IMG/VR virus record: IMGVR_UViG_3300020578_000040 | Location: 1 to 64,000 of that record | From: a virus | Length of the DNA stretch: 64,000 nt | Reading direction: 5' to 3' (one strand) | Shown here: piece by piece, positions 1-64,000 of the stretch | Numbering within the stretch: the stretch's first letter is position 1 | Layout: every line of letters begins with the position of its first letter | Made by a program: the position numbers and the translations under genes | Notes under the pieces: model-generated | The model's database searches: none | Told to the model about the DNA's origin: nothing | The model's input: only the letters and a program-made list of their open reading frames with translations

Positions 1-46
1 CACACCCTCACCCCCTCACACCCTCACCCCCTCAGCCCACAACCCC
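1..46. repeat. C-rich short tandem repeat (CACACCCTCACCCCCT x2 plus degenerate tail)
   Basis: Directly visible at window start. Confidence 0.6.
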
Positions 47-77
47 CATCCCAGAGAGGAGCCAGGTCCAGGTCGCG

Positions 78-305
78 TCAGTCACGCTGCGTCTCGTCCC
101 AGATGTGGATGGTGCGCGCAGTCCCTGTCGCCCGGGTCGTCGTGCCCTGGGTCCACAGCCTCGTCATTCGCCTGTTCGAGTCGCGCTCGTCCCTCAGCAG
201 GCGGGTGAACAGGCGGGTGTCGGTCTGCCACATCCACACCACCAGCAGGAGGGCAGGCACGTACACCATGCTCGCCGCCAGCAGCCCGAGGAGGAACGTC
301 ACCAT
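78..305 (-). CDS. small membrane protein, hypothetical
   Basis: Hydrophobic N-terminus; overlaps upstream gene end. Confidence 0.5.
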   Translation of the reverse strand: MVTFLLGLLAASMVYVPALLLVVWMWQTDTRLFTRLLRDERDSNRRMTRLWTQGTTTRATGTARTIHIWDETQRD

Positions 306-613
306 GCGACCGGGTCACCCTCGTCGTCAGTCCCCTCGCTGTAGGCAGCAGGGAAGGGGTACACCACCAGGGGGGTCTTGGGGCCGACCCAGGCACCCAC
401 GATGTTGAACTGGGCGTACTCCTCGGCCTCCTCCTCTGTCATCTCGTCGTCGTCGATCAGGACGCTGATGATCTTCTCCCACGAGTACACGGCCACCAAC
501 TCCTCACCCACCCTCTGGGCGAACCCGATCAGGGCCTCGTCGAACCCGTCGAGCAGGAGGGTGGCCTCCTCCATGTCCTCCAGGTACTGTTGAATGTGCT
601 CACGCTTGGGCAT
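299..613 (-). CDS. conserved phage hypothetical protein (LDGFDEALIG...FNIVGAWVG type)
   Basis: Recognisable widespread phage motif; RBS AAAGGGAG before ATG. Confidence 0.75.
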   Translation of the reverse strand: MPKREHIQQYLEDMEEATLLLDGFDEALIGFAQRVGEELVAVYSWEKIISVLIDDDEMTEEEAEEYAQFNIVGAWVGPKTPLVVYPFPAAYSEGTDDEGDPVAW

Positions 614-794
614 GGCTACTCCCTTTCGCAGTCTCGTAGGCCCACACGGCCTCCTTGATGAGTGGTTCGATGCCGGCAATGCTAGTCGCCACAGAGGCGA
701 GGTTGTCGGCAAAGTAGGTCAGGCTCATGAGGGCCTCCTCCAGTTCGTGGATGCGCGCCCTCAGCACGGCCATCTTTATGGCGTCATGATCCAT
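600..794 (-). CDS. hypothetical protein
   Basis: Overlapping operon packing, GAGG RBS. Confidence 0.55.
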   Translation of the reverse strand: MDHDAIKMAVLRARIHELEEALMSLTYFADNLASVATSIAGIEPLIKEAVWAYETAKGSSHAQA

Positions 795-1107
795 TCCTCG
801 CCTCCAGCCACTTACGGAGGGGCGACATGATGCTCCGATGGCACCAGAACTCAATCACCCCATCAGGGCGCCTTGACTTCTTGATGAGGGACTCGTCGTC
901 ACAGTAGAACAGGGGACCCCAGGAGCCAGGGGCGACGACCTCGTACCAGCCGTCCTCGTCAGGCTGGCGGCGGCACAGGCAGGGGACCTCATTCCCATCG
1001 AGCACGACAAGGGCAGCGCCATACGACTCGGGGTGCTCGTCTGCCACCCGCTGGAGGTTGGTCGTCCACCAGAGGTTGATGTCGTGGCTGGTCATCAGTT
1101 CGGTCAT
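784..1107 (-). CDS. hypothetical protein
   Basis: ATGA overlap with neighbour. Confidence 0.6.
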   Translation of the reverse strand: MTELMTSHDINLWWTTNLQRVADEHPESYGAALVVLDGNEVPCLCRRQPDEDGWYEVVAPGSWGPLFYCDDESLIKKSRRPDGVIEFWCHRSIMSPLRKWLEARNGS

Positions 1108-1289
1108 TGGTTCGCCATCCAGTAGGCGAAGTTGGCTTCGCGCCTCTCCTGGGTGCACTCATGGTCAAGTTCGCAGTAGCAGTCGTAGTACGGGAACTGG
1201 GTGAAGCACGTGTCGCACACAGTCACGAAGGTCAGGTACGAGAAGCCCTTGGGCTGGGGCGCACCACAGCAATGCCAAAACTCACTCAT
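1104..1289 (-). CDS. small Cys-rich hypothetical protein
   Basis: CC, CxxC, CxC motifs; operon packing. Confidence 0.55.
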   Translation of the reverse strand: MSEFWHCCGAPQPKGFSYLTFVTVCDTCFTQFPYYDCYCELDHECTQERREANFAYWMANQ

Positions 1290-1671
1290 AGGGCTTCCAA
1301 CCTTCGACGATGTAATACGCGCTCAGGGTCTTGTGCCGGCCACCCTTGCTCATGAGGACGCCGGGATTCCCTGTGACCTCACAGGTGACGGCGCAGAGCA
1401 ACTCGGCCCCACGGACAAGTGCGTCGAGGCGCTCACGATACTCCTCGCTGGAGGGCTCGTAGTAGTAGCGCAGGCCCCCGAACTTCTCCTTGACCTGGTG
1501 CAGGACATAGTCAGGGTCGACGGCACTCATCGTCTCGTCCAGACCCACGATGGTCTGGTGCCAGCCGGGGTCGCAGTCCACGGAGGTGATCCAGCCGGGG
1601 GCGAACCTCCTGAGGACTGGGCCCAGATCGGCGGTCACTTCGTCCCCCACAGTGATTCGATACGCGCCCAC
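1282..1671 (-). CDS. conserved phage protein (QVKEKFGGLRYY family)
   Basis: Characteristic motif plus C-terminal CEVTG. Confidence 0.75.
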   Translation of the reverse strand: MGAYRITVGDEVTADLGPVLRRFAPGWITSVDCDPGWHQTIVGLDETMSAVDPDYVLHQVKEKFGGLRYYYEPSSEEYRERLDALVRGAELLCAVTCEVTGNPGVLMSKGGRHKTLSAYYIVEGWKPYE

Positions 1672-1677
1672 ACGGCG

Positions 1678-1989
1678 TCATCCACGAAGGTCTGATGGAA
1701 GGGGTCGTGCTCGGTGCCCCTGATTTGGTCGGGAATGTCCGGCCTCACCTTGTATTTGCTCTCCCTCAAAGACAACCCCATCGCTATCAGCGACAAATGT
1801 GCGCCCATCAGCAAATTGACCGGCGTTGGGTGTCCTCTGTAAACGCCTCAGGTGTCCGTCGTAAAAGGTGTCCTCGTAACAGTCTCGTTCGCCCCACCCC
1901 TGTGCTTGTTGAACCAAGTAAATGAATGCTCCGTACACGGCGATGAAGAAAATCACCGAGCCAAAGATGAACAACGAAACCTGCGACAT
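1678..1989 (-). CDS. membrane-anchored hypothetical protein
   Basis: N-terminal TM segment. Confidence 0.5.
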   Translation of the reverse strand: MSQVSLFIFGSVIFFIAVYGAFIYLVQQAQGWGERDCYEDTFYDGHLRRLQRTPNAGQFADGRTFVADSDGVVFEGEQIQGEAGHSRPNQGHRARPLPSDLRG

Positions 1990-1991
1990 GA

Positions 1992-2192
1992 CTACTTCTT
2001 ACTCCCCGACGAGGAAGCGTTGATGACAAAACTCCCAAGAGCGAGAATAGACGGAACCCACACGCCGACAAAAATGCCGTTGAGTCTGTCGGTTTCTGAT
2101 GCGTTGTTCGCAAAGTACAGACCGACGCTGACTCCTAGGCTGACGGCGGAGGCACCGAGCGTCGTGATCAAGAGTGTCTTTTTGGATTTCAT
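1992..2192 (-). CDS. small 2-TM membrane protein (GIFVGVWVPSIL)
   Basis: Two hydrophobic helices; RBS GAGG. Confidence 0.65.
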   Translation of the reverse strand: MKSKKTLLITTLGASAVSLGVSVGLYFANNASETDRLNGIFVGVWVPSILALGSFVINASSSGSKK

Positions 2193-2202
2193 TGGGTTTT
2201 CC

Positions 2203-2463
2203 TCATTTCTGTGTGGGTGGATACTCGGGGTGAACCCCGCGAAACTGATAACGATTGTTGTGTTGTTGGGTTATGTCTATCTGCCCTCCAACACCACGGG
2301 TTTCGGCAAGGCGATTTGCCATGAGGTTTTCTTCTTTATTGAAGAAGAGGCATGGCTCGGCTTCCATCATCGCTCGCACTAGCGTATTGATTTGTATGTT
2401 AGTACCGCTGACGGATTGCTCTTTTTCGTATTCGATTATGTCGTAGGTGTCTCTGCTCGTCAT
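2203..2463 (-). CDS. hypothetical protein
   Basis: ORF in operon context. Confidence 0.5.
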   Translation of the reverse strand: MTSRDTYDIIEYEKEQSVSGTNIQINTLVRAMMEAEPCLFFNKEENLMANRLAETRGVGGQIDITQQHNNRYQFRGVHPEYPPTQK

Positions 2464-2529
2464 ACGGTCATACTACCTGTTCTTGGCTCGTTCGCAAATT
2501 GTTTGTTCCATGGCAAAAGACGATGTAGG

Positions 2530-3000
2530 TCACTTGTCGGCCTCACGATCGGCCTTGGGGTCACGGACCTCATACAGACCACGCTTGATGTTGCGGAACA
2601 GGTCGGGCCTGTCCTTGATGACCTTGAGTGCGGTGGGGTACGAAATGCTTCCGATCTCGGCCACATCAAGGGGCGTGACCTGACGATAGGTGTTCTCGTC
2701 GCACCACTGGTAGACCTTGTTGTACTTGTCGGAGCGCTTCTCCTTGCGCTGCGGCTCCACCTCCTTGTCGATGCCCATCTCGTCGAGGACGCGCTTGGCG
2801 ATGTCGGGAGGCAGCATGTACTGGCTGATGATGGTGGGGTTGATAGCGCTACCGAACTTCTGGATGACGTAAAACGCGCGCATCTCTTCGGTGACCTGAC
2901 GGAGCCTTTCCGTGGGGGCTCTGAAGGGGCCGAACTCGTCGTTCAGTTCCTTCATGCGCTTCTTGCATCGGGCGAGGGCTTGCTCTTCGGTGAGTGACAT
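2530..3000 (-). CDS. hypothetical protein, possible C-terminal HTH
   Basis: RBS AGGAAGGA; own promoter. Confidence 0.65.
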   Translation of the reverse strand: MSLTEEQALARCKKRMKELNDEFGPFRAPTERLRQVTEEMRAFYVIQKFGSAINPTIISQYMLPPDIAKRVLDEMGIDKEVEPQRKEKRSDKYNKVYQWCDENTYRQVTPLDVAEIGSISYPTALKVIKDRPDLFRNIKRGLYEVRDPKADREADK

Positions 3001-3023
3001 AGTAGTTCCTTCCTGTCAATCGG

Positions 3024-3052
3024 AGTCTATCGGACTGTTACGCGCCAGTCAA
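3024..3052 (-). promoter_or_regulatory. sigma70-type promoter TTGACT-17-TAGACT with GCGCGTAA box in spacer
   Basis: Read on minus strand; same consensus as array promoters. Confidence 0.65.
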
Positions 3053-3528
3053 ATTACCAGGTGCTTGATGTCGATGACTCGGGTCGTGTCGGGAGCGTAC
3101 TGTGACGGCTCCCCTCGCTCCCACGCCTCGTCGTACCGCATCCAGCCATGCAGGTGGACCTCACGGAACTCTGGCACCACGGCATGAGCCACCCACAGGA
3201 CGAGCCCCTTGCCCAACTGGTGCTTGCGTACGGCGGCGGCGGTCCCTGTACGGATGCGTCGGACTTCGATGTTGCGACCCACGTCGGGCAGGTCACGATA
3301 CTTGTTGTGCTCGGAGACGTGCCAGACGTGTGCCGGCCAGTACCTGTTGGTGTGTTTGGCTACGGCGAGTTCACAGATCGCTGAGGCGACCTGAGCAGTG
3401 CGGTTGTCCTCCATGCGCTTGGCGTCATAGTGGGCGGCGTCCTGCTTGGACCAGTTGGCAGTGAACCTACGGATGCCCACGTTGCAGGCATGCTCGTACT
3501 CCCATGCCTCAAGGGTGATGGGGACCAT
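3049..3528 (-). CDS. conserved phage hypothetical protein
   Basis: About 160 aa ORF, typical codon usage. Confidence 0.65.
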   Translation of the reverse strand: MVPITLEAWEYEHACNVGIRRFTANWSKQDAAHYDAKRMEDNRTAQVASAICELAVAKHTNRYWPAHVWHVSEHNKYRDLPDVGRNIEVRRIRTGTAAAVRKHQLGKGLVLWVAHAVVPEFREVHLHGWMRYDEAWERGEPSQYAPDTTRVIDIKHLVI

Positions 3529-3776
3529 CAATCGCCCTCAATCATGATGCGGTATGCCTCGGCAAAGAGGGCATCGGTACTGGAGTGCCACTGCTCGGTG
3601 GGGATCACGGGGGTCGTCTCGTTGTTCCAGGCGTCCCTGTGGTCGTCCTCGGCTCGGCAGTAGTCCACGATGAGGCTTTCGAGTCGCTCAATGTAGTCGG
3701 CGGCCTCGGACATGATCTTGAAGGGGGGCTGCTGGTCGTCCCGGTTGCGCAGGCGGGTCTTGATGTCCTCGCTCAC
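3528..3776 (-). CDS. hypothetical protein
   Basis: Operon packing. Confidence 0.6.
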   Translation of the reverse strand: MSEDIKTRLRNRDDQQPPFKIMSEAADYIERLESLIVDYCRAEDDHRDAWNNETTPVIPTEQWHSSTDALFAEAYRIMIEGD

Positions 3777-4039
3777 TCGGCCTCCTCGTAGGTCTCGGCA
3801 AAGATGTCGGGCTTGCAGGGGTAGAACTCTCCACGGACACCCTGGATGATCCAGTCCCCGGTATCGGCCCTCATGGTGCCTTCAGGGGTTTCGATCTCAA
3901 CGTACACGTGGTCCTTGCGACCATCGAAGTAGAAAGTCTTGACACTGTTGCCGGCGCACCACTTGACGACCTCAAGGATGTTGTCCTTGGTGATCTGTCG
4001 CGCTTCGATGACGATCGGCTTCTTGCGGTACTTAGGCAT
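3773..4039 (-). CDS. conserved phage protein (YRKKPIVIEA...GEFYPCKPDIF family)
   Basis: Highly recognisable motif; RBS GGAGG. Confidence 0.85.
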   Translation of the reverse strand: MPKYRKKPIVIEARQITKDNILEVVKWCAGNSVKTFYFDGRKDHVYVEIETPEGTMRADTGDWIIQGVRGEFYPCKPDIFAETYEEAE

Positions 4040-4054
4040 TGCCCCTCCTCTGTA

Positions 4055-4385
4055 AGTGTGAGTAGTTTCGCGACTTGCTCACGAGGTCGTCCTCTTCGGT
4101 TCGTTTGACTGCGAGGCACAGTGCTATGTCACGGGGAGTACCGATACCCCGTAGCGCAGTTTCAAGTCATGCTAGGGACAGAGGCGCAAGGGGGGCGACC
4201 CCCGCATTCCTCATCGGCATAGTGGACTCGTTCCCCTCCGCCGACGAGAGGTTCACTACCCTGCCATCGATATTGCAGTCGATGACCCCACGACGGCTGC
4301 AACCGATCCTGGGTGGTTCCCTATGAGGGGTTTCCCCCTCCGCTCTGGGCCTAAAGGCTGTTTTACATCGCCCAGACGATGCCAC
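4055..4385 (-). ncRNA. candidate structured ncRNA or leader with three H-type pseudoknot-like units and several hairpins
   Basis: 340-nt intergenic gap dense in complementary stems (see findings). Confidence 0.5.
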
Positions 4386-4387
4386 CA

Positions 4388-5236
4388 TCACTTGGTGGGT
4401 GCGACTCGCTTGTCCGCACTGACGGGCATGGGGATGGCGTCGCCGGTCTTCCATACCGAAACGCGCGAACGTCGTGCACCAGTCGCCCAGTCATTGTAGC
4501 CACGGATGAGCGTCGGGATCAACCAGTCGGCAACGTCAGTCGGACGATGGGTCGCGGAGAACGTACGGATGATGTAGTTCCGCAGGGCCAGGATGGGCGA
4601 CGTTGGGCGAAGGCCAGCGCCGTCCTGGAGTCGGCTGATGAAGTAGTCAGCGCCGTCGTAGTCAGCGCAGTACAGGATGTACGACACGACTCCGGCAACT
4701 CCGCGGGGGAGCCCGATGTTGCGCAGGGTGCCCCCACGACTGTCAGCGAACTCGAATGCGGTGCGATTCGCATCGAAGTACGACACCAGGTCGTCACGGG
4801 TGTACTTGTCCATGTACTTGTGGTCGGCCAGCGAGACACCATCGAGGTACTGCATCACAGCCTTCGTGTTACTCGCCTGCTGGTTACCGCTCTTGATTCC
4901 GTGCGAACGGAACACATCGCCCATGGAGCGCTTCATGCCCGTGTCCATCACGTTGAACGTGTCCTCTTCCACCCCGGCGATCACCACTGTGGTGAGGGGG
5001 ATGTTCGACTCCACGACTGCGTGCAGGCGATGCTGTCCATTCAGGAGGCGGCCACTCTTGCCGAAGATGATGGGCTCACCCGTCAACTTCCAGTTGCCAG
5101 CCTTCATCTCACGAGCCCAACGCTCCACGCGCGCCTTACGGACGTTGCGATTGCCGTGGTTGCTCGTTTCCAGGATTTCCTTCGCCTGCTTCGGCGTGAT
5201 GGTCCTGACTTCCGTCACCAGTTTGGTGCCGCTCAT
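4388..5236 (-). CDS. ParB/Srx-like N-terminal domain protein
   Basis: ITPKQAKEIL...NRNV...LLNGQHRL motif typical of phage ParB-like proteins. Confidence 0.75.
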   Translation of the reverse strand: MSGTKLVTEVRTITPKQAKEILETSNHGNRNVRKARVERWAREMKAGNWKLTGEPIIFGKSGRLLNGQHRLHAVVESNIPLTTVVIAGVEEDTFNVMDTGMKRSMGDVFRSHGIKSGNQQASNTKAVMQYLDGVSLADHKYMDKYTRDDLVSYFDANRTAFEFADSRGGTLRNIGLPRGVAGVVSYILYCADYDGADYFISRLQDGAGLRPTSPILALRNYIIRTFSATHRPTDVADWLIPTLIRGYNDWATGARRSRVSVWKTGDAIPMPVSADKRVAPTK

Positions 5237-5277
5237 ATTGCTTCCTCTTTCTGTCTAGTCGGTTTGACTTGAGTGCA

Positions 5278-5372
5278 AACCTATCGGTTGTGTACCGCTC
5301 TGTCAACTCGGAGAGCGACTCTCTCTGTGACTCGGCACAACGAATCCTACGGATGTAGTTACGCGCTGTCAA
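5278..5372 (-). promoter_or_regulatory. two tandem promoters (TTGACA-17-TAGGTT; TTGACA-17-TAGGAT) for the ParB-like gene
   Basis: Direct repeat CTCCGAGTTGACA; the upstream promoter has GCGCGTAA in its spacer. Confidence 0.7.
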
Positions 5373-5384
5373 CTCGGAGGCGTT

Positions 5385-5777
5385 TTACCTGGTCAGGCGC
5401 GCAATATCGTCTGCGGAGAGGAACACGAGTCCGTGCTTGATGTTGCCGAACGAGTCGATGACGAGGTCCACGGAGAACGCCTCCAGTCCGAGCATCCCAG
5501 CGATCCTTGACTGGATGTGCTGGTGCTTGATCTCCGCCATGAAGTCGATCTCGTCTAGGGGCCCTTCGGGGAGGCTCGGCCCCTTGGTCTTGAACTGCGT
5601 GGCCTTGAGGCACTCGGTACATGCAATATGTAGAGCGCCGCTCTGACGCTTGCGCACCAGGGTGTGCCCGCACGACAGGCGGTGACGATAGGTCACCTCT
5701 CCCCAGTCACCCTCACGGATGATGTCGAGTACGGCCCTACGGGGAGCCCTCTTGGCGCTCAGTGGCTCTGCAGCCAT
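5385..5777 (-). CDS. hypothetical protein with Zn-binding motifs
   Basis: CGH...CxxC. Confidence 0.6.
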   Translation of the reverse strand: MAAEPLSAKRAPRRAVLDIIREGDWGEVTYRHRLSCGHTLVRKRQSGALHIACTECLKATQFKTKGPSLPEGPLDEIDFMAEIKHQHIQSRIAGMLGLEAFSVDLVIDSFGNIKHGLVFLSADDIARLTR

Positions 5778-6160
5778 TCACGGCCCCTCTGAATCGCCTC
5801 ATCGTGCTTGTGCGAAATGGGATTGCTGAGAAGGGTGAACCATTCTTGGGCAATGTATTCAGGGAGGCCGGCACCATTCAGCAACTCCTGCCGCGTTGGT
5901 ACGGGGAACCGCTGGGCGAGTTCGTCCATGATGCTGTTGGCCTCTTCAGTAGCCACCTCACGACTAGCCAGCCACGACTCAAGGTGCTTGATGACGTTCT
6001 CGTCGATGGGCGTACTGCCTCGGGTTGAGGCGAGCCACACGATGTCCTGCACGAAGTTCGGGGGAGCCATCGAATCGTCGAACGACTTCGTCCTGACGAA
6101 GACGGATGCGTACTCGCGGATTTCGTTGGGGATTGTCTGGGCGACCTGTGATGCCTTCAT
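5759..6160 (-). CDS. hypothetical protein
   Basis: ORF; start chosen at MKASQ. Confidence 0.55.
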   Translation of the reverse strand: MKASQVAQTIPNEIREYASVFVRTKSFDDSMAPPNFVQDIVWLASTRGSTPIDENVIKHLESWLASREVATEEANSIMDELAQRFPVPTRQELLNGAGLPEYIAQEWFTLLSNPISHKHDEAIQRGREWLQSH

Positions 6161-6199
6161 GGCGGGTGATCCTAGCGTGTCGATGACTGCGGAAAAGCA

Positions 6200-6230
6200 A
6201 GAGGGCCCGGGGGTTAGCCCGGGCCCTCTC
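6200..6230 (-). terminator. hairpin terminator after ssb
   Basis: GAGGGCCCGGG/CCCGGGCCCTC stem followed by T-rich run on minus strand. Confidence 0.6.
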
Positions 6231-6260
6231 GTCACAAGAGACTTCGTTCTGGGGGGGGGA

Positions 6261-6695
6261 TCAGAACGGATCGTCGTCTTGGACGGTCTTGCGAGCCGGC
6301 GCAGCCTTGGGCTTCTGCCCGGCCTTGCCGTTCTCTTCGTACTTCTTGCGGGTCACGGTTTCGAGGCTGCGCACGTTCAGCGAGATGCTGTCCGCGATGA
6401 CGACCAACTTCGACCGCTTCTTGCCAGTCTCCTTGTCGTCCCACGACTGCTGCTCCAGGCGACCGGTGACAGTCACGCCGATTCCCTTTTCGAGGATCGA
6501 TGCGGCCTCCTCAGCGAGTTCTCGCCAGACCGTGACATCGATGTAGGACACCTGCTTCTCCCACTCGCCATCGCCATTCTTCCACGAGTGGTTGCAGGCC
6601 ACCGTGAACGAGGTGAGCGCCTGGCCCCCTGAGGTGTACTTCAGTTCCGGGGTCTCGGTGAGATTCCCGTAAAGTGTTGCGTTTGCTGACGGCAT
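6261..6695 (-). CDS. ssb: single-stranded DNA-binding protein
   Basis: GNLTETPELKYT...VTVTGRLEQQSW OB-fold motifs; acidic DDDPF tail. Confidence 0.95.
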   Translation of the reverse strand: MPSANATLYGNLTETPELKYTSGGQALTSFTVACNHSWKNGDGEWEKQVSYIDVTVWRELAEEAASILEKGIGVTVTGRLEQQSWDDKETGKKRSKLVVIADSISLNVRSLETVTRKKYEENGKAGQKPKAAPARKTVQDDDPF

Positions 6696-6766
6696 CTTTT
6701 CTCCTTATGGTTCAGTTTTACTTCCGTCTTGCCATACTGGCACCCGTGACACTAGCATGTCAAATC

Positions 6767-6976
6767 ATGGAACACACCGATGCACGCCTAAATATTCTCA
6801 AGTCTGTGGCAAGGGTTCTGGTGGACTTCGCCCTTGAGGATGACCCCGATGCCGATGCCACGGAACTGGAGGACCTGTTCCTGGATGTGGCCGAGAGCAT
6901 CTTCGATGAGGTGGCACTGGAGATTGTAAGCATCAGCGGCGACCTGGCGACCGTGACGATGCGACTCAACGGATGA
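6767..6976 (+). CDS. small acidic hypothetical protein
   Basis: ATGA coupling to deaminase. Confidence 0.55.
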   Translation: MEHTDARLNILKSVARVLVDFALEDDPDADATELEDLFLDVAESIFDEVALEIVSISGDLATVTMRLNG

Positions 6977-7413
6977 TCTCCGCGCAGGACCGGCGCTGGA
7001 TTACGCGCACCGTTCGAGAGGCCGAGAAGTCCGACCACTACTTCCGCGTTGGGGCTACCGTCGTTGTTGCCAAGCGTGCCTCCACGGCCCACAACCTCAT
7101 CCGCAACAGCCCTCTGGTCGTATGGCAGGCAGCATCAAAGCACGCCGAGGAGGCAGCCCTGGCTCGTGCGTACTCGCTCGGCAAGGGTGGCACGATCTAT
7201 GTAGCCCGTATCGGGCGTCGAGGACGACTGTTGCCGTCTCACCCGTGTTCTCGGTGCATGTCGCAGATCATCGATAGCGGAGTCAAGAGGGTGGTGTTCT
7301 ACGACGGAGAGACCTGGCGCTCGTACCGCGTGAGTGGTGACTTGCCGGCAATGCGCTCGTTCTCTACACGAGGGCGAGCACTGCATCCTGTGCTTGATAC
7401 TTCAGCCGACTGA
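6973..7413 (+). CDS. Zn-dependent cytidine/dCMP deaminase-family protein
   Basis: HAEEAAL and PCSRC catalytic motifs. Confidence 0.85.
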   Translation: MISAQDRRWITRTVREAEKSDHYFRVGATVVVAKRASTAHNLIRNSPLVVWQAASKHAEEAALARAYSLGKGGTIYVARIGRRGRLLPSHPCSRCMSQIIDSGVKRVVFYDGETWRSYRVSGDLPAMRSFSTRGRALHPVLDTSAD

Positions 7414-8389
7414 CCCACGACAGGTCGTCCATCGAGGTGAGCGCACGCTCATCAGCGGTGCCACCACGATAGTGGTCAAGGTACTCCACGATTGAGTTGT
7501 ACACCGCCCAGCCATTTTCACCGAAGCCACCGGCATTGCGCTCATTGACGTACAGCCCACGGACGAGGGCGATGGTCTCCTCGCGGTTCTTGCGCATCCG
7601 GTCAGTCTCCGTCCTCTTGGCGGGGAATACCTTGTTGATGACGCGATCCAACTTCTGCGAGGAGTAGGGGACATTGATGGCCAGCATGCGCTCCGCCATG
7701 ACCTTGAAGTTCTTGGACCACTCCACGGACATCCCCAGCACGATACGGGCGTCCTCCACGGAGACATCCGACGATGGGGTGTGCCGTGCCTTGTAGATAC
7801 CCGAAGCGCTCTGTAGGCCGAGGCGAAGGGTGTTCTTGCACACCGCCCTGACGTCAGTGTTGGCGTAGGTGATCGGCACCTTGCCGTTGTGCCCGTTGCG
7901 GACGATCAGGTAGCGGTCGATCTTGTCATTTACGCCGGCCGGATCGATGACCAGCGCGCCGAGGTCGATGGTTGCGAAGAACTCACGACCCCTGTCGAGA
8001 ACGCCCACCACATCCATCACCGCGTCGCCGCTTGATGCTCCGACGATCTCCAGGGCTCGGTTCAGGACCTCGCGGTTCTGATGCACAGCGAAGCGAGTGC
8101 CGACAGTAGCGAGTCCGTCGTACGAGCCATCATTGTTGATGCGGATGGTGGCCCGACTGTCTTCGATGATGACTGGACTCCCGTCAGGATTGACGATGAG
8201 GTTCCCGTCGTCATCAACCGCGGCGACCTGCGAGAGTTTGACCTCAAACCCAGCCTGGGCGGCGACCAACATCTCCTCAGCCCGCTGTAGCCCCCTCATG
8301 GACACGCCGAGGCGGTGCCAGGGGACTTTCGTGTTTGACCAGGCGATTCGCGCCGTTCCGTCAGAGTTGGATTCAATATCGTGAGCCAT
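7364..8389 (-). CDS. DUF932 family phage/plasmid protein
   Basis: PWHRLG N-terminus, VRAVCKNT, WAVYNSIVEYLDH motifs. Confidence 0.85.
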   Translation of the reverse strand: MAHDIESNSDGTARIAWSNTKVPWHRLGVSMRGLQRAEEMLVAAQAGFEVKLSQVAAVDDDGNLIVNPDGSPVIIEDSRATIRINNDGSYDGLATVGTRFAVHQNREVLNRALEIVGASSGDAVMDVVGVLDRGREFFATIDLGALVIDPAGVNDKIDRYLIVRNGHNGKVPITYANTDVRAVCKNTLRLGLQSASGIYKARHTPSSDVSVEDARIVLGMSVEWSKNFKVMAERMLAINVPYSSQKLDRVINKVFPAKRTETDRMRKNREETIALVRGLYVNERNAGGFGENGWAVYNSIVEYLDHYRGGTADERALTSMDDLSWVSRLKYQAQDAVLALV

Positions 8390-8430
8390 GCCGCAATGCT
8401 AGACGGTAATGCCCACCATTTGTTTCAAAT

Positions 8431-8871
8431 CTAAACGAATACTGGTTGATTCTCCGGCCATACATACGGATGGCTGCCATCCGTTGCCGGCCATTGGGGT
8501 CCGTAGTGGTCCGGGTGCTTGCGGATCAAGTTCGACCGGTGCGAGAGCACAACCTCGTCATCGTCGATCCACCACGGCATCTCAGCAGGCTCGTCCGGCA
8601 CGTGAGGCGCGAAGGCCAGTATCTTCTCCCGGCAGGTGTCCTTGTAGCCGCGAGCGATCCACTCGTCGCAGATAGCAACACCATAGACCACGAGTGCCTC
8701 GGTGTAACCCTGCCACATCTTGACCGCCGGATGGGTGCTCCATCCCCTGGCCTGATTGGTGATGCAACGGAGAATCTGGTACGTCTCTACCCGCTGCTTT
8801 CCGAGTCGCTGTCGGTCAAGGCACCGTGCCGTGGCTGAAAAGTCGGACCCATAAGGTACAAATGTCTGCAT
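8431..8871 (-). CDS. pyrimidine-dimer DNA glycosylase (MSMEG_6728 / T4 endoV-like)
   Basis: MQTFVP...LDRQRLGKQRVE...HPAVKMW...SHRSNL. Confidence 0.9.
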   Translation of the reverse strand: MQTFVPYGSDFSATARCLDRQRLGKQRVETYQILRCITNQARGWSTHPAVKMWQGYTEALVVYGVAICDEWIARGYKDTCREKILAFAPHVPDEPAEMPWWIDDDEVVLSHRSNLIRKHPDHYGPQWPATDGSHPYVWPENQPVFV

Positions 8872-8925
8872 AGTAATTCCCTCCTTCCAGAGAACCTACC
8901 GTGCAGGCACTTGCCCGCCAAATCG

Positions 8926-9456
8926 TCAGCCGGGGACAGGCCCCGAGAAGCGCCATGGACGCCATCCGCTGCCCTCCCACAGGCGGAGCGCGAAGGTCAG
9001 GTTCTTCTCGGCGTCGAACATGTCCTTGGGGTGGTTCCATCCCATGTCCGACAGCCACTTGCTATGAACCTTGTTGATTTGGGTCAAGCCGGCGTCAGCA
9101 CCGTTCCAGGCTTCTACCTGGCACCGTGATTCGCGCCAGATGACCTGGCTCAAGAACGACCATTCCTCTTCGGGCCAGCCGACCTGAATGGCTAGGTCGT
9201 GCCATTCCCCACACTTGCCATAGGTGAGGCGGGCCAGTCCCACCCAGTCGACACCGCTCAAGTCGGGGACCGTTGTGGTTGGGGCCGGCGGAACCGTCTC
9301 GGGAGCCGCCGTCGTAGTTGGGGCCGGCGCTGCAACGGTCGTGACTGGACTAACCGTCACCTCCGTCCGCTGTGAGTCGCCCTGAGGATTCGCGCATCCG
9401 GCGAGGGCGGTGATTGCAGCAATGGCAATAACGGTTTTGTTCAGTCTTCGGCGCAT
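8926..9456 (-). CDS. lipoprotein with lytic transglycosylase (SLT-like) domain
   Basis: Lipobox LAGC, Thr/Pro linker, WRESRC...DAGLTQIN. Confidence 0.8.
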   Translation of the reverse strand: MRRRLNKTVIAIAAITALAGCANPQGDSQRTEVTVSPVTTVAAPAPTTTAAPETVPPAPTTTVPDLSGVDWVGLARLTYGKCGEWHDLAIQVGWPEEEWSFLSQVIWRESRCQVEAWNGADAGLTQINKVHSKWLSDMGWNHPKDMFDAEKNLTFALRLWEGSGWRPWRFSGPVPG

Positions 9457-9609
9457 TGATATTTCCTTCTCTAGGGGACAGGGGCGAGCGGACTGGAAGG
9501 GTTAGGTGTCCGCCTATGGCAGTAGGTGATCCATCGAGTATACCATCTTTGCTTCGTAACGCAACGGCAACGTCCCATTAAATTGCTGTTGTCTATATAA
9601 CAGGATTTG

Positions 9610-9824
9610 AGCCCCGCTTTTTGTTTTCCGCTGGGATGGCTGTTGGGCCTCGATGATTTCCCACCATCATGGATTCTAGCCCCGCTCCCTCGATGAAAGC
9701 AATTCGACTGCCGGGGCTGCGAAGCGACACGCCACCACGGGGCTTGCGGCCGGCGAACCGCGCGTATCGCCCACACGCCGGCAGGATCGGCGCGTATCCC
9801 CGTTCACCCCGGATTCGCGCGTAT
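9610..9824 (+). repeat. regulatory module 1 (AGCCCCGC boxes + 3x GCGCGTAT)
   Basis: A boxes 9610, 9678, inverted 9711, 9737; B boxes 9760, 9790, 9817. Confidence 0.75.
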
Positions 9825-9859
9825 CTGGAGCCTCCCCCGCCCCCGACAGGCTCGCCCGC

Positions 9860-10035
9860 CCCCTGGGGGGTGCTGGGGGTGCTGGGGGCGTTACCCGCCC
9901 CCTGGGGGCGTTCTAGGGGGCGTTCTGGGAGGTCTGGGGCGCCCCTCTATGGGGGGGCGTTCTGGGGGGCGTTCTGGGGGGTCTGGGGGTGCTGGGGCGT
10001 TTCGGGGGTCTGAGCAGGGGAAACGCTGGGGGCAG
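9860..10035 (+). repeat. G-tract repeat (CTGGGGG units), G-quadruplex-prone
   Basis: About 10 runs of 4 or more G on the + strand at the strand-switch point. Confidence 0.7.
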
Positions 10036-10192
10036 ACGCGAAAGACAGGCAAGAAAGTGCCTCTGACCAGGGGTTTTGTTGATTGACTTGACACTTACAA
10101 CACCCAAGGGCTAAGGTGATGTTTGTCGGAGCACAGGGCAACGACACGGAGGGCACACACCCTCCGCCCTACAGAAAGGGAACGGTGTTCAC

Positions 10193-10303
10193 ATGGACCC
10201 CGAAGATTACGACCCCGATTACGAGGGTTACATCGCCGACCCGGAGGCGTTCATCATCGAACTCCTCGGAGAGGATGGGTGGGACATCGACCCCGAGGCG
10301 TGA
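10193..10303 (+). CDS. 36-aa highly acidic peptide (paralog of 10998..11126)
   Basis: MDPEDYDPDYEGYIADPEAFIIELLGEDGWDIDPEA; RBS AGAAAGGG; below ORF-track cutoff. Confidence 0.7.
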   Translation: MDPEDYDPDYEGYIADPEAFIIELLGEDGWDIDPEA

Positions 10304-10309
10304 GCCTCA

Positions 10310-10331
10310 GCCGGGGGGGAAACCCCCCGGC
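10310..10331 (+). terminator. GC hairpin with GAAA loop after gene
   Basis: GCCGGGGGG...CCCCCCGGC stem. Confidence 0.55.
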
Positions 10332-10450
10332 ACCCCGAACCACCCCAGGAGGGGGCTAGGCAGCCGACAGGCATGGGACCTAGTTCGACCGTTCGATTCG
10401 GCACTGGTTCACGATCGGGCACTCCCGCCCGACAGAAAGGAAAGAGACAC

Positions 10451-10564
10451 ATGGACACCTGCCACTACTGCGAGAGAATCCTCACCGATCACATCGTGAG
10501 GCACGGCGACTACCTCGCCTGCGAGACGTGCGAGGCCTGCGAGGAGCCAGAGTACGACGAGTGA
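10451..10564 (+). CDS. 37-aa Cys-rich (Zn-ribbon) peptide
   Basis: CHYC...CETCEAC; RBS AGAAAGGA. Confidence 0.65.
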   Translation: MDTCHYCERILTDHIVRHGDYLACETCEACEEPEYDE

Positions 10565-10635
10565 CCGCCTCGATCCCCCCTCACATCGAGGGGGGACAGG
10601 CACATCCCTGGTTACGCGCTGAGATCGAGGTCGAG

Positions 10636-10890
10636 AGCCCCGCACATAAAGGAAGGCAGGAAGCCCCGCGCTCACTCGACCAAGCGGGGCTGCGGCTCAC
10701 CGCGCGTATGCCGGCGCGTCCGCGTGTCGCGCGTATGCGTGAGTCACGGCGCGTATCGTGGCAGGGCAGGAACGGCGCGTATCTCGCCCCCTCTCCCCAC
10801 CCTCCCCATTCTATGGCGGCGACCCTCTCGCCGTCCACCGGACACCCTGCTAGGAAGGTCACGGTGAGCATAAGTCCTGCTAGATGGCAC
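10636..10890 (+). repeat. regulatory module 2
   Basis: A boxes 10636, 10662, inverted 10684; B boxes 10702, 10729, 10749, 10775. Confidence 0.8.
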
Positions 10891-10997
10891 ATTCTGAGCA
10901 TGATTTGACTCGTCCCCTTGGTGCTGATAGGTTCAGGGTTGTCGGAGCAACCGAGCAACGACACGGGACACACTCCCGAGACCACAGGAGGACGGAC

Positions 10998-11126
10998 ATG
11001 GGACCGGACTACTACGACGACGACTACGAGGGGAACCCCGATTACGAGGGTTACCTGCTCGACGGGGAGGCGTTCATCATCGCACTCCTCGGAGAGGACG
11101 GGTGGGACACCGACCCCGAGGAGTGA
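10998..11126 (+). CDS. 42-aa acidic peptide (paralog of 10193..10303)
   Basis: PDYEGY...EAFII.LLGEDGWD.DPE shared; RBS AGGAGG. Confidence 0.75.
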   Translation: MGPDYYDDDYEGNPDYEGYLLDGEAFIIALLGEDGWDTDPEE

Positions 11127-11220
11127 GCGGTCGGGGTGGGGGCGCAAGCCCCCGCCCCACCCCCTCGGGGAACTGTGCCACACCCTCATGACAGACTGAC
11201 CTCAACAGAAAGGAGCCACC

Positions 11221-11403
11221 ATGTGGCAGGAAGCAAGATGCAAGGGCAAGACCGAACTGTTCTTCGCCCCCCACGGGGAGCGCGAGCAGGCACGGAACGA
11301 GCGAGTGAGCAAGGCTCTCGCGCTCTGCGGAGTCTGCCCCGTCCGTCAGCAGTGTGCCGACGCGAAGGGCGACAACGAGGGAATCTGGGGTGGGGTCGCA
11401 TGA
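11221..11403 (+). CDS. whiB: short WhiB-like Fe-S protein
   Basis: Four Cys (C...CxxC...C) and GIWGG turn; lacks C-terminal helix. Confidence 0.8.
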   Translation: MWQEARCKGKTELFFAPHGEREQARNERVSKALALCGVCPVRQQCADAKGDNEGIWGGVA

Positions 11404-11456
11404 CCCCACCTCACCACCCCGGCAAGATCGAACACCCAACCCAGAAAGGAAACCCC

Positions 11457-11747
11457 ATGAAGAGCATCACTGTCAAAGACCGTGAGTACCCGATCGAGGA
11501 GGTCGAGGTCCCGGAAGGAACCCTGCGATTCGTCACCGCCACGGTGCAGTTCGACGACGACGACACGCCCCTCGATGGCGCGATCATCGCCATCGGAACC
11601 GAGTTCGACGAGTTGGTGACCGCAGAGGCGGCATCCGACGAACTGCTCCGGTTCGATTTGTCGATCTTCTTCTACTGCGCCGACGAGGACGAGTTCATCG
11701 ACCTGGCTGGGAACGGAGTCGCCGGCATGGAGTGGCGGATCGTCTGA
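11457..11747 (+). CDS. acidic hypothetical protein
   Basis: RBS AGAAAGGA. Confidence 0.7.
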   Translation: MKSITVKDREYPIEEVEVPEGTLRFVTATVQFDDDDTPLDGAIIAIGTEFDELVTAEAASDELLRFDLSIFFYCADEDEFIDLAGNGVAGMEWRIV

Positions 11748-11831
11748 CCGACTGGACAGGCTCCCCTGCCACTGCTAGAATCAGTGGTGGGGAAGCCGTC
11801 CCCCTACCTACTACCGAAAGAAAGGAACCCG

Positions 11832-11960
11832 ATGAACCGCAAGAAGTGGAACGAGCAAGATCGATTTGCTTTCGCTACCCAGCGTCTGCGAGCATCGACG
11901 ATGCCGAACAAGAAAGCACAGGCTCGCAAGAGTGCCTGTCGAAAGTGGAGGGCAGAATGA
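11832..11960 (+). CDS. 42-aa basic peptide
   Basis: RBS AGAAAGGA after promoter; MNRKKW...RKWRAE. Confidence 0.6.
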   Translation: MNRKKWNEQDRFAFATQRLRASTMPNKKAQARKSACRKWRAE

Positions 11961-12205
11961 ACTACTACCAAATCCGGGCGCTCGTCCGAGTCGTGTTCTG
12001 GGGAGCGGTCCTGTTCCTCGCCGGCACGGGGTGCGCGAAACTGGTCGAGATGGCTAGCCTCACCGCCGACAACCCGTGCGCGGTGAACGTGAACCGTGAC
12101 TTCACATGGACGACAAACGCGCCACTCAACATCGACCTGTGCGATCACCCCGAGGGGATCATGCTGTTCGATGACGGCCACTGGGAATGGGACTACGAGG
12201 GATAG
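11957..12205 (+). CDS. membrane-anchored hypothetical protein
   Basis: ATGA coupling, N-terminal TM. Confidence 0.6.
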   Translation: MNYYQIRALVRVVFWGAVLFLAGTGCAKLVEMASLTADNPCAVNVNRDFTWTTNAPLNIDLCDHPEGIMLFDDGHWEWDYEG

Positions 12206-12231
12206 GAGGCCTCGGCCCAACCAGGGCCGGA

Positions 12232-12520
12232 AGCCCCGCCTCGATCATTGTAACGACACATCGAGGTCGTAAGCCCCGCTCACGCTGGTGACCAGCGGGG
12301 CTCGAGGGCCGGCAGAGAATACGGGGCTCTCGCCCACCGCGCGTATCCTCGCTCGCCGTGAGCGCGCGTATCGCCAGACCGGCGCGTATGTACGGAACCG
12401 GCTGAAACCGCGCGTATCCCACCGGCTCGTCCTGTCCTATCTATGCCCCCCAACCTAGCAGACCGAGCCACGGTAGGCACAAGAGCAGGGGTTTCGGTGC
12501 GTTTGCCCTGCTAGATGGCA
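12232..12520 (+). repeat. regulatory module 3
   Basis: A boxes 12232, 12272, inverted 12295, 12321; B boxes 12339, 12364, 12382, 12410; CACGGTAGGCAC near 12469. Confidence 0.8.
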
Positions 12521-12596
12521 CGATTTGACTCGGCTCCTTAGGGCTGATAGGTTCAGGTTTGTCGGCAACACCGCCGACCGAAGCAAAGGAGCCACC

Positions 12597-12863
12597 ATGC
12601 TGTGGAGGCAGGTACTCACCACCATCCAGTCCGACGACCTGAGCGTCTGCCCGCCCGACCTGCGGGACGAGATTCGTCAGGCCTGTGACGAACTCATGGC
12701 CGTGAACGTGGGCGAACGCACCACCAGCGTCGGACTCACGACCCGTCAGGTGTTCGACCTCGCCCGTCGGTTCGCCACCTCGCCCGACCTCCGTGAGGAG
12801 TCGCTCATCTGGAAGCGGCACATCATCCGGCACTACTGCTGGGTCTACCGCCGACCGATTTGA
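12597..12863 (+). CDS. hypothetical protein
   Basis: RBS AAAGGAG; stop codon lies in the next -35 box. Confidence 0.7.
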   Translation: MLWRQVLTTIQSDDLSVCPPDLRDEIRQACDELMAVNVGERTTSVGLTTRQVFDLARRFATSPDLREESLIWKRHIIRHYCWVYRRPI

Positions 12864-12934
12864 CAGTCCCCTCTACCCCTGATAGGTTCAGGGGTGGAGG
12901 GAACACCACCCACCACCAACCCCGAAAGGAAGCC

Positions 12935-13147
12935 ATGCCCACCATGCCCATGCCCACCCTGTCCCCCGAGGCCGACGCTCGGCTCGTCATGCCCCGAGCG
13001 TACCTCGCTCAGGCTCGTTCCTACTGTGCCGAGGTGTACGCCGACGCTGACTCCACGCTCACCGAGAAGTGGGAGGCCTCAGCCCTGCTCGCCACGGCGG
13101 AGAGCAACTTCCGCACCGCCCTCACTCGGGAGTTGGTGGGGCGATAA
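12935..13147 (+). CDS. hypothetical protein
   Basis: RBS GAAAGGA. Confidence 0.65.
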   Translation: MPTMPMPTLSPEADARLVMPRAYLAQARSYCAEVYADADSTLTEKWEASALLATAESNFRTALTRELVGR

Positions 13148-13196
13148 GCCCCACCCACCCCGAACCCATCTCACCAACCCAGAAAGAGAGAAACCC

Positions 13197-13556
13197 ATGA
13201 CCACACTCACCCAGTCAGTCATCGACTACCTGAACGCCCGCAAGGCCTGCGAGGAAGCGGAGCAGGCGAAAGCCCGAGCCGAAGCCATGCTCCAGCAGGC
13301 CTACGCCAAAGCCGGCGTGGACTTCGCAGTCGTGGACGGCACGAAGGTCGCCATCGTCAGGGGCGAGCGTCCTAAGTACGACCCGACCCGACTGGCGGAA
13401 CTCGTCACCAGCGAGGTGTTCGCCAGCGTCACGAAGCAGGAAGTGGACGGCACGAAGTGGAAGGCGGCTCTGACCCTCGGGAACATCGCCCCCGAGGTGG
13501 CGGAAGCCGTGACCACGCTGACCACCTACCAGCAGGTGCGAGTCAGCAAGGTCTGA
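13197..13556 (+). CDS. coiled-coil protein, Gam/Gp157-like (paralog of 21896..22285)
   Basis: N-terminal helix plus beta region, KQxVD, QVRV shared with paralog. Confidence 0.6.
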   Translation: MTTLTQSVIDYLNARKACEEAEQAKARAEAMLQQAYAKAGVDFAVVDGTKVAIVRGERPKYDPTRLAELVTSEVFASVTKQEVDGTKWKAALTLGNIAPEVAEAVTTLTTYQQVRVSKV

Positions 13557-13665
13557 CCGAGGGACGGGGGGCGAAAGCCCCCCACCCTCCCCCGATTTGA
13601 CAGTCTCCCTTACCCCTGATAGATTCAGAGGTGAGGGGAAACCCCAACAGCAGAAAAAGGAAACC

Positions 13666-14100
13666 ATGACCACCATCACCCAGATCGCGAGCACGATCGA
13701 CGAACTTGTCCACCGAGAGTTGGGCGACAACCAGTTCGACATGTACAGTCGCCTGTATGTCACCGACCCCGATGGGGCTTGGATGATCGGACAGTCGCAC
13801 GACCCGTACGACATGTTCGACGGCGACACCGCCGTCACGCGCCCCCGTGGGGCGACCGCCGTGGGCTTCGTGTGTACGGGCTGGGCGGCTCCGATCACGG
13901 ACACGCCCACGGACACGCCCCCGAGCCAGAGTCCTGATCGTATCCGAGTGCGAATCACCGTCGCCTACAACGGCTCCGAGTGGACGACCGTAATGCGTCG
14001 CGAGGGCGAGAACACGCCGGACATCATGGAGGAAGCCGGAGCAGGCCCGCTTGCCGACGCAATCGAGTTCTGGTGGGCAGAGGCCGAGGTCGCCTTCTGA
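13666..14100 (+). CDS. hypothetical protein
   Basis: Promoter plus RBS. Confidence 0.7.
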   Translation: MTTITQIASTIDELVHRELGDNQFDMYSRLYVTDPDGAWMIGQSHDPYDMFDGDTAVTRPRGATAVGFVCTGWAAPITDTPTDTPPSQSPDRIRVRITVAYNGSEWTTVMRREGENTPDIMEEAGAGPLADAIEFWWAEAEVAF

Positions 14101-14170
14101 CCCACTCCGAGGCTGGGGGGCGCAAGCCCCCTAGCCACCCCAACATCAACTATCACCCCGAGAGGAACAC

Positions 14171-14377
14171 ATGAACATCACCATCACGACCACCACCGAG
14201 ACCCTTCAGAACATCGAGACCCTGCTCTGGGACTACGAGCGAGCGCTCGATGATCACCTGTACCGAATCTTCCCCGAGGCCTCGACCCGTCAGGCTCTGA
14301 ACGACATCCACACTCTGCGGGCCGACCTGAACCGAATGATCGGTCAGGCCGAGCGTCAGATTCTCGCCAAGCAGTGA
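14171..14377 (+). CDS. hypothetical protein
   Basis: RBS GAGAGGA. Confidence 0.65.
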   Translation: MNITITTTTETLQNIETLLWDYERALDDHLYRIFPEASTRQALNDIHTLRADLNRMIGQAERQILAKQ

Positions 14378-14393
14378 TCGAGGTGTAGTCCCC

Positions 14394-14603
14394 TCAGGCT
14401 TGAGCGTCCCACTTACCGAGTGGGCATCGGGCCGAGGGGACACGCACCTTGAGTGGCATCACGCACCCGCACTCACGGCACTGGCTCAGCGCATTGAGTC
14501 GATCGCAGTCCATACAGATCGCGAGCCGGCTCTCCTTGACCTCGTGTGATACGCGCACCCAGGGCAGTCGAAGAATGTCGAGTGGTGTCGCGTCGTCGTC
14601 CAT
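14394..14603 (-). CDS. small Zn-finger protein (CxxC...CxxCGC...CPLGKW)
   Basis: Common phage Cys-rich family; antisense to array. Confidence 0.75.
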   Translation of the reverse strand: MDDDATPLDILRLPWVRVSHEVKESRLAICMDCDRLNALSQCRECGCVMPLKVRVPSARCPLGKWDAQA

Positions 14604-14606
14604 GGA

Positions 14607-14820
14607 AGCCCCGCTTACTACAATAGCAGCAGAGCCCCGCGTGCATTCGTTCTGCCGGGGCTGCAGCGCGCGCGATCGCGCGTATCTCAGGATCGGCGCG
14701 TATCCCTGGGGCCGACGAGATTGGCGCGTATCTCCACCCTGCCGGCCCCATCTATGAAGGGCCGGCCCGGCCCCCTATCTATGGCCGGCCCCTATCTATA
14801 GGGCCACGGTTGGCACATGG
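14607..14820 (+). repeat. regulatory module 4
   Basis: A boxes 14607, 14633, inverted 14655; B boxes 14678, 14696, 14724; CCCC(T)ATCTAT x3; CACGGTTGGCAC. Confidence 0.8.
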
Positions 14821-14893
14821 CCGGTTTGACACCGACCCTTGGGACTGATAGGTTCAGGTTTGTCGGCAACCCCGCCGACTCAGAAAGGAAACC

Positions 14894-15037
14894 ATGACCA
14901 CCGACACCTGCGAACACTGCCAGGAAGAGCAAGGCCACTACAGAAAGTCGTTCGACACTGTGCTCTGCGACGAGTGCTTATGCGCTTGGGCAGACGGAGT
15001 GCGCGAGCGCGAGCGCGACCTCGACTGGGGAGACTGA
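14894..15037 (+). CDS. 47-aa CxxC...CxxC peptide
   Basis: RBS AGAAAGGA. Confidence 0.65.
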   Translation: MTTDTCEHCQEEQGHYRKSFDTVLCDECLCAWADGVRERERDLDWGD

Positions 15038-15042
15038 CAACC

Positions 15043-15207
15043 ATGCACACCATCAACCTCCGCGCTGGCGACAACTACCTCGTCCTGACGGACGACGAGA
15101 GCAACTTCGTGGACTTGTTCTACAACTACGAGCAGGCCCAAGAAGTTGCCAACCTGATCCTGGAGGAAGGCTCCAGCAAAGTCCAGGTCATCAGGATCAC
15201 CCTCTGA
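15043..15207 (+). CDS. hypothetical protein
   Basis: RBS GGGGAG. Confidence 0.6.
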   Translation: MHTINLRAGDNYLVLTDDESNFVDLFYNYEQAQEVANLILEEGSSKVQVIRITL

Positions 15208-15259
15208 CCAATCCCGGCCGGGGGCGCAAGCCCCCGGCCACCAAACAGAAAGAGAAACA

Positions 15260-15544
15260 ATGGGACACCAATCAGCAACCGAGATGGCAGGAATGCCGAT
15301 CAGCCTCGAACAGCAACTCACGTGGCACCTCACGTCGAACCACTACCCGCCGGTTCCGCTCAGCATGATCGAGCCGTGCATGAAGGCCATCGACGCGATC
15401 GTCATGGACGAGCCGAACACGCTCATCGAGTTGCCGGACGGAATCACCTACCGTGACTCGACTCACGCGCCGGCGTGGGCGATCGCGGAGGGTCACCACC
15501 TCCAAGCGTTCATCGACTCCTGCTTCGACGAGTACGAAGACTGA
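15260..15544 (+). CDS. conserved phage hypothetical protein (HLTSNHYPPVP)
   Basis: RBS; recognisable motif. Confidence 0.7.
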   Translation: MGHQSATEMAGMPISLEQQLTWHLTSNHYPPVPLSMIEPCMKAIDAIVMDEPNTLIELPDGITYRDSTHAPAWAIAEGHHLQAFIDSCFDEYED

Positions 15545-15616
15545 GTTGACAACCTCCCCTGCTACTGTAGATTCAGTAGCAGGGGGCCCAACCCCATCAA
15601 ACAGAAAGAAGGAATC

Positions 15617-15862
15617 ATGTCCGACCACATCCAGCGCATCCAGCCCATCCTGCCCAACGGCGCGATGTTCTCCATCGTGGAGTCGTTCGGCCGCAAAGAG
15701 GTGGCTGTTCTTCAGAACGACGAGTTCGTCTCGCCCACCGAGTGGGCCGACATCGACACCGGCGACGACATCGTACGCCTGTCCGACGTGGCCGACGAGT
15801 TGGCCGTGTACCTCATGAAGGCCATCTCGTGGGGCCTCAACAACACGGAGGTGGCGCGATGA
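15617..15862 (+). CDS. hypothetical protein
   Basis: Promoter plus RBS. Confidence 0.65.
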   Translation: MSDHIQRIQPILPNGAMFSIVESFGRKEVAVLQNDEFVSPTEWADIDTGDDIVRLSDVADELAVYLMKAISWGLNNTEVAR

Positions 15863-16089
15863 GCCTGGGCGCGCTCGCACAGGACATCCTCGACGACAAG
15901 TGGGTTCTCTGCTCGATCACGGAGGCTCTAGAGCACGCGCTCGATGAGCACCTGATCGACAGGACCTACCTCGTCTACGACGAAGCCGGCGACAGCAGGC
16001 CCGCCACGGACATCGAGTTTCTCATGGCGGTTCAGGAGATACTCGTCGCGCTCAATGCCGGCGCCATCGGCGACTCAGCCGTAGCATGA
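15859..16089 (+). CDS. hypothetical protein
   Basis: ATGA coupling, RBS GGAGG. Confidence 0.65.
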   Translation: MSLGALAQDILDDKWVLCSITEALEHALDEHLIDRTYLVYDEAGDSRPATDIEFLMAVQEILVALNAGAIGDSAVA

Positions 16090-16144
16090 GGTGAAGGGGG
16101 TCAGGGCAACCTGGCCCCACTCGCCCGCCCACCATCTGGGCTAG

Positions 16145-16380
16145 AGCCCCGTCCCCATACGAGGGTCGAGAGCCCCGCGCACATCGCTAGATGCGGGGCT
16201 GCCGAAGCAAATAACTAGCGGGGCTGCCGGCCAAAACCGCGCGTATCAAAACCGCGCGTATCAAAACCGCGCGTATCCCAGGATGGCGCGTATGCCGGCA
16301 CAGCGCGTATGCCCTCGCGCGTGCGCACGGTGTGCGTATGTGCGTGCGTGCGCCCGTTCCTCTCTCCCTCCACCACCTCG
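16145..16380 (+). repeat. regulatory module 5
   Basis: A boxes 16145, 16171, inverted 16193, 16218; B boxes 16239, 16254, 16269 (perfect 15-bp tandem), 16286, 16303. Confidence 0.85.
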
Positions 16381-16462
16381 GCCCGATTTGACAGCGACCC
16401 CTGGGGCTGATAGGTTCAGGGTTGTCGGGGAGAACGGCTCCCCAACAAGAAAGGAGCGCACA

Positions 16463-16783
16463 ATGCGCTGGAACGCAAGCACTCAGGACGTGGTGGACCA
16501 CCTCGTCTTCTCAGGAGCGGACACGTACGACTGGTATCGCCAGTTGGATGTGGACGGCGACGATGCCATCACCATCGGGATGGACGATCCGAACGACGAG
16601 GACGGTGCCATCTTCACGACGATGTCGGCTACCGCCATCCGCCGGCTGGCGGAGCAGTTCGTCAAGGAGGAGAAGCCCGGCTACCGGGTTGTCGCCCGGG
16701 CGATCCAGGACGACGACTTCGATTCGGACGCCGCCGACGTGGTCCTTCAGTGGGCTGTGTTCGGGACGCTCGTCTACGGCTGA
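16463..16783 (+). CDS. conserved phage hypothetical protein (D.DAADVVLQ..VFG.LVYG)
   Basis: C-terminal motif; RBS AGAAAGGAG. Confidence 0.75.
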   Translation: MRWNASTQDVVDHLVFSGADTYDWYRQLDVDGDDAITIGMDDPNDEDGAIFTTMSATAIRRLAEQFVKEEKPGYRVVARAIQDDDFDSDAADVVLQWAVFGTLVYG

Positions 16784-16856
16784 TTTGACTCAGCCCCCTG
16801 CCACTGATAGATTCAGTGGTGGGGGGCAACCCCACCAACAACAGAAAGGAAACCCA

Positions 16857-17216
16857 ATGAACATCCTGTTCATCCACGACGACTCCGAGCGAGGACTCGT
16901 CAATGTCCGCAACCTTGCGCCCGAGCACATCGACATCAACTCGATGGTCGGCGGTTGGTTCGACTGCGTACGGTCCCGTGACGGTGCGATCGTCGGGTAC
17001 GTCAATGACACCGGCTTGACCGATGGCATGGCGCCCAACCTCGTCGCATCGCTCCTGTTCGCTCGTCCGCTCTACGGTCCCTGCGTGGTCGTGGGCGGTC
17101 TCAACGAAGCCGGCGAGTACGACGGCGACAACCACGACGTGCCGGAGAGCGTCATCCGGGGAGTGCTCCCGCTGAACGACATCTTCCGGATGCGGCCCGA
17201 GTCCACCACGGTCTGA
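16857..17216 (+). CDS. DUF3846-like protein
   Basis: VGGWFD...YVNDTG...PN.VAS...GPCVVVG. Confidence 0.7.
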   Translation: MNILFIHDDSERGLVNVRNLAPEHIDINSMVGGWFDCVRSRDGAIVGYVNDTGLTDGMAPNLVASLLFARPLYGPCVVVGGLNEAGEYDGDNHDVPESVIRGVLPLNDIFRMRPESTTV

Positions 17217-17284
17217 TTTGACCGCTCCCCCTGCGCCTGATAGATTCAGGTGTGGGGGGAGAACAACCCCACAGAGAGGAACCC

Positions 17285-17464
17285 ATGACGAAGTTTTACA
17301 TGGTCGAATACATCGTCCGTACCTACGTCCACGCCGACGACTCAGATCAGGCGCGCGAACTGTCGGCACGAATGCTCGACGAGAAAGAAGCACGAGGCGA
17401 ACTCGCCCGCGAGTGTGTCGAACTCGACTGGTTCGAGTTGGACGAAGAAGGAGAGATGATCTGA
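17285..17464 (+). CDS. acidic hypothetical protein
   Basis: Promoter plus RBS. Confidence 0.65.
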   Translation: MTKFYMVEYIVRTYVHADDSDQARELSARMLDEKEARGELARECVELDWFELDEEGEMI

Positions 17465-17467
17465 ACC

Positions 17468-17701
17468 ATGTTCCGTGAACCAATCGAGGAGCCAGAGATG
17501 ACCAAACTCAACCCCCAGGAGCGAGCCCTGCTCATCCTGAACAACGCCAAGCGTGACATCACCAACATCATGGCTCTCCCCATGGAGGACTACGAGGTGA
17601 TCGAACGGCAACTACGTGACTCGATCGCGTGGCTCATGTCGGGAAGCCGGCACAGGCCTCTGATCCGCGTCGCCTTGACAAAGGGCGAAGAGCCCTTCTA
17701 A
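17468..17701 (+). CDS. hypothetical protein
   Basis: Operon packing. Confidence 0.55.
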   Translation: MFREPIEEPEMTKLNPQERALLILNNAKRDITNIMALPMEDYEVIERQLRDSIAWLMSGSRHRPLIRVALTKGEEPF

Positions 17702-17743
17702 CATCAACCAACAGCAACACCCACCTATAGAAAGGAACTACAA

Positions 17744-17953
17744 GTGGAAGCAACAGAAACCAAGAAGAAGATCACCGATACGAACCTCGATGAGTTTAAG
17801 CACCGAATGGGCACCATCGACGTGGAGGGACTGATCGTCTCGATCACCGTGACGGACGCTCGATTCCGCTACGGACACATCGACCTTAAGGTCACGCCCA
17901 TCTCGGGCCGTGGCGAGCGTTGGGTCGAGAGCACCAAGGTGACTCTGATCTAA
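17744..17953 (+). CDS. hypothetical protein
   Basis: RBS AGAAAGGA, GTG start. Confidence 0.65.
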   Translation: MEATETKKKITDTNLDEFKHRMGTIDVEGLIVSITVTDARFRYGHIDLKVTPISGRGERWVESTKVTLI

Positions 17954-18181
17954 TCAGAACAGAGTTAGAGACATGTCAGGGGGGTTGTCTTTCAGATCAA
18001 CACAGGTCTGACAGGCAACCCCGCCGATCATCTTCAGCATCTTCACATCGCCGGCATTGAGTTTGCCCTTCTTCGTGATGCGGGTATAGCCCTCGATGCG
18101 CAGCCACACGTCCTTCTCAATCCGAAGAATGTCGCGGCCACACAGGTCGCACTGATACAGCGGGGGAAGATGTCCGTCCAT
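17954..18181 (-). CDS. small CxxC...CxxC protein, antisense to array
   Basis: CDLC...CQTC. Confidence 0.6.
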   Translation of the reverse strand: MDGHLPPLYQCDLCGRDILRIEKDVWLRIEGYTRITKKGKLNAGDVKMLKMIGGVACQTCVDLKDNPPDMSLTLF

Positions 18182-18197
18182 CGCTCAATCGTATCGA

Positions 18198-18455
18198 AGC
18201 CCCGCACTCAACTCAAGACGGAAGCCCCGCTTTCCCAGGGGAGGAGTCTGTCTAGCGGGGCTGCGAATCGCTCGATCCTTACGGGGCTGCGGCGCGTAAC
18301 CGAGGCCCTCGACGCCGGCCACCAACCGCGCGTATCCGACACCCGAGCACCGCGCGTATCCTGAACCGCGCGTATGCGCACGCACGGTAGGCACATGGGC
18401 GCGTATGCGCTCGCGCGCGCGTGTGCGTGTTCCTCTCTCCCCCCTCCACGGAGCG
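18198..18455 (+). repeat. regulatory module 6
   Basis: A boxes 18198, 18223, inverted 18255, 18281; B boxes 18328, 18352, 18368, 18399; CACGGTAGGCAC. Confidence 0.85.
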
Positions 18456-18619
18456 TCGATTTGACACGCTCACTACGGTCTGATAGGTTCAGTGTTGTCG
18501 GGGAAACCGACACCCCCGAATCCCCTCCACGGAGCGTCGATTTGACACGGCACACTGTGGGTGATAGGTTCGGGGTTGTCGGGGAAACCTGACGCTACCT
18601 ACTACAGAAAGGAATCATC

Positions 18620-19141
18620 ATGATTTGTCGTTCATGCGACACGCCCGCAGTGGGCAAGAGTGCCTACTGCTCCACTCACCGCGCCGAGGCACGGGCCGCG
18701 TGGAAGGCCAAGATCAGCGACGAGGCCGAGGCCCGCAAGGCCCGCAAGGCCGGTCACGCCGAACTCTGGTCGCGCGCCGTTCAGGCCGGTATCAAGGCGT
18801 GGCACGAAGCCATCCCCACCCCCATGCTCGTGGGCACGGCGAAGGGTCTGTTCGACGACTCGTTCGACGAGACCAAACCCGTGTACCACGTGAGCGAGGG
18901 CGTGTGCGGTTTCGCGTCGCTCGTCGTGAAGCCCGCGAACTCGTCGTTCGCTCACTGGCTCAAGGCCAACGTGCGCACGAGCAAGCACTACGGCGGTGGC
19001 CTCTCCGTGTGGTCGTCCGTCATCGTGCCGGAGGACGCGCGCAGTCAGTCCTACGAGCGCAAGGACGCGGCCATGCGCGCCGTGGCCGAGGTGCTCCGCG
19101 AGGCCGGTATCAAGGCCTCGTGCTGGAGCAGGCTCGACTGA
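18620..19141 (+). CDS. conserved phage hypothetical protein (GVCGFA...QSYERK..A...SRLD)
   Basis: Recognisable family motif; tandem promoters upstream. Confidence 0.75.
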   Translation: MICRSCDTPAVGKSAYCSTHRAEARAAWKAKISDEAEARKARKAGHAELWSRAVQAGIKAWHEAIPTPMLVGTAKGLFDDSFDETKPVYHVSEGVCGFASLVVKPANSSFAHWLKANVRTSKHYGGGLSVWSSVIVPEDARSQSYERKDAAMRAVAEVLREAGIKASCWSRLD

Positions 19142-19248
19142 GCGAGGGCGGGGGGCGCAAGCCCCCCACTCCCCCTCGATTTGACAGACCCACCTACCGC
19201 TGATAGATTCAGTGGTGGGAGCAATACCCCAACCAAGAAAGAGGAACA

Positions 19249-19614
19249 ATGACCATCACCAACATCACGGGAACCGTGCTCATCGGACACGTGGGCGTGG
19301 ACTCCGGCCAACTCATGATCTGCGACCCGTGCTACATCAAGGCCGACGACTGGGCCGACCAGCCGTACGCCCCCGCAAACGCCGTGGACGGCAAGTACCC
19401 GTTCACCTACAACGGCGCGTGTGGCGCGACGCTCAATGAGGACAGTGCTGGGCAGTTGGGCACGTTCGATACCGGCATCGCGTTCGCATCGGGCTACGGC
19501 GACGGCACCTACCCCGTGTACGCCACGTACGTCGATGGGCGCATCGCCAGTGTCGAGATCGTGCTCATCAGCGAGGACGAGGACGACGAGGACGAGGAGG
19601 AGTACCTCCTCTGA
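19249..19614 (+). CDS. DUF4241-like protein
   Basis: GVDSGQLMICDP...SGYGDGTYPVY. Confidence 0.7.
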   Translation: MTITNITGTVLIGHVGVDSGQLMICDPCYIKADDWADQPYAPANAVDGKYPFTYNGACGATLNEDSAGQLGTFDTGIAFASGYGDGTYPVYATYVDGRIASVEIVLISEDEDDEDEEEYLL

Positions 19615-19688
19615 TTTGACAGCGACCCCTGCCCCTGATAGATTCAGGGGTGGGGGAAGCAATACCCATCAGCAACAGAAAGGAAATC

Positions 19689-19964
19689 ATGACCACCATC
19701 ACCACCATCAAGCAACGGAACATCGACGCCGGCCACTACTTCTTCGACACAAAGGCCATGCGGTTCTTCAACAGTCGCGTGAGTCGCACCACCTACGGCG
19801 ACTTCTTCGTGACCAGCGAGAAAGGCCCCGACAAGGTGCGCCGGTACACGGTGCGCTACAGCGACCCCGCCACCGGCCACATCAACACGGTCGGAGAGTT
19901 CCAGCAGTTCGACACGCTGTGGGGCGCGCTCGCGGAAGCGCGACGCCTCTACCTCGCGATCTGA
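19689..19964 (+). CDS. conserved phage hypothetical protein (GHYFFD..AMRFFNSR)
   Basis: Promoter plus RBS. Confidence 0.75.
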   Translation: MTTITTIKQRNIDAGHYFFDTKAMRFFNSRVSRTTYGDFFVTSEKGPDKVRRYTVRYSDPATGHINTVGEFQQFDTLWGALAEARRLYLAI

Positions 19965-20293
19965 TCGTGCGCTCGTTGTCGGCTCCGTGGCTCTGGTCGT
20001 TCGTCGTCGTGTACGAAGGACGCCCAGAGTCGAGGTTCCGGTTTGGCTCCCCCTGCCGGCTTGTGCGTTCCGTTGATCTTGCCGTGCATGTGTTACTGCC
20101 CGAACTTCTGACACCGCATCTTCCGATCCTGGCGTGCTACCTCCGTTCGACTTCCCCTAGATGGGGTCGAGCGTGGCGTCGCTGGTAGACCCAAATGGCC
20201 AGTTGCTGATTTGACAACCTGTCCCTGCCACCACTAGGATTAGTGGTGGTGGGGGCAACCCAACCAAATACCTACTACAGAAAGGAATCCCCA

Positions 20294-20758
20294 ATGGGAC
20301 TCGATCAGTACCTACACGCAAAGAAATACACCTCGCCCGCCGAATGGCGACCCGAGGCCGAGCGCAAGGCTTACGCCGACATCATGAAGGCGGTGCAAGT
20401 CAGCGAGTTCATGGATGACCACTTGCCCTCCGCAACCGTCGAAGTGATGGTGGCCTACTGGCGCAAGCAGAACGCCATCCACAAGTGGTTCGTGGACAAC
20501 CATCAGGGTGGCGAGGACGACTGCCGTGAGTCCTACGTCGGACGTCAGGGGCTGGAAAGCCTGCGCGACGTCTGTCGCGAGGTGCTGGCCGACCACTCGA
20601 AGGCCGACGAACTCCTGCCCACGGAGTCCGGGTTCTTCTTCGGTGGCACGGAGTACGACAAGTGGTACTTCGATGGGCTGGCCTACACGGTCGAGCGTAT
20701 CGAGAAGTTGCTCACCATGCCCGACGACTGGGACTTCTACTACCAGTCATCGTGGTGA
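20294..20758 (+). CDS. conserved phage protein (MGLDQY...YWRKQNAIHKWF...YQSSW)
   Basis: Recognisable family motif. Confidence 0.8.
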   Translation: MGLDQYLHAKKYTSPAEWRPEAERKAYADIMKAVQVSEFMDDHLPSATVEVMVAYWRKQNAIHKWFVDNHQGGEDDCRESYVGRQGLESLRDVCREVLADHSKADELLPTESGFFFGGTEYDKWYFDGLAYTVERIEKLLTMPDDWDFYYQSSW

Positions 20759-20829
20759 CCCGCTCAGGGGTCGGTCTCTTCGGAGGCCGACCCCACCATC
20801 ATCTACAAACACAGAAACAGGAGAATGAA

Positions 20830-20994
20830 ATGACACTCACCGAATGCGACGTCCAGCGGATCGAAGACCTGCTGAAGGAACTCCCCGCCATGATCGAAGA
20901 GCATGGATACCCGTATGCGCTAGGCGGTGCTGAGTATTGGCTGAAGCGCATCGTCGAATTGTCCGCGCACCAGAAGAAAGGAATTGGGCAATGA
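20830..20994 (+). CDS. hypothetical protein
   Basis: RBS AGGAG. Confidence 0.6.
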   Translation: MTLTECDVQRIEDLLKELPAMIEEHGYPYALGGAEYWLKRIVELSAHQKKGIGQ

Positions 20995-21215
20995 ACAACG
21001 AGGAAGCCAAGTGCAAGGGCAAGGGCAAAATCTTCTTCGCCCCTCACGCAGAGCGACCCCAGGCCCGCGTCCGTCGCGAGGCCATCGCCATCGCCCTCTG
21101 CCTGTCGTGCCCACTCGTCGATGAGTGTCGAGTGGCTGGCGCGAATGAGGAGCACGGCATCTGGGGTGGCACCACCGAGCGCGACCGCGGAATGGTCAAG
21201 GAGCGAGCCCGCTAA
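20991..21215 (+). CDS. whiB: WhiB-like transcription factor
   Basis: Four Cys, HGIWGGTTERDR. Confidence 0.85.
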   Translation: MNNEEAKCKGKGKIFFAPHAERPQARVRREAIAIALCLSCPLVDECRVAGANEEHGIWGGTTERDRGMVKERAR

Positions 21216-21230
21216 ATAGCCAGCCATTAT

Positions 21231-21246
21231 CCGAACAAATGTTCGG
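21231..21246. promoter_or_regulatory. LexA/SOS-box-like palindrome CCGAAC-AAAT-GTTCGG
   Basis: Matches Gram-positive/actinobacterial CGAAC-N4-GTTCG. Confidence 0.5.
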
Positions 21247-21316
21247 GTGTTGCTGGATGACGGCCGGCGTTCTCGGTTAGGGTGTGCTCGACGCACAACC
21301 TCCATGTGTGTCCGAG

Positions 21317-21590
21317 AGCCCCGCCGTTTCTTTCCTCCTTTCTGGACGGCGGGGCTTCTCGTATTCTGGAGCCCCGCACACTGCGCTGCCCTGGAGCCCC
21401 GCTCGCACTCGATCCAGCGGGGCTCGCGCGGCCACGGACCAGCGGGGCTGCGGCGTTCGCGCGTATGTCTTACGCGGCCTCACGATTCGCGCGTATGTAA
21501 TGGGCCGGCAGATTCGCGCGTATGTCTCCCACTTCGCGCGTATGTAGGCCACGGTAGGCACATGACGATCCACGCGCGCGTAATCTTTGT
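21317..21590 (+). repeat. regulatory module 7
   Basis: A boxes 21317/21349(inv), 21370, 21395, inverted 21417, 21442; B boxes 21459, 21489, 21516, 21536; CACGGTAGGCAC. Confidence 0.85.
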
Positions 21591-21895
21591 GGTGTCCCCT
21601 CGATTTGACAGAGGGTGGCAGGGCTGATAGGTTTGGGTTTGTCGGGGCAACTCGACACCAAGCCAACTCGATTTGACCAGCCCTGTATGGTCTGATAGAG
21701 TTCGGTTTGTCGGGGCAACTCGGCAGGCCTGCTATGACGCACTATCTAAGTGACTCGCCCGATTTGACGGTGACTCACCCACCTGATAGATTCAGGTTTG
21801 TCGAGTTCTCCCGACACCTAGCCGATTCGATTTGACAGGCTCACACCTGTCCGATAGATTCGGAAACGCAATACCTACTACCGAAAGGAATACCA

Positions 21896-22285
21896 ATGTC
21901 CCTTACCATCGACCGTGCTATTGCCGATCTCTTGGTTCTCCGTGACAAGGAGAAGGAGATCGAGCAGGCCAAGCGAGACACGGAGGCTCTGCTCGTCGCC
22001 CTGTTCGACGACGCAGGAATCGACCACTACGAGACCACCGACAAGGTGCGTGTCGCCGTGGAGAACCGTCCCCGTCGCTCATTCGACATGGACAGTCTGC
22101 TGGCGAACCTGCCGGCGACCGTCCTCAACATGGTGCTGAAGCAGACCGTCGATTCGTCGGCGTTCGACAGTGCCGTGGAGACCGGCCTCGTCCCGACCCC
22201 CGTGGTCGAGCAGGCCGTCACGATCTCGTATTCCACGCAAGTGCGTGTGTACGGGCAGAAGGGTGTTCGGGGCGACCGCTCCTGA
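21896..22285 (+). CDS. coiled-coil protein, Gam/Gp157-like (paralog of 13197..13556)
   Basis: Four tandem promoters upstream; shared motifs. Confidence 0.65.
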   Translation: MSLTIDRAIADLLVLRDKEKEIEQAKRDTEALLVALFDDAGIDHYETTDKVRVAVENRPRRSFDMDSLLANLPATVLNMVLKQTVDSSAFDSAVETGLVPTPVVEQAVTISYSTQVRVYGQKGVRGDRS

Positions 22286-22430
22286 CACCCCTCACAACCT
22301 GACATTTGGTCATGTCAGGCTCCTTTCCGCATGACCCCTCACCCCGTCGATTTGACAGGGGTGGGGGGAATGTGGGAGACTTCATTCGGAGCCAACCACT
22401 CCACCTACCTACTACCGAAAGGCAAACTCA

Positions 22431-23156
22431 ATGACCACCACCAATACCGCCATGCCTCAGTGCTGGCAAGATGTACACGACTGCCTCGCCTCGGGTGTCG
22501 ATCGCCTCGTGCTGTTCGGCCCTCCGGGGACTGGCAAGACCTTCGCCGGTCTCACGATGGGCGATGTAACCACCGGAGCGTTCCGCGTCGTCTGTAACGA
22601 GGAGATGACCTCGGCCGATGTGACCGGACACTTCCAGCCCACGGGCAACGAGTGGACTTGGAACGAGGGCGCGGTTCTCCGTGCTTGGAAGGGCAACGGC
22701 TCTCACGGCGGTCGCGTCGTGGCAGACGAGATCGACCGTGCGTCGGGCGATGTGTTGTCGCTCCTGCTCGCCATGTTCGACTCGCCGGAGTCGGCCTCTT
22801 GGACGCACCCTGCGACCAAGCAGACCTTCCGTCCCCTCCCCGGATTCAGCGTCATCATGACGACGAACATCGAGGACATGAGGGAACTCCCGACCGCTCT
22901 CAGGGATCGGTTCCCCGTGGCTATTCGTATCAACCGCCCACACCCGAACGCCCTGTTGGCCCTGCCGGAGGACTTGCGTGAGGTGGCCTCAGCCAGCGTG
23001 GACGCAGACGACGAGCGACGGTACTCGATTCGTACCTTCCAGTCATACGCCAAGTTGCGTGGAACGCTGGGTTCGGAGCGAGCCGCGACGCTGGTGTTCG
23101 GCAAGAACGCCAAGTCCATCATGGACGCCATCAAGATCGAGGAGGTCTCCAAGTGA
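22431..23156 (+). CDS. MoxR/CbbQ-type AAA+ ATPase
   Basis: GPPGTGKT, DEIDRA, TTN, ALRDRF. Confidence 0.9.
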   Translation: MTTTNTAMPQCWQDVHDCLASGVDRLVLFGPPGTGKTFAGLTMGDVTTGAFRVVCNEEMTSADVTGHFQPTGNEWTWNEGAVLRAWKGNGSHGGRVVADEIDRASGDVLSLLLAMFDSPESASWTHPATKQTFRPLPGFSVIMTTNIEDMRELPTALRDRFPVAIRINRPHPNALLALPEDLREVASASVDADDERRYSIRTFQSYAKLRGTLGSERAATLVFGKNAKSIMDAIKIEEVSK

Positions 23157-24622
23157 CCACCAAGATCAACGCTGGTGTGGTCACCCCCAAGGGGGTGGCC
23201 ATGCCGGAGTGGCTCACTCGTGAGGACTCCCCCCAAGGCCCGTGGACTGTCAAGGAAGGCAACGCCACTCGTGGCGAGGCGTTCACCAACCGTATCGAGC
23301 GTCTCATGACGGTTCCCTACGGCGACGACGACCTCTCCCGTGCGGTTCGCGCCCACGAGATGATGCACGCCAAGGTGTCCCCGGAGTCGATGGCTTCGTT
23401 CGACGGGTTCTCGATTTCGCCGGAGGCCATTCGGGCTTCGGAGGAATTTCGTGTGAACACGCTCTGCTCGCTCGCCGGCTTCGACATGGACAATCTGCGT
23501 GACGGGTCGGAGTCACAGACTGGCAAGCGACTGGCCGAGAACAAGGACTGGAACAACACCGTCCTGTTCATCGCGGCTACCGCCGGAACCAAGGCCTGCA
23601 AGGATGTGCTTCGTGGTATGCGTACCGTGAGTCCCGAAATGGCTGACAAGGCCAAGCGTGTCGAGAAGGCTCTGCTCGATTCGTGGAAGTCCGAGATCAA
23701 GCGTTTCGGCCCTGTGCGTGACTCTCGTGCGGTCACCTACGCTCGTCGTGAGATGGCTAGCACCACGCCCGTGGTCTACAAGGCGGACGGCACGCCGTCT
23801 CGTCCCGTCAATCACGACACCGTTCTTGCCGAGGGCGAGCGCATCCTCCCTGAGGGGGCGAAGTTCACGCTCAGGTTTGCTTCGCTCGTGGACGCTCTAC
23901 TCAAATACGACGACTCCGTGGACGGACACGAAGGCGACGGCGAGCCGAGCGACGAGGAACTCGACGCTGTGACCAAGACGGCCGGTGGCAAGACTTGGGC
24001 GCGACTCATCGTCGATCGTTCGGTTCCGCTGACTCGTCGAGTCAAGGGCAACCTCGGTCGTCGGCGTATGGCCACCAACATCGGTGTCTCGCCTCGTCGA
24101 ATGGAGCGACTGCTGACCGACCCCGACAAGCGTGTGTTCGACCGCACGATCAAGGGGCAGGGCGGTGTCGTTCTCATCGACCAGTCCGGCTCGATGAGGC
24201 TGAACGACGACGATGTGATGGCTCTCGTGAACGAGGCTCCCGGCTGTGTGGTCGTGGGCTACTCGCACCGACCCAACTCGTCGGGTGTCCCGAATGTGTG
24301 GATTCTCGCCGACCGTGGCAAGGTCTGTAGCGCGGTTCGCTCCGGCAACGGTGGCAACGGCGTGGACTACCCTGCCTTGGTGTTCGCCAACAAACTTCGC
24401 AAGAAGGGCGAGCCGTTGGTGTGGGTCTGCGACGGTCATGTCACGGTGTCCGATGACGGGTTCGCACCTGCTCCGCTTCGCAAGCAGGTGGCCGGCTTCG
24501 TTCGCAAGAATCAGGTTCACATGGTTCCGACCGTGGGTGAGGCTGTGACTGCGTTGCGACGCGCCAAGTCGGGCGTTCGTCTCACGACCAAGATCGTCGG
24601 TTCGGAACTCTCCGCGTCCTGA
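23153..24622 (+). CDS. HExxH metallopeptidase-like + VWA domain protein
   Basis: AHEMMH; MIDAS DQSGSM; WVCDG; coupled to AAA gene. Confidence 0.8.
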   Translation: MTTKINAGVVTPKGVAMPEWLTREDSPQGPWTVKEGNATRGEAFTNRIERLMTVPYGDDDLSRAVRAHEMMHAKVSPESMASFDGFSISPEAIRASEEFRVNTLCSLAGFDMDNLRDGSESQTGKRLAENKDWNNTVLFIAATAGTKACKDVLRGMRTVSPEMADKAKRVEKALLDSWKSEIKRFGPVRDSRAVTYARREMASTTPVVYKADGTPSRPVNHDTVLAEGERILPEGAKFTLRFASLVDALLKYDDSVDGHEGDGEPSDEELDAVTKTAGGKTWARLIVDRSVPLTRRVKGNLGRRRMATNIGVSPRRMERLLTDPDKRVFDRTIKGQGGVVLIDQSGSMRLNDDDVMALVNEAPGCVVVGYSHRPNSSGVPNVWILADRGKVCSAVRSGNGGNGVDYPALVFANKLRKKGEPLVWVCDGHVTVSDDGFAPAPLRKQVAGFVRKNQVHMVPTVGEAVTALRRAKSGVRLTTKIVGSELSAS

Positions 24623-24760
24623 CCGCGAGAGGGGTGGGGCAGGGTTTGTTCTCCTTGTCCCCACCCCACCCCTCGATTTGACCCAGCCTCACCGCTGGTG
24701 TAGGATCGAGTTTGTGGGGAAACCCACACCTATCAAGTACCTACCTACAAAGGAGTCATC

Positions 24761-25537
24761 ATGCCGAACTGGGCATACAACTCGATGACCGTCCGCTCGA
24801 CTTCCGAGTCCAAGCAGACTGCCATCCACGACCTTCAGGAGTTCCTGGAGTTCATCAAGGTCACCGACCCCGAGACTGGGGCTATCAGTTACGACCTGAC
24901 CAAAGCACACCCTATGCCCGAGGCACTCATGGGCACTCGCTCACCTGTCCCCTACTCGCCTGAACCGCACCCCAATTGGGTCGAGATGTTGGCGGAGGGA
25001 CAGATGACGCAGGAGCGTTTCGACGAACTCTGTGCCGAGAACATCAAGTTCTACGAGGCTGGGCAGAAGGCATACGCCGAGACCGGCTACACCGACTGGT
25101 ACGACTGGGCGAACAAGGAGTGGGGAACCAAGTGGGCACCTCGCTTCGAGCACAACGACCCCGAGTTGGACGAGGAGCACGAACAGGTCTCGATGTACTA
25201 CGAGACTGCGTGGTCGCCGGCAGATGGGCTGGTTTCCAAGATGAGCGAACGCTTCCCGAACTTGGTGTTCGAGGTGTCCGTGACAGAGGAAGCAAACCTG
25301 TATGTCGGTGCGTCGCACTTCCACAACGGCGTGGCGACGATGTTCTACACCTCGTTCGATGACAAGGATTTGCCCGACCGCTACACGAAGCGGTACGCCG
25401 AGATTGTCGAACACGAGGCGAAAGACGACATCGACTGGGATTCCTACTTCGAGAAGATGAGTGACCTCCAGTCCGATGTTCTCGAATACTGCGAGAATCA
25501 GATTGCGCTCATGGCCTCATTTGAGGTGGGGTCATGA
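24761..25537 (+). CDS. DUF1281/YubB ferredoxin-like protein
   Basis: MPNW.YN...WYDW...WGTKW...ETAWSP. Confidence 0.8.
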   Translation: MPNWAYNSMTVRSTSESKQTAIHDLQEFLEFIKVTDPETGAISYDLTKAHPMPEALMGTRSPVPYSPEPHPNWVEMLAEGQMTQERFDELCAENIKFYEAGQKAYAETGYTDWYDWANKEWGTKWAPRFEHNDPELDEEHEQVSMYYETAWSPADGLVSKMSERFPNLVFEVSVTEEANLYVGASHFHNGVATMFYTSFDDKDLPDRYTKRYAEIVEHEAKDDIDWDSYFEKMSDLQSDVLEYCENQIALMASFEVGS

Positions 25538-25899
25538 GTGCCGACCTGACTATCGCCATGGCTCCGATTGTCAAGACCAAGGACGAGGCAATCATCAAAC
25601 TCAAATCCATGGAACCCGAGGTTCTGCTCCATGTTCTATCCGAGTATTTCGCCCGTGAGTTTGATGAGGCGACCGACGAGGAGGAGTATGCCGAGGCGGT
25701 CTCCTATGTCATCGGCAAGATCGAAGAGGTGTACTCGTACTACGAGCATGGCTCTCGTGACACGGAGGTGCGGAGGATCAACGGAACCGACTGGTTGATT
25801 ACCGGAGGTTTGTCGTGGGGCGATGACCCAACGGACGCATACGAGCCGGTGTCCATCGTTTCAGGACTACAACTGACGCACGACGAGGAGAGTTCATGA
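25534..25899 (+). CDS. hypothetical protein (TGGLSWGDDPT)
   Basis: ATGA coupling. Confidence 0.7.
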   Translation: MSADLTIAMAPIVKTKDEAIIKLKSMEPEVLLHVLSEYFAREFDEATDEEEYAEAVSYVIGKIEEVYSYYEHGSRDTEVRRINGTDWLITGGLSWGDDPTDAYEPVSIVSGLQLTHDEESS

Positions 25900-26018
25900 C
25901 AATCCGAGTGTTCGACCCGAACCCGACATACGACGAATGGTGCGAGGCGAACGGCCTCGACCCTGACAACGACGAGACCTACAACGCTTACTGCGAATGG
26001 AGAAGCAACAACCGATGA
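25896..26018 (+). CDS. 40-aa acidic peptide
   Basis: ATGA-coupled at both ends; RBS GAGGAG. Confidence 0.6.
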   Translation: MTIRVFDPNPTYDEWCEANGLDPDNDETYNAYCEWRSNNR

Positions 26019-26356
26019 CCACGCACAACTACAACTCGATTCCCGAGGAGTTCCGGATGTACGTCCAGCAACCGCTCGACGACTCCATGCTCGATGAGCG
26101 GAAATACTCACTCAAGATCACGGACGAGATGGAACACTCCCGTGGGATCGCATGGGTGGGCAGTCTCACGGCCGGCGACAAGATCATTGCCACGGTCGAG
26201 AACGCCGGCCACGGTGGTGCCAACGACTACATCATCGCCAACGACTCCCTGTGGGATGTGTTCGTCGAGGATGCGTACACTGCGTATGGCAATCGAGGCG
26301 AGGCCAAGGACTCGCTCGTCCAACTGATCGACGTACTCACAGCGGTGACGGTGTGA
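26015..26356 (+). CDS. hypothetical protein (VENAGHGG motif)
   Basis: ATGA coupling. Confidence 0.7.
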   Translation: MTTHNYNSIPEEFRMYVQQPLDDSMLDERKYSLKITDEMEHSRGIAWVGSLTAGDKIIATVENAGHGGANDYIIANDSLWDVFVEDAYTAYGNRGEAKDSLVQLIDVLTAVTV

Positions 26357-26517
26357 AACCCACGCTCGACCAAGAAGTAACAGCACTCGATTCCTTGCTG
26401 GCCAAGATCGATTTCGCCCTGAGCGAGATCGGGCACAAGACGGTCGTGGAGGCACCAGTCATGGTGGACTTACTACTCGACATTCGCTTCTTGGCAACAA
26501 CAGTCAAGGACACCTGA
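26353..26517 (+). CDS. hypothetical protein
   Basis: GTGA coupling. Confidence 0.5.
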   Translation: MKPTLDQEVTALDSLLAKIDFALSEIGHKTVVEAPVMVDLLLDIRFLATTVKDT

Positions 26518-26535
26518 TCACTGGTGGTAGGTGAC

Positions 26536-26570
26536 GCAGAGGGGCGGGCCGAAAGGCTCGCCCCTTTGTG
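26536..26570. terminator. bidirectional hairpin between convergent genes
   Basis: AGGGGCGGGCC-GAAA-GGCTCGCCCCT. Confidence 0.65.
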
Positions 26571-26572
26571 CT

Positions 26573-26842
26573 TTACTTGCGTAGAAAGTTGTCGAGTGTT
26601 CGCCAGTACCGCCACGCAACGCCGGCACCGACCAATGGCAACAGCCGTGGCTGGACAGCCAGCACCTCAGCCTCGTTGAGGTTGAGGAGAATCGCGTAGG
26701 CCAGCACGCCCTCGAAGGCACCGGTCACCGCAGCGAGGATCAGTCCGACTGGCGTATTGACCCGACGCACGAACACCCGTTCATCGTCATCGTCCCACTC
26801 GTACTCGACTTCGCGCTTGTCGGTTGAACGCAACTGCTTCAC
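26573..26842 (-). CDS. small 2-TM membrane protein
   Basis: Hydrophobic segments; RBS AAGGAAAGG. Confidence 0.6.
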   Translation of the reverse strand: MKQLRSTDKREVEYEWDDDDERVFVRRVNTPVGLILAAVTGAFEGVLAYAILLNLNEAEVLAVQPRLLPLVGAGVAWRYWRTLDNFLRK

Positions 26843-27213
26843 TGTGCCTTTCCTTTCAGGATTTGATGGACGCGCTGACGCGACAAACCTACTCGATCCG
26901 CGATCTGCTGTAGGCTCAGTCGCATCCCGCGCAGCGTGTGGACATCACGGTGCATAGCGATGTTCATCTTCGCCCCAGGCGCACGAGCCTCCCACTCCCA
27001 TGAAGGGATGTGCTCGAAGGCCTGAGCCTGCTCGATGGTCAAGAGCCCCGCTCGGTAGCGACTCTTGATGTAACTGGCCCACCGGCCGATGGCGACTCGT
27101 TCGCCGGCCGCACCGCGCGTATTGTGCGACAGCGGGATATTTGTGTGGCCATTCTCTCGCGCGTATTTCTCGATCATGTGAACGCGCGTATGGAACTGTT
27201 CGTCTCGGGTCAT
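26839..27213 (-). CDS. helicase-associated (HA) domain + sigma70-r4-like HTH protein; candidate regulator
   Basis: Y..ENGHTNIP...IGRW...YRAGLL....W.W then SLQQIADRVGLSRQRVHQIL. Confidence 0.75.
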   Translation of the reverse strand: MTRDEQFHTRVHMIEKYARENGHTNIPLSHNTRGAAGERVAIGRWASYIKSRYRAGLLTIEQAQAFEHIPSWEWEARAPGAKMNIAMHRDVHTLRGMRLSLQQIADRVGLSRQRVHQILKGKAQ

Positions 27214-27219
27214 GTCAAT

Positions 27220-27249
27220 AAGTTAGCCCACGGTGCGCGTATGTGTCAA
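27220..27249 (-). promoter_or_regulatory. leaderless-type promoter TTGACA-18-TAACTT of HA-HTH gene, GCGCGTAT box in spacer
   Basis: -10 ends 6 nt before ATG; no SD. Confidence 0.6.
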
Positions 27250-27353
27250 GGTTTGCGCGGATTGTTTCGATTTGACGGCCAGCCATTTATCTGATAGATT
27301 TGGCTTTGGCGGTTGAGAGATTGCCATTTAGTACCTACTACCAAAGGAGAGTT

Positions 27354-27548
27354 ATGGGAACCCCCCATGAAGATACAGAGTTGCGCAACGCCGACGGCGA
27401 TAACTGTTGCGAGTGCGGTGAGGTCATGCTCGCCATGTTCGGCAATGGGCCGGTTCGTTTCGAGGATGGCTTTGCGCACGAGCAGTGCGCCCTCGATGCG
27501 GAGGCGTTCGACGCGGATGCTTATTTCGCAAAGTTCGAGGAGGCGTGA
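27354..27548 (+). CDS. hypothetical Zn-binding protein
   Basis: RBS AAAGGAG. Confidence 0.6.
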   Translation: MGTPHEDTELRNADGDNCCECGEVMLAMFGNGPVRFEDGFAHEQCALDAEAFDADAYFAKFEEA

Positions 27549-27832
27549 TCGTGGGTATCGACCCCTGCACATACTGCGGTGAGTCCACCGCCCTCGGGGC
27601 CACACGCCACGATGGATCACTGATTGGCAAGTTCATCAACCGCATTCCCGTGGATGACGGCTGGGGCTGTGCCGAGTGTTCTGGATTCAAGTGCGACGAG
27701 TGCGAGAAGCAGATTTATCTCGACCACGAAGTCCGCGTCGATTTCACCGACCCCATCACCGGCAAGTACCGCTACGGCAACTACCACGAAGAGTGCTACT
27801 CGGCCGAGATACATGGGCCGTGTGAGTACTGA
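27545..27832 (+). CDS. Cys-rich hypothetical protein
   Basis: Multiple CxxC; RBS GGAGG. Confidence 0.65.
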   Translation: MIVGIDPCTYCGESTALGATRHDGSLIGKFINRIPVDDGWGCAECSGFKCDECEKQIYLDHEVRVDFTDPITGKYRYGNYHEECYSAEIHGPCEY

Positions 27833-27913
27833 TTTGATCCATTCGCTTACAGGTGATAGGATTGCCTCAGTGGCAGGCGACTGCCACCACCTACTAACTA
27901 CAGAGGAGTACCA

Positions 27914-28354
27914 ATGAAGTACATCGTCCACGAAGGAACCGGCACCATCATCAGTGCCGACGAGTGCGTCATCGTCAGTGTCCCCAGGGAAATCTTGGAT
28001 GCCATGAGCGGTGACGACTACTTCGACGATCAGCAGGTTCTCGACCTCGCAGTCGAAGCCGGCAAGCCCATCAACCTGACCGACATGACGTACGGCAACA
28101 CCATGGCATTCTCGCCTTCCGCTCTCCGTGAGGAGGCTCGGGAGATGATCGATGCCGAGTTGTTCGGCACCGAGGAGAGTTGGCACGAAGCACTCGTGTG
28201 GTGTGCGAACACCGCCACCGACGACGAACTGAATGCCGTTGCGTCATACATCCTCGATGACGATGATCTGTGGAGAACCTTCCGCGTCAGCGTCACCGAC
28301 GGCCTGCTTCAGGGCCTGATCTGGCACAAAGAATCACTGAAAGGAAAGTCGTGA
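27914..28354 (+). CDS. acidic hypothetical protein
   Basis: Promoter plus RBS GAGGAG. Confidence 0.7.
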   Translation: MKYIVHEGTGTIISADECVIVSVPREILDAMSGDDYFDDQQVLDLAVEAGKPINLTDMTYGNTMAFSPSALREEAREMIDAELFGTEESWHEALVWCANTATDDELNAVASYILDDDDLWRTFRVSVTDGLLQGLIWHKESLKGKS

Positions 28355-28596
28355 ACTCGACACATCTCACCCACATATTCACACTCCCGGAGCGTTCGCT
28401 CACGTCGAGGATCGAGAACGGAGAGGAAGTGATCGTTGGCATCCACATTGGTAACAACAACTTCATCACCATTCATCTCTCGGCCAACGCGAACGGCGAT
28501 CTCGACTACGAGGTGGTGGAGGATGCCAACCCCGACGTTGGTTTCGCCGGCACCTATCCCGAGTTCTTCGATTTGACCGCTATCAGCACCAACTGA
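28351..28596 (+). CDS. hypothetical protein
   Basis: GTGA coupling. Confidence 0.6.
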   Translation: MNSTHLTHIFTLPERSLTSRIENGEEVIVGIHIGNNNFITIHLSANANGDLDYEVVEDANPDVGFAGTYPEFFDLTAISTN

Positions 28597-28660
28597 TAGG
28601 ATTGCCTCAGTGGCAGGCGACTGCCACCACATACTTACTACCTACTACCGAAAGGCAAAC

Positions 28661-28882
28661 ATGAAACAGCATCACTTCGTGGTCTGCGCTACGTTCGATG
28701 AGAACGGCGACCCACATTTCGAGATCACCGATTCCATCTGTGATCCCACGAAGCCCGTGTGGGACACGGAGTCAGAGATGTGGGGTCGCGTATCAGCAGG
28801 GGATGAGGATGACGACTTCCTCCTCCTGACCGCCCTGAAGGAAGCCCTGACCGAAGCAAATCTCACAAAGGAGACATCATGA
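28661..28882 (+). CDS. acidic hypothetical protein
   Basis: Promoter plus RBS. Confidence 0.65.
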   Translation: MKQHHFVVCATFDENGDPHFEITDSICDPTKPVWDTESEMWGRVSAGDEDDDFLLLTALKEALTEANLTKETS

Positions 28883-29073
28883 CCATCAGCATGGTTGAGA
28901 AGGATTACGCCGTTCTGTTCGTCGGCGATTACTTCTCCATGACAGTTCACGTACAAGGAGTTGAGGGCGACGAAGATGTCGCCATCGATCTTGCCAGCAA
29001 CATCATCAAGGATTTCTATGGCTGGGATGTGCGAAGCGCATCCACCATCGATATCGAGGTAACAGAGGAATGA
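28879..29073 (+). CDS. hypothetical protein
   Basis: ATGA coupling. Confidence 0.65.
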   Translation: MTISMVEKDYAVLFVGDYFSMTVHVQGVEGDEDVAIDLASNIIKDFYGWDVRSASTIDIEVTEE

Positions 29074-29279
29074 TTATCATGGACCTACACACCTGTCCGC
29101 GTTGTTTTGGGGGAATCCCCAACAACGTACGCCGAGGCGAATACCCTGGCGCGCTCTCCCGCACCGACAACAAGACGCACGTCTGCTCGGCCTGCGGGGA
29201 ACTCGAAGCACTGGAAGATTTCCAGTTCGGATCGCCACTTCCGCAATCCCTGTGGCAAGCAGTCACCACCAACACCTGA
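29070..29279 (+). CDS. Zn-ribbon phage protein (CPRC...ALSRTDN...CSACG)
   Basis: Recognisable phage motif. Confidence 0.7.
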   Translation: MIIMDLHTCPRCFGGIPNNVRRGEYPGALSRTDNKTHVCSACGELEALEDFQFGSPLPQSLWQAVTTNT

Positions 29280-29287
29280 GGAGAACA

Positions 29288-29701
29288 ATGTTCGATTTCG
29301 ATTACAAGCCCCCGTTCGATGGGATGCACCCACTCGACACCGACAAACTGGTCTGGCTGTCAGAGGCCCGAAGCAACATGATGGCCAAGGTCATGGCTGA
29401 GGGAAAGTTCACGCCGGCCACGCTGTCCAACATTAAGGAGTATTTGCTCCGCGTCACCGGTCTCACCCCTGAGGAGTACAACGAACTCAGCAGGATCGGG
29501 ATGTGGATCGCCTGGGACCGCGAGGTTCGTGACATGAACGAAGAGGGGCGCGCTGCCTACTGGGCGAAGTATCACGCCGACGATGAGGAGCACGCGCAAG
29601 AACTCGACGCAGAGGTGTCCGAGGACTTTCGCAAGTTCATGGCCGCCCGACAGGCCGAGCGCGAAGCGTTCGACGAGATCACCAAGAACATCAACAACTG
29701 A
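29288..29701 (+). CDS. hypothetical protein
   Basis: RBS GAGGAG. Confidence 0.65.
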   Translation: MFDFDYKPPFDGMHPLDTDKLVWLSEARSNMMAKVMAEGKFTPATLSNIKEYLLRVTGLTPEEYNELSRIGMWIAWDREVRDMNEEGRAAYWAKYHADDEEHAQELDAEVSEDFRKFMAARQAEREAFDEITKNINN

Positions 29702-29704
29702 GAT

Positions 29705-29737
29705 TTATAGGGGGTAGCCTAGCGCTGCCCCCTATAA
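29705..29737 (+). terminator. hairpin ending the small-gene array
   Basis: TTATAGGGGGTAGC...GCTGCCCCCTATAA. Confidence 0.65.
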
Positions 29738-29757
29738 GCGTTTACTAGGGAACAATC

Positions 29758-30129
29758 ATGACATTCTCACTACCTGACGATGGAGTTATTTTCGAGTTGG
29801 AGTCTGGCGAACTTTCCGCCACGGTCATCCTGGCCGGCGACATAGCAATGAAGCACGAGGCGGGCCCCATCATCCACCCTACGTTCGATAAGAAGCGCGT
29901 CATCGTGGCATTCAACGCGCGTGCCTACAAGTGGCGGATCAAGAAGTTGATCGAACACTTTCAGGAGCGCCGGCCCTGGGAGGACAAAGACACGATCCTG
30001 AAGGGATGCGTGGACGAACTGAATCGCAAGTACTTCGAACTGACGGCGGCTGCGCTTCATGACTACTACATTCAGGAAGGCCTCGCAGGATTTGCCGATA
30101 TTGATGACGATCTCGATGACCAGTCGTGA
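29758..30129 (+). CDS. hypothetical protein
   Basis: ORF, operon with next gene. Confidence 0.6.
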   Translation: MTFSLPDDGVIFELESGELSATVILAGDIAMKHEAGPIIHPTFDKKRVIVAFNARAYKWRIKKLIEHFQERRPWEDKDTILKGCVDELNRKYFELTAAALHDYYIQEGLAGFADIDDDLDDQS

Positions 30130-30619
30130 TAAGAATGACGGTATGCATATCGAGCCGACTACCTGGAAAGAGGCGGCCGAAACCGCAAGCGAAATCATCT
30201 TTGGATGCGTGCGTCCTCATGCGAAGGTTTCAGTGGCCGGCCTGAAGGAGCATCACGAGAAGATCATCAATGATTTCTTCGAGAGCCCGACGACCGATTT
30301 ACTGATTGCTCGATGGTCCACCCTTGGATCGATGGCGATTGAATACTCAATTCAAGATGACTCCGCGATTTCGGCAAAGACCCTGGTCACCACGCTGTGC
30401 AAGAAGCAGCACGACTATGGTCCGAACAACATCCTGCGGTTCGGGCAGAAGGGTTTAATGATTCGAGTCTGGGATAAGATTTCGCGTCTTGACAACCTCT
30501 CGACCCAGGATTACGCCCCAGAAGTCGATGAATCCAAAATTGACACATTGCTTGACATTGCCGGGTACTCAACCATTGGTATCATGTTGAGACGAGGATG
30601 GTTCCGTCTCCCTCTCTGA
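30116..30619 (+). CDS. DUF1599 / nucleotide-modification-associated domain protein
   Basis: KKQHDYG...IRVWDKISRL...DESKIDTLLDIAGY. Confidence 0.8.
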   Translation: MTSRDKNDGMHIEPTTWKEAAETASEIIFGCVRPHAKVSVAGLKEHHEKIINDFFESPTTDLLIARWSTLGSMAIEYSIQDDSAISAKTLVTTLCKKQHDYGPNNILRFGQKGLMIRVWDKISRLDNLSTQDYAPEVDESKIDTLLDIAGYSTIGIMLRRGWFRLPL

Positions 30620-30897
30620 GGGGGCTTTCCTCCACATAAACGGAACAACGCTGCTCGATGCAGTGACGGAAGGAATGGGCGGGACCGCCAGCAGCCGTCG
30701 CTAGAAGAACTGTATTGAGGACTGGTGCAACTCCAGCGCGGTCGTAAGGAAACTTAGGGACCTTACGCCTATGGACCACGCGATCCGGTGAAAACCTCGG
30801 AAGTGATCTTTAGGATATGCCCCTTAATACCTCCAGGGTTCAACACCCTTCTGGGGGTAGGGGGGCCTATTCTCCCGCTCTCCGGCTCTCCCTCAGA
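30615..30897 (+). ncRNA. candidate multi-stem structured RNA upstream of replication genes
   Basis: Closing stem plus 5 or more internal helices with G-U pairs. Confidence 0.55.
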
Positions 30898-30990
30898 AGT
30901 AAGCCTGGGGTGAAGGTAAAGCGAAGATCGAGCCTGGTACGGTGTAGGGTAAGAAACCCAAACAAACTAGAGATAGGGTGGAGGCCTACT

Positions 30991-31419
30991 GTGAATGATG
31001 AAGATGAACAACTGACACTTTTTGACGATCCAAATGTTCAAAAGGTTGTTCCTGAATTGCCGGTACAACACACCTCCGCGGAATCGCGTGCTTATGTTGC
31101 CAAGGCAAATAACGCTGAAGTTGTCGAACTGTTCCAACTTTGGCAGCAAACTCTTCACCAATCTGCGGCGTCCGGTGTTCTTCTCACGGAAAAGCGCTAC
31201 GCGCGTATCGCTGCGGCGCTGTGCATTTACGGAATCGATACGTGCCGGCTCGCCATCAGGGGATGCGCGAAGTCCGGTTGGCATATGGGAGACAATCCCC
31301 GCGGCGCCAAGTACACCGATATCGATTTGATCTTCAGGTCCCATGACCACGTGCAACGGTTTGTTAGTCTGGCCCTGGGCGAGACCGACGCGGCCCGTGC
31401 GTTCATGGAGGAAGAGTGA
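30991..31419 (+). CDS. replication initiator/organiser-like protein
   Basis: Position before loader and primase; AIRGC..S.WHMG.N...Y..IDLIFR motif. Confidence 0.6.
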   Translation: MNDEDEQLTLFDDPNVQKVVPELPVQHTSAESRAYVAKANNAEVVELFQLWQQTLHQSAASGVLLTEKRYARIAAALCIYGIDTCRLAIRGCAKSGWHMGDNPRGAKYTDIDLIFRSHDHVQRFVSLALGETDAARAFMEEE

Positions 31420-31880
31420 CCAAGGAAGAGATTGTCAAAATAGTTGACAGAGTTTGTTCCGCCTGGAACCAGAACTTGGTCATGTCGGCCAAGAAGGAAA
31501 TGTACGAGACTTGGTATCACGTACTCCAGGACATCGACGGCGTCAATGTTTTGCGCGTAATTGACGATCTCATTATCGAGGATGAGCGCTTCATGCCGCG
31601 CGTAGGCACGGTGCGCAAAAGAGTCCTCATTCAGAAGATCGAAGCCCCGCTGGAGCCCATCATCGCGTGGCAGCAGTTCCGTTCGATAGCAGACTCTGCG
31701 GGAGCCGGCGTCGAAATACTTGACATGCATCCCCTGGTTCGTGTAACTTTGAACCGCCTTGGCGGCACGAGCGCGTTCGGCCTCCACACCAACGGGGATC
31801 GCGAATCGTTTCTCTCTGTGTACAGGCTCGTCGTAGCAGAATGGGAGAGGGAGCACTATGGCATCAACCGAGGTCGATAA
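31416..31880 (+). CDS. replicative helicase loader/inhibitor (G39P-like)
   Basis: W...L.D.....V...I......RFMP.VG pattern. Confidence 0.6.
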   Translation: MTKEEIVKIVDRVCSAWNQNLVMSAKKEMYETWYHVLQDIDGVNVLRVIDDLIIEDERFMPRVGTVRKRVLIQKIEAPLEPIIAWQQFRSIADSAGAGVEILDMHPLVRVTLNRLGGTSAFGLHTNGDRESFLSVYRLVVAEWEREHYGINRGR

Positions 31881-33564
31881 CTTCCTGGAGCGCCTCAACG
31901 GTGTGCGTAAGGACGGCTCAGGATGGATGGCCAGGTGCCCATGCCGGGATGACGACAAGAATCCCTCGATGCACATTGCCGAGGGGGGCGACGGCCGCGT
32001 GCTCGTCACGTGCCACCGGGGGACGCCCTGCTCCCTCGATCAGATTTGCGCTGCGGTGGGGCTCGATGTCAAGGACCTGATGCCGCCGCGCAAGGAGAAG
32101 GACGAAGAGCCGCGCCTTACCCTTGTCAAGGCTTACAACTACTACGACCAGAACGGGGAGATGCTGTTCCAGAAGCAGCGCTTCGTTGATCAGTTCGGCA
32201 AGAAGACATTCCGCCAGCGCAAGCCAGACGGCCGCGGCGGGTGGACATACTCACTGGGATCAACGCCCAAGGTTCTGTACAACCTGCCGGCAGTTGTCCA
32301 GGCAGCGGCCAACGGTGGGCATATATGGGTCGTTGAGGGCGAGAAGGATGCCGATGCTGTCAACGAAACCGGTGAAGTCGCAACGACGATGCCCAACGGT
32401 GCGGGCTCATGGCAGCGGATTCACACCGAAGCCCTGGCCGGCGCATCAGTCACGATTATTGCTGACAACGATAAGACAGGACTCGAACATGCGGCTCACG
32501 TGTTTCGCGAACTTCAGGCCGCCGGCTGCGAAGTCGAGGCATTCCGGCCGCCGGATAACGCCAAGGATGTGGCCGAACTTCTGGGAAGAGGAGAGCCACT
32601 CGCCAACCTTATCCCCTACAACCCGCTAGAAGAATCTCCTGAACCGATCCAGGAGCGCGACGAGTTCGCAGAACTGATCGACGGTTTGCATAAGTTGCAC
32701 GACAATCAGCGGCTGACAATCCAGCAGAAGTTGACCCGGGCCCGCAACGCGATCGATCGCATCCAGTTCGATGACGAAGGGTTCTACGACTCAGGGACCC
32801 TGGTCGACTGGGCGGAGTTCATCGCTGAAAGTGTTGACGAGGATTATGACTGGGTCATCCCGGGCGCGCTCGAGCGCAGCGAGCGGGTGATTGTGGTGGC
32901 GGCCGAAGGTGTAGGCAAGACGATGCTGGCCCGCCAGGTGGCGATCATGTCCGCTGCCGGCATTCAGCCATTCACCTGGGGCCGGATGAAGCCGATCAGA
33001 ACTTTGACGATTGACCTCGAAAACCCCGCACGCATCATCCGGCGCACATCATCCAAGATCATGCGGGCGGCACAAGAGCGGGCCCGCTCCACCAAGATCG
33101 AGGCGCATCTCCTCATCAAGCCCGCCGGCCTTGACCTACTCAACTCCCAGGACAGGATTCTGGTCGAGGACGTCATCGAGCGCACCAGGCCTGAACTGAT
33201 CTGCCTGGGCCCGCTGTACAAAGCGTTCGTTGATCCAGGCTCACGAACCAGCGAATCGATCGCCATCGAGGTGGCGAAGTACCTGGACTCGATCCGCACG
33301 CACTACAAGTGCGCCCTATGGCTGGAACATCACGCACCTTTGGGGTCATCGGTAGGCGGAAGAGACCTGCGGCCCTTCGGCTCCGCGGTCTGGTCGCGCT
33401 GGCCTGAATTCGGATTGGCATTAGAGCCTGATCCAGTGGCTACCGAGAGGTATACTTATATTGTCAAAAACTTCCGAGGCGGGCGCGATGTTCGTAACTG
33501 GCCGCGGAGGATGCAGCGAGACGAGTTGTTCCCCTTCAGAGTCATCGAGTTCCGGGAGCCGTAA
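31858..33564 (+). CDS. DNA primase-helicase (Zn finger, TOPRIM, RecA-like AAA_25)
   Basis: ARCPC.DD.NPS; VEGEKDAD; DNDKTG; AEGVGKT; LEHH; RPFGS. Confidence 0.9.
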   Translation: MASTEVDNFLERLNGVRKDGSGWMARCPCRDDDKNPSMHIAEGGDGRVLVTCHRGTPCSLDQICAAVGLDVKDLMPPRKEKDEEPRLTLVKAYNYYDQNGEMLFQKQRFVDQFGKKTFRQRKPDGRGGWTYSLGSTPKVLYNLPAVVQAAANGGHIWVVEGEKDADAVNETGEVATTMPNGAGSWQRIHTEALAGASVTIIADNDKTGLEHAAHVFRELQAAGCEVEAFRPPDNAKDVAELLGRGEPLANLIPYNPLEESPEPIQERDEFAELIDGLHKLHDNQRLTIQQKLTRARNAIDRIQFDDEGFYDSGTLVDWAEFIAESVDEDYDWVIPGALERSERVIVVAAEGVGKTMLARQVAIMSAAGIQPFTWGRMKPIRTLTIDLENPARIIRRTSSKIMRAAQERARSTKIEAHLLIKPAGLDLLNSQDRILVEDVIERTRPELICLGPLYKAFVDPGSRTSESIAIEVAKYLDSIRTHYKCALWLEHHAPLGSSVGGRDLRPFGSAVWSRWPEFGLALEPDPVATERYTYIVKNFRGGRDVRNWPRRMQRDELFPFRVIEFREP

Positions 33565-34166
33565 TGGCCGGCTTATCCAAAGAGTTCCTAGCCGAGCGCG
33601 ATCTACGCATCTTCAAGATGCGCCAAGCCGGCGTATCTGTCAACGAAATTGCACGACGGTTTGGCATATCGGTAGGCGCATGTAGCAATGCGATCCAGCG
33701 GCAACTACAGAAGTTAAACAAAGAAGCGCTCATGGCGTACCCAGAAGTGCTTCGAATGGAACTGGAGCGACTAGACGCACTGCAGCAGGCCGTCTGGCCG
33801 ATGACTCAGCACCGCAAGGTGGCCCTCAACGACGGCACGGAAACGACGGTCGAGCCTGATCTCAAGGCAATTCAACAGGTGCTGGCCATCATGGACCGGC
33901 GGAGTAAGTTGCTGGGCATGGAGCAGACGAACGTATCGCTCACGGTAGACACAAGTGACCAACCGGCCAGAGCCGCTCTGGCGGGCGCTGACGCCCCTCT
34001 GGCGGTCTCTTTGGTGTCCGCTGAGCAGGAAGCGCGTAAGTTGCTCGAACTCATGGGAGCCGCCGGCGTACTGCCTCTAGATGTCGTGCGCCAGATCACA
34101 GGGGACTCTGAAGCCCCGCGCGCGCTACCCACCGCACAGCCCCGGGAGGAGAGCGCGTATGAGTGA
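33564..34166 (+). CDS. HTH DNA-binding protein (possibly terminase small subunit-like)
   Basis: N-terminal HTH; ELERLDAL...MDRRSKLLG. Confidence 0.7.
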   Translation: MAGLSKEFLAERDLRIFKMRQAGVSVNEIARRFGISVGACSNAIQRQLQKLNKEALMAYPEVLRMELERLDALQQAVWPMTQHRKVALNDGTETTVEPDLKAIQQVLAIMDRRSKLLGMEQTNVSLTVDTSDQPARAALAGADAPLAVSLVSAEQEARKLLELMGAAGVLPLDVVRQITGDSEAPRALPTAQPREESAYE

Positions 34167-34470
34167 AGAGGACAATTTGAACTCTGCGGTAGACCATGTT
34201 GCGGAAACGATGAAACTTTCGCGCGTATCCAATATCGGTTCAAAGCCTGGAGCGCCGGCCTCGAAACAAGTTCTGATACGCGCCATCGAGGGGGATCACC
34301 TCCGGTGGAAGGAAGCCGCAGAGAAGTCAGGCGTAACGCTGAGCGAGTTTATCCGCGAGGCTCTGAATGCCGCCGCCAAAGACCTGCTCGAATGTTCCCA
34401 TCCCTTGGAATACAGGAGATGGAATCTTCGCGGAGAACGCTGTCTAAAATGTGGGATGAAAATCCGCTAA
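34159..34470 (+). CDS. ribbon-helix-helix protein with C-terminal Zn ribbon
   Basis: QVLIR...WKEAAEKSGVTLSEFIREAL; CSH...CLKC. Confidence 0.7.
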   Translation: MSEEDNLNSAVDHVAETMKLSRVSNIGSKPGAPASKQVLIRAIEGDHLRWKEAAEKSGVTLSEFIREALNAAAKDLLECSHPLEYRRWNLRGERCLKCGMKIR

Positions 34471-34574
34471 ATTCCTGGGAAAAACTGTAGAAAAATGTAG
34501 GTAAAAAATATGGATGTTTTACTTCTAACAATCTTTTGCATCGCCTCCTTCCTTATCGTTGACAGGATCACCAA

Positions 34575-34739
34575 ATGAATCGCCCCGGCCGCAAGCCAAC
34601 CAACAACCCAACGCTGACAATCAAACTGACGCCGAAGATTAAGCGACATCTTATTGAGGTTGCCAGCCTTAACGACATGTCGATCACCGAGTACCTGGTG
34701 ACGCTGATCGAGCGCGACGCCGGCCAGTCACTACAGTAA
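34575..34739 (+). CDS. 54-aa ribbon-helix-helix protein
   Basis: GRKP...TLTIKL...DMSITEYLVTLIERD; below ORF-track cutoff. Confidence 0.65.
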   Translation: MNRPGRKPTNNPTLTIKLTPKIKRHLIEVASLNDMSITEYLVTLIERDAGQSLQ

Positions 34740-34759
34740 GTAGTTGTAAAGTAATAACT

Positions 34760-35113
34760 ATGGGTAGGCAGCCACAAGTAGCCACCACAACTGGGACTGT
34801 CTACTTACAGTTACGAGTCCCAGGCTGGATGAAGAACAAGATCATCGAGCGGGCGGACGAACTCGACACGAGTGTGAACGCTGTGCTCCTGTCCGCGGTG
34901 AAGAAGTGGCTCGAAGAGGACGGAGCGCTGCCGGCCCCACCCGTAGCGACGAGGCCACTACCGACGACGGCTGACCAGATTCGAGCCTGGGCCACCGGTG
35001 AGAAGATCACCGGCCCCTGCGGTCAGACGAAGTGCCCCGCGCTGGACGAAGAAGGCCGCTGGCAGTCAGACGGAATGGGCTTCTGTACGCACTGCGGAAT
35101 CCGGGTGCAATAG
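34760..35113 (+). CDS. ribbon-helix-helix protein with Zn ribbon
   Basis: YLQLRVP.WMKN....A.....SVN; PCG...CTHCG. Confidence 0.7.
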   Translation: MGRQPQVATTTGTVYLQLRVPGWMKNKIIERADELDTSVNAVLLSAVKKWLEEDGALPAPPVATRPLPTTADQIRAWATGEKITGPCGQTKCPALDEEGRWQSDGMGFCTHCGIRVQ

Positions 35114-35124
35114 AATCAGTCGCC

Positions 35125-35208
35125 CCACATTTGCGCGATCGTCATCCACCAATTTCTGTTGAATGAGTTCCAATGGACTTACTACTCGACCACATTTGCG
35201 CGATCGTC
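35125..35208. repeat. 19-bp direct repeat flanking a 46-bp insert
   Basis: CCACATTTGCGCGATCGTC at 35125 and 35190. Confidence 0.85.
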
Positions 35209-35495
35209 GGGCGGATCGGTGTGATCCCCCTCTTGCGCTGCTCGGCGGCCAACTGTCGCGGTGTCAGCCCTGCCCACACCCCATGCATATCCGCAGGTGG
35301 GAACTCCAGCGCGTAGTCCAGGCACAGGTCCTTCACCGGACAATGCTTACATATCTGGCGCGCTTTGGTGATGTACGTAATGTCCTTATACTCCTTCGGG
35401 AACATAAGGTCCGTCTTACCTCGGCAGTTAGCAAGGTGAGTCCATGTGGGTCTTTGTGGGAGCATGTGGTGGCCGGTGGGGGGTGGTGGTGACAA
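35142..35495 (-). CDS. whiB: WhiB-family transcription factor (C-terminus altered by insertion)
   Basis: ANC...ICKHCPV...C; HGVWAGLTPRQ. Confidence 0.9.
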   Translation of the reverse strand: MSPPPPTGHHMLPQRPTWTHLANCRGKTDLMFPKEYKDITYITKARQICKHCPVKDLCLDYALEFPPADMHGVWAGLTPRQLAAEQRKRGITPIRPTIAQMWSSSKSIGTHSTEIGG

Positions 35496-35532
35496 ATGGG
35501 GATTGCGTGTATATCTATTTTACGTATATTCC

Positions 35533-35853
35533 CTAGTTCATTCTAATTTGTTTGATTTTCTTGATCCAAGGTTTGGGGATGGTGATCCCATGCGCTAGGT
35601 GTGAGTCGTTGATGAGCGCCACAATCGTGATGTACGTATCCGTTTCGTGCCACAGGTATCCCAATGAAACAGACTTCGCCGGGGTCTGCTGTGTGGCTTC
35701 CTCCGGCGTAGCCCAATCATTCCCACCCACCGATACGGCGTCCTCCCACAGAATCTCGACAATCGGGAGTTTGCTCTTGTTCTCCCAGATGCTTACGAGA
35801 ATCTCCTCTAGGTCTTGCTCCTTCTGGACCAGATTGCGTTTGGCGCGCTTCAT
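35533..35853 (-). CDS. conserved phage hypothetical protein (I.WEDA...SLGYL...IPK.WI)
   Basis: Recognisable motif. Confidence 0.7.
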   Translation of the reverse strand: MKRAKRNLVQKEQDLEEILVSIWENKSKLPIVEILWEDAVSVGGNDWATPEEATQQTPAKSVSLGYLWHETDTYITIVALINDSHLAHGITIPKPWIKKIKQIRMN

Positions 35854-35861
35854 CGGTTCTC

Positions 35862-36290
35862 CTATGCCAGCGGTTGATTCAGTGCGATGTATTCAGCCTT
35901 CTCTCCTTGAGAGGGGCAGAGATTGGTGATTCCTGCTAGGACGATGGCGAAGTGTTGCCGGCGATCGAAGTCGTCAGTTCCCCCCTCGTTGATGCGCTCC
36001 ACCACATCGGTGTCGCCCATTCCCTCGACCATCAACTCGCACCAGAGTTCTCCGTACCAGAGTTCGTCCTCGTCTGTGAGATTCGTGGGCCCGTCGTTGT
36101 AGTACACGACATCGTCGAAGAAGGCGAACTGTTCAGCCGTGTAGGTGACAGTCTCCTCGGGGAGGGTGATAACAACCGTTCTAGGTACGTCTGGATTTAA
36201 CGGAACTAGGGTGGTCGTCGCCGGCGTTCGCTCGATCGCGCAGGCCGTGAGGGCCAGCATGGATAATCCGAGTAATGTTTTTCTGTACAC
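35862..36290 (-). CDS. lipoprotein (DUF732-like)
   Basis: Lipobox LTAC; G...C...LCP. Confidence 0.6.
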   Translation of the reverse strand: MYRKTLLGLSMLALTACAIERTPATTTLVPLNPDVPRTVVITLPEETVTYTAEQFAFFDDVVYYNDGPTNLTDEDELWYGELWCELMVEGMGDTDVVERINEGGTDDFDRRQHFAIVLAGITNLCPSQGEKAEYIALNQPLA

Positions 36291-36305
36291 AGTTTTTCTT
36301 TCTGG

Positions 36306-37526
36306 TTAGAGGATGTGTAGGTTTCCCCACCCATCGGGATGGACCGTGAAGGAGAGTGTCCCTGGTCGGGTCTTTACTCCCTTTGCGTCGGCGTAGTAAT
36401 CTCCCACATTTGTGAGAGATGGACAAATTAACAGCGCTCGTCCTTCTTGCTCTTTTACATTGAGGTGGTGATAATGGCCAGTTACCAGGATATCTGCGTC
36501 TGCGATTCCTGGATATCCCCGGCCCATCGACTGGTCTTTCCACCAGTTCCATACGCCGTTAGCGGCGCCGCCCGCTGGTCGAGTGACGTGCCCGTGCGTC
36601 AACCCCAAAATAGTTCCGTTCAGATTTAACGAAAGGGCGACCTCATCGCGGGAGAGTCTGAATCCCACATGCCCGTAAGCATCAGGATTAACTGACAGAA
36701 TCTCGGCTACCTGCTCGAATACCGCCACATCGTCGTTGTCGTGGACTGATGTGATGTTCTTACCGTTTTGCCGGTTCTCCCCGTGGTTCCCTGGCACCGC
36801 GGCGACCAGCACCTTTTCGGCGTGGGGGGCCACACTCATGATGATGTCGCGCACACCCCGGCGAACCAGTTTGATCTGGTCGCGTCGGTCGAGTTGTACC
36901 CGGAATTGCTGGGCCGCGTAGTGCCCGCAGGTTCCCTCTACGAGGTCTCCAAGTCCAAGAATCGCCACTTGCCCGATGTCGCATCCAATACGACGTAAAT
37001 CAGCGAGGCGCTGGGGCACGGACGATACGAGATCAGCAATTCGTCGGGCCTGCTCTTCGATGCCTCCACCGTCGCAGTTGCCGATCTGCCAATCTGACAA
37101 AGCAACGACAAAAGTGCCTGCCCCGGTTGGGGCTGGTTTGGCCGGCTTCTTGGCCTTACGAACCTCGCGATATACATCCTCGGGGATGACCCCGCCCGCT
37201 GATACCTTGCGGCGAATCTGAGCCTTAAACGAGTACAGAATGGCGCTATACGCTGACTCGCCCGGCGCATCTCGTTTCCAGCCGTCATACGAACACCAGC
37301 GAAGAGTGTCGCCAACGACTTCGAAAAGGTCGGGATCGAGGCCTCGGGCCCGGAGGATATCGTCCCACTCCGAGGGAGGGGAGTCGAGGGGGTCAGTTGT
37401 GATCTCTCCCGTGCTCCCGTCCCATACGACGCCAGGCTGCCAGCCCGCTGGGTACTGCTTGTCCTTGCGTCCATCCGGTTCTTCATCGCGTCCCTCTAGT
37501 GCGGCTAGCCTGTCGTGCAAACTCAT
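36306..37526 (-). CDS. calcineurin-like metallophosphoesterase / exonuclease
   Basis: SDWQIG, GDLVEG, PGNHGE, THGH, GHYHH. Confidence 0.85.
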   Translation of the reverse strand: MSLHDRLAALEGRDEEPDGRKDKQYPAGWQPGVVWDGSTGEITTDPLDSPPSEWDDILRARGLDPDLFEVVGDTLRWCSYDGWKRDAPGESAYSAILYSFKAQIRRKVSAGGVIPEDVYREVRKAKKPAKPAPTGAGTFVVALSDWQIGNCDGGGIEEQARRIADLVSSVPQRLADLRRIGCDIGQVAILGLGDLVEGTCGHYAAQQFRVQLDRRDQIKLVRRGVRDIIMSVAPHAEKVLVAAVPGNHGENRQNGKNITSVHDNDDVAVFEQVAEILSVNPDAYGHVGFRLSRDEVALSLNLNGTILGLTHGHVTRPAGGAANGVWNWWKDQSMGRGYPGIADADILVTGHYHHLNVKEQEGRALLICPSLTNVGDYYADAKGVKTRPGTLSFTVHPDGWGNLHIL

Positions 37527-37765
37527 TGGTTCTCCTTGCAAGCGCACCATCCACTACGGTGTGCGGTTAGTGATTCCCTGGCGATGCGGAATCCGGCGCC
37601 TCTCAGTTCCAAATGGATTTGTCTGATTGAGGCGCGCCCGGCGAGCAAACGCTTGAGAAGTTCGGCGGTCTGCTCATCCATCGAGTCGAGGATTCGCTTG
37701 ACCGGACATACGTTCGGTTTACCGACACGTTCTTCGATGGCCTGAAGCCTGTCGTGCAAAGACAT
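37523..37765 (-). CDS. small HTH-like protein
   Basis: C.V...HRSGWCAC; typical partner upstream of the phosphoesterase. Confidence 0.7.
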   Translation of the reverse strand: MSLHDRLQAIEERVGKPNVCPVKRILDSMDEQTAELLKRLLAGRASIRQIHLELRGAGFRIARESLTAHRSGWCACKENQ

Positions 37766-37828
37766 ATTTCCCCTCACTGTGCGGAAACTGGCCGCGTCCA
37801 CGGTCGTCTCCATTATAGTCTATGAACT

Positions 37829-38266
37829 ATGAGTGACGCTGTCCAGCAAGACCCTAACAATGAAAGCAACACAGGAAAGCGCGATCATGTTTTGCGCAAC
37901 TCTATTGAAATTGCTGTTAGCGGAGTCGGCTCGCCGGAAGAGATCGCCGAAAGAATGTTGCGGTTGCTCGATGAGCGCAAACTGATTCAGTATGCGCCTA
38001 AGGAAACCCTGGCCCTGCTATCCGCCGCCGGTCGAGTGTTGCTCTGCCTGATCGAGAATCCTGGCTCAACGATCCGCGAAATCTCTGTTCGTCTGGGGAT
38101 CACCGAAGCAAACGTCGGGAAAAGCATCGCTACGCTGGCAGAACATAAGATCATAGCAAGAACAAAAGTTAAGAACAAATACACCTACAATTTCAACGTC
38201 GAGGTCATGCTGAATCACCCTGATATACGCAGGTTCTACGAGGCGATTTCGCCCTTCTTCAAGTAG
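37829..38266 (+). CDS. MarR-like winged-helix regulator
   Basis: NPGSTIREISVRLGITEANVGKSIATL. Confidence 0.75.
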   Translation: MSDAVQQDPNNESNTGKRDHVLRNSIEIAVSGVGSPEEIAERMLRLLDERKLIQYAPKETLALLSAAGRVLLCLIENPGSTIREISVRLGITEANVGKSIATLAEHKIIARTKVKNKYTYNFNVEVMLNHPDIRRFYEAISPFFK

Positions 38267-38279
38267 ACCGATTGGCGCC

Positions 38280-38660
38280 ATGGGTGATTACGTGCGTATG
38301 CTGAGCGGTATGAACACAGATTTTCATAACCATTCTCGCGATATCATCCCCAGCGGCCTCACCCCGCCCAAGCCATACCAGCCCAGGAACCTGACGGACC
38401 GCCTGACGCCGGCCGCTCAGATGTATCGGGACGAGACCATCAGCGAGAACCAGCACGTCATTCAGCATGTCATGAGCCAGATTGCGTCGGTGATGGAGAA
38501 CTTCGAGCATTTAGTCAATGAGCGCTACGAGTTGGACATGTTGCTGATGAAGTCCTGCGACATCATTGGGGAACTGCTACACGCCGTCAAGACTGGCGTT
38601 TCCGTGAGCGAGGACAAGGTCACCGCCGCCCAAGATTACCTGGAGATTTTTGGGTACTGA
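38280..38660 (+). CDS. hypothetical protein
   Basis: ORF. Confidence 0.55.
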   Translation: MGDYVRMLSGMNTDFHNHSRDIIPSGLTPPKPYQPRNLTDRLTPAAQMYRDETISENQHVIQHVMSQIASVMENFEHLVNERYELDMLLMKSCDIIGELLHAVKTGVSVSEDKVTAAQDYLEIFGY

Positions 38661-38686
38661 CAGCCACTGAGTTGTATGCTTGATGC

Positions 38687-39199
38687 ATGCCACAAGGACC
38701 AGGCAATCGCCCATGTTTTGGCTCCGAAAAGACCTGCGCTGATTGTGATGGCACCCCTCAGAATTGTTCGCTGAACTTTTGCACTGATCTGGGCATTCCC
38801 CCGGACATGGTGCCCAAGGTTGGGGAAACCGACAAGGTACATCTGAACCATGTTCAGGTTCTATCTGAATGGTTCCGTCAGCAGTATGGGTACACCAGTA
38901 AGAGCGAGTTGCTCCAACAGATTCCTGACATCACTCTCAGCAGCAAAAAAACCACTCGTAATGATTACAGGGCTTTTCTCACTGAATGTGCATGGCAAAT
39001 CGCTCATCTGGAGTTCATCATCCAGCGGATGTCGGAAGACTTTGCCGATCTCAGTATTCTGGCCGAGCGGATGGGGGATGCCCTGATGTCTGTGCAAATG
39101 ACATCGCGCACCGAGGTTACAAACGCCCTTGCCGAGTGGACTGCCTTCCGCGAGTGGCTGTACGATGATCAAGGTGACGACGATCAAGACGAAGATTAA
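38687..39199 (+). CDS. hypothetical protein
   Basis: ORF. Confidence 0.55.
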   Translation: MPQGPGNRPCFGSEKTCADCDGTPQNCSLNFCTDLGIPPDMVPKVGETDKVHLNHVQVLSEWFRQQYGYTSKSELLQQIPDITLSSKKTTRNDYRAFLTECAWQIAHLEFIIQRMSEDFADLSILAERMGDALMSVQMTSRTEVTNALAEWTAFREWLYDDQGDDDQDED

Positions 39200-39467
39200 G
39201 CGCCCCAATCGAACCAAGATTGCCTACGGGTCGCGCAACCACACTTGTTTGATCTTTGCGCAGGTCATGCGCTTCGGGACATTCACGCCGGCCCAAGCCT
39301 GGAATTGTTTTCCGGAGTTGAAGAAGGACACCTACGAGACCCGGCGCTCGCTACAGAACCTGGTACGTCTGGGCCTCATTACTGAAACTGGCGACGAGGT
39401 ATACAAGATCACTGCGCTGGGCCGGAACACCCTGCAGGATGTAGCCGCTACTAAGCGCAAACTGTAG
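39165..39467 (+). CDS. winged-helix-like protein
   Basis: LQNLVRLGLI....YKITALG. Confidence 0.55.
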   Translation: MIKVTTIKTKIKRPNRTKIAYGSRNHTCLIFAQVMRFGTFTPAQAWNCFPELKKDTYETRRSLQNLVRLGLITETGDEVYKITALGRNTLQDVAATKRKL

Positions 39468-39471
39468 CCCG

Positions 39472-39804
39472 CTAACCCTGAGTTGCCCTCCATGAGGCGT
39501 ACATGTCGTCCGTGACAGGGATGACCCACACCTGGCATTCGTCAATGTGTTTGAGGGAGCCCTGAACCGACCAGGCGATTCCTAGTTCTTCCTGTGGCGC
39601 ACAACTACCGACATTGCAGTCGAGGCCATAGTTGTTCAGGAAGTAGGTAACGATGCACCCGCCGGCGTCCTCGTGGAAGCAGTCACTGTCTGGCGCCCCA
39701 TTTGCGGGACAGTAAACCATGGTGATGTTCAGGTCTGCACCTGACAGTGTTAAATGTAGTACGTGGCCGTCGTCGTGCCACAGGTATTCGAGTTCACCGG
39801 CCAT
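39472..39804 (-). CDS. hypothetical protein
   Basis: ORF. Confidence 0.6.
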   Translation of the reverse strand: MAGELEYLWHDDGHVLHLTLSGADLNITMVYCPANGAPDSDCFHEDAGGCIVTYFLNNYGLDCNVGSCAPQEELGIAWSVQGSLKHIDECQVWVIPVTDDMYASWRATQG

Positions 39805-39813
39805 ACCGGAATA

Positions 39814-40200
39814 CTACTTGGTATCGAACCAGCCGCCGCGAGCCTCGCCGTTGTATTTGCGGGCCAGGCCGGCGTCGATGATGTCCTCATTTAGGCAAGC
39901 GGTCTTTTTCTCGTCAGAGTAAATCTCTGCCAGAATGCGTCCGAACTTTTCCTTCTTATCTTTGACAGTCTTTACAAATACAGTGGGATGTCGGACTGTC
40001 CAGTCTTTGGTGTACGCCTTAGCCTGAAGGCCTAGTTCTTTCTCAGCCTTATTGCTTGTTCTGGATTCTGGGGTGTTGATTCCGTGTAAGCGCACCCGCA
40101 CCTGAAAGTGAACGTCGAATCCAAGGTCAACACTCAGGTCGAGGGTATCCCCATCGATGACGTCGAGAACTTTTGCGCTGTAAAAGAATCTATCCGACAT
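39814..40200 (-). CDS. thermonuclease (SNase-like)
   Basis: VIDGDT, RVRLHGINTPE, KFGRILA. Confidence 0.9.
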   Translation of the reverse strand: MSDRFFYSAKVLDVIDGDTLDLSVDLGFDVHFQVRVRLHGINTPESRTSNKAEKELGLQAKAYTKDWTVRHPTVFVKTVKDKKEKFGRILAEIYSDEKKTACLNEDIIDAGLARKYNGEARGGWFDTK

Positions 40201-40204
40201 TAGG

Positions 40205-41020
40205 TCAGCCGAACATCTTCTTCCAGGTCACCGGCCCAACAATACCGTCATCCTTGAGGCCGTTCGCTCGCTGCCAAGCCTTCAGGGCCTCGGCCGACTT
40301 GGGGCCGAAATCTCCGTCTGGCTTAGCGCCGATGATGGCTTGAACCAGTTTGGCGGCATCGCCCTTGGAGCCCTGCTTGACGGGGGTTCCGGGGTAGTCA
40401 AACCTCATACCCCCGCCGCCACCGGCAGGAGCAGCAGCAGCAGCAGCGGCGGGAGCAGGTGCGGCAGAGCCGTCGGGCGAAGCATCACCGAGCGCGTACT
40501 GCCAGTGCCAAGCCTCAAATTCCTTTGAGTTGCGGTCAGCGGTCTGGAGGTAGAAGCCGTACTTGGGAGCGTTGGCACACATCCAGTCGAAGCATGCGCC
40601 GCCCATCCCGGTCAGTTTCCCACCAACGTCGTAGCCGAGGTCGATGGCCAGGCCCCATCCATGGTTCGAGCCCTTCACCCCGGTGGGGTCTGGAGCCGCC
40701 GAAGGAGCCTTGCCCGGCTTGAGGTACCAGGTTTTCCCCTCATACTGACGGGTAACCTGAGGCTTGCGTCCTTGGTCAGTTGTGGTGTAGCGGTCCATGA
40801 ACATCTTCAACTGCCCATCGAACGAACGGTAGTCACCGACATTCTTCAGTTTGAAGCCGGCAGCCATCGCTGCGTCGTACATCTTGTCGAACTGAGCGGC
40901 CACAGGGGCATACATCAGTCCACCGGTCTTGATCTTGGCTAGCAAGTTTTGGGGCAACTGCCCGTTCTTGTGGGCCTTGAGCGCGGTAGGGACAACGAGT
41001 TTTACGAAGGGCAGGTTCAT
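40205..41020 (-). CDS. endolysin: M15B (VanY-like) peptidase + peptidoglycan-binding domain
   Basis: YRS, SNHGWGLAID, EAWHW; DGDFGP...DGIVGPVTW. Confidence 0.9.
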   Translation of the reverse strand: MNLPFVKLVVPTALKAHKNGQLPQNLLAKIKTGGLMYAPVAAQFDKMYDAAMAAGFKLKNVGDYRSFDGQLKMFMDRYTTTDQGRKPQVTRQYEGKTWYLKPGKAPSAAPDPTGVKGSNHGWGLAIDLGYDVGGKLTGMGGACFDWMCANAPKYGFYLQTADRNSKEFEAWHWQYALGDASPDGSAAPAPAAAAAAAPAGGGGGMRFDYPGTPVKQGSKGDAAKLVQAIIGAKPDGDFGPKSAEALKAWQRANGLKDDGIVGPVTWKKMFG

Positions 41021-41022
41021 GA

Positions 41023-41226
41023 TTACTCCTCTGAGGTCTCCTCCATTGTACTATTTTCCTCCTTCTCCCCGGTGAAGGCCACGCTCAGGATGTGAACAGC
41101 CAGGGCCGCGACAGAAATCCAAAACGCCTGAGCCTGAACCTTTCCCGAGAGAGTGATGATGACGACGGCCGTTCCTGCGAGGGTCCACGAGAGAGCGCCG
41201 GCTTCTGAGAGCAATTTCTTCAACAT
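41023..41226 (-). CDS. putative holin (2 TM)
   Basis: Two TM helices immediately upstream of endolysin. Confidence 0.55.
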   Translation of the reverse strand: MLKKLLSEAGALSWTLAGTAVVIITLSGKVQAQAFWISVAALAVHILSVAFTGEKEENSTMEETSEE

Positions 41227-41347
41227 TTATTTTTCCTTCCGTGTCCGTGCGATTCGTACAATTACTACACCTAATAGCCCCAATAGTGCTGCGACCACTA
41301 CGGTTCCTGTGTCGCCGCCATGACAATCCCGTATTTGATGAGTTTCA

Positions 41348-43258
41348 TTACCTTCTCCTTGAAGAAACTGTTATTGGGGCCGCTGCGATGATTGCTCCAG
41401 CAGCGACAACTACTCGACGTTCCCCTACCGAAATCACAGAGTTGGCAGGGACATAGGTATCGAACTGACCACCAAAGACGTTGATTTCTTCTTCGAAGGC
41501 TTCCTTCACTTCTGCCGGCGCTTCGGATAGGGCGGCCGCGAGAACCTCAGCCTGCTCGTCGGTTAGTTCGGCGGAGGCGATTTCTGTGATTAGCGCGTCC
41601 ACCTGCTCGGTGCTTAGTTCGGACAGAACTTCCTCAGAAAAGATGGCGGCGATTGCCTCAACTGATGTCGACGAGATGTCGAGTTCCTCGATGAGTTCAG
41701 CCAACTGTTCTGGCTCAAGGTCCAGGATTTCTTCAATAATTGCTTCGCTCGACCCTGACTCAAGGGGCGGTTCTGGGACCGCGGTTGTAGTCGGTTGATT
41801 AGTTGTCGGCGGAATCGTCGTCGTCGGCGGAACCGTCGTCGATGTTGTAGTTGTAGTGGGAGGGAGCGTCGTTACAGGGACAGTCGTTGCGGGGACAGTA
41901 GTAGTAGTCGTTGTCGCTGGAACTGTGGATGTTGTTGTAGGAACCCATGTCGTCGTCGTTTCTGGAACAGTCGTTTCCGGGATCGTAGTCGTAGTTGTCG
42001 TGGTTGTAGTGCTAGTAGTTGTAGTTGTTGTAGTGGGCGGAGTGGGGTCAATCACCACAGTGTCAATAGTGGTTTCGGGTCCGTACATACAAGACCCTTC
42101 GCCCTCTCCGACACATGGCGCTGTCCCTGCCTGAATCTTGAATCTCACTGGTCCGTATCCAGTTGTTCCAGGCCACATCCACGGACCGAGACTGTATGAA
42201 GTGTTCGTGGCGTATGTCCATATTCCCCAACCACCAGTTTCCGCTTCGTCAACGAGGTCAACAAACGAAATGTTGTACATGTATGGAGCAGTGTTGCCTG
42301 CTGTTGGGGCATCCCAATTTAGAACAACATTTCCATCGGTGTCCGCTACTGCGGTGAGATTTTGAACAGGGTTAAAGTATGGGGCTATCGTTGTGGTTGT
42401 AGTGGGGGAAGAAGAATACTGAGTAACAATGGCTAGCCGCTTTCCGATGCCGGGACATGGGTCGCCAAAGATGTGGTTGAACGCCCCAATTTCGAGGGTT
42501 GCCTGTCCAAGGTATTGGCTGAGTTGCTCTTCGCTTAGGGTTGCGTGGCACCCAGGGTTGATGGTGTATTGCCCGTTCTCCCCGTCTGGAAGGCCGTAGG
42601 AAATGAAACTGATTCCGGTGAATGTTGATCCTTCTGGGGCAGTCAAAAGGACTGACTGGTTCTCCCAGACCTTCTGCCAAACAGAGTTTTCTGGGATTGC
42701 TGGTACGGTTGGTTCGCCAATCAGGGAGGCATTCTTGATCGATGGCCCGTAACAGCCGGCCCAAAAGAGACCATCCTTCCCACTGAAGGTGACAGTCACT
42801 AATTCATTTGGTGATGTAGTCGTGATAGAGAGCGTCTGGTTCTGAGGGGGCATTGACGCTGTGGATACTCCAGTGCTTTGCACTTCGTCGCTATCTGCCA
42901 GGGTCGCCTGGTATGTCCCGCCCCAGACTCCGGCCACCGTGTAGGAGAGGGTTAGGCTCGATGGCTCAGGAACTACGATTTGTTGATTGACCGAGCCTTG
43001 GACATAACTGAAGAACAGTCCGTTCTGACCATCCCACCCGCCAACAGCGGGCATACCATTCGAGCATGAGGCTCCGCCGGTCGGGCCACTCCACCCACCC
43101 TGATCAAGAACAAATGATCCGTTCGATAAGTATTGACTGGAGGCGATGACCGACGTGGCCGGTGCAAAGAAGGCCAGCACTGACACTGGAATAAAGATAA
43201 AAGCCCTAGTTAGGCGCAGCAATCCCCTCACCACACACCCCAAGAAAAAGTGTACCAC
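41348..43258 (-). CDS. secreted/surface protein with SUEL-type lectin, FN3-like domain and Thr-rich stalk
   Basis: Signal peptide; SYG.P.G...CHA...FGDPCPG..KRL; poly-Thr; acidic C-terminus. Confidence 0.7.
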   Translation of the reverse strand: MVHFFLGCVVRGLLRLTRAFIFIPVSVLAFFAPATSVIASSQYLSNGSFVLDQGGWSGPTGGASCSNGMPAVGGWDGQNGLFFSYVQGSVNQQIVVPEPSSLTLSYTVAGVWGGTYQATLADSDEVQSTGVSTASMPPQNQTLSITTTSPNELVTVTFSGKDGLFWAGCYGPSIKNASLIGEPTVPAIPENSVWQKVWENQSVLLTAPEGSTFTGISFISYGLPDGENGQYTINPGCHATLSEEQLSQYLGQATLEIGAFNHIFGDPCPGIGKRLAIVTQYSSSPTTTTTIAPYFNPVQNLTAVADTDGNVVLNWDAPTAGNTAPYMYNISFVDLVDEAETGGWGIWTYATNTSYSLGPWMWPGTTGYGPVRFKIQAGTAPCVGEGEGSCMYGPETTIDTVVIDPTPPTTTTTTTSTTTTTTTTTIPETTVPETTTTWVPTTTSTVPATTTTTTVPATTVPVTTLPPTTTTTSTTVPPTTTIPPTTNQPTTTAVPEPPLESGSSEAIIEEILDLEPEQLAELIEELDISSTSVEAIAAIFSEEVLSELSTEQVDALITEIASAELTDEQAEVLAAALSEAPAEVKEAFEEEINVFGGQFDTYVPANSVISVGERRVVVAAGAIIAAAPITVSSRRR

Positions 43259-43308
43259 TAATGGGTATACTTAAATGGGAGGTAGTTTTTATGGAGGAGT
43301 GATGGTTG

Positions 43309-44103
43309 TCAGGCTTCTGCGTAAAGCCCCAACTCCTCAAGCCGAGCAGTAATTTGACTTTCGTACTTTGAGGCAATCCCGGCAACTAACACCTGGATAA
43401 GGTCATTGCGCTGGCGCTGGGCGGTGCCTGGCCCAATGTGTTGCTTGTACAACAATTGCGGGATGTGGTGCATGCGGGTCTTGAGAAACGTGCGAACGAT
43501 CAGTTCGTAATCATCGGCTACGGGATAGGACGGATCATGCCCGTTTAGTTCTCGATACACATCAGCCCGCCAAGCCCGCACATGATTGGGGGCGGAAACA
43601 ATGTGCCGGATGGTTGCGTTGTTGATGGCCGGCGCGCTCATCACCCATACGCCATGAGCGTCCGACCAATACTCCGAACCATAGCCGAACGCCCAGCCTT
43701 CTGGATAAATACCAGATTCCCCGGAGGACAGAATTTCGCACCAGTCTGAATACACAAAGCCGACATCGCTATTATCAGAAAACGCAGAACTGATAATAGC
43801 GAGGGCGTCTGGTGTCAGTTCATCGTCGTGGTCAAGTTCAACGAGAATGTCGCCTTTAGCAACCATAAAACCTTTTCTTTTTACGTCGCCGATTGAGCCT
43901 GAGTGAACGTGGGAGCGATGCATCTGGATTTTGTATCTCTCATCAGCGCAAAATCCGTATAGTTGTCTCCAGGTTTCGTTGTCGGTTGAGTCATCCCAGA
44001 TAACCCACTCCCAGTCTGTGAATGTTTGTGATTTTAGGGAAGCCCAAGTGCGGGCAAGAATTTCCTGGGGGGTGTTATGTGTGGGCGTAATGACGGAAAT
44101 CAT
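43309..44103 (-). CDS. glycosyltransferase family 2
   Basis: ISVITPTHN, WDDS, ELDHDD, DDYEL. Confidence 0.9.
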   Translation of the reverse strand: MISVITPTHNTPQEILARTWASLKSQTFTDWEWVIWDDSTDNETWRQLYGFCADERYKIQMHRSHVHSGSIGDVKRKGFMVAKGDILVELDHDDELTPDALAIISSAFSDNSDVGFVYSDWCEILSSGESGIYPEGWAFGYGSEYWSDAHGVWVMSAPAINNATIRHIVSAPNHVRAWRADVYRELNGHDPSYPVADDYELIVRTFLKTRMHHIPQLLYKQHIGPGTAQRQRNDLIQVLVAGIASKYESQITARLEELGLYAEA

Positions 44104-44396
44104 AAGAAGTGTTTCAGGATTGCTGATGTTGCCAGCCCAATCCAAGCAACATTAAAGAGGATAATAGTCGGGAGTGTTTTGTGGGTCGATGACCAAATAA
44201 GCGCAACACTTGAGGCGATGGCAAAAATGTATAGCCACCACCATTGGGTACCGAAAAGTAATCCTGGGAAAATGATTATTAGTTTTGTTACGAATCCCCA
44301 CGCCTCAACAATGTTGGGTCGGCTCCAATATTGTTTCTGAGACATTGCCTTGATGGCATCATGTATCTTTTTGTAAAATTCGACGATGTGATTCAT
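44100..44396 (-). CDS. small multi-TM membrane protein
   Basis: Three hydrophobic segments. Confidence 0.65.
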   Translation of the reverse strand: MNHIVEFYKKIHDAIKAMSQKQYWSRPNIVEAWGFVTKLIIIFPGLLFGTQWWWLYIFAIASSVALIWSSTHKTLPTIILFNVAWIGLATSAILKHFL

Positions 44397-45034
44397 TCTA
44401 TCGATAATCCATTTTGTCTCTCATGCTCTCGTCTGGCGCGGACAATTTCATTCAAGTGGGATGGCCCTTTGGTGAAGTACCAATGTTCTGGTTCAGCAAA
44501 ATGAAAGAAAATCATCTGCACTTGATTATTCGCCGGGTCGGGAAACTTTTCGCGCCAGTGGTACTGGTCTTCGCCGTAATAACACACTGCTTGGTTTTGC
44601 TCAAGGTGCATCTCCTGCCCCTCAACATAGATGGGCCATTGAGTTTTATGGGAAAGACATAAATCAATCGTGTAGGTACAGGCGTTATCGTCCACATGGC
44701 GCGGAAGTCGGGCCTTGAATCCGCGATAGATAACCCACATACAGTAGGTGGGTTTTAATGTTGGGGTAAAAATGGCTCGGGCTTTATCTAATAGCACCTC
44801 ATGATATCGCTCCAATGCTTTCTTTTGGTCTGCCGCATCTAAATGGAATCTGCCCAAGAACGGCTCATAGGGAATAATCCGAGTTTCGTTGATTAGGGAC
44901 AGTTCATTATTTAATTGGGTGAATATATGCGGCTCAAAAACTTCATCAATGATGAATGCCGGAGGCCTTGTAAGCAAAGTTCGATTGGTCAATGGGTCAT
45001 AGTAGGTGCTCATTGGCCAAGGGCTTTCCGTCAT
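44393..45034 (-). CDS. 2OG-Fe(II) oxygenase
   Basis: L.RHVD..AC...HWRE...FFH. Confidence 0.8.
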   Translation of the reverse strand: MTESPWPMSTYYDPLTNRTLLTRPPAFIIDEVFEPHIFTQLNNELSLINETRIIPYEPFLGRFHLDAADQKKALERYHEVLLDKARAIFTPTLKPTYCMWVIYRGFKARLPRHVDDNACTYTIDLCLSHKTQWPIYVEGQEMHLEQNQAVCYYGEDQYHWREKFPDPANNQVQMIFFHFAEPEHWYFTKGPSHLNEIVRARREHERQNGLSIE

Positions 45035-45680
45035 CAGGTGCGTCCGTGGGGTGACTGTTGCTTTGTTGTATTATGAATGTACTGACAATCCATTTGTCAC
45101 TTGAAATAGGCATACAGCCCTGATGTGGGTGCGTCCAGTACGCAGGGAACAGTGCTATTGAACCTACTCGTGCAGGCACAAAAACATCCTGATGACGAAA
45201 ATATGTTTCTCCGCCGACATCAACTGTATTCAGGTAAACAACAGCACCAAGAACACGCTCCGGAACAGTCGCGGGGAGCGGCCCTCCATCAATGTGCTCA
45301 CGGTAGTACCCACCGCCCTTTATGTATCTTTGCACCCTGAAGCCAGTATCAGACATTCCTGGCCAATCCCAGAGCCATGTAAATTGTTCTTGGTAGTAAC
45401 CAACACAAGAAAATAGTACTTGAGTAACTTCATTCTCATAAGATGAAAGTGGTTCTGGCGGAACGCCGCTGTTTATCAAATTAGGGGATGACCAACTCAT
45501 GTCCATGCTGTTTTTAACGTATGGCATTAAGCCGCCCATGACCGGCCCTGGAGAAAATAATTTTTCGTAATATGTTGATAATTCCCGAATCACCGAGGAA
45601 CATAATTCTTCGCTCAAAGCATTTTCGGCAACCATAATGGCCGAGGACTTTCCCGCAGGCCATGAAAATTTGATAGTCAT
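44997..45680 (-). CDS. 2OG-Fe(II) oxygenase (prolyl-hydroxylase-like)
   Basis: HID...YLN...GGET...FPA...HPH...K. Confidence 0.85.
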   Translation of the reverse strand: MTIKFSWPAGKSSAIMVAENALSEELCSSVIRELSTYYEKLFSPGPVMGGLMPYVKNSMDMSWSSPNLINSGVPPEPLSSYENEVTQVLFSCVGYYQEQFTWLWDWPGMSDTGFRVQRYIKGGGYYREHIDGGPLPATVPERVLGAVVYLNTVDVGGETYFRHQDVFVPARVGSIALFPAYWTHPHQGCMPISSDKWIVSTFIIQQSNSHPTDAPDDGKPLANEHLL

Positions 45681-45695
45681 AGATAGTATCTCGTT

Positions 45696-45935
45696 TCAGG
45701 CGTACGACAGAAATTTTTCGTAGACATTAAGGATGTCTCGCAAGTGAAGTTGAGCGCTGTCACTGTAGGCGGCGTTCGAAAAATTAGGTTGCCAGGTGAA
45801 GGAGCCATCTACCAACTCTAGGTCGTCCGGGTCCACTCCCGCAAGTAGCGCAGCAGTAAATAATTCTGTTTCCAACCGGCGACGCGCAATTTCTCGTGCA
45901 GTAGTTTTTTGACTTTCCGTAATGATGAATTCCAT
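45696..45935 (-). CDS. hypothetical protein (AGVDPD motif)
   Basis: Similar to 49892..50140. Confidence 0.6.
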   Translation of the reverse strand: MEFIITESQKTTAREIARRRLETELFTAALLAGVDPDDLELVDGSFTWQPNFSNAAYSDSAQLHLRDILNVYEKFLSYA

Positions 45936-45947
45936 ATCAAACCCCTA

Positions 45948-46760
45948 TCAATCTCGTCTCATGATTTTAAACAAAGATGTTTTTTCTGGTTTGGCTAATT
46001 CAGAGTCTACATCTCTTTGCAATTTTTTGTATTTACTTTTCTGGTTGAGCGGCATGAATGCCCCGCCGAACCCTCTGTGCTTGAGGAGGTCGTAAGACCT
46101 TGAATTGCCCCACAGGATTTCCGATTCCTTGCTTCTCTTAAATGGAATAACGTGCCACATGGGGCGCCCTATTTCAAGTTCGAAAGGCTCGTCCCCCAGC
46201 ACACTAATGACCATATGGGCGGAGTGATAGTAGTCTGTATTGACCACCGCCGGAAGCATTGTGTAATTTGGATCGGGGTCCCAGAGCGGGGGCAGAAACA
46301 GGGATGACCAACCCGGTGGAGTTTTTATTTTCCAGGGATTGATGACCTTGATGTAGTTTGATTGTTGAAGTTTACGTGCCCTGGAAACAGGGCATTCTCC
46401 TGTTTGCGAATATGAGAAACCCTCAATCAAAAATTGTTGACAGTCGCGCGTCAGGTCAAACTGTGCTTCCCAATTCCTGCCGTTCAATGACGGACGAATC
46501 ATCAATTTGGCCCACAGTGGAATGGTAAAGCCTGTTGCAAGATAATCAGACGTGCCGGAGCACCGCTTGATGCTTCCCTCGGCGCCGCTGAGTTCCTTCC
46601 ACCACTGAGGCCAATTTCCTGTATTGACGTATGGGCGACATGAGTCGTCCATTAAATTAGGGTCAGGACAAGACAGCAACACTTGATTCTTTTTTAATTT
46701 AGGCAAATCATCAAAAACTTCTGGATTAACTATTTGCAGTTGCTTTGAGCGCCTGGGCAT
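45948..46760 (-). CDS. conserved phage protein (DUF6065-like beta fold)
   Basis: IKRC...GF.IPLW...NPW.IKTPPGWS.LF...VIPFKR. Confidence 0.7.
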   Translation of the reverse strand: MPRRSKQLQIVNPEVFDDLPKLKKNQVLLSCPDPNLMDDSCRPYVNTGNWPQWWKELSGAEGSIKRCSGTSDYLATGFTIPLWAKLMIRPSLNGRNWEAQFDLTRDCQQFLIEGFSYSQTGECPVSRARKLQQSNYIKVINPWKIKTPPGWSSLFLPPLWDPDPNYTMLPAVVNTDYYHSAHMVISVLGDEPFELEIGRPMWHVIPFKRSKESEILWGNSRSYDLLKHRGFGGAFMPLNQKSKYKKLQRDVDSELAKPEKTSLFKIMRRD

Positions 46761-48201
46761 GGTCCACCAATTTCTGTTGAATGAGTTCCAATGATATTTG
46801 TGAAATATTCTTTCTAGAGGACTGACGAGAATTGTATGCGTCTAGTTGTATTGATGCAATCTCCTTGTTGAGCACCCCCTGGCCCTGGGCCACATGCCAC
46901 AAATGTGCTGCACCAAATAATTCAAATCCCGTTGAGGGTATGTCGTGATGCTCAGGGCACCTGGTGTTCCACAATTCAAGAAGGTGCGCCAACAACTCCG
47001 GTTTTTCTGCCTTTTGCTGTTCCGCCCACATCGGTGTGTCGTCTCTGTCTGAAATATAGTGGAGTGAAATCATGCATAGAATATTTTCCATAATAGAATC
47101 CATGACACGGTGATATTCCTTGACTCCGTATGTTTTCTCACGCGAGAATGTTGGAAGGTATGAGCAAATAAGCCTGGCCTGTTGAATCGTAGTAGAAATT
47201 GATGTTGCCTCAAGCGGTTCAACAAATCCTGCAGCCAATCCAACTGCGACACAATTGTTTTTCCAAGTTGTTTTGAAGTACCCCGATTTGAAAGAAAGCG
47301 TTTTCGCTGGCTCTATTTCAAACCCGTGAGTGTCTGAAGCCTCTTTAACCGCCTCATCGACCGAGCAGAAATCTGATGAAAAAACATAACCATTACCGCG
47401 GCGTTTCTGGGTTGGAATTTCCCACATCCAACCATTTTTTAATGCCCTAGCGCGTGTATATGGGCGTATCTGACCCGACGGGCACGATGGCGTTGGGAAC
47501 GCGACTGCGCTATCACATGGGAGATACTTGCGATATGAAACAAAATTATTTTCCGAAATTGTGCTCAATATTTCACGACTGAACCCTGTTGCGTCGATAA
47601 AAAAGTCACCCTCAATTACACCCGGGTGCGAATCAATTTGTATGTGCTGAATAAACCCATGCTCATCTGCTCTGACATCTGTTACATTCGCATCAATAAA
47701 ATAAATCTGCCTCTGTTTTGCAATCTGCGTCAGAAACAAGTTCAGTTTAAATGTATCGAAATGATATTGATTTGTTCCGAGATGCGTCTTGTCTCCGGCA
47801 TCAATAATTTTGTTATCTATCAAACCGCGCCACGAGAATACGCTCGTTAGGGGCCAGCCATTCTCTAGCGCATGGGCGTAGCCGCCCCAGAAAGTCCCCG
47901 CACTTAAGCCCGTCCCACCCACGCTATGGAAATAGTCTGGCGTATGATTCGTCCAATTTTCGTATCTGATGCCGTACTTGTGCGTAATGTCGGCATTTCT
48001 TATCATGTCATGAACATCGATGCCGATGATTTCTTGAAAAAGACGCCAATGCTCTGTGGAGCCCTCGCCCACGCCCACGATGCCTATCGCGCTAGAGGAA
48101 ACAACAACAACCTTATAGTCTGTAAAAAGAGTTTTTATTATAAGTGCGGTTACTAATCCTGCGGTCCCCGAACCAGCGACCACTATTGTCTTGTTTTTCA
48201 T
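46726..48201 (-). CDS. flavin-dependent tryptophan halogenase-family protein
   Basis: GSGTAG, GVGEGS, FIDATG, GWMWEIP, FVEPLEATSI. Confidence 0.9.
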   Translation of the reverse strand: MKNKTIVVAGSGTAGLVTALIIKTLFTDYKVVVVSSSAIGIVGVGEGSTEHWRLFQEIIGIDVHDMIRNADITHKYGIRYENWTNHTPDYFHSVGGTGLSAGTFWGGYAHALENGWPLTSVFSWRGLIDNKIIDAGDKTHLGTNQYHFDTFKLNLFLTQIAKQRQIYFIDANVTDVRADEHGFIQHIQIDSHPGVIEGDFFIDATGFSREILSTISENNFVSYRKYLPCDSAVAFPTPSCPSGQIRPYTRARALKNGWMWEIPTQKRRGNGYVFSSDFCSVDEAVKEASDTHGFEIEPAKTLSFKSGYFKTTWKNNCVAVGLAAGFVEPLEATSISTTIQQARLICSYLPTFSREKTYGVKEYHRVMDSIMENILCMISLHYISDRDDTPMWAEQQKAEKPELLAHLLELWNTRCPEHHDIPSTGFELFGAAHLWHVAQGQGVLNKEIASIQLDAYNSRQSSRKNISQISLELIQQKLVDHAQALKATANS

Positions 48202-48890
48202 TTTTTGACCACAAATGTGAAGCCTGTTGCTAGGGGAACATGAAATAGATACTTGTCGTCGTCCTCGGTCAGGCGCGACAGATACTGGAAATAGGGGTGC
48301 CTCTCCTTCAGCGCATACAGTGCCCCAAAATCATTGACGGTATTGAGAATCATAAGTGAGTTCTGCGCAAGTTTTTCCCAGGCACTGTCAATAATTGAGA
48401 AATCATGGCTCATCATCTCGGTGTCAACAAAAAACACATCATAGTCAGTATCAATCACCCCACTCGCAAAATCTTGCATAGAGATGATGTGATCGTCCGG
48501 AATTTGCGCACCTATATATTGCTCCAAATAATCAATACTTGTTGTATTGACATAGTCTACGCGGGGAACAATTTCATTGAGCGTTGCAGCAAGAACATAA
48601 TTCATGCCACAGAATAATAATTTAGAAGGATTTTTAATCCTTACGATTATTTCCACAATGGAGCGACTCAAAATTTCTATATCCATTGTTGAGCCCGTGA
48701 GATTACCTGGGTCAAGCCAATTTAGTTGGACGGAAAATCCAATAGCAGAACGACTTCTGTCCACGCCTGTTTCAACTTCTGACTGCAGAAACTGCGCATT
48801 TTTTGCGACAACAAGTGCCTTGTCTATTTCTGAGGAAGCCGTATGAGATAGCAGGTTTGCAAATTGGAAAACACCATAATTATCACTCAT
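48198..48890 (-). CDS. hypothetical protein, methyltransferase-like fold possible
   Basis: YDVFFVD...L..N.LMIL pattern. Confidence 0.5.
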   Translation of the reverse strand: MSDNYGVFQFANLLSHTASSEIDKALVVAKNAQFLQSEVETGVDRSRSAIGFSVQLNWLDPGNLTGSTMDIEILSRSIVEIIVRIKNPSKLLFCGMNYVLAATLNEIVPRVDYVNTTSIDYLEQYIGAQIPDDHIISMQDFASGVIDTDYDVFFVDTEMMSHDFSIIDSAWEKLAQNSLMILNTVNDFGALYALKERHPYFQYLSRLTEDDDKYLFHVPLATGFTFVVKK

Positions 48891-49152
48891 TTTCTATTCT
48901 CCATTTGAGAACATGAAACAGGTACCAAAAGCGCCTCAATGACATTTGATTTCTGCGCAATTCGGCGTGCCGTTCGATTGCTATGGGTGAATTTTGGTCA
49001 TGACCGGCCGCCCCATATACATTGCTACAGGCTTCCTGTAGGTCGTTTAGGGTAACATCAGCAATGTCTTCAAGGTCAAAACCGAGTGTTGCAAAAACTA
49101 TTGCTAGTTGCTCCTGGGCATAATTGAAATCGTCTTGCAAGTTATAGCCCAT
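48883..49152 (-). CDS. hypothetical protein
   Basis: Operon packing. Confidence 0.6.
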   Translation of the reverse strand: MGYNLQDDFNYAQEQLAIVFATLGFDLEDIADVTLNDLQEACSNVYGAAGHDQNSPIAIERHAELRRNQMSLRRFWYLFHVLKWRIENE

Positions 49153-49303
49153 TGTTCTCGTCCTCAATTACAAAAACTATAGGTTGGTCAAGCATTGCGC
49201 AGGAAATAATGATTTCATCAGGTGTTTTGTAGCGACTCGTAATCGGGTCAAAATCAAAATCACCAAATTGCTCAGCGTTTGGGTCCCTGGGTTCTGGTGT
49301 CAT
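49142..49303 (-). CDS. 53-aa hypothetical protein
   Basis: ATGA-coupled ORF filling the gap; below ORF-track cutoff. Confidence 0.5.
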   Translation of the reverse strand: MTPEPRDPNAEQFGDFDFDPITSRYKTPDEIIISCAMLDQPIVFVIEDENNGL

Positions 49304-49923
49304 CGGAACCACGTCACCAGAGAATATTTTACGGTTTCATCTTTTTCGCCTACGGGCTCAGCGATGTGTAGATACGGATAATTTGATGGGAACATAATTA
49401 CACTCCCTGCTCGTGGCTCAATATTTACATTAAAGCGGGGGAATACTAGATTGCCTCCAGTGAAATTGTCGTTCAGAAAAGCAACCAGACTCAAACTTCG
49501 TGCGTTGCTTCTGAAGTGGTCATGGTGGGCGTGATACTCGGCGCCGCCGCCATACTTGAGCACGCGATACCCTTCGTCTGCTTCTAGGCTCAACTCAAAG
49601 ATATTTCTGTAGTCCCATACAATCGGGTCAATTTTTTCCCAGATTTTCCGCCACTCGGAAACAAGAGGAATCATTCGTTCGACGCGGACCTCATCAGAGC
49701 CCAGGGGTGCTAATTCGCAGCCCAATGATGTTCTCATGTTGGAAATCTGCCCTTCACCAGTGGCGGACTTTTCCCATCGCACATATCCCCAAGTCTGGGA
49801 GCACTCTTCTTCAAGGAGTTTAATGAAATTATCAGCGTCAAAAATATTGTCATACTGGCAAATTGCGACGGCGTGCTCTTTAAATTTCATGTCACTCAGC
49901 GATTCTCGCGCGAATTTGTTCAA
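49300..49923 (-). CDS. 2OG-Fe(II) oxygenase (prolyl-hydroxylase-like)
   Basis: HHD...FLND.FTGG...FPSNYPYLH...KYS. Confidence 0.85.
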   Translation of the reverse strand: MNKFARESLSDMKFKEHAVAICQYDNIFDADNFIKLLEEECSQTWGYVRWEKSATGEGQISNMRTSLGCELAPLGSDEVRVERMIPLVSEWRKIWEKIDPIVWDYRNIFELSLEADEGYRVLKYGGGAEYHAHHDHFRSNARSLSLVAFLNDNFTGGNLVFPRFNVNIEPRAGSVIMFPSNYPYLHIAEPVGEKDETVKYSLVTWFR

Positions 49924-50140
49924 GTTTTTCCAATGCCTCTAGAATATTGACGAACTGTTCACGCAAACCCAAGTTTTCCTCGGAGATGTCCGTCAGTGGA
50001 TTAAGGGTCTCCATATCAACTGAATCTGGGTCCAATCCGGCGATGATAAGGCATGTAAACAACTGCTCCTTAAGACCCCCTACCCGTAGGTCAATTGCTG
50101 CCAACTTACGCTCTTGACTCAGTGTGTCAAAAAATCCCAT
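49892..50140 (-). CDS. hypothetical protein (AGLDPD motif)
   Basis: Operon packing. Confidence 0.6.
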   Translation of the reverse strand: MGFFDTLSQERKLAAIDLRVGGLKEQLFTCLIIAGLDPDSVDMETLNPLTDISEENLGLREQFVNILEALEKLEQIRARIAE

Positions 50141-50144
50141 TGTT

Positions 50145-50591
50145 TTATCTCCTTGGTTCGTCCTGTACTGTAACTACATTCTTGCACATCTCAGCACCGT
50201 TCCGCGTACTTATAACGACATAGTTGCCGGGTTTGGGAAATCTGTGTTTCACAACAATCCGATGCTCTTCTATAATGTCCGGCACCATCTCACCCACGAC
50301 CCGCTCAATGTCGTCATCATCATCTATTTCCATAAGAATCAATTTTATTTCTTTACACGATTCAAAATCATCTACCATAGTAAAAACAAACAATTGATTT
50401 ACGCCAATCGGGGAGTTACACTCAACATATTTTTCGACGGGGATAGAAAGCAAGGTCACCCGAGAATCATCAAAATCTAAAGTTTTTGTTCTGGGGGAAT
50501 GCCCATTTAGTATTGGCAAAACCCATAGACGAGCAAGTTTTGACGCCTCTTCAGCCATTGAATCGTCTGGACAAAAAATGACTCGGTCCAT
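50145..50591 (-). CDS. hypothetical protein
   Basis: Operon packing. Confidence 0.6.
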   Translation of the reverse strand: MDRVIFCPDDSMAEEASKLARLWVLPILNGHSPRTKTLDFDDSRVTLLSIPVEKYVECNSPIGVNQLFVFTMVDDFESCKEIKLILMEIDDDDDIERVVGEMVPDIIEEHRIVVKHRFPKPGNYVVISTRNGAEMCKNVVTVQDEPRR

Positions 50592-52273
50592 TAGATATCA
50601 ACGACTTTTGTAAAGGGGAAGTTGCTGTGGCTCATCTGCGTGTTGGCTGTTCCGGCGTTGCGCGCAATAACTATAACGCCTCCATCCTTGCCGGTCTCTC
50701 CAGTTGAGCCGGAACTTGCTGTGCCTGCCGTTCCCCCGGCACCCCCAGGGCCACCCGGCCAATTTGGATGCGGAGTCGCGGACGGATTCGCAAAGGGATT
50801 GCTGCCCGTTGAGCCAGCAGGATGGTTTGACGCGGGGTGAGGGAAAACACCTGCGTTGTGTCCTGAGTTCCCGGGGTGCGCCGCAACATAATTAAGTCCG
50901 TGACCCGCGTTGTGGTGCCCAGGGTGAGAGCCCGGGCCGTGGGCGTGGTGGCCGTGCCCAGAGTTGTGATTACCGGCGTGATGCCCAGAGGGGTGATGAT
51001 GTGAACCGTGCCCAGGGTTGTGAGTACCGCCGTGATGTCCAGGCCCATGAGGATGTGTACCGTGCCCAGCGTTGTGCCCTTTGCCCTGCGGATTGGCATT
51101 GTGGTTAGTATGAGCGCTATGGGGTCCATTCGCAGGGTGGGGGCCAACATTATATCCAGGCCCATGATGAATGGCATTGCTGTGTCCGTTGTGGTTAGTA
51201 GTAATATTATGGGGCCCATTCGAAGGGTGAGAGGCATGATGCGTTCCACTCGGATGATGATGAGCATTGCTGGTTGCGTTGTGTTGCAGGTGAAAGCCAG
51301 TTCCATTGGGACCATGAGACCCGGTGGTATGTCCAGGCCCATGATTTACATGGTTGTGGTTCGCGTTGTGAATCGCTGGGAGAGGTCCGCCCGCATTGTG
51401 AGCGACGCCGGGGTGTGACTCTGGAATTGAGTTATTAAATGGGGTTCCGGTGTGGGCATTAAAACTATGAGGACCATTCGCCGGGTGAGGCACACTCCCT
51501 GCGGGGTGTCCTCCAGCATTGTGGCTTGCGGGCCGAGTCGGCGCGGATGTTCCTGGGTTGCCAGCAGAACCAGCAGTGGCGGCGCTTCCCGCTGAACCCG
51601 CCAAACCCCTACTTACAATCGTGCCGGACCCAGCGAGAGTCTTGGTAACTACGATGACTAGACCACCGCCAAGACCGCCTGAGCCTCCAGCCCCTGCGGT
51701 GGCTGCAGTTCCAGGGTTCCCGGCGTTTCCGATACCACCGGGCTCACCCGCGCTCGCGCCAGGAAAAACACCCAAAGGACCAGCGCTACCAGCACTACCA
51801 GAACCCGCGTTAGAAATAATTGCTCCAGCACTGCCTGCTGCCCCAAGTGAACCAGAACCAATTTTAGTTATAGTGCCGGCTGCGGTAATAAACCATCCAG
51901 CAAGTGCGTCGTCCAAATCGTTCAGCGCAGAAGTATCAATAGAATTTGTACTATCCCCCCAAGCGCTGTTCGGATTGAGTGAGCCTTGTCTGCCAGCAAT
52001 AGTGCCGCTACCATCAGAAATGTTTGCCGCCGTAGCCGTGGGGAAACCGATTACTCCATTATTAGTTAATGTTCCTTGTACGAAAATACGAAAACCGTTA
52101 GTAACAAGCACTCCACCGGAATCAACGGTCAGAGAGGAGTAGTACATATCCCGTATGAGGTGTACTGTTGTGCCATTAGTAATGGTGACAGAGCCGTCTA
52201 GTCCTGTGCCAAAAATGGAGTCTCCGCCAGTTCTCTGAACTAATGATTTATTTATTTTTCTGACCGCGCCCAT
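50591..52273 (-). CDS. Gly-rich virion protein with long His/Asn/Gly/Pro-rich insert
   Basis: FGTGLDG N-terminus like neighbour; about 200-aa HNAGHG/HGPG repeats. Confidence 0.75.
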   Translation of the reverse strand: MGAVRKINKSLVQRTGGDSIFGTGLDGSVTITNGTTVHLIRDMYYSSLTVDSGGVLVTNGFRIFVQGTLTNNGVIGFPTATAANISDGSGTIAGRQGSLNPNSAWGDSTNSIDTSALNDLDDALAGWFITAAGTITKIGSGSLGAAGSAGAIISNAGSGSAGSAGPLGVFPGASAGEPGGIGNAGNPGTAATAGAGGSGGLGGGLVIVVTKTLAGSGTIVSRGLAGSAGSAATAGSAGNPGTSAPTRPASHNAGGHPAGSVPHPANGPHSFNAHTGTPFNNSIPESHPGVAHNAGGPLPAIHNANHNHVNHGPGHTTGSHGPNGTGFHLQHNATSNAHHHPSGTHHASHPSNGPHNITTNHNGHSNAIHHGPGYNVGPHPANGPHSAHTNHNANPQGKGHNAGHGTHPHGPGHHGGTHNPGHGSHHHPSGHHAGNHNSGHGHHAHGPGSHPGHHNAGHGLNYVAAHPGNSGHNAGVFPHPASNHPAGSTGSNPFANPSATPHPNWPGGPGGAGGTAGTASSGSTGETGKDGGVIVIARNAGTANTQMSHSNFPFTKVVDI

Positions 52274-52275
52274 CG

Positions 52276-53046
52276 CTAAACAACCTGTGAATAAATTACG
52301 GTTCCCGAGTTGCAGCCAGTTCCGCCAGTAACATCCGTCGATACGCTGGGATGTATGACAGAAGCGGAAGAGATAACAATAATTACTCCTCCCCCGCCCC
52401 CGCCCGAGCCAGGAGTTCCGGGCGCTCTAATTTGTGCCGTTCCTCCGGCAACACTGATGTACCTCGCGGCGAGAATTACGACACCACCACCTATGCCAGC
52501 AAAACCGCCGGCCCCTCCGCGCAAAAAAGTAGGTGTAGTTGATGTGCCGGTAACGGAATATCCACGAACAGACTGATTTGGTTGGTAGTAGAAGTTTGTT
52601 CCCCCCGTAGCCGCGGTCGGAGCGGTGGCGGTCTGCGTTGCACTTGAGCCCCCAAGACTGTGAGTCACCGCAGTCGCAATTCCGCCACCCTGTTGTATTG
52701 AGCCAGCAGTGGAAAACCCTATTGTATAACCGATGGTTGAACCATTATTCAATGTCAGAAGATTTTGAACGAAGATGCGGTATCCGCCGGGGTTAAGTCG
52801 AACGCTTGCAGAAAGAGTTAGATTGTAAAAAAACAGGTCCCTTGTTGCCGTGTAAATGGATGACGCTGGAGCCATACCAAGGACAGTAGTTGACCCATCT
52901 AGCGTCTGGCTGCCGTCAACAGATGAGCCGTATACGGAGTCGGGGGCGTCAAGGAATGCACTTAAATTAGAGTTCGCTTTTGATGTTGTTGATGGTCCAG
53001 AGACGACGCTCAAACCACCTCCATTGACAAAAAAGAACTTACCCAT
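52276..53046 (-). CDS. Gly-rich tail-associated protein
   Basis: YGSSVDG, GGGGGGVI; paralogous to previous gene's flanks. Confidence 0.7.
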   Translation of the reverse strand: MGKFFFVNGGGLSVVSGPSTTSKANSNLSAFLDAPDSVYGSSVDGSQTLDGSTTVLGMAPASSIYTATRDLFFYNLTLSASVRLNPGGYRIFVQNLLTLNNGSTIGYTIGFSTAGSIQQGGGIATAVTHSLGGSSATQTATAPTAATGGTNFYYQPNQSVRGYSVTGTSTTPTFLRGGAGGFAGIGGGVVILAARYISVAGGTAQIRAPGTPGSGGGGGGVIIVISSASVIHPSVSTDVTGGTGCNSGTVIYSQVV

Positions 53047-53047
53047 T

Positions 53048-53428
53048 TTAGTATTCCTCGTATCCGTTCAAAATTACATTTACGGTTGTTCCTGCGCTTG
53101 CCGAGCCAAGTATTTGGTCGGAGGTCGTGGCGCTTGCTGCGGAAGCGCCACCCTCATTAGTCAAGACCAGCGATGTCGACAGCGTGATTGTTTCGTTGGC
53201 TGCGAGGGAAAAACCGCTGAGAAAGTTATTGGATGTTCCAACAGAAACATTTTTTACCTTCAATGACATGGTTACGGTAACCGCGCTACCAGACGTATTG
53301 CATAAAACAATTTCCTTGATAACCGCAGTGGTTCCCCCGGTGCTTGAGTTGGGCACTGTATATATTGATGAGTTGGCAGTATTTGACAACTGCGCTGGAC
53401 CTGCTAGTCGTTTTACTAAAACTGGCAT
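53048..53428 (-). CDS. virion structural protein, hypothetical
   Basis: YTVP...IVLCN...G.E motif common in tail regions. Confidence 0.7.
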   Translation of the reverse strand: MPVLVKRLAGPAQLSNTANSSIYTVPNSSTGGTTAVIKEIVLCNTSGSAVTVTMSLKVKNVSVGTSNNFLSGFSLAANETITLSTSLVLTNEGGASAASATTSDQILGSASAGTTVNVILNGYEEY

Positions 53429-53613
53429 TAGATTACCTCCATAATGAATCTACGATTATCAGTAGTTTCACGACGAACTTCTACTGACGCGGTTACATAG
53501 GTTGATGTGTTCGTCGAATCTTGCGAGTCTTGTGCCGCTTCTTCCCCGGCCGTAAAATTGGCGGTTGAAGCCGTTTCCGTTGACCCGTCATATGTGTAGC
53601 GTACTCTTGTCAT
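53428..53613 (-). CDS. hypothetical protein
   Basis: Operon packing. Confidence 0.55.
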   Translation of the reverse strand: MTRVRYTYDGSTETASTANFTAGEEAAQDSQDSTNTSTYVTASVEVRRETTDNRRFIMEVI

Positions 53614-53626
53614 TATTCACCTCTCA

Positions 53627-56602
53627 CTAGTTGGTATATCCGTAAAGTTTCCAGGACCCAGATAAGTTGACTGCAGAAGAACCCAGTCTAAAACTTTGAA
53701 ATTGTATCCCATTATAGGCATTTGCCGTAGTGTGCTGAACGGTCCCCGTATAGTTGCCAAATGTCGATGCGCAGTGTGCTGAAATTATTGTTCTGTCAGC
53801 AACATTGGGGCGAGAAATATCCATAACTATGTGGCTGTCTGCGTTGGCTATTACTCCACAAATACCGAGAGATGAGTTTTGCCCGAAGAAATTGTCACTG
53901 CTTCCGCCATAAGTTAGGCCCTGAACTGCGTAGTAGTAACTTGTTGTAGCAGCCGTGCTGCCCGATAGTAGATTTATAAAAAATAAATATGTATTTGAAC
54001 TATTGGCCTGTAGGTCACTGATTATCAATCGATAATTGTCATAAGTGGCCGAAAAAACAGATTGTAAATTAACCTGCGTAGCGCCAGAAAATGTTCCGCT
54101 TGATAGATATACAAGCCCAATATTTCCTGTGGTGGCAATGGTTCCGTTCGCATTGGGGAGTGTTAGGGTCCTGTCTGCAGAGAGCGTTGTCGGCGTAAGC
54201 GTTACTTCGTAAGTTCCGGAGCCTCCAGCGCGACCCCGAAGTGCTACACCATCTTCGGTGGCTACTTCTCTTGCGGTGATAGAACCAATGACATCTAGTG
54301 ATGTTGCTGGCGATGAGGTATTGACACCGACGCGGTTATTTGTTGCGTCAACATAAAGCACATTTGTGTCGACTGATAGCGCTGCCGCAGAGAGCCTCGT
54401 TCCGTCAAATGTGAGATTCGCACTACCTGCGGCTGCGTTTGAACCATCTTTGTATACAACTTGGTTAGCACTGCCAGCGACTGGGCCAGTTGCGCCCTGC
54501 GCGCCCTGACTTCCAGTTGCGCCTTGCGCGCCTTGCGCTCCGGTTGCTCCAGTAGAACCCTGCGGTCCGGTGTCCCCCTGCGGACCCGTTGCGCCTTGTG
54601 GGCCCGTTGCCCCCTGTGCTCCTGTCGCCCCCTGTGCGCCCTGAGGACCAGTTGCCCCAGTCGCACCAGTATCACCCGTGGCTCCCGTGGCTCCCTGTGC
54701 GCCAGTTGCCCCCTGCGGACCCTGTGACCCTGCTGCTCCCTGAGGACCCGTGGCTCCTTGGGGTCCTGCATCGCCCTGAGCGCCCTGAGGGCCGGTCGAA
54801 CCCTGGGGTCCTTGCGCACCAGTTGCTCCCGTCGCACCCTGAGCACCCGTTGAGCCCTGTGGCCCCACATCACCCTGTGGTCCTTGTGCACCAGTTGCGC
54901 CGGTTGCCCCTTGGGTACCTGTCGCACCTTGCGGTCCCTGTGCCCCCGTTGCTCCGGTTGCCCCCTGTGCACCCGTAGCACCAGCGTCTCCTTGTGGACC
55001 CTGCGCGCCCGTTGCACCCTGCGCGCCCGTTGCACCTTGAGCACCAGTAGCACCCTGTGCCCCCTGCGCCCCCTGTGCCCCTACATCTCCAGTTCTGGCA
55101 AACGTAATGATGACGTCATCGTTGTTTGCGAATGGTGTAGTGCTTGAGCCTGTAACAAACGACGACGAAACGCGAAAGAATCCGGTTTCTTCAGTTATTG
55201 AAGAAATGGTGAATAGGGCAAATGCCGACGAATCACCTTTTTTAGAAACACGGAAGTGACCCTTAATTGTGCTCGTAGAGTCATCAATTGTCCTTAGGTA
55301 TGACTGAATGTCCGTTGAGTTGTCATCAACATCATCAATAATTAGTTCAGTCGATGTATCAAGGGGTGAATTATTAAACTTTAGTTTTCCTGCACCGGGG
55401 TCAGTTTGTGCGGTATTTGAATCAAAGGTGTAGTCAAATGTAATTCCGCCAAAGTTGCCCTGAGCACCCTGTGGACCCTGTGAGCCTGTTGCCCCCTGTG
55501 CTCCAGTTGAGCCTTGTGCTCCGGTGGCCCCCTGAGGGCCAGCATCTCCCTGAGGACCAGTTGCTCCTTGTGCGCCGGGATTTCCTTGTGGACCAGTTGC
55601 TCCTTGAGCGCCGGTAGCGCCCTGAGGTCCGATGTCGCCTTGTGCGCCGGTTGCTCCCTGTGAACCCTGTGCCCCCGTAGCGCCCTGAGGACCGGTTGCT
55701 CCCTGTGCACCCGTAGCGCCCGTAGAGCCTTGTGGACCAGCACCCCCCTGCGGTCCTGTCGCCCCCTGTGTTCCTTGAGGACCCTGAGGTCCTGTATCCC
55801 CTTGGGGACCAGTTGCTCCTTGTGGACCAGTAGAACCCTGAGGTCCCTGAGAGCCCTGAGGACCCTGAGCACCCTGTGCGCCCTGAGGACCGGTTGCTCC
55901 CTGTGCCCCCTGAGGACCCTGGGGACCAGTTGCCCCCTGTGGTCCTGTGTCTCCTTGTGGCCCAGTTGCCCCTTGCGGTCCTTGAGCACCAGTGGCACCA
56001 GTTGAGCCTTGTGGACCAGTTGCTCCCTGTGCTCCGGTGGCCCCTTGTGCTCCAGTGGCTCCCTGAGGGCCTTGAGCGCCCGTAGCGCCCACATCGCCCT
56101 GAGGACCGGTCGCGCCCGTGGCGCCGGTAGCACCCTGTGCTCCGGTTGCCCCCTGTGGTCCGGCCGCCCCCTGTGCTCCGGTGGCACCCTGTGGTCCAGT
56201 GTCCCCTTGTGGCCCCTGTGTACCCGTAGCGCCCTGAGAACCGGCCGCCCCCTGTGCTCCCTGAGGACCCTGCGCCCCCTGAGGACCAGTTGCTGTCGTG
56301 GGTTTGAATTTTGTACCGTCAAATACTAGGGCCTGGTTGCTTGTTGCGCCCGTCGTATCTACCTCAATATCATCGACAAAGAGTGCAGCAGCCTTAAAGG
56401 TGTCGTCGGTTTTGAGGACGTCGGCACTGTCGCGATAGAGATTAGTATCCGCAGCACCGCTTCCTGGTCCCCAAACTAAACGGCCACCCGCCTGTACCTG
56501 GAGGCGAGCATAGGTATCTGCGTCAACGAAAACGGTAATGGCATCAGAACCGGCAGACGATAACTGCCGTATCGTTATGGGAACGGTAAATTTCTGTGCC
56601 AC
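53627..56602 (-). CDS. collagen-like tail fibre protein
   Basis: Two long Gly-X-Y tracts (GPQ/GAQ/GAT) interrupted by a globular domain. Confidence 0.9.
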
Positions 56603-56644
56603 GACCTCAATCGCTTCCTATTCGCGGCCCCTCAAGGCCCTTTA

Positions 56645-58315
56645 TCAACCGACTACAACGATTGTGTAATCATTTACGGAAATTGACCCCAAGAGAACCA
56701 CAGATATGGTGTTTCCATTTGAGCGCGTTACGTCACCAATAACAGTTGCTCCGGTGTTCACTTCATAAATCTGCACGTTGACGTCAGTTGTTCCGAAGTT
56801 ATGCGTAACCGTAGTGGTCGATGTTCCGCTTACTGATGCTGCGCAACCTTGTTTTGCGACTCGCGCAAGAGATGGGGTGCTGGTTGTGCGACCAGTTGAT
56901 TCGCCTGATGCTGAAGCAAGGTTCGTTCTAGCCCCAGATTCAGTCGCCGCACCAGTGCCACCATGAGTGACCGCAATGGCCGTGCCGTTCCATGTCCCCG
57001 CAGAAATTGTTCCGACTGTAGTGATTGAATCATCACCAGTATATGTTCCCCCAGCAACTGTTGCCAGGGTTGCGTTGTAGGCCTGTACGTCAGTGCCGAT
57101 AGCAAGACCAAGCGTGGTGCGCATGTCTGATGTGGTTGAATCGTCAAGGAGCGTTCGTGCTGTCGCCGTTAGGTCGGCCAATGCGGCGGTGCCCGAGCCG
57201 GTGAAGTAGGGCATTTTGTTTGCCGCTGATGTTAGGCCAGCAAGTGCGGTAAGTTCGGCATCGTGCGCCTGAACATCTGTGCCAATCGCAAGGCCAAGAT
57301 TGGACCTCGCCGTTGAGGCACTGGTGGCGCCCGTACCACCGCTTGCAATCGCGATTGCCGTGCCGTTCCATACACCGGTTGTAATGGTGCCCAGTGTCGT
57401 GATGGTTGACTGTCCAACATATGTTGAAGCAATATCAATTGTGTCGGCGTTAACGGTGATTCTGTCAGCCGTACCAACTACATCAAGAGTATTGCCATTT
57501 TTTGTTAGACCCGCACCAGCAGTTATTTGTCCGGCACCGGAAAACTGTGCGAATACCAGGGGGGTCGTTCCCAGAGTAATTGTGTCGTTCGTAGTCAGGA
57601 CAAAGCCCGCATCACCATTTACAGTACCCTCGGTGACAAAGGTGAACATTCCTGCAGTTACTTCGGCAGAAGTATCCGCGTCATCGGCGCGACTTGGGGA
57701 ACCGGACGCGGCAACTACGTAAATTCCGTTTTCGGATGCACTGTCCTGGTTCTTTACGAGGACTCTGTTCCCGGTTGCAAGCACTACGCCATCAATCGTG
57801 TCGCCATTTTCCAGCCCTGAAGAAAGCGTGATTGCCTCCGTTGTAGCAACACGAACTGACGCCTTGACATCTAGGCCAGACCTTGCTGCGTCTACATAGG
57901 CCTTGGTCGCAGCATGCCCAGCCTCGGTTGGTGTGGCAACACTAAGATTTCCGTTCGCATCTCGTTTGGCAATCTTGCTGGCAGTCGCCGCATCTGTCGC
58001 ATCATTGATGGCATTCCAGAACGACGCTGGCAACAAACCCGCACTGTCTGTATCAGCAAGATTGAGTGTCAGCGAAACGGTACCGTTTGATTCACTAACA
58101 GTTAGGGCATCGGTGTGCGCGCCACCAGCCGAGATGGTGTGGGGGAGCGAACGCCATGCACCGTTGGCGTAAACTTTGATGGTATCAGTCGTGCTCTGAT
58201 AGATGAGACGGCCTTCGAAGTTGCCCGAACCAGGGTCACTGGCAACAACCTCAAATGTCGCATTGATAAGTTGATTCTGATTGAGGTCAATATTTGTTAG
58301 GAATTTTTGGGCCAT
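56645..58315 (-). CDS. tail fibre protein
   Basis: [43 protein letters not shown] repeats. Confidence 0.85.
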
Positions 58316-58324
58316 TTTTATTCC

Positions 58325-58663
58325 TTAAGTTAAGTAGGCAAAACCAGAAAATGGTGCACTAAATAATACCCTAACTTGGGTATTTGATAAATATTGTACC
58401 TCACCAAAAACCACCGTACCCGCAGAATCAACAACTGTTACGCTTGGCTTTCCACCAAGCGTGTGGGTAATCGTCCAGGTCGACGATACGGTGCCTTGGG
58501 TATGAACATGTCGGCGAGTAACGCCCTGTGATATTGACCCCGTTGCTACAGTAACGGAGTTTGTTACTGTTTGAATAGTGACGAGGTTCTGGTCTTCTTG
58601 ATTAACGGTTACGGTATTTGGCGTATCCTGTTGAATGTTGACAGTATTGGGTATGCCGCTCAT
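58325..58663 (-). CDS. tail-associated protein
   Basis: H.Q....TWTITHTLG..PSVTVVDS. Confidence 0.75.
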   Translation of the reverse strand: MSGIPNTVNIQQDTPNTVTVNQEDQNLVTIQTVTNSVTVATGSISQGVTRRHVHTQGTVSSTWTITHTLGGKPSVTVVDSAGTVVFGEVQYLSNTQVRVLFSAPFSGFAYLT

Positions 58664-59028
58664 CTGGTAACCTCGGGCAGCAGCGTGAATGTGCCCTTTA
58701 TGAGTTTTGACACATCGCCGGATGAACTAATAATTTCCAGGTCATAAACACCGCTAGTTTCAAGTGCTGCTGTCTCTGCAGAGGTCATCCTGACTGTGGC
58801 TTCACCATTCACGGCATCCGTATATTCGATGCCATTATTCTCGGTTGTCAATTCAATCATGACCGCTGTTGACTCTATTGTACGACGTATTTGCATACGC
58901 GCCGTATAGTCAGTAAAATCCCAAGGGAGCATCACTGATGCATCATCGGGGTCGGGGTATTCGACGGTAATAATTCGGCTGAAAGTAGAGCCCTGTTCGC
59001 AAGTTATATTATAAATACCAGCAAGCAT
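58660..59028 (-). CDS. tail/baseplate-associated protein (BppU/LtfC-like)
   Basis: YNITCEQGSTF...ARMQIR...VYDLE...G. Confidence 0.7.
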   Translation of the reverse strand: MLAGIYNITCEQGSTFSRIITVEYPDPDDASVMLPWDFTDYTARMQIRRTIESTAVMIELTTENNGIEYTDAVNGEATVRMTSAETAALETSGVYDLEIISSSGDVSKLIKGTFTLLPEVTR

Positions 59029-59091
59029 GGTTCACTCTCCTCCAACATCACTCAATATTGTAGTTGAGTTGGGTATGTCCTGGCAGGACTA

Positions 59092-59307
59092 TCAGAGGAT
59101 GGAGCCAGAGTCCTTATTGGGGCCGACTTTCTTCAGTCCGAATGCAGCGGCAACAACGGCCACAGCAGCAACTGCGCCAACCTTTAGGTTGTCGGCATTT
59201 GTGAGTGCATCGAAGTCTGATCCAGCCTCAACCCAAACGCCCACATATGCAGCAACAAATGCTGTTACTGCACGCTCTGCGGTATCTTTAATGAATTTAG
59301 TTGACAT
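59092..59307 (-). CDS. holin (r1t-like)
   Basis: F.KDTAERAV.AF; two TMs. Confidence 0.7.
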   Translation of the reverse strand: MSTKFIKDTAERAVTAFVAAYVGVWVEAGSDFDALTNADNLKVGAVAAVAVVAAAFGLKKVGPNKDSGSIL

Positions 59308-59348
59308 AACTACCTCCATAAATATTATACATTAATGAGTGCGATAAT

Positions 59349-61124
59349 CTAGGAGATACTCCCGCCAACTGTCTGGTGGCCCTCAACGTAAAAATTTCGT
59401 GCCCTAAATGCGAAAGTCCCTGGTGCTGAACAGTTACTCTGGTATTGACCCCAGCCGGTACCATTGACGGCAACTTTTGCTTTTTTTTCGCTGATGTCGC
59501 TTCCACCCATATAGACACCATAGGAACGCTCTCCTGCGGTAAAGTTTGGCGGAGGATTATAGTTCAACCCCCCTTCTGAGAACGCAATCCCAAATAGGGA
59601 TGACCAGCCACTGGGTGTTCCTCCGTTCAAGATCTCCCATTGCGTGTTTCGTGTTGGAGAGTTGAGGTTTGCAAGACCGCCGTCTGCTTCTCGGTGTGTT
59701 AGTAGTTCGGCAAACTCACAATTGATCGTATTGATAAATTTGTACCCCACCTCACTGTCGGTTGATGGTGAAGACGGTAGCGTCAAGACCACATTACCGA
59801 TATCGGTTGTCCCACATGTTCCCTGAAGTGCAATAACTTTTTCTGTATAATCAGCTGACGCTGGATATCTCCAAGCAACGTTCTTCTTTGGTGTTACGAA
59901 ACTCCTGGTATTGCTGTTCCCGGAGTTAGCAAAAATTCTATTGGTGACATAGGCATATATTGAATATGTTTGGTTAAAACTTAGCCCATCAACAGACCAT
60001 ACCCATTTGTCACCAGAAGATGTTGCGGAATATGTGCCAACACCAGATATGACTAATGTGGCTGAGGTGCTATATGTCGGTTGCATCATTTCAAGCTTTG
60101 CGGTTGTTGAGTTTACATTCATGTCGCTATGCCAGTTAAGTGTTCCGACAGTAGGTGTCAATGGGTCCAGCTGCCGAATCGCAGGATGTTCGTTGCTACT
60201 GGCCCCATAGGTTCCGACGGTTCCTGTTGTTGCTGAAACTGCGGCAACCTCAACTGTGAAAAATTCATCCGCCCCAACACCAACTGCAACTGTTTTTGAC
60301 GTTTCTGCCGCCGTGAGTGTTCCAGAGTTGACGAGATGCCCTGAAGAGTTTTTTGTTTGCCATTTATAGCTAGCAATCGCATAGGTTCCACCTGTTGGTG
60401 TTGATCTAGTGAACGTGGCCTGGGTGGTGTTGACGCTATTGACTGTTACGCTTGGCGCGAGGTATGCCTTCTCAACATCGGTTGATGTCGTCGCAGTACC
60501 TGCCGTACCAGCTAAACCGGATGTTGCAGAAACTGCTCGAACTTCGACCGTATGTGCGGCATTATGCACCAGACCAGTGATTATGTAGTCGGTGCTAGGC
60601 GACATAGGTGTTGTTGTAAACCCTGATGTCAGCTCAGTTGCACCACGATACAGACGGTACTGATAGTAGGATACCGCATAGGTCCCGCCACTGGAAGCCG
60701 CGAAGCTCCACTTTAGTTTGGTAGCATTTAGTGGATCGACGTCAGAATCAAGCTGAGTCAATGTTACGACTGGAGCGCTATTTGCTACTTCGGCAGAAGT
60801 TGTGGCGCTAGCTGAACTTGATGCCGGACCAGACTGTCCCGTTACATCAACTCCGCGCATTGTTATCGAGTGGGCGGTTGATGGTATGAGTCCACTAATT
60901 GTGAATGATGTTGCGGAACCACTAATCGATCCAGTGTACGCGGCACCATTTAAACTGTATTCAAAGTAAGAGATCGTAAATGAACCGGTTACTGCAGTAA
61001 AATTCACAACAACCGTAGTTGGGGTTACGCTTGTACTATTGATAGTTGGTGCACCCGGTGGCATGCCACTGGTGAGCCCCAAACCGCGTGCAGCAGTTGC
61101 GCCGAAAGAAGCAAACAGGGGCAT
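59349..61124 (-). CDS. fibronectin type III repeat virion protein
   Basis: Repeated FN3 (PGAP...YEYSL...ISGL.P.T). Confidence 0.75.
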   Translation of the reverse strand: MPLFASFGATAARGLGLTSGMPPGAPTINSTSVTPTTVVVNFTAVTGSFTISYFEYSLNGAAYTGSISGSATSFTISGLIPSTAHSITMRGVDVTGQSGPASSSASATTSAEVANSAPVVTLTQLDSDVDPLNATKLKWSFAASSGGTYAVSYYQYRLYRGATELTSGFTTTPMSPSTDYIITGLVHNAAHTVEVRAVSATSGLAGTAGTATTSTDVEKAYLAPSVTVNSVNTTQATFTRSTPTGGTYAIASYKWQTKNSSGHLVNSGTLTAAETSKTVAVGVGADEFFTVEVAAVSATTGTVGTYGASSNEHPAIRQLDPLTPTVGTLNWHSDMNVNSTTAKLEMMQPTYSTSATLVISGVGTYSATSSGDKWVWSVDGLSFNQTYSIYAYVTNRIFANSGNSNTRSFVTPKKNVAWRYPASADYTEKVIALQGTCGTTDIGNVVLTLPSSPSTDSEVGYKFINTINCEFAELLTHREADGGLANLNSPTRNTQWEILNGGTPSGWSSLFGIAFSEGGLNYNPPPNFTAGERSYGVYMGGSDISEKKAKVAVNGTGWGQYQSNCSAPGTFAFRARNFYVEGHQTVGGSIS

Positions 61125-61125
61125 A

Positions 61126-62115
61126 TTAGGTAGCAAACCTAGTTCTAGAGGCGAAAACCGTATAATTATCCGCAGTAGTGCGTACAATTGTGTAGGTATA
61201 TGCGTCTGTTCCCGCACTGGTGTTTGTGGTTCCGGGAGTAATGCCACCCTGCCATAACGTAGTTACACTTGATGCGCTAGTGATGGTGATCGAACTTGAA
61301 TACCCCGCGCTTGATCCAACTTTTACTATGACAACTATTGTTACAGCTCGTCCATCAGCGCCGAGAAGCGTGTTGATGTTTGCATTTGTAAAAGTTGGCG
61401 TCCATGTGGTGGTAACTGCTGTAGATGGATTGTAAAAGAAAGCAGTGGAGCTAGTTGGATCAAGCGACAACACACCAGAAGGCGATGACGTAGAGTAGCT
61501 CCACTGCTCTATTGCTCTACTCAGAACAGATTGGTTAATTGTTGAGGTGGAAAGAGTAGCGGAGTTGATTACTGGTGATGTTAGGGTTTTATTTGTGAGG
61601 GTTTGAGTTGCGGTAGGCGTCACTGCTTCTGCCCAAACGACGGCCGAAGCGGTACTTGAGAGAAAGTAACCGTTTGTGCCATTAAGTATTTTGTCAACGG
61701 TGACCGCATCGTCGGCCAGTCCTACAGTTGCTACCTGTCCCCATTTGAGACCTGGGCCTACCGCGCTGTCGGCAATAAGAACAGTACCGTTTGTGCCCAC
61801 CGAAAGCGCGACAACTTCTCCGGCCCCCACTGTGGGGTCAAAGGTTGCCAAGTCACCCTGTTCTGTTGTGACGAATCCACCAATCTCCGACTGAGCTGCC
61901 AGCCTAACCCAGTTAGTGCCATCGTAATACTCTGGAGCCCCAGCTGTTTCTATGTATCGTACGGCGCCATCATCGGGAGTAAAACCAGAGTTTGTGTAGG
62001 CGGCTGTATCAGCAAACACAAGTACCGACTGGTTCATCAAATAGCCATTTACCTCCGATGCAGTAAGTACGGCATTTGCTTGAAATTCTTTCCATCCAGA
62101 TCCTGAGTCAGCCAT
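61126..62115 (-). CDS. tail fibre/minor tail protein
   Basis: F....VLTASEVNGYLM.Q; TQTLTNKTLTSP. Confidence 0.75.
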   Translation of the reverse strand: MADSGSGWKEFQANAVLTASEVNGYLMNQSVLVFADTAAYTNSGFTPDDGAVRYIETAGAPEYYDGTNWVRLAAQSEIGGFVTTEQGDLATFDPTVGAGEVVALSVGTNGTVLIADSAVGPGLKWGQVATVGLADDAVTVDKILNGTNGYFLSSTASAVVWAEAVTPTATQTLTNKTLTSPVINSATLSTSTINQSVLSRAIEQWSYSTSSPSGVLSLDPTSSTAFFYNPSTAVTTTWTPTFTNANINTLLGADGRAVTIVVIVKVGSSAGYSSSITITSASSVTTLWQGGITPGTTNTSAGTDAYTYTIVRTTADNYTVFASRTRFAT

Positions 62116-62124
62116 TTTTGCTCC

Positions 62125-64000
62125 TTAGCCGAGTGATGCCTTGGACAGTTTACCCAACGCAACGCTATTTAATGTAAATTCGAATAAATTTTCAGACGAA
62201 TGAGTGATTTGGTAACCCATTGGTTTACTGTATTCAAGTAGTTCAAGTATTGCTTCCGATGATCTGGATGCCGTCCCATCCTGGTCGTCGACAGCAGCAC
62301 AAGTTCCACTTGAAACAGTCACAGTTGAGGTTGTTGCGTTGACGACATCGAATGTTGTGGCTGTCACCGAAGTGACGGTGAAGGTTCCATTATATCCAGA
62401 CGGCGCCAAACCGGTAATTACAACAATATCCCCACTAGAAAGATTGTGGGCCGATGATGTTGTGTATCGCACGGAGCCCGAACTTGGCGTCGAGGGGGTC
62501 ACTGCGCTGATTGTCGAAGTGGATACGGTTGTTGTCGCGTTTGCGACTACGAAAGTGGTCGGTGTTGGGGCAGAGGTAACCTCAAACGTCCCGTTATATC
62601 CACTTGCAGAAAGACTCCGAATTGTTACAGTATCCCCAGCTGTAAATCCGTGAGCCGAGCTTGTCGTGTATGTCACCGATCCAGATGTCGGTGACGATGG
62701 TGCGACACCAGTGACAACTGAGGCCGGATCGGTGTCGGCTGTTTCGCGAGCGAGGGTAAGGACATGTATTTGCCATGGGTCATCTTGATAAATTGGCAGA
62801 ACCGCTATTGATCGCATATCTACCACGGACTTGAGAATTTGTGTACTAACAGCAGTATTTTCTGTTCCATCAGAATTAAGTTTTTTAATTTCTGGGTAAA
62901 ACTCCCCAGCAACATAGACGTTGTTTTCGTCATCGAGAACGATTGATGTGACCTCATTGGCCGAAGAGGAGCCAAAAAATGATGAGGATAGGTTTGAATT
63001 GAATCTTGAGTCTACAGTGCCATCATCAAGTAGACGTGCACAGTGATTCGCAGGCTCAGTAAAAGCCCCACCCAGCACGATCTTATCATCACCATCAACC
63101 GCAACCGTGCTGACCGAATCGTCTATGAAATACGAAGACGTCACTATGTCCACAAATGTTGTGTCAATCGTGAAATTGAGACTATATGGCGTTACCTTCC
63201 AGAACGTTCCAGAGTTGCTTGTTCCCTCCGTAACCGCAACAATAGGTTCGGCAAGTACTTTTGCTTTCGTGTTTAGATCTGTTGCGCGTGTAAACGATGT
63301 TCCAGAATAGACATAAACACCATTTTGTTCACGTCGCGCCGAAGCCGAACCCGTTACTTTGGTAGGTGTATCGGCATACGCCTGAACCACATCAAAGGTA
63401 GTCGATGTAACAGCATCAATTTCATACGTTTGATTATATTGACCTGGGGCTATTCCAGTAATGATTACATAATCATCTTCAGCAAATCCATGGGCAGCCG
63501 ATGTTGTAAATCTAACTTTTCCTGATGTTGGGGTGTTTGGGGCGACAGCAGTAATTGATGCAGTTAGTTCCTGATCTTTGACAAGGACCCTATCTCCATT
63601 GACAAGTGCTTGGCCATCTATGGTTGAGGAAAATGAGGCAAGGTTGATTCCAGTTGTTGTGGCTAGTCTCACTGGGGCAATCGTATTTCCAATTGTTTGC
63701 GAAAAGTCCGTATCTTCCGCACCAGTCGATAGGAGTCGCGCCACGTAACGTGTTGGTTTAGTGAATTCGCCGACGACAATTATTTTCCCATCAGACTGAA
63801 CGGCTATGTCGTTAACCTGTCCGTTCAGGACGGTCGCCGCATTGGCAGTGAACGCCGTATCTTCGGTGCCATCTGAATTAAAGCGTCCTACATAGTTGGC
63901 GGGATCGGTAAAGGATCCACCGATCAATACCTTGTTATCATCCTGCAGATGAATACACAGCACCTCACCATTTATGTTTGTTGAAATATTTGAATTGAAC
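62125..64000 (-). CDS. large tail protein with delta-60 beta-propeller repeats (5' truncated)
   Basis: VQSDGKIIVVGEF repeats; frame stays open to window end. Confidence 0.8.
   Translation of the reverse strand, partial: FNSNISTNINGEVLCIHLQDDNKVLIGGSFTDPANYVGRFNSDGTEDTAFTANAATVLNGQVNDIAVQSDGKIIVVGEFTKPTRYVARLLSTGAEDTDFSQTIGNTIAPVRLATTTGINLASFSSTIDGQALVNGDRVLVKDQELTASITAVAPNTPTSGKVRFTTSAAHGFAEDDYVIITGIAPGQYNQTYEIDAVTSTTFDVVQAYADTPTKVTGSASARREQNGVYVYSGTSFTRATDLNTKAKVLAEPIVAVTEGTSNSGTFWKVTPYSLNFTIDTTFVDIVTSSYFIDDSVSTVAVDGDDKIVLGGAFTEPANHCARLLDDGTVDSRFNSNLSSSFFGSSSANEVTSIVLDDENNVYVAGEFYPEIKKLNSDGTENTAVSTQILKSVVDMRSIAVLPIYQDDPWQIHVLTLARETADTDPASVVTGVAPSSPTSGSVTYTTSSAHGFTAGDTVTIRSLSASGYNGTFEVTSAPTPTTFVVANATTTVSTSTISAVTPSTPSSGSVRYTTSSAHNLSSGDIVVITGLAPSGYNGTFTVTSVTATTFDVVNATTSTVTVSSGTCAAVDDQDGTASRSSEAILELLEYSKPMGYQITHSSENLFEFTLNSVALGKLSKASLG

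Follow-up and report, generated by a model that had tools for sequence, protein, structure and literature searches.

The window analyzed here, a 64,000-nucleotide stretch of DNA, comes from an uncultured, actinobacteria-infecting phage from lake water with a lytic-looking genome of 81 kb. Eight modules lie between blocks of small early genes, each block being opened by a consensus promoter. Seven of them fall within positions 9610 to 21590, in the places and the fixed order that the original prediction had described, and a further one occurs outside that range, at 27044 to 27300. The shared order consists of direct and inverted copies of AGCCCCGC (box A), three to five copies of GCGCGTAT (box B), box C (CACGGT-NN-GCRYAWG, once per module), and one to four promoters (Table 1). 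M1 is located in the divergent region that separates the leftward and rightward gene arms.

Table 1. Positions of the modules and associated features in the window (A', inverted box A; 7/8, seven of eight positions matching)
Feature	Position	Strand	Details
M1	9610-9824	+	box A 9610, 9678; A' (7/8) 9712, 9738; box B 9760, 9790, 9817
First rightward promoter	10088-10116	+	TTGACA-18-TAAGGT; after M1 and a G-rich repeat
M2	10636-10933	+	box A 10636, 10662; A' 10684; box B 10702, 10729, 10749, 10775; box C 10861; CTGCTAGATGGCAC 10877; promoter 10905-10933
M3	12232-12553	+	box A 12232, 12272; A' 12295, 12322 (7/8); box B 12339, 12364, 12382, 12410; CCTATCTAT 12436; box C 12470; CTGCTAGATGGCAC 12508; promoter 12525-12553
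Stand-alone consensus promoter	12860-12888	+	no module
Stand-alone consensus promoter	13597-13625	+	
M4	14607-14854	+	box A 14607, 14633; A' 14655 (7/8); box B 14678, 14696, 14724; CCTATCTAT 14774, 14791; box C 14806; promoter 14826-14854
M5	16171-16416	+	box A 16171; A' 16193, 16218; box B 16239, 16254, 16269, 16286, 16303; box C 16327, inside a 24-nt alternating purine-pyrimidine run; promoter 16388-16416
Stand-alone consensus promoter	16785-16813	+	428-bp cassette inserted here in L116
Stand-alone consensus promoter	17218-17246	+	
M6	18198-18570	+	box A 18198, 18223; A' 18255, 18281 (7/8); box B 18328, 18352, 18368, 18399; box C 18384; promoters 18461-18489, 18542-18570
Stand-alone consensus promoter	19181-19209	+	
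Stand-alone consensus promoter	19616-19644	+	replacement breakpoint relative to L116
M7	21317-21860	+	11-bp-stem hairpin 21317-21356; nested A A A' A' 21370, 21395, 21417, 21442; box B 21459, 21489, 21516, 21536; box C 21551; promoters 21605, 21673, 21764, 21832
Canonical intrinsic terminator	26535-26570	+	16-bp stem, GAAA loop, T-rich tail; fold z -6.3
HA-HTH gene	26839-27213	-	PF03457 plus sigma-70 region-4-like HTH; leaderless
M8	27115-27300	+	box B 27115, 27159, 27184, 27235, degenerate copy 27255; no hairpin; box C 27230; promoter 27272-27300
HA-HTH promoter	~27252-27223	-	TTGACA-18-TAACTT; box B/C within promoter spacer

Expected motif counts were derived from dinucleotide-preserving shuffles of the window, and against this background both main boxes are in excess. 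Box A occurs 25 times (2.91 expected), 22 of these inside 9610-21590. Its copies are not confined to the + strand; direct copies are spaced 25 to 26 nt apart, inverted copies are separated by spacers of 14, 15, or 24 nt, and most modules show the order A A A' A' for the 7-mer core. Together, the direct and inverted copies fold as nested stem-loops, with RNA fold z-scores of -2.1 (M2), -2.8 (M3), and -4.5 (M7), while three of the seven module folds do not exceed those of shuffled sequence. Six interior arm variants found among relatives are of the AGTCCCGC kind, which gives a U.G pair on the transcribed strand, versus one of the opposite kind. Given these variants and fold z-scores down to -4.5, we read the hairpins as strand-specific structure, and AGCCCCGC makes more sense as the arms of stem-loops than as a protein box in its own right. 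The combination of AGCCCCGC and GCGGGGCT is a common terminator stem in cellular genomes. Yet the box A hairpins differ from the terminator at 26535, the sole canonical one in the rightward array, in having no U tract and loops of 12 to 24 nt; termination by these hairpins is therefore putative. Moreover, a simple terminator leaves the unpaired box A copies at fixed 25- to 26-nt distances unexplained. The AGCCCCGC copy at 27044, on the M8 side, encodes the conserved A-G-L of the HA-HTH protein.

Box B occurs 39 times in the window against 1.73 expected. Within 9610-21590 we recovered exactly the 27 + strand copies originally counted, in groups of 3+4+4+3+5+4+4, and a single - strand copy lies at 14549. 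Overall, 36 of the 39 copies are co-oriented with local transcription (p=2e-8), and 31 are clustered in modules. Boxes are spaced 15 to 51 bp apart, and the distance from the last box to the -35 element varies from 30 to 123 bp; helical phasing is absent from both the box-to-box and the box-to-promoter distances, and such unphased box spacing is unusual for classical activators or repressors. In M5, box B forms a 15-bp tandem repeat, and in M7 the boxes read TTC-box-GT. Since boxes in one module share flanking bases, the arrays also grow by local duplication. Of the further boxes proposed, the CACGGT box was found in a looser form (ACGGT-NN-GC[AG][CT]A[TA]G), with one copy in each of M2 to M8, and CCTATCTAT (3 observed, 0.17 expected in the window) proved to be restricted to M3 and M4. 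Another word, CACGGTNGGCAC, occurs 4 times against 0.09 expected in the window.

The promoters are near-identical sigma-A sites, near consensus and with a conserved leader. At least 17 are present, the form TTGAC-N16-19-GATAGNTT being found 17 times in the window against 0.02 expected; they can also be written TTGAC-N17-TGATAGNTT. Gene content differs cassette by cassette among relatives, in line with the suggestion that cassettes are shuffled, but the breakpoints lie at promoters and not at box A or box B, as that suggestion would have it: 11 of 22 breakpoint ends fall within -25 to +75 of a -35 element (2.7 expected; p=2e-5).

We compared the modules with those of related phages. Against the relative L116/L115/L002, which is 72 to 83% identical to this phage, 97.5% of aligned box A columns match, as do 85.9% of those in box B and 97.1% of those in box C, versus 62.8% for other non-coding positions (Fisher p from 1e-10 to 1e-19). 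This pattern, which agrees with the proposal that the boxes rather than the spacers are selected, indicates purifying selection on the boxes. Single copies nevertheless turn over. For example, M4 and its aligned counterpart in L116 differ by the gain of one box and the loss of another, with three in both; M5 has five copies of box B here and four in L116; and the M8 boxes are kept in L002 and L115 while their flanks diverge. M6 and M7 are syntenic in L116 and in the more distant L041, preceding the same "M(I/A)(C/T)CRSCD" gene and a Gam-like gene, respectively. L041, whose CobT-like protein is 59% identical, has modules at the HA-HTH locus as well as before these two genes; it keeps box A and box C, whereas its box B has changed to (G)TGCGCGT(A/G). 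Five to nine perfect DnaA boxes begin 9 to 10 bp after the hairpin in L070, and LexA-type and CRP-type palindromes come next. The DnaA boxes in the slot of relatives are of the perfect host type (TTATCCACA, or GTCCACAGG in a relative with 65% GC), and some other relatives have their own hyper-repeated boxes. Judging by the L070 sites, the slot after the hairpin is a predicted protein-binding slot on DNA in relatives.

Two phage proteins were considered as readers of box B. The HA-HTH protein, listed among the proteins to test in the original prediction, is an unlikely specific reader: 93 orthologs, encoded by phages whose private boxes differ considerably, all share the recognition helix LSRQR(V/I)HQI. 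A box within the spacer of the leaderless HA-HTH promoter makes this protein a probable target of the box regulator. The RHH protein at 34159 has a start codon that overlaps a box (34153), and its beta-strand KQVLIRA is the same in relatives with other boxes. Thus, the DNA-binding elements of neither protein vary with box type among relatives, and among the phage proteins compared none was found to co-vary with the box.

We favor, with moderate confidence, an interpretation in which the modules are terminator/insulator-operator-promoter cassettes similar to the promoter-early stem-loops (PeSLs) of T4-type phages, the box array is the DNA site of a lineage-specific regulator, and the promoters restart transcription. 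The cassettes would then be composite boundaries between early transcription units. The AGCCCCGC and GCGGGGCT arms, located where the upstream gene block ends, would most likely form nested stem-loops in the transcript that may attenuate or terminate transcription or protect the 3' end of the upstream RNA. Next, the three to five copies of GCGCGTAT and the single CACGGT-extended box, co-oriented with transcription, would form a putative double-stranded DNA array for one sequence-specific protein, private to the phage lineage and encoded by phage or host. Its binding may control about eight units together, and this coordinate control, or "master switch," is the most likely role of the array. 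Because the downstream promoters are near consensus and a box lies inside the HA-HTH promoter spacer, repression or a polar roadblock/insulator would be the most likely mode. Finally, the one to four near-consensus sigma-A promoters with their conserved leader would restart transcription. The M8 array has no hairpin, lies antisense in a coding region, and extends into a promoter spacer; recognition at the DNA level is therefore favored.

Alternatively, the hairpin and the repeated GCGCGUAU in read-through transcripts could be a platform for an RNA-binding protein, acting in nut-like antitermination, processing, or stability. The boxes all lie on the transcribed strand, read-through is likely given hairpins without a U tract, the last GCGGGGCT always precedes the first GCGCGTAT by 10 to 16 nt, U.G-compatible arm variants point to RNA, and the self-complementary CGCGCG core could let boxes pair in RNA. 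We nevertheless regard this scenario as unlikely: + strand RNA should be scarce at the hairpin-less M8, which runs antisense to a gene and lies beyond the strong terminator at 26535; in relatives the slot is occupied by DNA sites of the DnaA, LexA, and CRP types, oriented either way; a hairpin followed by linear boxes upstream of a promoter reverses the nut order; and an Rfam search gave no match. It is decidedly unlikely that the 31 clustered boxes, multiplied by replication, titrate or report a host DNA-binding protein. The host-type DnaA boxes in the slot of relatives, where the DnaA-, LexA-, and CRP-type arrays may act likewise, and the lack of co-variation with any phage protein would fit such a decoy or sensor. 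Still, we know of no regulator motif that matches GCGCGTAT; a search of 401 Microbacteriaceae genomes found paired boxes in just 16 of them, mostly inside REP-like palindromic repeats that are not upstream of genes; and the shifted box of L041 is more readily explained by a phage protein that evolves fast than by a host factor that is conserved.

The boxes could instead act through DNA structure, forming Z-DNA or gyrase/topoisomerase sites that, with the cruciform-prone box A, buffer supercoiling between very strong tandem promoters, as BIME/REP elements would. Alternating purine-pyrimidine runs of at least 11 nt are depleted genome-wide (26 observed, ~42 simulated), yet 16 of the 26 are in modules, where the box and neighboring tracts alternate perfectly; the L041 box, GTGTGCGCGTG, is a different sequence that is also perfectly alternating, and box A changes orientation at fixed spacing in a BIME-like manner. 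However, an exact 8-mer including TAT in 31 copies exceeds the needs of structure alone, and the boxes TTATCCACAGG and AGTAGATAAGT of relatives are not alternating, which makes this model quite improbable. It is highly improbable that the modules are integron- or attC-like sites dedicated to recombination, or a centromere or iteron array that serves partition or replication. The cassette-wise differences in gene content would agree with the former, as would one metagenome contig that joins 16783 to 19149, a weak junction with a 20-nt side, but the breakpoints map to promoters, and the proteins scanned gave no match to an integrase, ParA, or ParB family. The centromere proposal fares no better, given that the "ParB-like" ORF at 4388-5236 has no Pfam match, belonging only to a PHROG family of unknown function, and that eight dispersed, promoter-proximal, GC-rich arrays of 8-bp boxes are unlike parS or iterons. 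Lastly, neutral leftovers from a recent duplication of one intergenic segment have a next-to-negligible probability. Although local tandem duplication is visible in M5 and M7, the identity of boxes relative to spacers contradicts this explanation, and synteny of the modules extends to a relative with protein identity of about 59%.

The closest known counterparts are the PeSLs, repeated intergenic cassettes of the variable early region of T4-type phages, in which a stem-loop with many runs of C and G and a strong host-sigma consensus promoter precede small genes of unknown function, and recombination between cassettes accounts for the genes that relatives have gained or lost (Arbiol et al. 2010, PMC2839356). 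Cassettes of a stem-loop and a consensus promoter in the early region, with cassette gain and loss, are likewise found here. In contrast, the stem-loop here is set 130 to 250 bp upstream from the promoter instead of overlapping or adjoining it, the arms consist of phased, nested copies of one fixed 8-mer, three to five oriented private boxes and a further box stand between stem-loop and promoter, and the phage has an actinobacterial host and is unrelated to T4. The L070 arrays share the hairpin word and the slot just after the hairpin and before the promoters, whereas the slot box of this phage matches no known host regulator and forms direct repeats only.

Stoperators of Cluster A mycobacteriophages (L5/Bxb1) are single sites of 13 to 14 bp, spread genome-wide, that a temperate phage's immunity repressor binds. 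Of this earlier comparison, the orientation holds: many short asymmetric sites in an actinobacteriophage are nearly all co-oriented with transcription, with one at the promoter of a regulator gene. The rest does not hold, as the boxes here are 8 to 10 bp long and form arrays near promoters at eight positions, all of them in the early arm, and no integrase or matching repressor was found among the proteins scanned; the comparison with SAS/ESAS elements was not upheld either. RHH operators, such as MetJ metboxes and omega-protein heptad arrays, consist of short 7- to 8-bp boxes repeated contiguously 2 to 10 times upstream of promoters. This phage also has short repeated boxes upstream of promoters and encodes an RHH protein whose start overlaps a box, but its boxes are 15 to 51 bp apart and KQVLIRA is invariant across box types.

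Overall, the cassettes are one form of the stop-and-start cassettes already known in phage early regions, and the new part is the array of an 8-letter box used by this phage lineage only. As comparison of the sequences shows, the identical promoters also supply the homology through which related phages gain, lose, and exchange cassettes.

The seven intergenic modules of the original prediction lie where it had placed them, and an eighth was found at 27.0 to 27.3 kb. Their internal order is invariant: a cluster of box A (AGCCCCGC) and its inverted form A' (GCGGGGCT), an array of box B (GCGCGTAT), box C (CACGGT-NN-GC(A/G)(C/T)A(T/A)G), and lastly between one and four promoters followed by a conserved leader. 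Box A copies are spaced 14, 15, or 24 nt apart when inverted and 25 to 26 nt apart when direct. Three to five box B copies begin 10 to 16 bp past the box A cluster and lie on the + strand, 15 to 51 bp apart; a single box C stands 3' of them in each of M2 to M8. Both repeated words exceed the numbers expected from dinucleotide-preserving shuffles of the window, with 39 copies of GCGCGTAT (1.7 expected) and 25 of AGCCCCGC (2.9 expected). The core of box B is 8 bp long, or 10 bp counting weak flanks; 31 of its 39 copies fall in the eight arrays, 36 are co-oriented with transcription, and the late half of the genome is nearly devoid of them. Three box A copies sit in coding sequence, where they encode conserved residues, a number consistent with background expectation. 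In addition, CCTATCTAT occurs in M3 and M4 and CTGCTAGATGGCAC in M2 and M3, and 16 of the 26 alternating purine-pyrimidine runs (11 nt or longer) found genome-wide fall in modules, where they may play a structural role.

Positions of modules and other features in the window (box A arms by 7-mer core)
Feature	Position	Strand	Remark
Leftward genes	78-9456		
"ParB-like" ORF	4388-5236		
Module M1	from 9610		A A A' A'
Module M2	from 10636		A A A'
Module M3	from 12232		A A A' A'
Module M4	from 14607		A A A'
Module M5	from 16171		A A' A'
Module M6	from 18198		A A A' A'
Module M7	from 21317		A A A' A'
Module M8	from 27115		
G-rich units	9860-10020	+	
Post-promoter leaders	10116-21900		
C-rich tract	10770-10832	+	
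C-rich tract	12416-12457	+	
C-rich tract	13571-13620	+	
C-rich tract	16349-16402	+	
C-rich tract	19155-19203	+	
C-rich tract	24648-24699	+	
WhiB-like gene	20991-21215	+	directly 5' of M7
Hairpin with 11-bp stem	21317-21356		
Textbook terminator	26535-26570		end of the array
HA-HTH gene	26839-27213	-	
Box A in coding sequence	27044, 31643, 34112		
RHH gene	34159-34470		start codon overlapped by a GCGCGTAT box
WhiB-like gene	35142-35405	-	
Low-GC block	43309-49923	-	
Tryptophan halogenase gene	46726-48201	-	E 3e-101

The virus record is 81,366 bp long (54% GC), and the window is its first 64 kb. Leftward genes are followed by a rightward array of mostly tiny genes at ~10.1 to 35 kb (60 to 63% GC), and large late genes occupy the minus strand from ~36 kb (46 to 50% GC). 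Among the proteins recognised are SSB, DUF932, an AAA_5/CobT-like pair, a Mu Gam-like protein, a Toprim plus DnaB-like primase/helicase, two WhiB-like proteins, an RHH protein, and the PF03457-type protein HA-HTH. Most ORFs at 10 to 22 kb could not be assigned to a Pfam family, and for many of them even close relatives lack an ortholog; a megablast comparison of 9.5 to 22 kb with INPHARED phages gave no match. The primase/helicase is only ~33% identical to Arthrobacter phage proteins. The WhiB genes, together with weak similarity to Arthrobacter, Gordonia, and Microbacterium phages, indicate an actinobacterial host, and DNA of the phage is present in more than 20 lake-water metagenome runs. 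The tryptophan halogenase gene shares the low-GC block of the minus strand with genes for a family-2 glycosyltransferase and two 2OG-Fe(II) oxygenases; such a set of auxiliary genes is unusual in phages.

Comparison with related contigs indicates that the modules are under selection. A metagenome contig from a close relative (L116) corresponds to 13.6 to 25.3 kb of the window at 72 to 83% nucleotide identity and holds M4 to M7, and two further contigs of that relative (L115 and L002) hold M8. In the module alignment, column identity reaches 97.5% for box A, 97.1% for box C, and 85.9% for box B, against 62.8% for other noncoding positions. The lower value for box B reflects turnover: relative to L116, M4 has lost one box and gained another, and M5 has five boxes where L116 has four, so that box number and identity are maintained while exact positions are not. 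In a more distant relative (L041), whose CobT-like protein is 59% identical, modules precede the same genes as here, namely the "CRSCD" gene after M6, the Gam-like gene after M7, and the HA-HTH locus; this synteny rules out neutral duplication. Box A spacing is identical in L041 and box C is recognisable, and the repeated box is (G)TGCGCGT(A/G); thus, the box drifts between lineages while the grammar persists.

We extended the comparison to ~165 related contigs fetched via their DUF932, CobT-like, and AAA_5 proteins. Box A is 5.9-fold enriched in this wider family (312 copies versus 53 expected, counted on viral contigs L029 to L114); in many contigs, including some of only 47% GC, its density reaches 10 to 18 copies per 20 kb. 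In contrast, GCGCGTAT is confined to the closest relatives, and each lineage has its own hyper-repeated box. In four contigs (L070, L034, L096, and L166) this box is TTATCCACA(GG), the DnaA-box consensus, and in L121 (65% GC) it is GTCCACAGG, a high-GC DnaA variant; L065 carries 58 copies of AGTAGATAAGT, and the boxes of L057, L101, and L090 are AATAGATAACT, GTGTAGGTAAGT, and TGTCACACC, respectively. The early units of L070 (positions 60 to 4150) are each preceded by a cassette in which a hairpin is succeeded, 9 to 10 bp further on, by five to nine perfect DnaA boxes in both orientations, followed by TCGAAC-N4-GTTCG (LexA type) and then GTGAC-N5/6-GTCAC (CRP type). No LexA, CRP, or DnaA boxes were found in the modules of the present phage. 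That sister phages fill the GCGCGTAT slot with sites of known double-stranded-DNA-binding proteins is the main reason to read box B as a DNA operator. In L065 (positions 1 to 16400), some (G)AGTAGATAAGT copies lie directly before start codons after GGAG, resembling SAS elements, and others lie 17 bp past (T/A)TGACGGTGGTGGAA, which of all 8-mer contexts is the most strongly enriched and is possibly a promoter type of lower-GC relatives; GACGGTGG occurs 401 times in the whole contig set. An IMG/VR scan for three GCGCGTAT boxes returned 24 contigs, all of them unrelated, simple tandem arrays of fixed period whose spacers are conserved, and hence uninformative on a shared reader.

Stem-loops formed by box A are present in M1 to M7, 130 to 250 bp from the promoter. 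Their RNA folding z scores against shuffles are -4.5 for M7, -2.8 for M3, and -2.1 for M2, and weak for the remaining modules; in four modules the outermost arms gain three to four more pairs (e.g., GUCG/CGGC with a U.G pair). Six single-base arm variants in relatives read AGTCCCGC and so retain a U.G pair on the transcribed strand, versus one variant of the opposite kind, a modest hint that the structure may form in RNA or in one DNA strand. Extra unpaired copies of box A, held at a fixed 25 to 26 nt, are not accounted for by stem-loops. Intrinsic terminators have a GC-rich stem, a 3- to 8-nt loop, and a U-rich tail. The box A hairpins have 12- to 24-nt loops and no U tract, with GCGG or GCCG following, and a terminator scan missed all of them; its sole call was the textbook terminator at the end of the array. 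They do not fit the Rho-independent type; hairpins without a U tract are common in Actinobacteria. The AGCCCCGC...GCGGGGCT stem also forms ordinary terminators in many cellular genomes, where it runs on through the "spacer," often with T runs after it, so that the word alone makes a good stem base in general. Because the stem is so common, the 45 matches to the three-box pattern in 185,579 genomes, mostly ordinary terminators with a stem extending through the "spacer," are compatible with chance, and no prophage with the phage module grammar was found in that search. The 11-bp-stem hairpin at the start of M7 has a CU-rich, CCUCCUUUCU-like loop and a weak T-rich tail; it is conserved in L116 and recurs with loop changes in L041 (7157 to 7196).

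The promoters are near-identical copies of (GA)TTTGAC-N17-(C)TGATAG(G/A)TT with an extended -10 and number 17, against 0.02 expected; looser patterns give 21 promoter-like sites at 9 to 28 kb, and a sigma-70 scan of both strands gives 18. The leader kept after each promoter consists of a small hairpin, GTT(T/G)TCGGGG(A)AAC...CCGAC, followed by TACCTACTAC and AAAGGA before the start codon; L116 keeps this leader as well, and L041 keeps part of it. A PafBC-type promoter element was rejected for the leader motif TTGTCGGGG, since sequence inspection revealed no TAnnnT at the required distance. C-rich, G-poor tracts of 40 to 60 nt lie just 5' of many promoters, whether or not these belong to a module; they could serve as Rho entry sites of the rut kind or as promoter-upstream elements. 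Tandem G-rich units, roughly twelve in number (GGGGG(C/T)G(C/T)T(C)T-like, 44% G), sit between M1 and the first rightward promoter (10088) and may represent G-quadruplexes or a protein array in a divergent control region.

Differences from the close relative concentrate at these promoters. Of 22 indel or replacement ends relative to L116 and L115, 11 fall within -25 to +75 of a promoter -35 (2.7 expected, p=2e-5), and the boxes themselves are not breakpoints. In L116, the 16785 promoter is present twice and flanks an inserted cassette of 428 bp; this phage and L116/L115 also differ in how many promoter copies follow M7. Such promoter-bounded exchange is the behaviour described for the promoter-early stem-loop cassettes (PeSLs) of T4-type phages, which combine a strong sigma-70 promoter with a stem-loop bearing G and C runs in hyperplastic regions (PMC2839356). 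As with PeSLs, the cassettes of the present phage lie in a plastic region ahead of small genes that lack known homologs, and they bound indels or replacements between relatives; judging from sequence, its cassettes also each have an early promoter of strong host-sigma consensus. PeSLs carry a stable terminator or attenuator stem-loop; the predicted stem-loops of M1 to M7, which may act in this way, have large loops and no U tract. PeSLs also form mini-circles between neighbouring cassettes; here, in a comparison of contigs only, from four runs whose RNA contigs are short pieces of relatives, there is one weak joint (20-nt side). This X21 contig joins 16783 to 19149 with 11 other letters between, near the promoters at 16785 and 19181, and may reflect a natural variant that lost a cassette. 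The contigs of the four runs yielded no usable ends of transcripts.

Judged by the defining features of each, the modules do not qualify as stoperators, SAS elements, parS arrays, or nut sites. The stoperators of Cluster A mycobacteriophages are asymmetric 13- to 14-bp sites dispersed genome-wide as dozens of single copies in one orientation and bound by the immunity repressor of a temperate phage. The proposed likeness holds for the single orientation of box B and fails for its 8-bp core and its clustering in arrays. No integrase was found among the proteins scanned, and the HA-HTH helix is invariant across box types. SAS/ESAS elements of Cluster K mycobacteriophages are conserved 13-bp sequences a few bases 5' of start codons, a resemblance that does not extend to box B, which lies 100 to 300 bp 5' of the next start codon and overlaps a start only at 34153. 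A parS or centromere is a cluster of sites beside a parAB-type operon with a recognisable ParB; the eight arrays are dispersed, and the ORF taken as ParB-like has no Pfam family and matches only a PHROG family without known function. Lambda-type nut sites consist of a linear boxA and then a short boxB hairpin downstream of an early promoter; the order here is hairpin, boxes, and promoter, and there is no Rfam match.

The proteins that might read the boxes were weighed against the same lineages. HA-HTH, which had been put forward as the reader of GCGCGTAT, is a core gene of this phage clade, with 93 orthologs in the fetched loci, and its recognition helix LSRQR(V/I)HQI stays the same across all private boxes; it therefore does not explain box specificity. 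As a reader of box A it is a weak candidate, with counter-examples in both directions: at least 25 HA-HTH-positive loci lacking box A and three box A-rich contigs (L090, L097, and L121) lacking HA-HTH in the covered DNA. Its own minus-strand promoter, TTGACA-18-TAACTT with an ATG six bases on (leaderless), has box B4/C in the spacer, suggesting that the box B reader acts on HA-HTH. This promoter stands back-to-back with P27272, and GCGCGTAT occurs in two reading frames of the 5' coding part. The RHH protein was rejected because its beta-strand KQVLIRA is the same in relatives with other boxes, and searches of Pfam, PHROGs, and the ESM Atlas yielded no further DNA-binding candidate among the early proteins, including the 173-aa protein after M6. 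The reader of box B may be a host protein. Among 401 Microbacteriaceae genomes, paired GCGCGTAT boxes occur only inside REP-like palindromic repeats of a few. In three such genomes (G192, G011, and G020; loci L251 to L259) these are multicopy intergenic palindromes that include GCGCGTAT, e.g., GGTCGAGTAGCGCGCAGCGCGTATCGAGACC and CTAATACGCGCGCTTCCGC.

The feature is real and conserved: at the level of sequence, the comparisons show that the grammar is fixed and co-oriented with transcription, that boxes A, B, and C are under selection, that modules are syntenic, that box B is replaced from lineage to lineage, and that breakpoints lie at promoters. The modules are best classed as early boundary cassettes of a PeSL-like kind to which a private operator array has been added, and they document promoter-mediated, PeSL-like cassette exchange outside the T4 group. 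In such cassettes the stem-loops would act on the upstream transcript, a single protein bound to an operator array of boxes B and C would repress or block transcription, and hairpin and array may cooperate. If transcription stops and starts at the modules, RNA 5' ends are predicted 6 to 8 nt past TGATAGNTT and 3' ends at or just past the box A clusters.

A bolder reading, which we consider unlikely, is that a large clade of freshwater actinophages shares a plug-in slot after the AGCCCCGC stem-loop that receives lineage-specific regulator arrays, here GCGCGTAT, with the regulator being sensed or sponged and hairpin and bound array together terminating transcription. If so, some lineages would install host DnaA, LexA, and CRP sites in the slot, and GCGCGTAT would be read by an undescribed global regulator of host or phage, whose sensing or sponging would give timing or insulation to about eight early units; the hairpin with its bound array would be a factor-dependent terminator, the array standing in for the absent U tract. 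The early regions of uncultured actinophages consist mostly of tiny genes without known function. Here, a clean, highly repeated grammar is kept in relatives, and in sister lineages its slot holds recognisable host-regulator sites. This grammar makes it possible to test which protein reads the private box and whether hairpins without a U tract end transcription only with a DNA-bound roadblock.

Follow-up and report, generated by a model that had tools for sequence, protein, structure and literature searches.

What are the short repeated boxes at the upstream ends of the early gene groups of this lake phage for, and are they recombination sites, hairpins or words read by a protein? The window analysed was a stretch of 64,000 nt, part of an 81-kb virus record (about 54% complete), in which the box AGCCCCGC (A box) occurred in 25 exact copies, compared with 2.91 expected and a maximum of 7 in 100 shuffles. 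On recounting, the repeated boxes proved real and every box coordinate and spacing listed in the initial annotation was reproduced, although six of its boxes (9711, 9737, 12321, 14655, 16145 and 18281) were 7/8-base matches rather than exact copies. All six retained the core AGCCCCG/CGGGGCT, and the functional unit is the 7-mer AGCCCCG, of which AGCCCCGC is the form found in the present phage. The boxes had been placed between 10636 and 21449; they are present there, but further boxes lie outside this range, at 9610-9744 and as single copies at 27044, 31643 and 34112/34138.

Anatomy and spacing of the control modules

The boxes stand at the upstream end of seven to nine intergenic control modules (seven full and two degenerate) among small genes on the plus strand. 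Each module runs from A boxes through three to five copies of a second motif, GCGCGTAT (B box), to more boxes, one to four host-type promoters and the small genes. The B motif, missed by the initial annotation, directly follows each A-box cluster and was counted in 39 copies (1.7 expected), 33 of them on the plus strand. Promoters of the form TTGACn-N17-TAG(G/A)(T/A)T were found at 21 plus-strand sites, 12 of which lay at most 400 bp downstream of a module, and a consensus promoter scan returned 18 sites compared with 4.0 expected. Between the A-box palindrome and the first -35 box, which follows about 150-250 bp downstream, lie the box arrays. The features are as follows.

9610..9744: module 1 A boxes at 9610 (plus), 9678 (plus), 9711 (minus, CCGGGGCT) and 9737 (minus, ACGGGGCT)
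9760..9824, plus: module 1 B array, three copies of GCGCGTAT
10636..10691: module 2 A boxes at 10636 (plus), 10662 (plus) and 10684 (minus); distances 26 and 22
10702..10782, plus: module 2 B array, four copies; promoter TTGACT-N17-TAGGTT at 10905
12232..12328: module 3 A boxes at 12232 (plus), 12272 (plus), 12295 (minus) and 12321 (minus, ACGGGGCT); distances 40, 23 and 26
12339..12417, plus: module 3 B array, four copies; promoter at 12525
14607..14662: module 4 A boxes at 14607 (plus), 14633 (plus) and 14655 (minus, CCGGGGCT); distances 26 and 22
14678..14731, plus: module 4 B array, three copies; promoter at 14826
16145..16225: module 5 A boxes at 16145 (plus, AGCCCCGT), 16171 (plus), 16193 (minus) and 16218 (minus); distances 26, 22 and 25
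16239..16310, plus: module 5 B array, five copies, three forming a perfect 15-bp tandem repeat; promoter at 16388
18198..18288: module 6 A boxes at 18198 (plus), 18223 (plus), 18255 (minus) and 18281 (minus, ACGGGGCT); distances 25, 32 and 26
18328..18406, plus: module 6 B array, four copies; promoters at 18461 and 18542
21317..21356, plus: terminator-like hairpin, stem AGCCCCGCCGT/ACGGCGGGGCT, pyrimidine-rich loop with CCTCCTTTCT, T-rich tail
21370..21449: module 7 A boxes at 21370 (plus), 21395 (plus), 21417 (minus) and 21442 (minus); distances 25, 22 and 25
21459..21543, plus: module 7 B array, four copies; four tandem promoters at 21605, 21673, 21764 and 21832
26839..27213, minus: HA-HTH protein gene, 124 aa, HA domain and sigma-70 region-4-like HTH
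27044..27242, plus: degenerate module 8, one A box (27044) and four B boxes; promoter at 27272
31643..31650, plus: solitary A box
34112..34228, plus: degenerate module 9, A box at 34112, AGCCCCGG at 34138, B boxes at 34153 and 34221

Module 1 occupies the divergent gap between a minus-strand block (genes to 9456) and the first plus-strand early genes, and module 8 overlaps the 5' part of the HA-HTH gene. A second inverted box was not found in modules 2 and 4. Several boxes are exact and still have no pairing partner, namely the outer plus-strand A boxes of modules 2 and 4 and the copies at 27044, 31643 and 34112.

Same-orientation boxes had been described as 25-26 bp apart, which was the case for 10636/10662, 14607/14633 and 16145/16171 (26 bp) and for 18198/18223 and 21370/21395 (25 bp), as well as for the inverted copies 9711/9737, 12295/12321 and 18255/18281 (26 bp) and 16193/16218 and 21417/21442 (25 bp); it does not extend to 12232/12272 (40 bp) or 9610/9678 (68 bp). 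The inner facing spacers were likewise as described, 14, 15, 14, 14 and 14 bp (at 10662, 12272, 14633, 16171 and 21395, respectively) and, in the longer class, 24, 24 and 25 bp (at 18223, 21317 and 9678). The proposal that the boxes present one DNA face is not supported by these same figures, since 25-26 bp correspond to 2.38-2.48 helical turns, about 2.4, so that adjacent direct boxes face roughly opposite sides; near-whole turns are seen only in inverted pairs (22-23 bp, 2.1-2.2 turns; 32-33 bp, 3.05-3.14 turns). Phasing is not general either. In relatives, the spacer from 7-mer to 7-mer is spread evenly over 16-19 nt, a variation that a rigid one-face dimer would not fit, and the direct spacing of 25-26 bp is specific to the lineage, relatives lacking it save for three cases at 24-25. 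The 16-19 nt spacers and the half-integral, lineage-specific direct step are points against a word read by a protein. Module 6 is orthologous to the boxes at 2941/2966/2998 of L121, the nearest relative, which are separated by the same distances of 25 and 32, and orthologous modules of the window and L121 share spacers of 17 and 24 in length that no longer resemble each other in sequence. What survives of the suggested geometry-dependent recognition is thus a word with constrained spacing (the L121 module), enrichment in the early block and conservation, and not phasing beyond the lineage; indirectly, this supports a recognition word that depends on sequence and is constrained in its geometry.

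Confinement and display of AGCCCCG among relatives

All 32 copies of AGCCCCG in the 81-kb record fall within 9.5-34.3 kb, where the word ranks first of 105 words of the same composition (mean 6.5). The remaining 56.6 kb has been purged of it: no copy was found there, compared with a mean of 8.5 for words of the same composition (1% of which are at zero) and a third-order Markov expectation of 4.9, and none of 100 simulations gave zero. The same confinement was observed in the complete genomes G001 (156 kb; 39 of 39 copies in 95-131 kb) and G002 (158 kb; 38 of 38 copies in 10.6-47 kb), while G004 carries 60 copies compared with 5 of the reversed control word. Among 74 related loci, AGCCCCG was the top-ranked of the 105 words in 38, and it is conserved in relatives with merely 31-59% marker-protein identity. 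Its density in the block is about one per 0.3-1 kb, and both strands are used (179 single copies on the plus and 153 on the minus strand). By these counts, a large family of uncultured actinobacterial phages from lakes keeps AGCCCCG in its early-gene block only.

The manner in which the word is displayed differs between lineages. It forms palindrome arms in the present phage and in G001 and G002 (12 palindromes each, in one block), whereas in G004 perfect hairpins with stems of variable length (10-17 bp) carry it in the apical loop, in both orientations (21 and 19), and in L132, L159 and L176 it occurs as solitary sites. One word in such varied presentation is better explained by recognition on DNA than by a plain RNA terminator. 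The loop position in G004 and the stems of G001 and G002, which extend past AGCCCCG, suggest that hairpin formation may also matter in its own right, and the compensated arm variants AGTCCCG/CGGGACT of L173 are what a structural constraint would predict; these three features count against a protein-read word. So does the location of the elements at operon boundaries, where PeSL (promoter-early stem-loop) terminator stem-loops sit. The first G001 element lies in a divergent gap according to a crude GC3 ORF call.

Candidate functions of the word

As candidate intrinsic terminators the A palindromes were rejected. Instead of a short loop of 3-8 nt, the 8-mers enclose 14-15 or 24-25 nt (in relatives, the 7-mers enclose 16-19 nt), and a U-tract is lacking, the arms being followed by GC-rich sequence; a terminator scan did not report them and returned a canonical tetraloop terminator at 26535. 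Only the hairpin at 21317-21356, which uses the AGCCCCG word in its stem, has a T-rich tail. It is also the sole A palindrome whose spacer pairs better than shuffled spacers (z = -4.2), and its loop is conserved in L121 (7157-7196). Taken together, the A-palindrome spacers paired no better than shuffled ones (mean z 0.03, p 0.32). Hairpin folding showed no overall strand asymmetry, with 29 hairpins more stable on the plus and 39 on the minus strand, and the G001 and G002 hairpins favour the antisense strand. No RNA runs carrying the module sequence were found.

The initial annotation had likened the 8-14-8 unit in size to a recombination core with accessory arms, for which the cognate enzyme would be a tyrosine or serine recombinase, and had seen no recombinase in the window. 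This last observation holds for the whole record: neither PF00589 (Phage_integrase) nor PF00239 (Resolvase) was found in the 81 kb or in five relatives at least 91% complete, and a control search with PF00589 detected the domain in 14 of 14 genomes. The likeness to a recombination core is not supported. Tyrosine recombinase sites of the lox/FRT/dif/att type have a crossover spacer fixed at 6-8 bp, and those found here are variable and far too long (14-27 bp; 14-15 or 24-25 bp in the present phage); moreover, recombination among the 7-12 sites of a genome, which lie in both orientations, would scramble it, whereas modules 6 and 7 have kept their synteny with L121, and contigs from four lake runs showed no credible rearrangement joints at the cores. 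Nested inverted and direct repeats at fixed spacing would fit a recombination core, as would the weak, local resemblance of the HA-HTH helix-turn-helix to that of the resolvase C-terminus (E 0.23), but the protein shares only a generic three-helix HTH with resolvases, and the reading is extremely improbable. Integron attC sites, which call for an IntI integrase and promoterless cassettes each ending in an imperfect palindrome, were likewise rejected, there being no tyrosine recombinase and the gene groups having promoters of their own. AGCCCCG is most likely a putative protein docking site rather than a recombination site.

A stronger, though still unlikely, explanation is that the inverted A boxes fold in early transcripts or single-stranded DNA, where they halt or attenuate read-through or shield 3' ends, the identity of the word being maintained by concerted evolution among cassettes without a reader protein. 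The elements are intergenic, end co-directional gene groups and precede the next promoters; the 7-bp GC stem is worth about -11 to -16 kcal/mol and is extended in G001 and G002; the hairpin at 21317-21356 resembles a true terminator; compensated variants exist, and the U.G hybrids of L173 and L170 pair on the plus strand only; and PeSL stem-loops have been shown to terminate (PMC2839356). Such a role is hard to reconcile with the unstructured loops of 14-19 nt lacking a U-tract, with an invariant AGCCCCG where structure alone would allow drift, with avoidance of the loop-adjacent base pair in relatives (9 of 56 pairable, about 23 expected), with solitary and loop-borne copies and purging outside the early block, with elements in divergent gaps, or with the lack of a folding advantage on the plus strand. 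Alternatively, the boxes might have no function of their own and be conserved parts of cassettes spread and homogenised by homologous recombination (PeSL-type shuffling). Gene content between conserved modules does differ between the window and L121, G001 and G002 are mosaic with many homology breaks near cassettes, and some loops are alike between modules (for example, 2 and 7); however, the 7-mer is homogenised while spacers and loops are not, and purging, solitary copies and conservation at 31-37% marker-protein identity are left unexplained, so that this account is improbable. Just as improbable is that AGCCCCG, instead of being regulatory, is the target of an enzyme acting on DNA in the early or first-entering portion of the genome, such as a site-specific nickase, a modifying enzyme or a translocase that loads there. 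As a short signal it does not depend on the strand, is dense in one block and is absent elsewhere, and the genome of phage T5 has sequence-specific nicks, but no nuclease or methylase is linked to AGCCCCG, assembled contigs continue through the sites, and in the present phage the boxes have an ordered position in promoter modules and fixed spacing, which points to regulation.

The reading preferred here, whose chances of being right we put at about even, is that AGCCCCG(C) serves as the recognition word of a conserved factor that binds the nested repeats as a boundary or switch complex of the early modules. It is favoured by the confinement of the word to one block, by the varied display of an unchanged word, by the spacer lengths shared with L121 and by features for which a plain terminator does not account (exact copies lacking a pairing partner, elements in divergent gaps, spacers that pair no better than shuffled ones, the missing U-tract and the lack of strand asymmetry in folding). 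Read as a duplex or as an extruded hairpin, the word would define the early-gene block, and the putative factor would be conserved either in this family of uncultured actinobacterial myoviruses from lakes or in their hosts. At the upstream edge of each composite module, with SigA-type promoters of the host downstream, the inner inverted pair, about two or about three turns apart, would take one dimer, and the outer pair, 25-26 bp off on each side, a second dimer on the other face; both dimers may then form a complex that insulates or shuts off early transcription units. The AGCCCCG pattern points to a putative reader protein, for which the HA-HTH protein, a family core gene product with an invariant recognition helix, is only a candidate: it may bind a conserved DNA word, and its link to the A boxes is putative. 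A broader version, possible but doubtful, holds that AGCCCCG marks early-block identity and that a conserved factor (HA-HTH or a host protein) reads it in duplex, stem or loop, switching the early region or controlling cell entry; the harm done by a stray copy would explain why late regions lack the word. Cis-regulation of this kind, acting genome-wide in an abundant group of freshwater actinophages, would, if true, be a layer not described before. For phages so abundant in lakes, a testable handle on gene control is provided by one 7-letter word that, in one genome after another, is restricted to the early block and purged from the rest.

Comparison with known systems

Intrinsic (Rho-independent) terminators share with the A palindromes a GC-rich inverted repeat ending gene groups and, at 21317-21356, the T-rich tail; the A palindromes differ in their long unstructured loops, their invariant stem sequence and their additional sites in divergent gaps. 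Stoperators of Cluster A mycobacteriophages and the C1 operators of P1 are asymmetric sites of 13-17 bp, stoperators being oriented with transcription and spread genome-wide in temperate phages. Here, too, many copies of one short word lie across the transcription units of an actinobacteriophage, but the word has 7-8 bp, occurs on both strands and in the early block only, and is often paired in palindromes; a repressor or integrase for stoperator-like control was not found in the present phage. The p4 sites of phi29 consist of inverted half-sites around a non-conserved spacer of about 15 bp, and cooperative binding there switches early promoters off. Inverted half-sites with a spacer, at several sites along an early/late control region, are common to both, whereas sequence and phage group are unrelated and phi29 has a single control region compared with 7-12 modules. 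Stoperators and C1 operators are read by a single DNA-binding protein and p4 binding is proven, while protein binding to the present boxes is predicted.

The closest known architecture is the PeSL cassette of T4-type phages (Arbiol et al. 2010, PMC2839356; Comeau et al. 2014, PMC4122927). In both cases a composite intergenic motif, made up of a strong host sigma-70-type promoter and a GC-rich inverted repeat, recurs in a block of small variable early genes, and gene content between the copies varies among relatives. PeSLs span about 100 bp, and their stem-loop overlaps the -35 and -10 boxes or lies between them, in the AT-rich stretch upstream or immediately ahead of the start site (PMC2839356), whereas the present palindromes are well upstream of the promoter. 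Terminator activity and mini-circle formation have been demonstrated for PeSLs (PMC2839356, PMC4122927), whereas either activity would be putative for the present modules. Where PeSL stems consist of generic polyG/polyC, the present family uses one exact 7-mer throughout, which is purged outside the block and, in some relatives of the present phage, lies outside any stem. The idea of terminator/promoter cassettes that also drive gene shuffling would thereby be extended from T4-type coliphages to an unrelated family of Actinobacteria phages, with a sequence-specific component that PeSLs do not have.

Distribution and presentation of the AGCCCCG word

The window contains 25 copies of the octamer AGCCCCGC (A box), where 2.91 would be expected (the largest count in 100 shuffles was 7), and all boxes listed in the initial annotation, which had described them accurately, were recovered when one mismatch was allowed. 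Six of the listed boxes were 7/8 matches, and all six kept AGCCCCG or its complement CGGGGCT (the A word). In the corresponding elements of related IMG/VR loci the loop-adjacent base varied independently of its partner, being pairable in 9 of 56 elements versus approximately 23 expected from column frequencies. Judged from these comparisons, the functional unit is the 7-mer AGCCCCG and not the 8-mer. The proposal that at least one arm is nearly always a full 8-mer was rejected on a recount (47 of 56, not clearly above chance). Scanning IMG/VR for exact matches to AGCCCCGC-N12-26-GCGGGGCT proved too unspecific to serve (more than 116 contigs, mostly unrelated, with a single hairpin and without arrays of the second motif, the B box GCGCGTAT), and a literature search on the two 8-mers produced unrelated eukaryotic papers only.

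The source record (81,366 bp, estimated to be about 54% complete, with the window as its first 64 kb) encodes a tail sheath and tail fibres, which identifies the phage as a myovirus. No match was found among cultured phages (INPHARED) by megablast of 9.5-22 kb or by tblastn of a 489-aa marker protein. Three WhiB-family genes in the early and replication region point to an actinobacterium as the host. The window sequence was present in lake-water metagenomes (public runs), and no RNA run containing it was among the public runs listed. Searches of Rfam at the gathering threshold returned no family, and ARAGORN no tRNA or tmRNA. Relatives were retrieved by the conserved 489-aa protein, giving 74 IMG/VR loci (31-59% identity, contigs up to 158 kb), all of which carry this gene paired with an AAA_5 ATPase gene; we take the pair to resemble CobS/CobT-type phage gene pairs.

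Marker genes in the window
11227-11400, plus strand: WhiB-family gene
21000-21191, plus strand: WhiB-family gene
35253-35444, minus strand: WhiB-family gene
22431-24622: AAA_5 ATPase (241 aa), then the 489-aa protein (23153-24622; phrog_33218, no Pfam domain)

In the record, AGCCCCG was present in 32 copies at 9.5-34.3 kb, which ranks it first among 105 same-composition words (mean 6.5), and was absent from the remaining 56.6 kb, where same-composition words averaged 8.5 copies, only 1% of them being at zero, and where third-order Markov simulations gave an average of 4.9 and never zero. The word was found in most of the 74 loci, even at 46% GC, and came first among 7-mers of equal composition in 38 of them. 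Among four relative genomes (G001 to G004, of which G001 and G002 are complete), all 39 copies in G001 and all 38 in G002 were confined to 95-131 kb and 10.6-47 kb, respectively, 27 of the 30 in G003 lay at 140.7-155.1 kb, and G004 contained 60 copies versus 5 of the reversed control word. On the strength of these ranks, the zero count and the related loci, AGCCCCG shows enrichment within the early block together with avoidance in the rest of the genome.

The structural setting of the word differed between lineages. Palindromes with the word and its complement as arms were found in the window, G001, G002, L125, L130, L131 and L137; G001 and G002 each contained 12 perfect AGCCCCG-N14-20-CGGGGCT palindromes about 1 kb apart in one stretch of 13-17 kb, and none elsewhere. 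In G004 the word occupied the apical loop of perfect hairpins with stems of 10-17 bp, all different, the loops facing either way relative to transcription (21 versus 19) and most hairpins being followed by ATTTGTCGG. Three further loci (L132, L159 and L176) each carried 22-24 solitary copies without a flanking inverted repeat, ranking first in each; a crude in-ORF test of such copies proved unreliable, scoring known intergenic copies as inside ORFs too. With its letters kept while the structural context changes, and both strands used, the word would most simply be read by sequence on DNA.

Between flanks that stay fixed, the inter-arm segment of the G001 and G002 palindromes seemingly occurs either way round, with a CTnCGCTCGG-like start on either strand and arm-adjacent bases C/C or G/G, which suggests loop inversions between short inverted arms.

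Anatomy of the modules

By codon-position GC, genes are on the minus strand up to 9456, and small plus-strand genes follow from about 9.9 kb on. Every A cluster was intergenic and opened a larger module, in which the A boxes were followed by a B array at a distance of 17-23 bp (module 6: 47 bp), then by at least one CTATCTATG-like box, a single CACGGTnGGCACA box, one to four promoters, and a ribosome-binding site with small genes. The B box, GCGCGTAT(C/G), was present 39 times in the window, with 33 copies on the plus strand and an overall expectation of 1.7, and formed arrays of three to five.

Elements 3' of the A clusters
9760, 10702, 12339, 14678, 16239, 18328, 21459 and 27115 (overall span 9760-34228): B arrays directly 3' of A clusters
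10860-10880, 12470-12490, 14795-14815, 16335-16350, 18385-18400 and 21550-21565: single CACGGTnGGCACA(a/t)G box between B array and promoter

The B box was not conserved in the relatives. Its place was taken by GTGCGCGT(G/A) in L121, by GGGGGGCTTCCGATAAC in L131 and L137, and by GTAGATAA- and GGCAGGTAA-type boxes in G001 and G002; given this substitution, the B box may well be bound by a factor particular to the lineage. In L150, at least six DnaA boxes (TTATCCACA / TGTGGATAA) were seen at 790-960, directly after an A palindrome, where the window has the B array. The counterpart of the CACGGTnGGCACA(a/t)G box in L121 was ACGGTGnGCATATGT. The CTATCTATG-like boxes lay between the B array and the CACGGTnGGCACA box; in one lake run an 18-bp insertion added a box copy at 14789.

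Plus-strand promoters of the form TTGACn-N17-TAG(G/A)(T/A)T numbered 21 within 10905-28573 and fell into two leader classes. Those of the modules (TTGACn-N17-TAGGTT) nearly all had the leader CAGGTTTGTCGG when positioned behind a module, while nine promoters of the same kind, located between modules and inside gene groups, had CAGtGGTGGGGG as their leader and lacked A and B boxes. TTTGTCGG was also seen downstream of the G004 hairpins.

Two other repeats were observed beside the modules. Just after module 1, at 9830-10010, a G-rich tandem repeat (unit approximately GGGGGCGTTCTG, roughly six copies, plus GGGGGTGCT variants) could form G-quadruplexes. Where the gene preceding module 2 ends, directly 3' of its stop codon, a polyC/polyG hairpin (CCCCCCTC...GAGGGGGG, 10570-10598) was of the kind described for the stem-loops of PeSL (promoter-early stem-loop) cassettes.

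Box geometry and the rival readings

The direct spacing of 25-26 bp reported initially held for 10 of 12 same-orientation neighbours (the exceptions being 12232 to 12272, 40 bp, and 9610 to 9678, 68 bp), and the facing inner-pair spacers were, as reported, 14, 15, 14, 14, 14 and 24, 24, 25 bp. At 10.5 bp per turn, however, 25-26 bp corresponds to 2.38-2.48 turns, which places direct neighbours roughly on opposite sides of the helix and not on one DNA face as had been proposed. Measured between centres, inner inverted pairs were separated by 22-23 bp (2.1-2.2 turns) or 32-33 bp (3.05-3.14 turns), and the outer pairs of modules 7, 5, 6 and 1 were separated by 72, 73, 83 and 127 bp (6.9, 7.0, 7.9 and 12.1 turns, respectively); with module 3 at 89 bp (8.5 turns), four of the five full modules have each inverted pair close to a whole number of turns, which in this small sample fits two nested dimers that would sit on opposite faces. 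Conservation of spacing in homologous modules was mixed: the distances 25 and 32 of module 6 recur in its L121 orthologue although the spacers have fully diverged, which argues for a constraint on length, whereas the orthologue of module 7 differs in layout. Across the relatives, the spacer between 7-mers had an even distribution over 16-19 nt and also a minor mode at 24-26, and direct repeats at about 25 bp were found in only three.

Sequence-specific recognition of the A word is ranked first among the possible readings and held with about even confidence; a purely structural boundary hairpin comes second and appears rather unlikely. The latter would account for the location of the elements at the ends of gene groups, for their folding energies (about -11 kcal/mol for the stem alone, about -16 on average for the elements), for the stems of G001 and G002, which are lengthened with different flanking bases, for the element at 21317-21356, with its 11-bp stem, its T-rich tail and the conservation of its loop in L121, and for compensated arm variants (for example, AGTCCCG/CGGGACT in L173, whose hybrid forms are of the U.G type). 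A plain terminator, however, is difficult to reconcile with long spacers that pair no more than shuffled ones (mean z 0.03, p 0.32), or with the lack of a U-tract, whereas a canonical tetraloop-plus-T terminator exists at 26535. The strand folding test for RNA-level selection gave no plus-strand advantage and no overall bias (29 plus versus 39 minus, p 0.30), folding in G001 and G002 favouring the antisense strand, and may also count against a plain terminator. Partnerless exact copies (the outer plus-oriented A box in module 2 and in module 4, and the boxes at 27044, 31643 and 34112) speak against it as well, as do module 1 and the first G001 element (from a crude GC3 ORF call), which lie between divergent genes, so that these neighbours deliver no co-directional transcript. 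The loop of the 21317-21356 hairpin contains CCTCCTTTCT, resembling the 3' end of 16S rRNA (anti-Shine-Dalgarno), and is conserved between the two phages (7157-7196 in L121).

Terminator and convergent gene
26535-26570: canonical terminator (16-bp stem, GAAA loop, T-rich tail), ending the plus-strand gene group before the convergent HA-HTH gene
26839-27213, minus strand: HA-HTH protein, 124 aa, HA domain and sigma-70 region-4-like HTH

The likeness in size to recombinase core sites noted initially would make the elements recombination cores bound by a tyrosine or serine recombinase, which we regard as highly improbable. Neither Phage_integrase nor Resolvase domains were detected in the record as a whole or in five relatives at least 91% complete, in searches whose controls worked; modules 6 and 7 retain synteny with L121, and the spacers exceed known crossover regions in both length and variability. 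No credible joint at a core emerged when contigs from four lake-water runs were compared over 8.5-23.5 kb: the listed joints, whose sides are short (20-45 nt) and match at 85%, all end outside the A cores and were treated as spurious, although contig breaks fall in repeat arrays and rare rearrangements may escape such a comparison.

A candidate reader and comparison with known systems

If the A word is recognized by sequence, the HA-HTH protein is a lead for its reader, not a finding. It was present in 61 of 79 loci, and its recognition helix, LSRQRVHQI, was invariant across lineages differing in word presentation and B boxes; such a conserved helix would imply a conserved target, which could be the A word or, just as well, the conserved -35 element. 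The AlphaFold model was confident (pLDDT 85), and Foldseek against the PDB returned no match at E <= 0.001, with local HTH matches only. As a test of autoregulation, the word was sought near the gene start and found within 400 bp in 18 of 61 loci, several copies being apparently dictated by coding, which lends no support.

The logic of the system is like that of dispersed operator words such as stoperators and the P1 C1 operators, while the arrangement of its half-sites is like that of the phi29 p4 sites. In architecture, the closest known counterpart is the PeSL cassettes, repeated composite promoter/stem-loop units in the plastic block of small early genes of T4-type phages (PMC2839356, PMC4122927). 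In contrast to these, the palindrome in the window is separated by a long distance, and by other box arrays, from the promoter downstream of it; a single exact word is kept throughout the family; and this word is purged elsewhere and able to occur outside any stem.

Follow-up and report, generated by a model that had tools for sequence, protein, structure and literature searches.

Promoter-early stem-loops (PeSLs) have been described in the T4-type phages RB49/phi1, T4/PST and KVP40/nt-1 (PMC2839356, Arbiol et al. 2010; PMC4122927, Comeau et al. 2014). The stem-loop of these elements commonly overlaps the −10 box and is drawn with G-T pairs, and both terminator and promoter activity have been measured (PMC2839356; PMC4122927). 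Here we describe nine comparable sites in an uncultured lake actinophage, IMG/VR record IMGVR_UViG_3300020578_000040 (81 kb, about 54 % complete). The DNA analysed, hereafter the window, corresponds to positions 1-64,000 of that record (64,000 nucleotides). The phage sequence is high-GC and, by primase/helicase, its nearest relatives in culture, about 33 % identical, are Arthrobacter phages. Read from its sequence, each site is a composite intergenic module of about 68 nt (class H) in an early region crowded with tiny genes, and at each of the nine joints a strong host-type promoter is joined to an RNA hairpin that probably serves as a cap for the message of the gene upstream. By analogy, the modules are the counterpart, in an actinophage, of the PeSL promoter/stem-loop cassettes of T4-like phages and not a new kind of element. 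Because the closest relatives are Arthrobacter phages and not a T4-like myovirus, we regard them as PeSL analogues rather than homologues.

The likeness extends over several features. Both kinds of element join a strong host sigma-70-type promoter to a stem-loop of G/C runs that often lies over the −10 box and contains G-T pairs. Both occur in many similar copies among small genes mostly of unknown function, with the promoter in an intergenic module flanked by the stop of one gene and the start of the next, and in both cases gene indels between related phages are bounded by modules. A restart promoter with a 3' hairpin would also work here as PeSLs are described to do; terminator activity and mini-circles belong to the PeSL description. 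The differences begin with an unrelated phage lineage and host, the promoter here being of the actinobacterial SigA type. While PeSLs fall into five subclasses, the geometry is uniform in our modules, where the whole spacer pairs with the initial transcribed region in stems of 11-17 bp, and the modules have neither an AT-rich upstream region nor a U/T-rich tail. Furthermore, the G arm can form an alternative 5'-terminal hairpin, and a hairpin-less promoter class with GCGCGTAT boxes exists alongside in this phage.

A covariance model search (model R1) matched exactly nine sites in the record, all inside 8.5 kb with none elsewhere in the 81 kb, and eight sites in L020, a syntenic metagenome contig with 72-83 % identity to the window. 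Together they form a set of 17 copies from two related phages. The surrounding genes encode 42-173 aa and have no Pfam match or match DUF families only. An earlier note on this DNA had placed nine promoters here, with −35 boxes at 11753, 12860, 13597, 15546, 16785, 17218, 19181, 19616 and 20211 (modules 1 to 9), and we confirm at every one a TTGAC-type −35 box followed after 16-18 bp by a TAnnnT −10 box. All carry a near-consensus SigA-type promoter with −35 GATTTGACA, a 17 bp spacer and extended −10 TGATAGATT. The pattern TTGAC-N15-20-TAGRTT was found 18 times versus 0.15 expected, and an independent consensus scan also calls promoters at the modules. The −35, extended −10 and TAnnnT elements are conserved in 17/17 copies. 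In this set the hairpin loop varies only within TAnnnT (TAGATT, TAGGTT, TAACCT, TAAGTT, TAGTAT, TAAACT and others), a constancy that fits the needs of a −10 box and not those of an RNA loop, so the promoter too is under selection.

All nine modules lie on the + strand. Module 1 (11748-11815; −35 TGGACA, −10 TAGAAT) has a hairpin of 11 bp at 11764-11792 (15 bp in the MFE fold), scores 69.3 bits with the covariance model and folds at −26.5 kcal/mol (z −4.98); the upstream frame at 11136-11747, a mechanical RBS/ORF call, stops 5 nt before the −35 box. Within module 2 (12855-12922; −35 TTGACA, −10 TAGGTT; hairpin 12869-12901, 14 bp; 81.2 bits; −31.1 kcal/mol, z −4.08) the TGA stop of gene 12597-12863 falls inside the −35 box, a gap of −4. 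Module 3 (13592-13659; −10 TAGATT; 77.9 bits; −20.5 kcal/mol, z −3.5), whose hairpin has one internal mismatch, starts its −35 box 40 nt after the stop of gene 13197-13556, with a GAAA-tetraloop hairpin at 13562-13587 upstream. The −35 box of module 4 (15541-15607; spacer 16 bp, −10 TAGATT; hairpin 15555-15586, 13 bp; 67.5 bits; −25.2 kcal/mol, z −5.28) follows the stop of gene 15260-15544 by 1 nt.

The same 1 nt gap to the upstream stop recurs in module 5 (16780-16847; −35 TTGACT, −10 TAGATT; hairpin 16793-16827, 15 bp; 80 bits; −32.1 kcal/mol, z −6.64), in module 6 (17213-17280; −35 TTGACC, −10 TAGATT; hairpin 17225-17261, 16 bp; 78.3 bits; −32.6 kcal/mol, z −6.55), which follows the DUF3846 gene 16857-17216, and in module 8 (19611-19678; −10 TAGATT; hairpin 19626-19656, 13 bp; 82.1 bits; −31.5 kcal/mol, z −6.23), which follows gene 19249-19614. 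Module 7 (19176-19243; −10 TAGATT; hairpin 19193-19219, 11 bp; 73.7 bits; −19.0 kcal/mol, z −4.6) lies 39 nt after the stop of gene 18620-19141, with a GCAA-tetraloop hairpin at 19148-19169 upstream. Module 9 (20206-20274; spacer 18 bp, −10 TAGGAT; 64.7 bits; −31.0 kcal/mol, z −4.45) has a hairpin at 20220-20257 with a stem of 17 bp and a register shift of 3.

In all nine copies the promoter spacer pairs with the 11-17 bases following the −10 hexamer, which becomes the loop. This complementarity had been proposed in the earlier note, and the three hairpins it quoted, those of modules 4, 5 and 6, are exact. The resulting inverted repeat has a stem of 11-17 bp and a loop of 4-7 nt, with a C-rich 5' arm in the spacer and a G-rich 3' arm made of the discriminator and the first transcribed bases (consensus TCAGNGGTGGGG). 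Free energies range from −19 to −32.6 kcal/mol with z scores of −3.5 to −6.6 relative to dinucleotide shuffles. Stem lengths at candidate −10 boxes are bimodal, either at most 7 bp or at least 11 bp, indicating that hairpin promoters are a discrete class.

The claim that stems differ between copies while pairing is kept is borne out by the alignment. Among the nine copies 88 % of the cells are paired, compared to 43-55 % in slid-register controls, 8 of 16 pairs are changed on both sides, and none of 500 shuffles scored as high. With the L020 copies included the values are 87.8 % and 9 of 16 (again 0/500), although the events are not fully independent since all 17 copies come from two related phages. 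The further claim, of + strand G-T wobbles that imply selection on a single-stranded fold, holds in a weaker form. The inner 13 pairs contain 35 G.U versus 4 A.C cells on the + strand, but two conserved columns, a tandem U.G/G.U in the middle of the stem of the + strand RNA, account for 27 of the 35; without these columns the count over all 16 pairs is 13 G.U versus 12 A.C. The strand asymmetry is therefore mostly a matter of two columns that may simply have been inherited from one ancestral copy. Mean RNA folding energy is −27.5 kcal/mol for the + strand versus −22.6 kcal/mol for the − strand.

The position of the hairpins is tied to gene ends. All 17 hairpin promoters lie at most 41 nt behind a same-strand stop codon and in 13 of the 17 the stop abuts or overlaps the −35 box (gap −4 to +7 nt), in agreement with what the earlier note had described; the downstream start codon follows about 66-83 nt after the −35 box. 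In contrast, nearly all of the 19 promoters lacking the hairpin are at least 55 nt from a same-strand stop or have none upstream; one frame does end closer, but it lies in the repeat region and has probably been called in error. This second promoter class has the GCGCGTAT boxes upstream and no long hairpin. Its −35 and −10 boxes are identical to those of the modules and the core CTGA-TAGAT-TCAG is conserved in both classes.

A stable GC-rich hairpin directly behind a stop codon resembles an intrinsic terminator, but the modules lack the 7-9 nt U tract that would come right after the hairpin. We found 0-2 T in the 12 nt 3' of the stem and a terminator scan called none of the module hairpins, which are thus not canonical terminators. 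A canonical terminator with a T-rich tail does occur once in the same phage (26535-26570), so the missing U tract is not a genome-wide habit. Given that mycobacterial RNA polymerase requires the U tract in vitro (PMC3993855), true termination at the modules is doubtful.

Plain hairpins without a promoter are found at other gene ends nearby. They have stems of 9-12 bp and show GNRA or UUCG tetraloops only if read on the + strand. One with a GCAA tetraloop (15216-15239, + strand) lies behind a stop codon at a junction where L020 carries a module, a comparison that shows plain and module hairpins in what appears to be one functional slot. Another GCAA hairpin (14111-14136, + strand) sits between two genes of one operon with neither promoter nor U tract, and as no separate promoter serves the gene that follows (14171-14377), such plain hairpins cannot be efficient terminators. 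Two junctions in the window carry a plain GNRA hairpin and a module hairpin in tandem, implying that the latter is not simply a substitute for the plain type.

Based on this anatomy, we lean towards reading the module as a restart promoter overlapped by the 3'-end, attenuator or processing hairpin of the upstream message. The module's own transcript is predicted to begin within the 3' arm, so that both arms would be present only in RNA reading through from the upstream gene; it is for this reason that we take the hairpin to belong to that message. In the read-through RNA the hairpin would fold right behind the upstream reading frame, where plain GNRA hairpins sit elsewhere, and would act at the 3' end by attenuating transcription, by blocking 3' exonucleases or as a site of processing, while the same DNA would restart transcription for the next gene. 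In locally started transcripts the G run may instead pair with the downstream C run to give a small 5'-terminal hairpin, as on the other promoter class; the predicted transcripts do have 5' hairpins (mean z −3.0). Of the three interpretations offered in the earlier note, the one that joins a terminator or processing hairpin to a promoter agrees with every anatomical feature and matches how PeSLs have been described; cassette boundaries survive in a loose sense, the comparison with a cruciform or with the early hairpin promoters of N4 (PMC4496689) is not supported, and the attC site fails.

Alternatively, an RNase III-type enzyme could cleave the long near-perfect stem and so split a polycistronic early RNA into single-gene messages. 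The stems are uninterrupted over 11-17 bp, lack a U tract and exceed those of the plain hairpins, and the downstream product would have its start close to that of transcripts initiated at the embedded promoter. As the predicted +1 falls within the 3' arm, 5' ends made by processing would lie where the primary ones do, and RNAs of both origins could fold the small 5' hairpin. However, RNase III substrates typically span about two helical turns and the stems here are shorter, and the presence of a plain hairpin in this slot at an orthologous junction points to hairpin stability in general as the relevant property. We consider this alternative unlikely; it is a sub-variant of the restart promoter with a 3' hairpin and not its true opposite.

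It is conceivable, if improbable, that the module does more, either as an RNA switch in which one leader forms the long 3'-end hairpin on read-through and the short 5' hairpin on local start, or as a supercoiling-gated promoter. The parts for a switch would be the C-rich spacer arm, the shared G-rich arm and the downstream C run. Downstream mRNAs alike in every other respect would then fall into two populations that differ in stability, processing or translation, and either device would exceed what PeSL descriptions cover.

The DNA-level gate taken by itself, in which the supercoiled repeat extrudes a cruciform or nucleates melting at the AT-rich −10 and so controls the SigA promoter, seems to us quite unlikely. 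In 17/17 copies the exact centre of the repeat is the −10, an AT-rich stretch (TAGAT), and both strands can fold with DNA parameters (about −13 and −11.6 kcal/mol). Nevertheless, the − strand arm has two adjacent mid-stem A.C mismatches in most copies, making the repeat an imperfect palindrome, and extrusion would take the template strand near +1 beyond the reach of the polymerase. A pure DNA device also gives no reason for the hairpin to be confined to sites closely preceded by the end of a same-strand gene, and promoters with the same −35 and −10 boxes need no repeat.

Could the hairpin be functionless, a quasi-palindrome whose symmetry is maintained by template-switch repair and whose copies arose as a single ancestral promoter was duplicated? 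The copies are indeed paralogues (mean column identity 76 %) and the conserved wobble columns look inherited. We find this very unlikely given the strict link to an upstream same-strand stop codon and the maintenance of pairing across orthologues at 72-83 % flanking identity; moreover template-switch repair would erase G.T wobbles and not keep them. A palindromic operator bound over the −10 box by a dimeric repressor or activator is highly improbable. Operators often overlap the −10, and the core shared by both promoter classes would suit one, but a fixed half-site would not give arms that vary with pairing kept, and two positions (T.G and G.T) are asymmetric in most copies.

Early promoters of phage N4 have neither a −35 nor a −10 box; they are small hairpins, with stems of 5-7 bp and a 3-nt loop, that extrude from supercoiled DNA and are read by a single-subunit RNA polymerase of the virion. 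The modules resemble them in that a promoter coincides with an inverted repeat, and resemble integron attC sites as folded, strand-biased imperfect repeats at gene-cassette boundaries. Despite these likenesses both identities are almost certainly wrong: SigA signals of canonical type, correctly spaced with 17 bp between a consensus −35 box and the extended −10, and the longer stems and loops and − strand mismatches noted above argue against N4-type promoters for a phage RNA polymerase, and continuous stems with no bulges or extrahelical bases, the lack of R''/L''-L'/R' boxes and GTTRRRY, and a promoter of its own in every cassette argue against single-strand recombination sites. The single-subunit polymerase profile PF00940 had no match in the record, about half complete as it is, and none in the control genomes either. 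No tyrosine recombinase (PF00589), and with it no integrase, was found in the incomplete 81-kb record, whereas 14 of 14 controls matched.

Being dispersed and nearly identical, the modules could incidentally act as recombination sites for the gain and loss of small gene cassettes. Our comparison of module gain and loss covers one relative, L020, where one indel is bounded by two module copies: module 5 aligns to both the L020 modules at 9204 and 8709, and two inserted genes lie between this pair. Module 8 is missing from L020, where two extra coupled genes are found instead. The exchange seems to have arisen by ordinary homologous recombination, with the 68-nt modules as the repeats, and it is through such recombination that the term cassette boundaries holds. 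Among orthologous pairs, module 4 and L020 10573 keep their pairing through two double changes, and module 6 and L020 8275 through G.U-to-A-U changes. The ortholog of module 9, at L020 5128, lies 1 nt behind the stop of a DUF7447 gene.

The pattern TTGAC-N15-20-TAGRTT occurs 18 times compared to 0.15 expected, with 17 of the 18 occurrences on the + strand, and a longer consensus, GATTTGAC-N15-TGATAGRTTCAG, is found 11 times while none is expected. From these counts, the promoters combine a consensus -35 box with an extended -10 box (TGn-TAGRTT) across a 17-bp spacer. When all candidates were folded, two discrete classes emerged, and the stems around the candidate -10 boxes are bimodal in length, being either at most 7 bp or at least 11 bp. 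In the class that we define as class H, the spacer pairs with the 11-17 bases 3' of the -10 box, leaving the hexamer as the loop, with fold energies of -19 to -32.6 kcal/mol and z-scores of -3.5 to -6.6 relative to dinucleotide shuffles. The earlier note had reported nine promoters (-35 boxes at 11753, 12860, 13597, 15546, 16785, 17218, 19181, 19616 and 20211) with a spacer complementary to the sequence 3' of the -10 box. All nine are class H and the three hairpins quoted are exact to the letter.

In the other class, class S (10905, 12525, 14826, 16388, 18461, 18542, 21605, 21764 and others in the window), pairing is limited to a 4-bp CTGA/TCAG core. At their predicted start, or just 3' of it, these promoters carry a conserved hairpin, TTGTCGG...CCGACA, whose loop varies (10935-10965, 12555-12580, 14857-14880, 16418-16448, 18492-18510, 18573-18590 and 21636-21655); the hairpin bears a loose likeness to a palindrome of 17 bp, TGTTCGGNNNCCGAACA, found in Cluster O mycobacteriophages (PMC4351075). 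Most class S promoters are preceded, 80-200 nt upstream, by clusters of three to five GCGCGTAT boxes, while such clusters are never found at class H promoters. The window contains 39 of these boxes, where 1.7 are expected, and almost all are on the + strand; the clusters are at 9760-9824, 10702-10782, 12339-12417, 14678-14731, 16239-16310, 18328-18406, 21459-21543 and 27115-27242. This arrangement suggests that class S is under separate, protein-mediated control. Also accompanying the clusters are AGCCCCGC hairpins and boxes of the sequences CTATCTATG and CACGGTAGGCACATG.

A metagenome scan with the promoter pattern recovered a 12.7-kb contig (Ga0315904_10009438, hereafter L020) and a near-identical fragment (L018); three further contigs from the same scan (L016, L017 and L019) each have a single promoter-like match and lack a long hairpin. 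L020 is syntenic with positions 13640-25329 of the window at 72-83 % identity and orthologous junctions can therefore be compared. A covariance model built on the nine class H copies of the window scores these at 64-82 bits and eight sites in L020 at 50-72 bits, with class S at 35 bits or less, and finds no copy beyond the nine in the whole 81,366-bp record.

The claim that the stems differ between copies while pairing is kept stands on both sets of copies. In the nine copies from the window, 88 % of cells are paired and both sides have changed in 8 of 16 pairs; none of 500 shuffles scores as high, and pairing falls to 43-55 % when the partner is displaced by 1-3 columns. With all 17 copies, a set drawn from two related genomes, 87.8 % of cells are paired with double changes in 9 of 16 pairs, again unmatched in 500 shuffles. 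Individual junctions illustrate these changes. The arms CTGCTACTG/CAGTAGCAG of module 15546 become CTGCCCCTGA/TCAGGGGTGG at L020 10573 through two double compensatory changes, and the boxes there have drifted to TTGCCA and TAAACT. Between 17218 and L020 8275, A-U replaces G.U at two pairs, and between 20211 and L020 5128, C-G replaces U.G at one pair. The loop keeps to TAnnnT in all 17 copies (TAGATT, TAGGTT, TAGAAT, TAGGAT, TAACCT, TAAGTT, TAGTAT and TAAACT), which marks a -10 box and not an RNA loop. With the loop so restricted and the pairing conserved, selection acts on the promoter and on the pairing alike. A palindromic operator was rejected since the arms covary.

The + strand wobbles had been taken to imply a single-stranded fold. 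Among the inner 13 pairs, G.U accounts for 35 cells and A.C for 4, as that reading predicts, but the asymmetry is weaker than it appears because 27 of the 35 cells come from two columns that may go back to a single ancestral copy; elsewhere, over all 16 pairs, the counts are 13 versus 12. The two columns are adjacent stem positions, one being U.G in 16 of the 17 copies and the other G.U in 11, A-U in 5 and G-C in 1, and in tandem they would read as A.C mismatches on the opposite strand. RNA folds of the + strand average -27.5 kcal/mol and those of the - strand -22.6 kcal/mol. The many plain hairpins found after stop codons in this region have GNRA/UUCG tetraloops (GAAA, GCAA, UUCG) in the + strand reading only, which is independent support for folding of the + strand RNA. 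Such a fold is favoured, not proven.

All 17 class H copies are located no more than 41 nt 3' of a same-strand stop codon. For 13 of them the distance from stop to module is -4 to +7 nt, with TGA often within or beside GATTTGAC, in agreement with the earlier remark that several abut or overlap the upstream stop. In three of the remaining four (window 13597 and 19181, L020 6340) a plain GNRA hairpin separates stop and module. The fourth, 20211, is preceded by a T-rich stretch of 246 nt (19965-20210) without a convincing + strand gene, lying between the DUF7447 gene and the module; this stretch is absent in L020, where the module directly follows the stop of the gene. Class S promoters, in contrast, are at least 55 nt and mostly more than 200 nt from a same-strand stop, or have no stop upstream; the single exception, with a nearer frame in the repeat region of L020, is probably a spurious call. 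This difference between the classes suggests that the long hairpin goes with RNA arriving from the upstream gene. The plain hairpins, GC-rich and right after stops on the + strand, are found at 10310, 11133, 13562, 14111, 15216, 16097, 19148, 20767 and 21704. The junction 3' of gene 15043-15207 has a plain GCAA hairpin (15216-15239) in the window and a class H module in L020, and therefore both hairpin types fill the same slot.

Of the explanations put forward in the earlier note, a terminator or processing hairpin combined with a promoter is the one that the sequence supports, with the role at the RNA level inferred. A canonical terminator was rejected: no U tract follows class H or plain hairpins (0-2 T in the 12 nt 3' of the stem) and a terminator scan calls none of either type. 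The U tract is required at intrinsic terminators by mycobacterial RNA polymerase in vitro (PMC3993855). The same phage has a single canonical terminator, at 26535-26570, with a GAAA loop and a T-rich tail. Plain hairpin 14111 sits between two genes with one common promoter; therefore plain hairpins cannot stop transcription efficiently. We infer that these hairpins, rather than being strong terminators, mark 3' ends or protect them, attenuate transcription or undergo processing.

The transcript of the module itself would fold differently. With +1 set at about 7 nt 3' of the -10 box, a prediction, class H transcripts start within the G-rich arm and miss the C-rich arm. Their first 32 nt form a small hairpin 0-3 nt from the 5' end, in which the G run pairs with a downstream C run (mean z of -3.0 compared to mononucleotide shuffles). 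The G arm is thus common to two mutually exclusive helices, the long hairpin and the 5' hairpin. Class S transcripts have the same 5' folding through TTGTCGG...CCGACA (mean z of -2.5).

The closest described system is the promoter-early stem-loop (PeSL), known from T4-type phages. Each PeSL is an intergenic module that spans from one gene's stop to the next gene's start and combines a strong promoter of sigma-70 type with a stem-loop of G/C runs, mostly placed between the boxes or overlapping the -10; the published figure draws G-T pairs, promoter and terminator/attenuator activity have been measured, and copies recombine, resulting in the shuffling of small genes (PMC2839356; PMC4122927). Class H shows all the PeSL features that can be tested on sequence. 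It is found in an unrelated, high-GC phage, so the modules are analogues of PeSLs and not homologues. Unlike PeSLs, they have a uniform geometry, long stems and an alternative 5' hairpin, and lack the AT-rich upstream part and the U/T tail. The cruciform option, modelled on N4 promoters, found no support, the modules failing the defining features of the N4 type; a search for PF00940 gave no match in the record, nor in the control genomes. The attC-like cassette boundary likewise fell on its defining features.

As with PeSLs, small genes differ in arrangement around the modules. Module 16785 aligns by its left flank to L020 9204 and by its right flank to L020 8709, with two small genes between these L020 modules, which is the trace left when two repeats recombine. 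In L020, module 19616 is absent, with two translationally coupled genes in its place, and a small gene that follows module 11753 in the window has a different location.

The promoter pattern has no further match in IMG/VR, and no Rfam family matches the modules. The DUF3846 protein has homologues at 56-95 % identity in Logan/ENA assemblies; 35 loci with distant homologues have no such promoters, and Arthrobacter phage Tank has no such module. In the 1.2 Mb covered by 74 loci that encode relatives of the 489-aa protein, the covariance model finds one copy only, in the closest locus (L057, 59 % identity), where the hairpin is shifted by about 3 nt and the -10 box is in the 3' arm; stems of 9-10 bp are at about chance level. 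The design is lineage-specific. In two 35 % relatives (L085 6720-6785, - strand, and the same in L123), a TAG stop is immediately followed by an unrelated 17-bp hairpin that has a TTTT tail and, as its loop, the TATATT of a TTGACG-18-TATATT promoter; it is an independent promoter-inside-terminator joint.

These observations extend the T4-like cassette design of promoter plus stem-loop from Gram-negative hosts to a high-GC lake-metagenome actinophage. The form is unusually regular here, the -10 box lying in the loop every time. The observations support the idea that joints which stop or cap the upstream message and restart the next arise by convergence, as a means to pack tiny early genes and to shuffle them. 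The nine modules offer a compact natural variant set to ask whether, in Actinobacteria, a hairpin that lacks a U tract attenuates RNA or does no more than stabilise it, and to test the modules as portable expression parts there.

The window is the left 64 kb of the 81,366-bp IMG/VR virus record (completeness about 54 %, CheckV). We take this metagenomic record to be an actinophage-like virus because its primase/helicase best matches Arthrobacter phages (about 33 % identity), followed by Gordonia and Microbacterium phages. GC is 57-64 % in the left part of the window and about 60-64 % over 8-24 kb. Small + strand genes densely fill about 10.9-34 kb, and structural and tail-fibre genes lie further right on the - strand. 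The small-gene region has no megablast match in cultured phages, and IMG/VR contains no relative of the 173-aa protein. A 491-aa protein (46726-48201, - strand), within a lower-GC block of about 45 %, matches phrog_2928 (E 8e-96), a phage family with the annotation tryptophan halogenase. Two small reverse-strand genes (14394-14603 and 17954-18181; 69 and 75 aa) converge on + strand gene rows just upstream of two GCGCGTAT modules, and both positions are kept in L020. Finally, a conserved leader word, TACCTACTAC, lies directly 5' of the ribosome-binding site in a subset of genes (11805, 18596, 20269, 21872, 22406, 27332 and 28639; 10 matches compared to about 1 expected) and is also found ahead of genes in a 40 % relative (L059).
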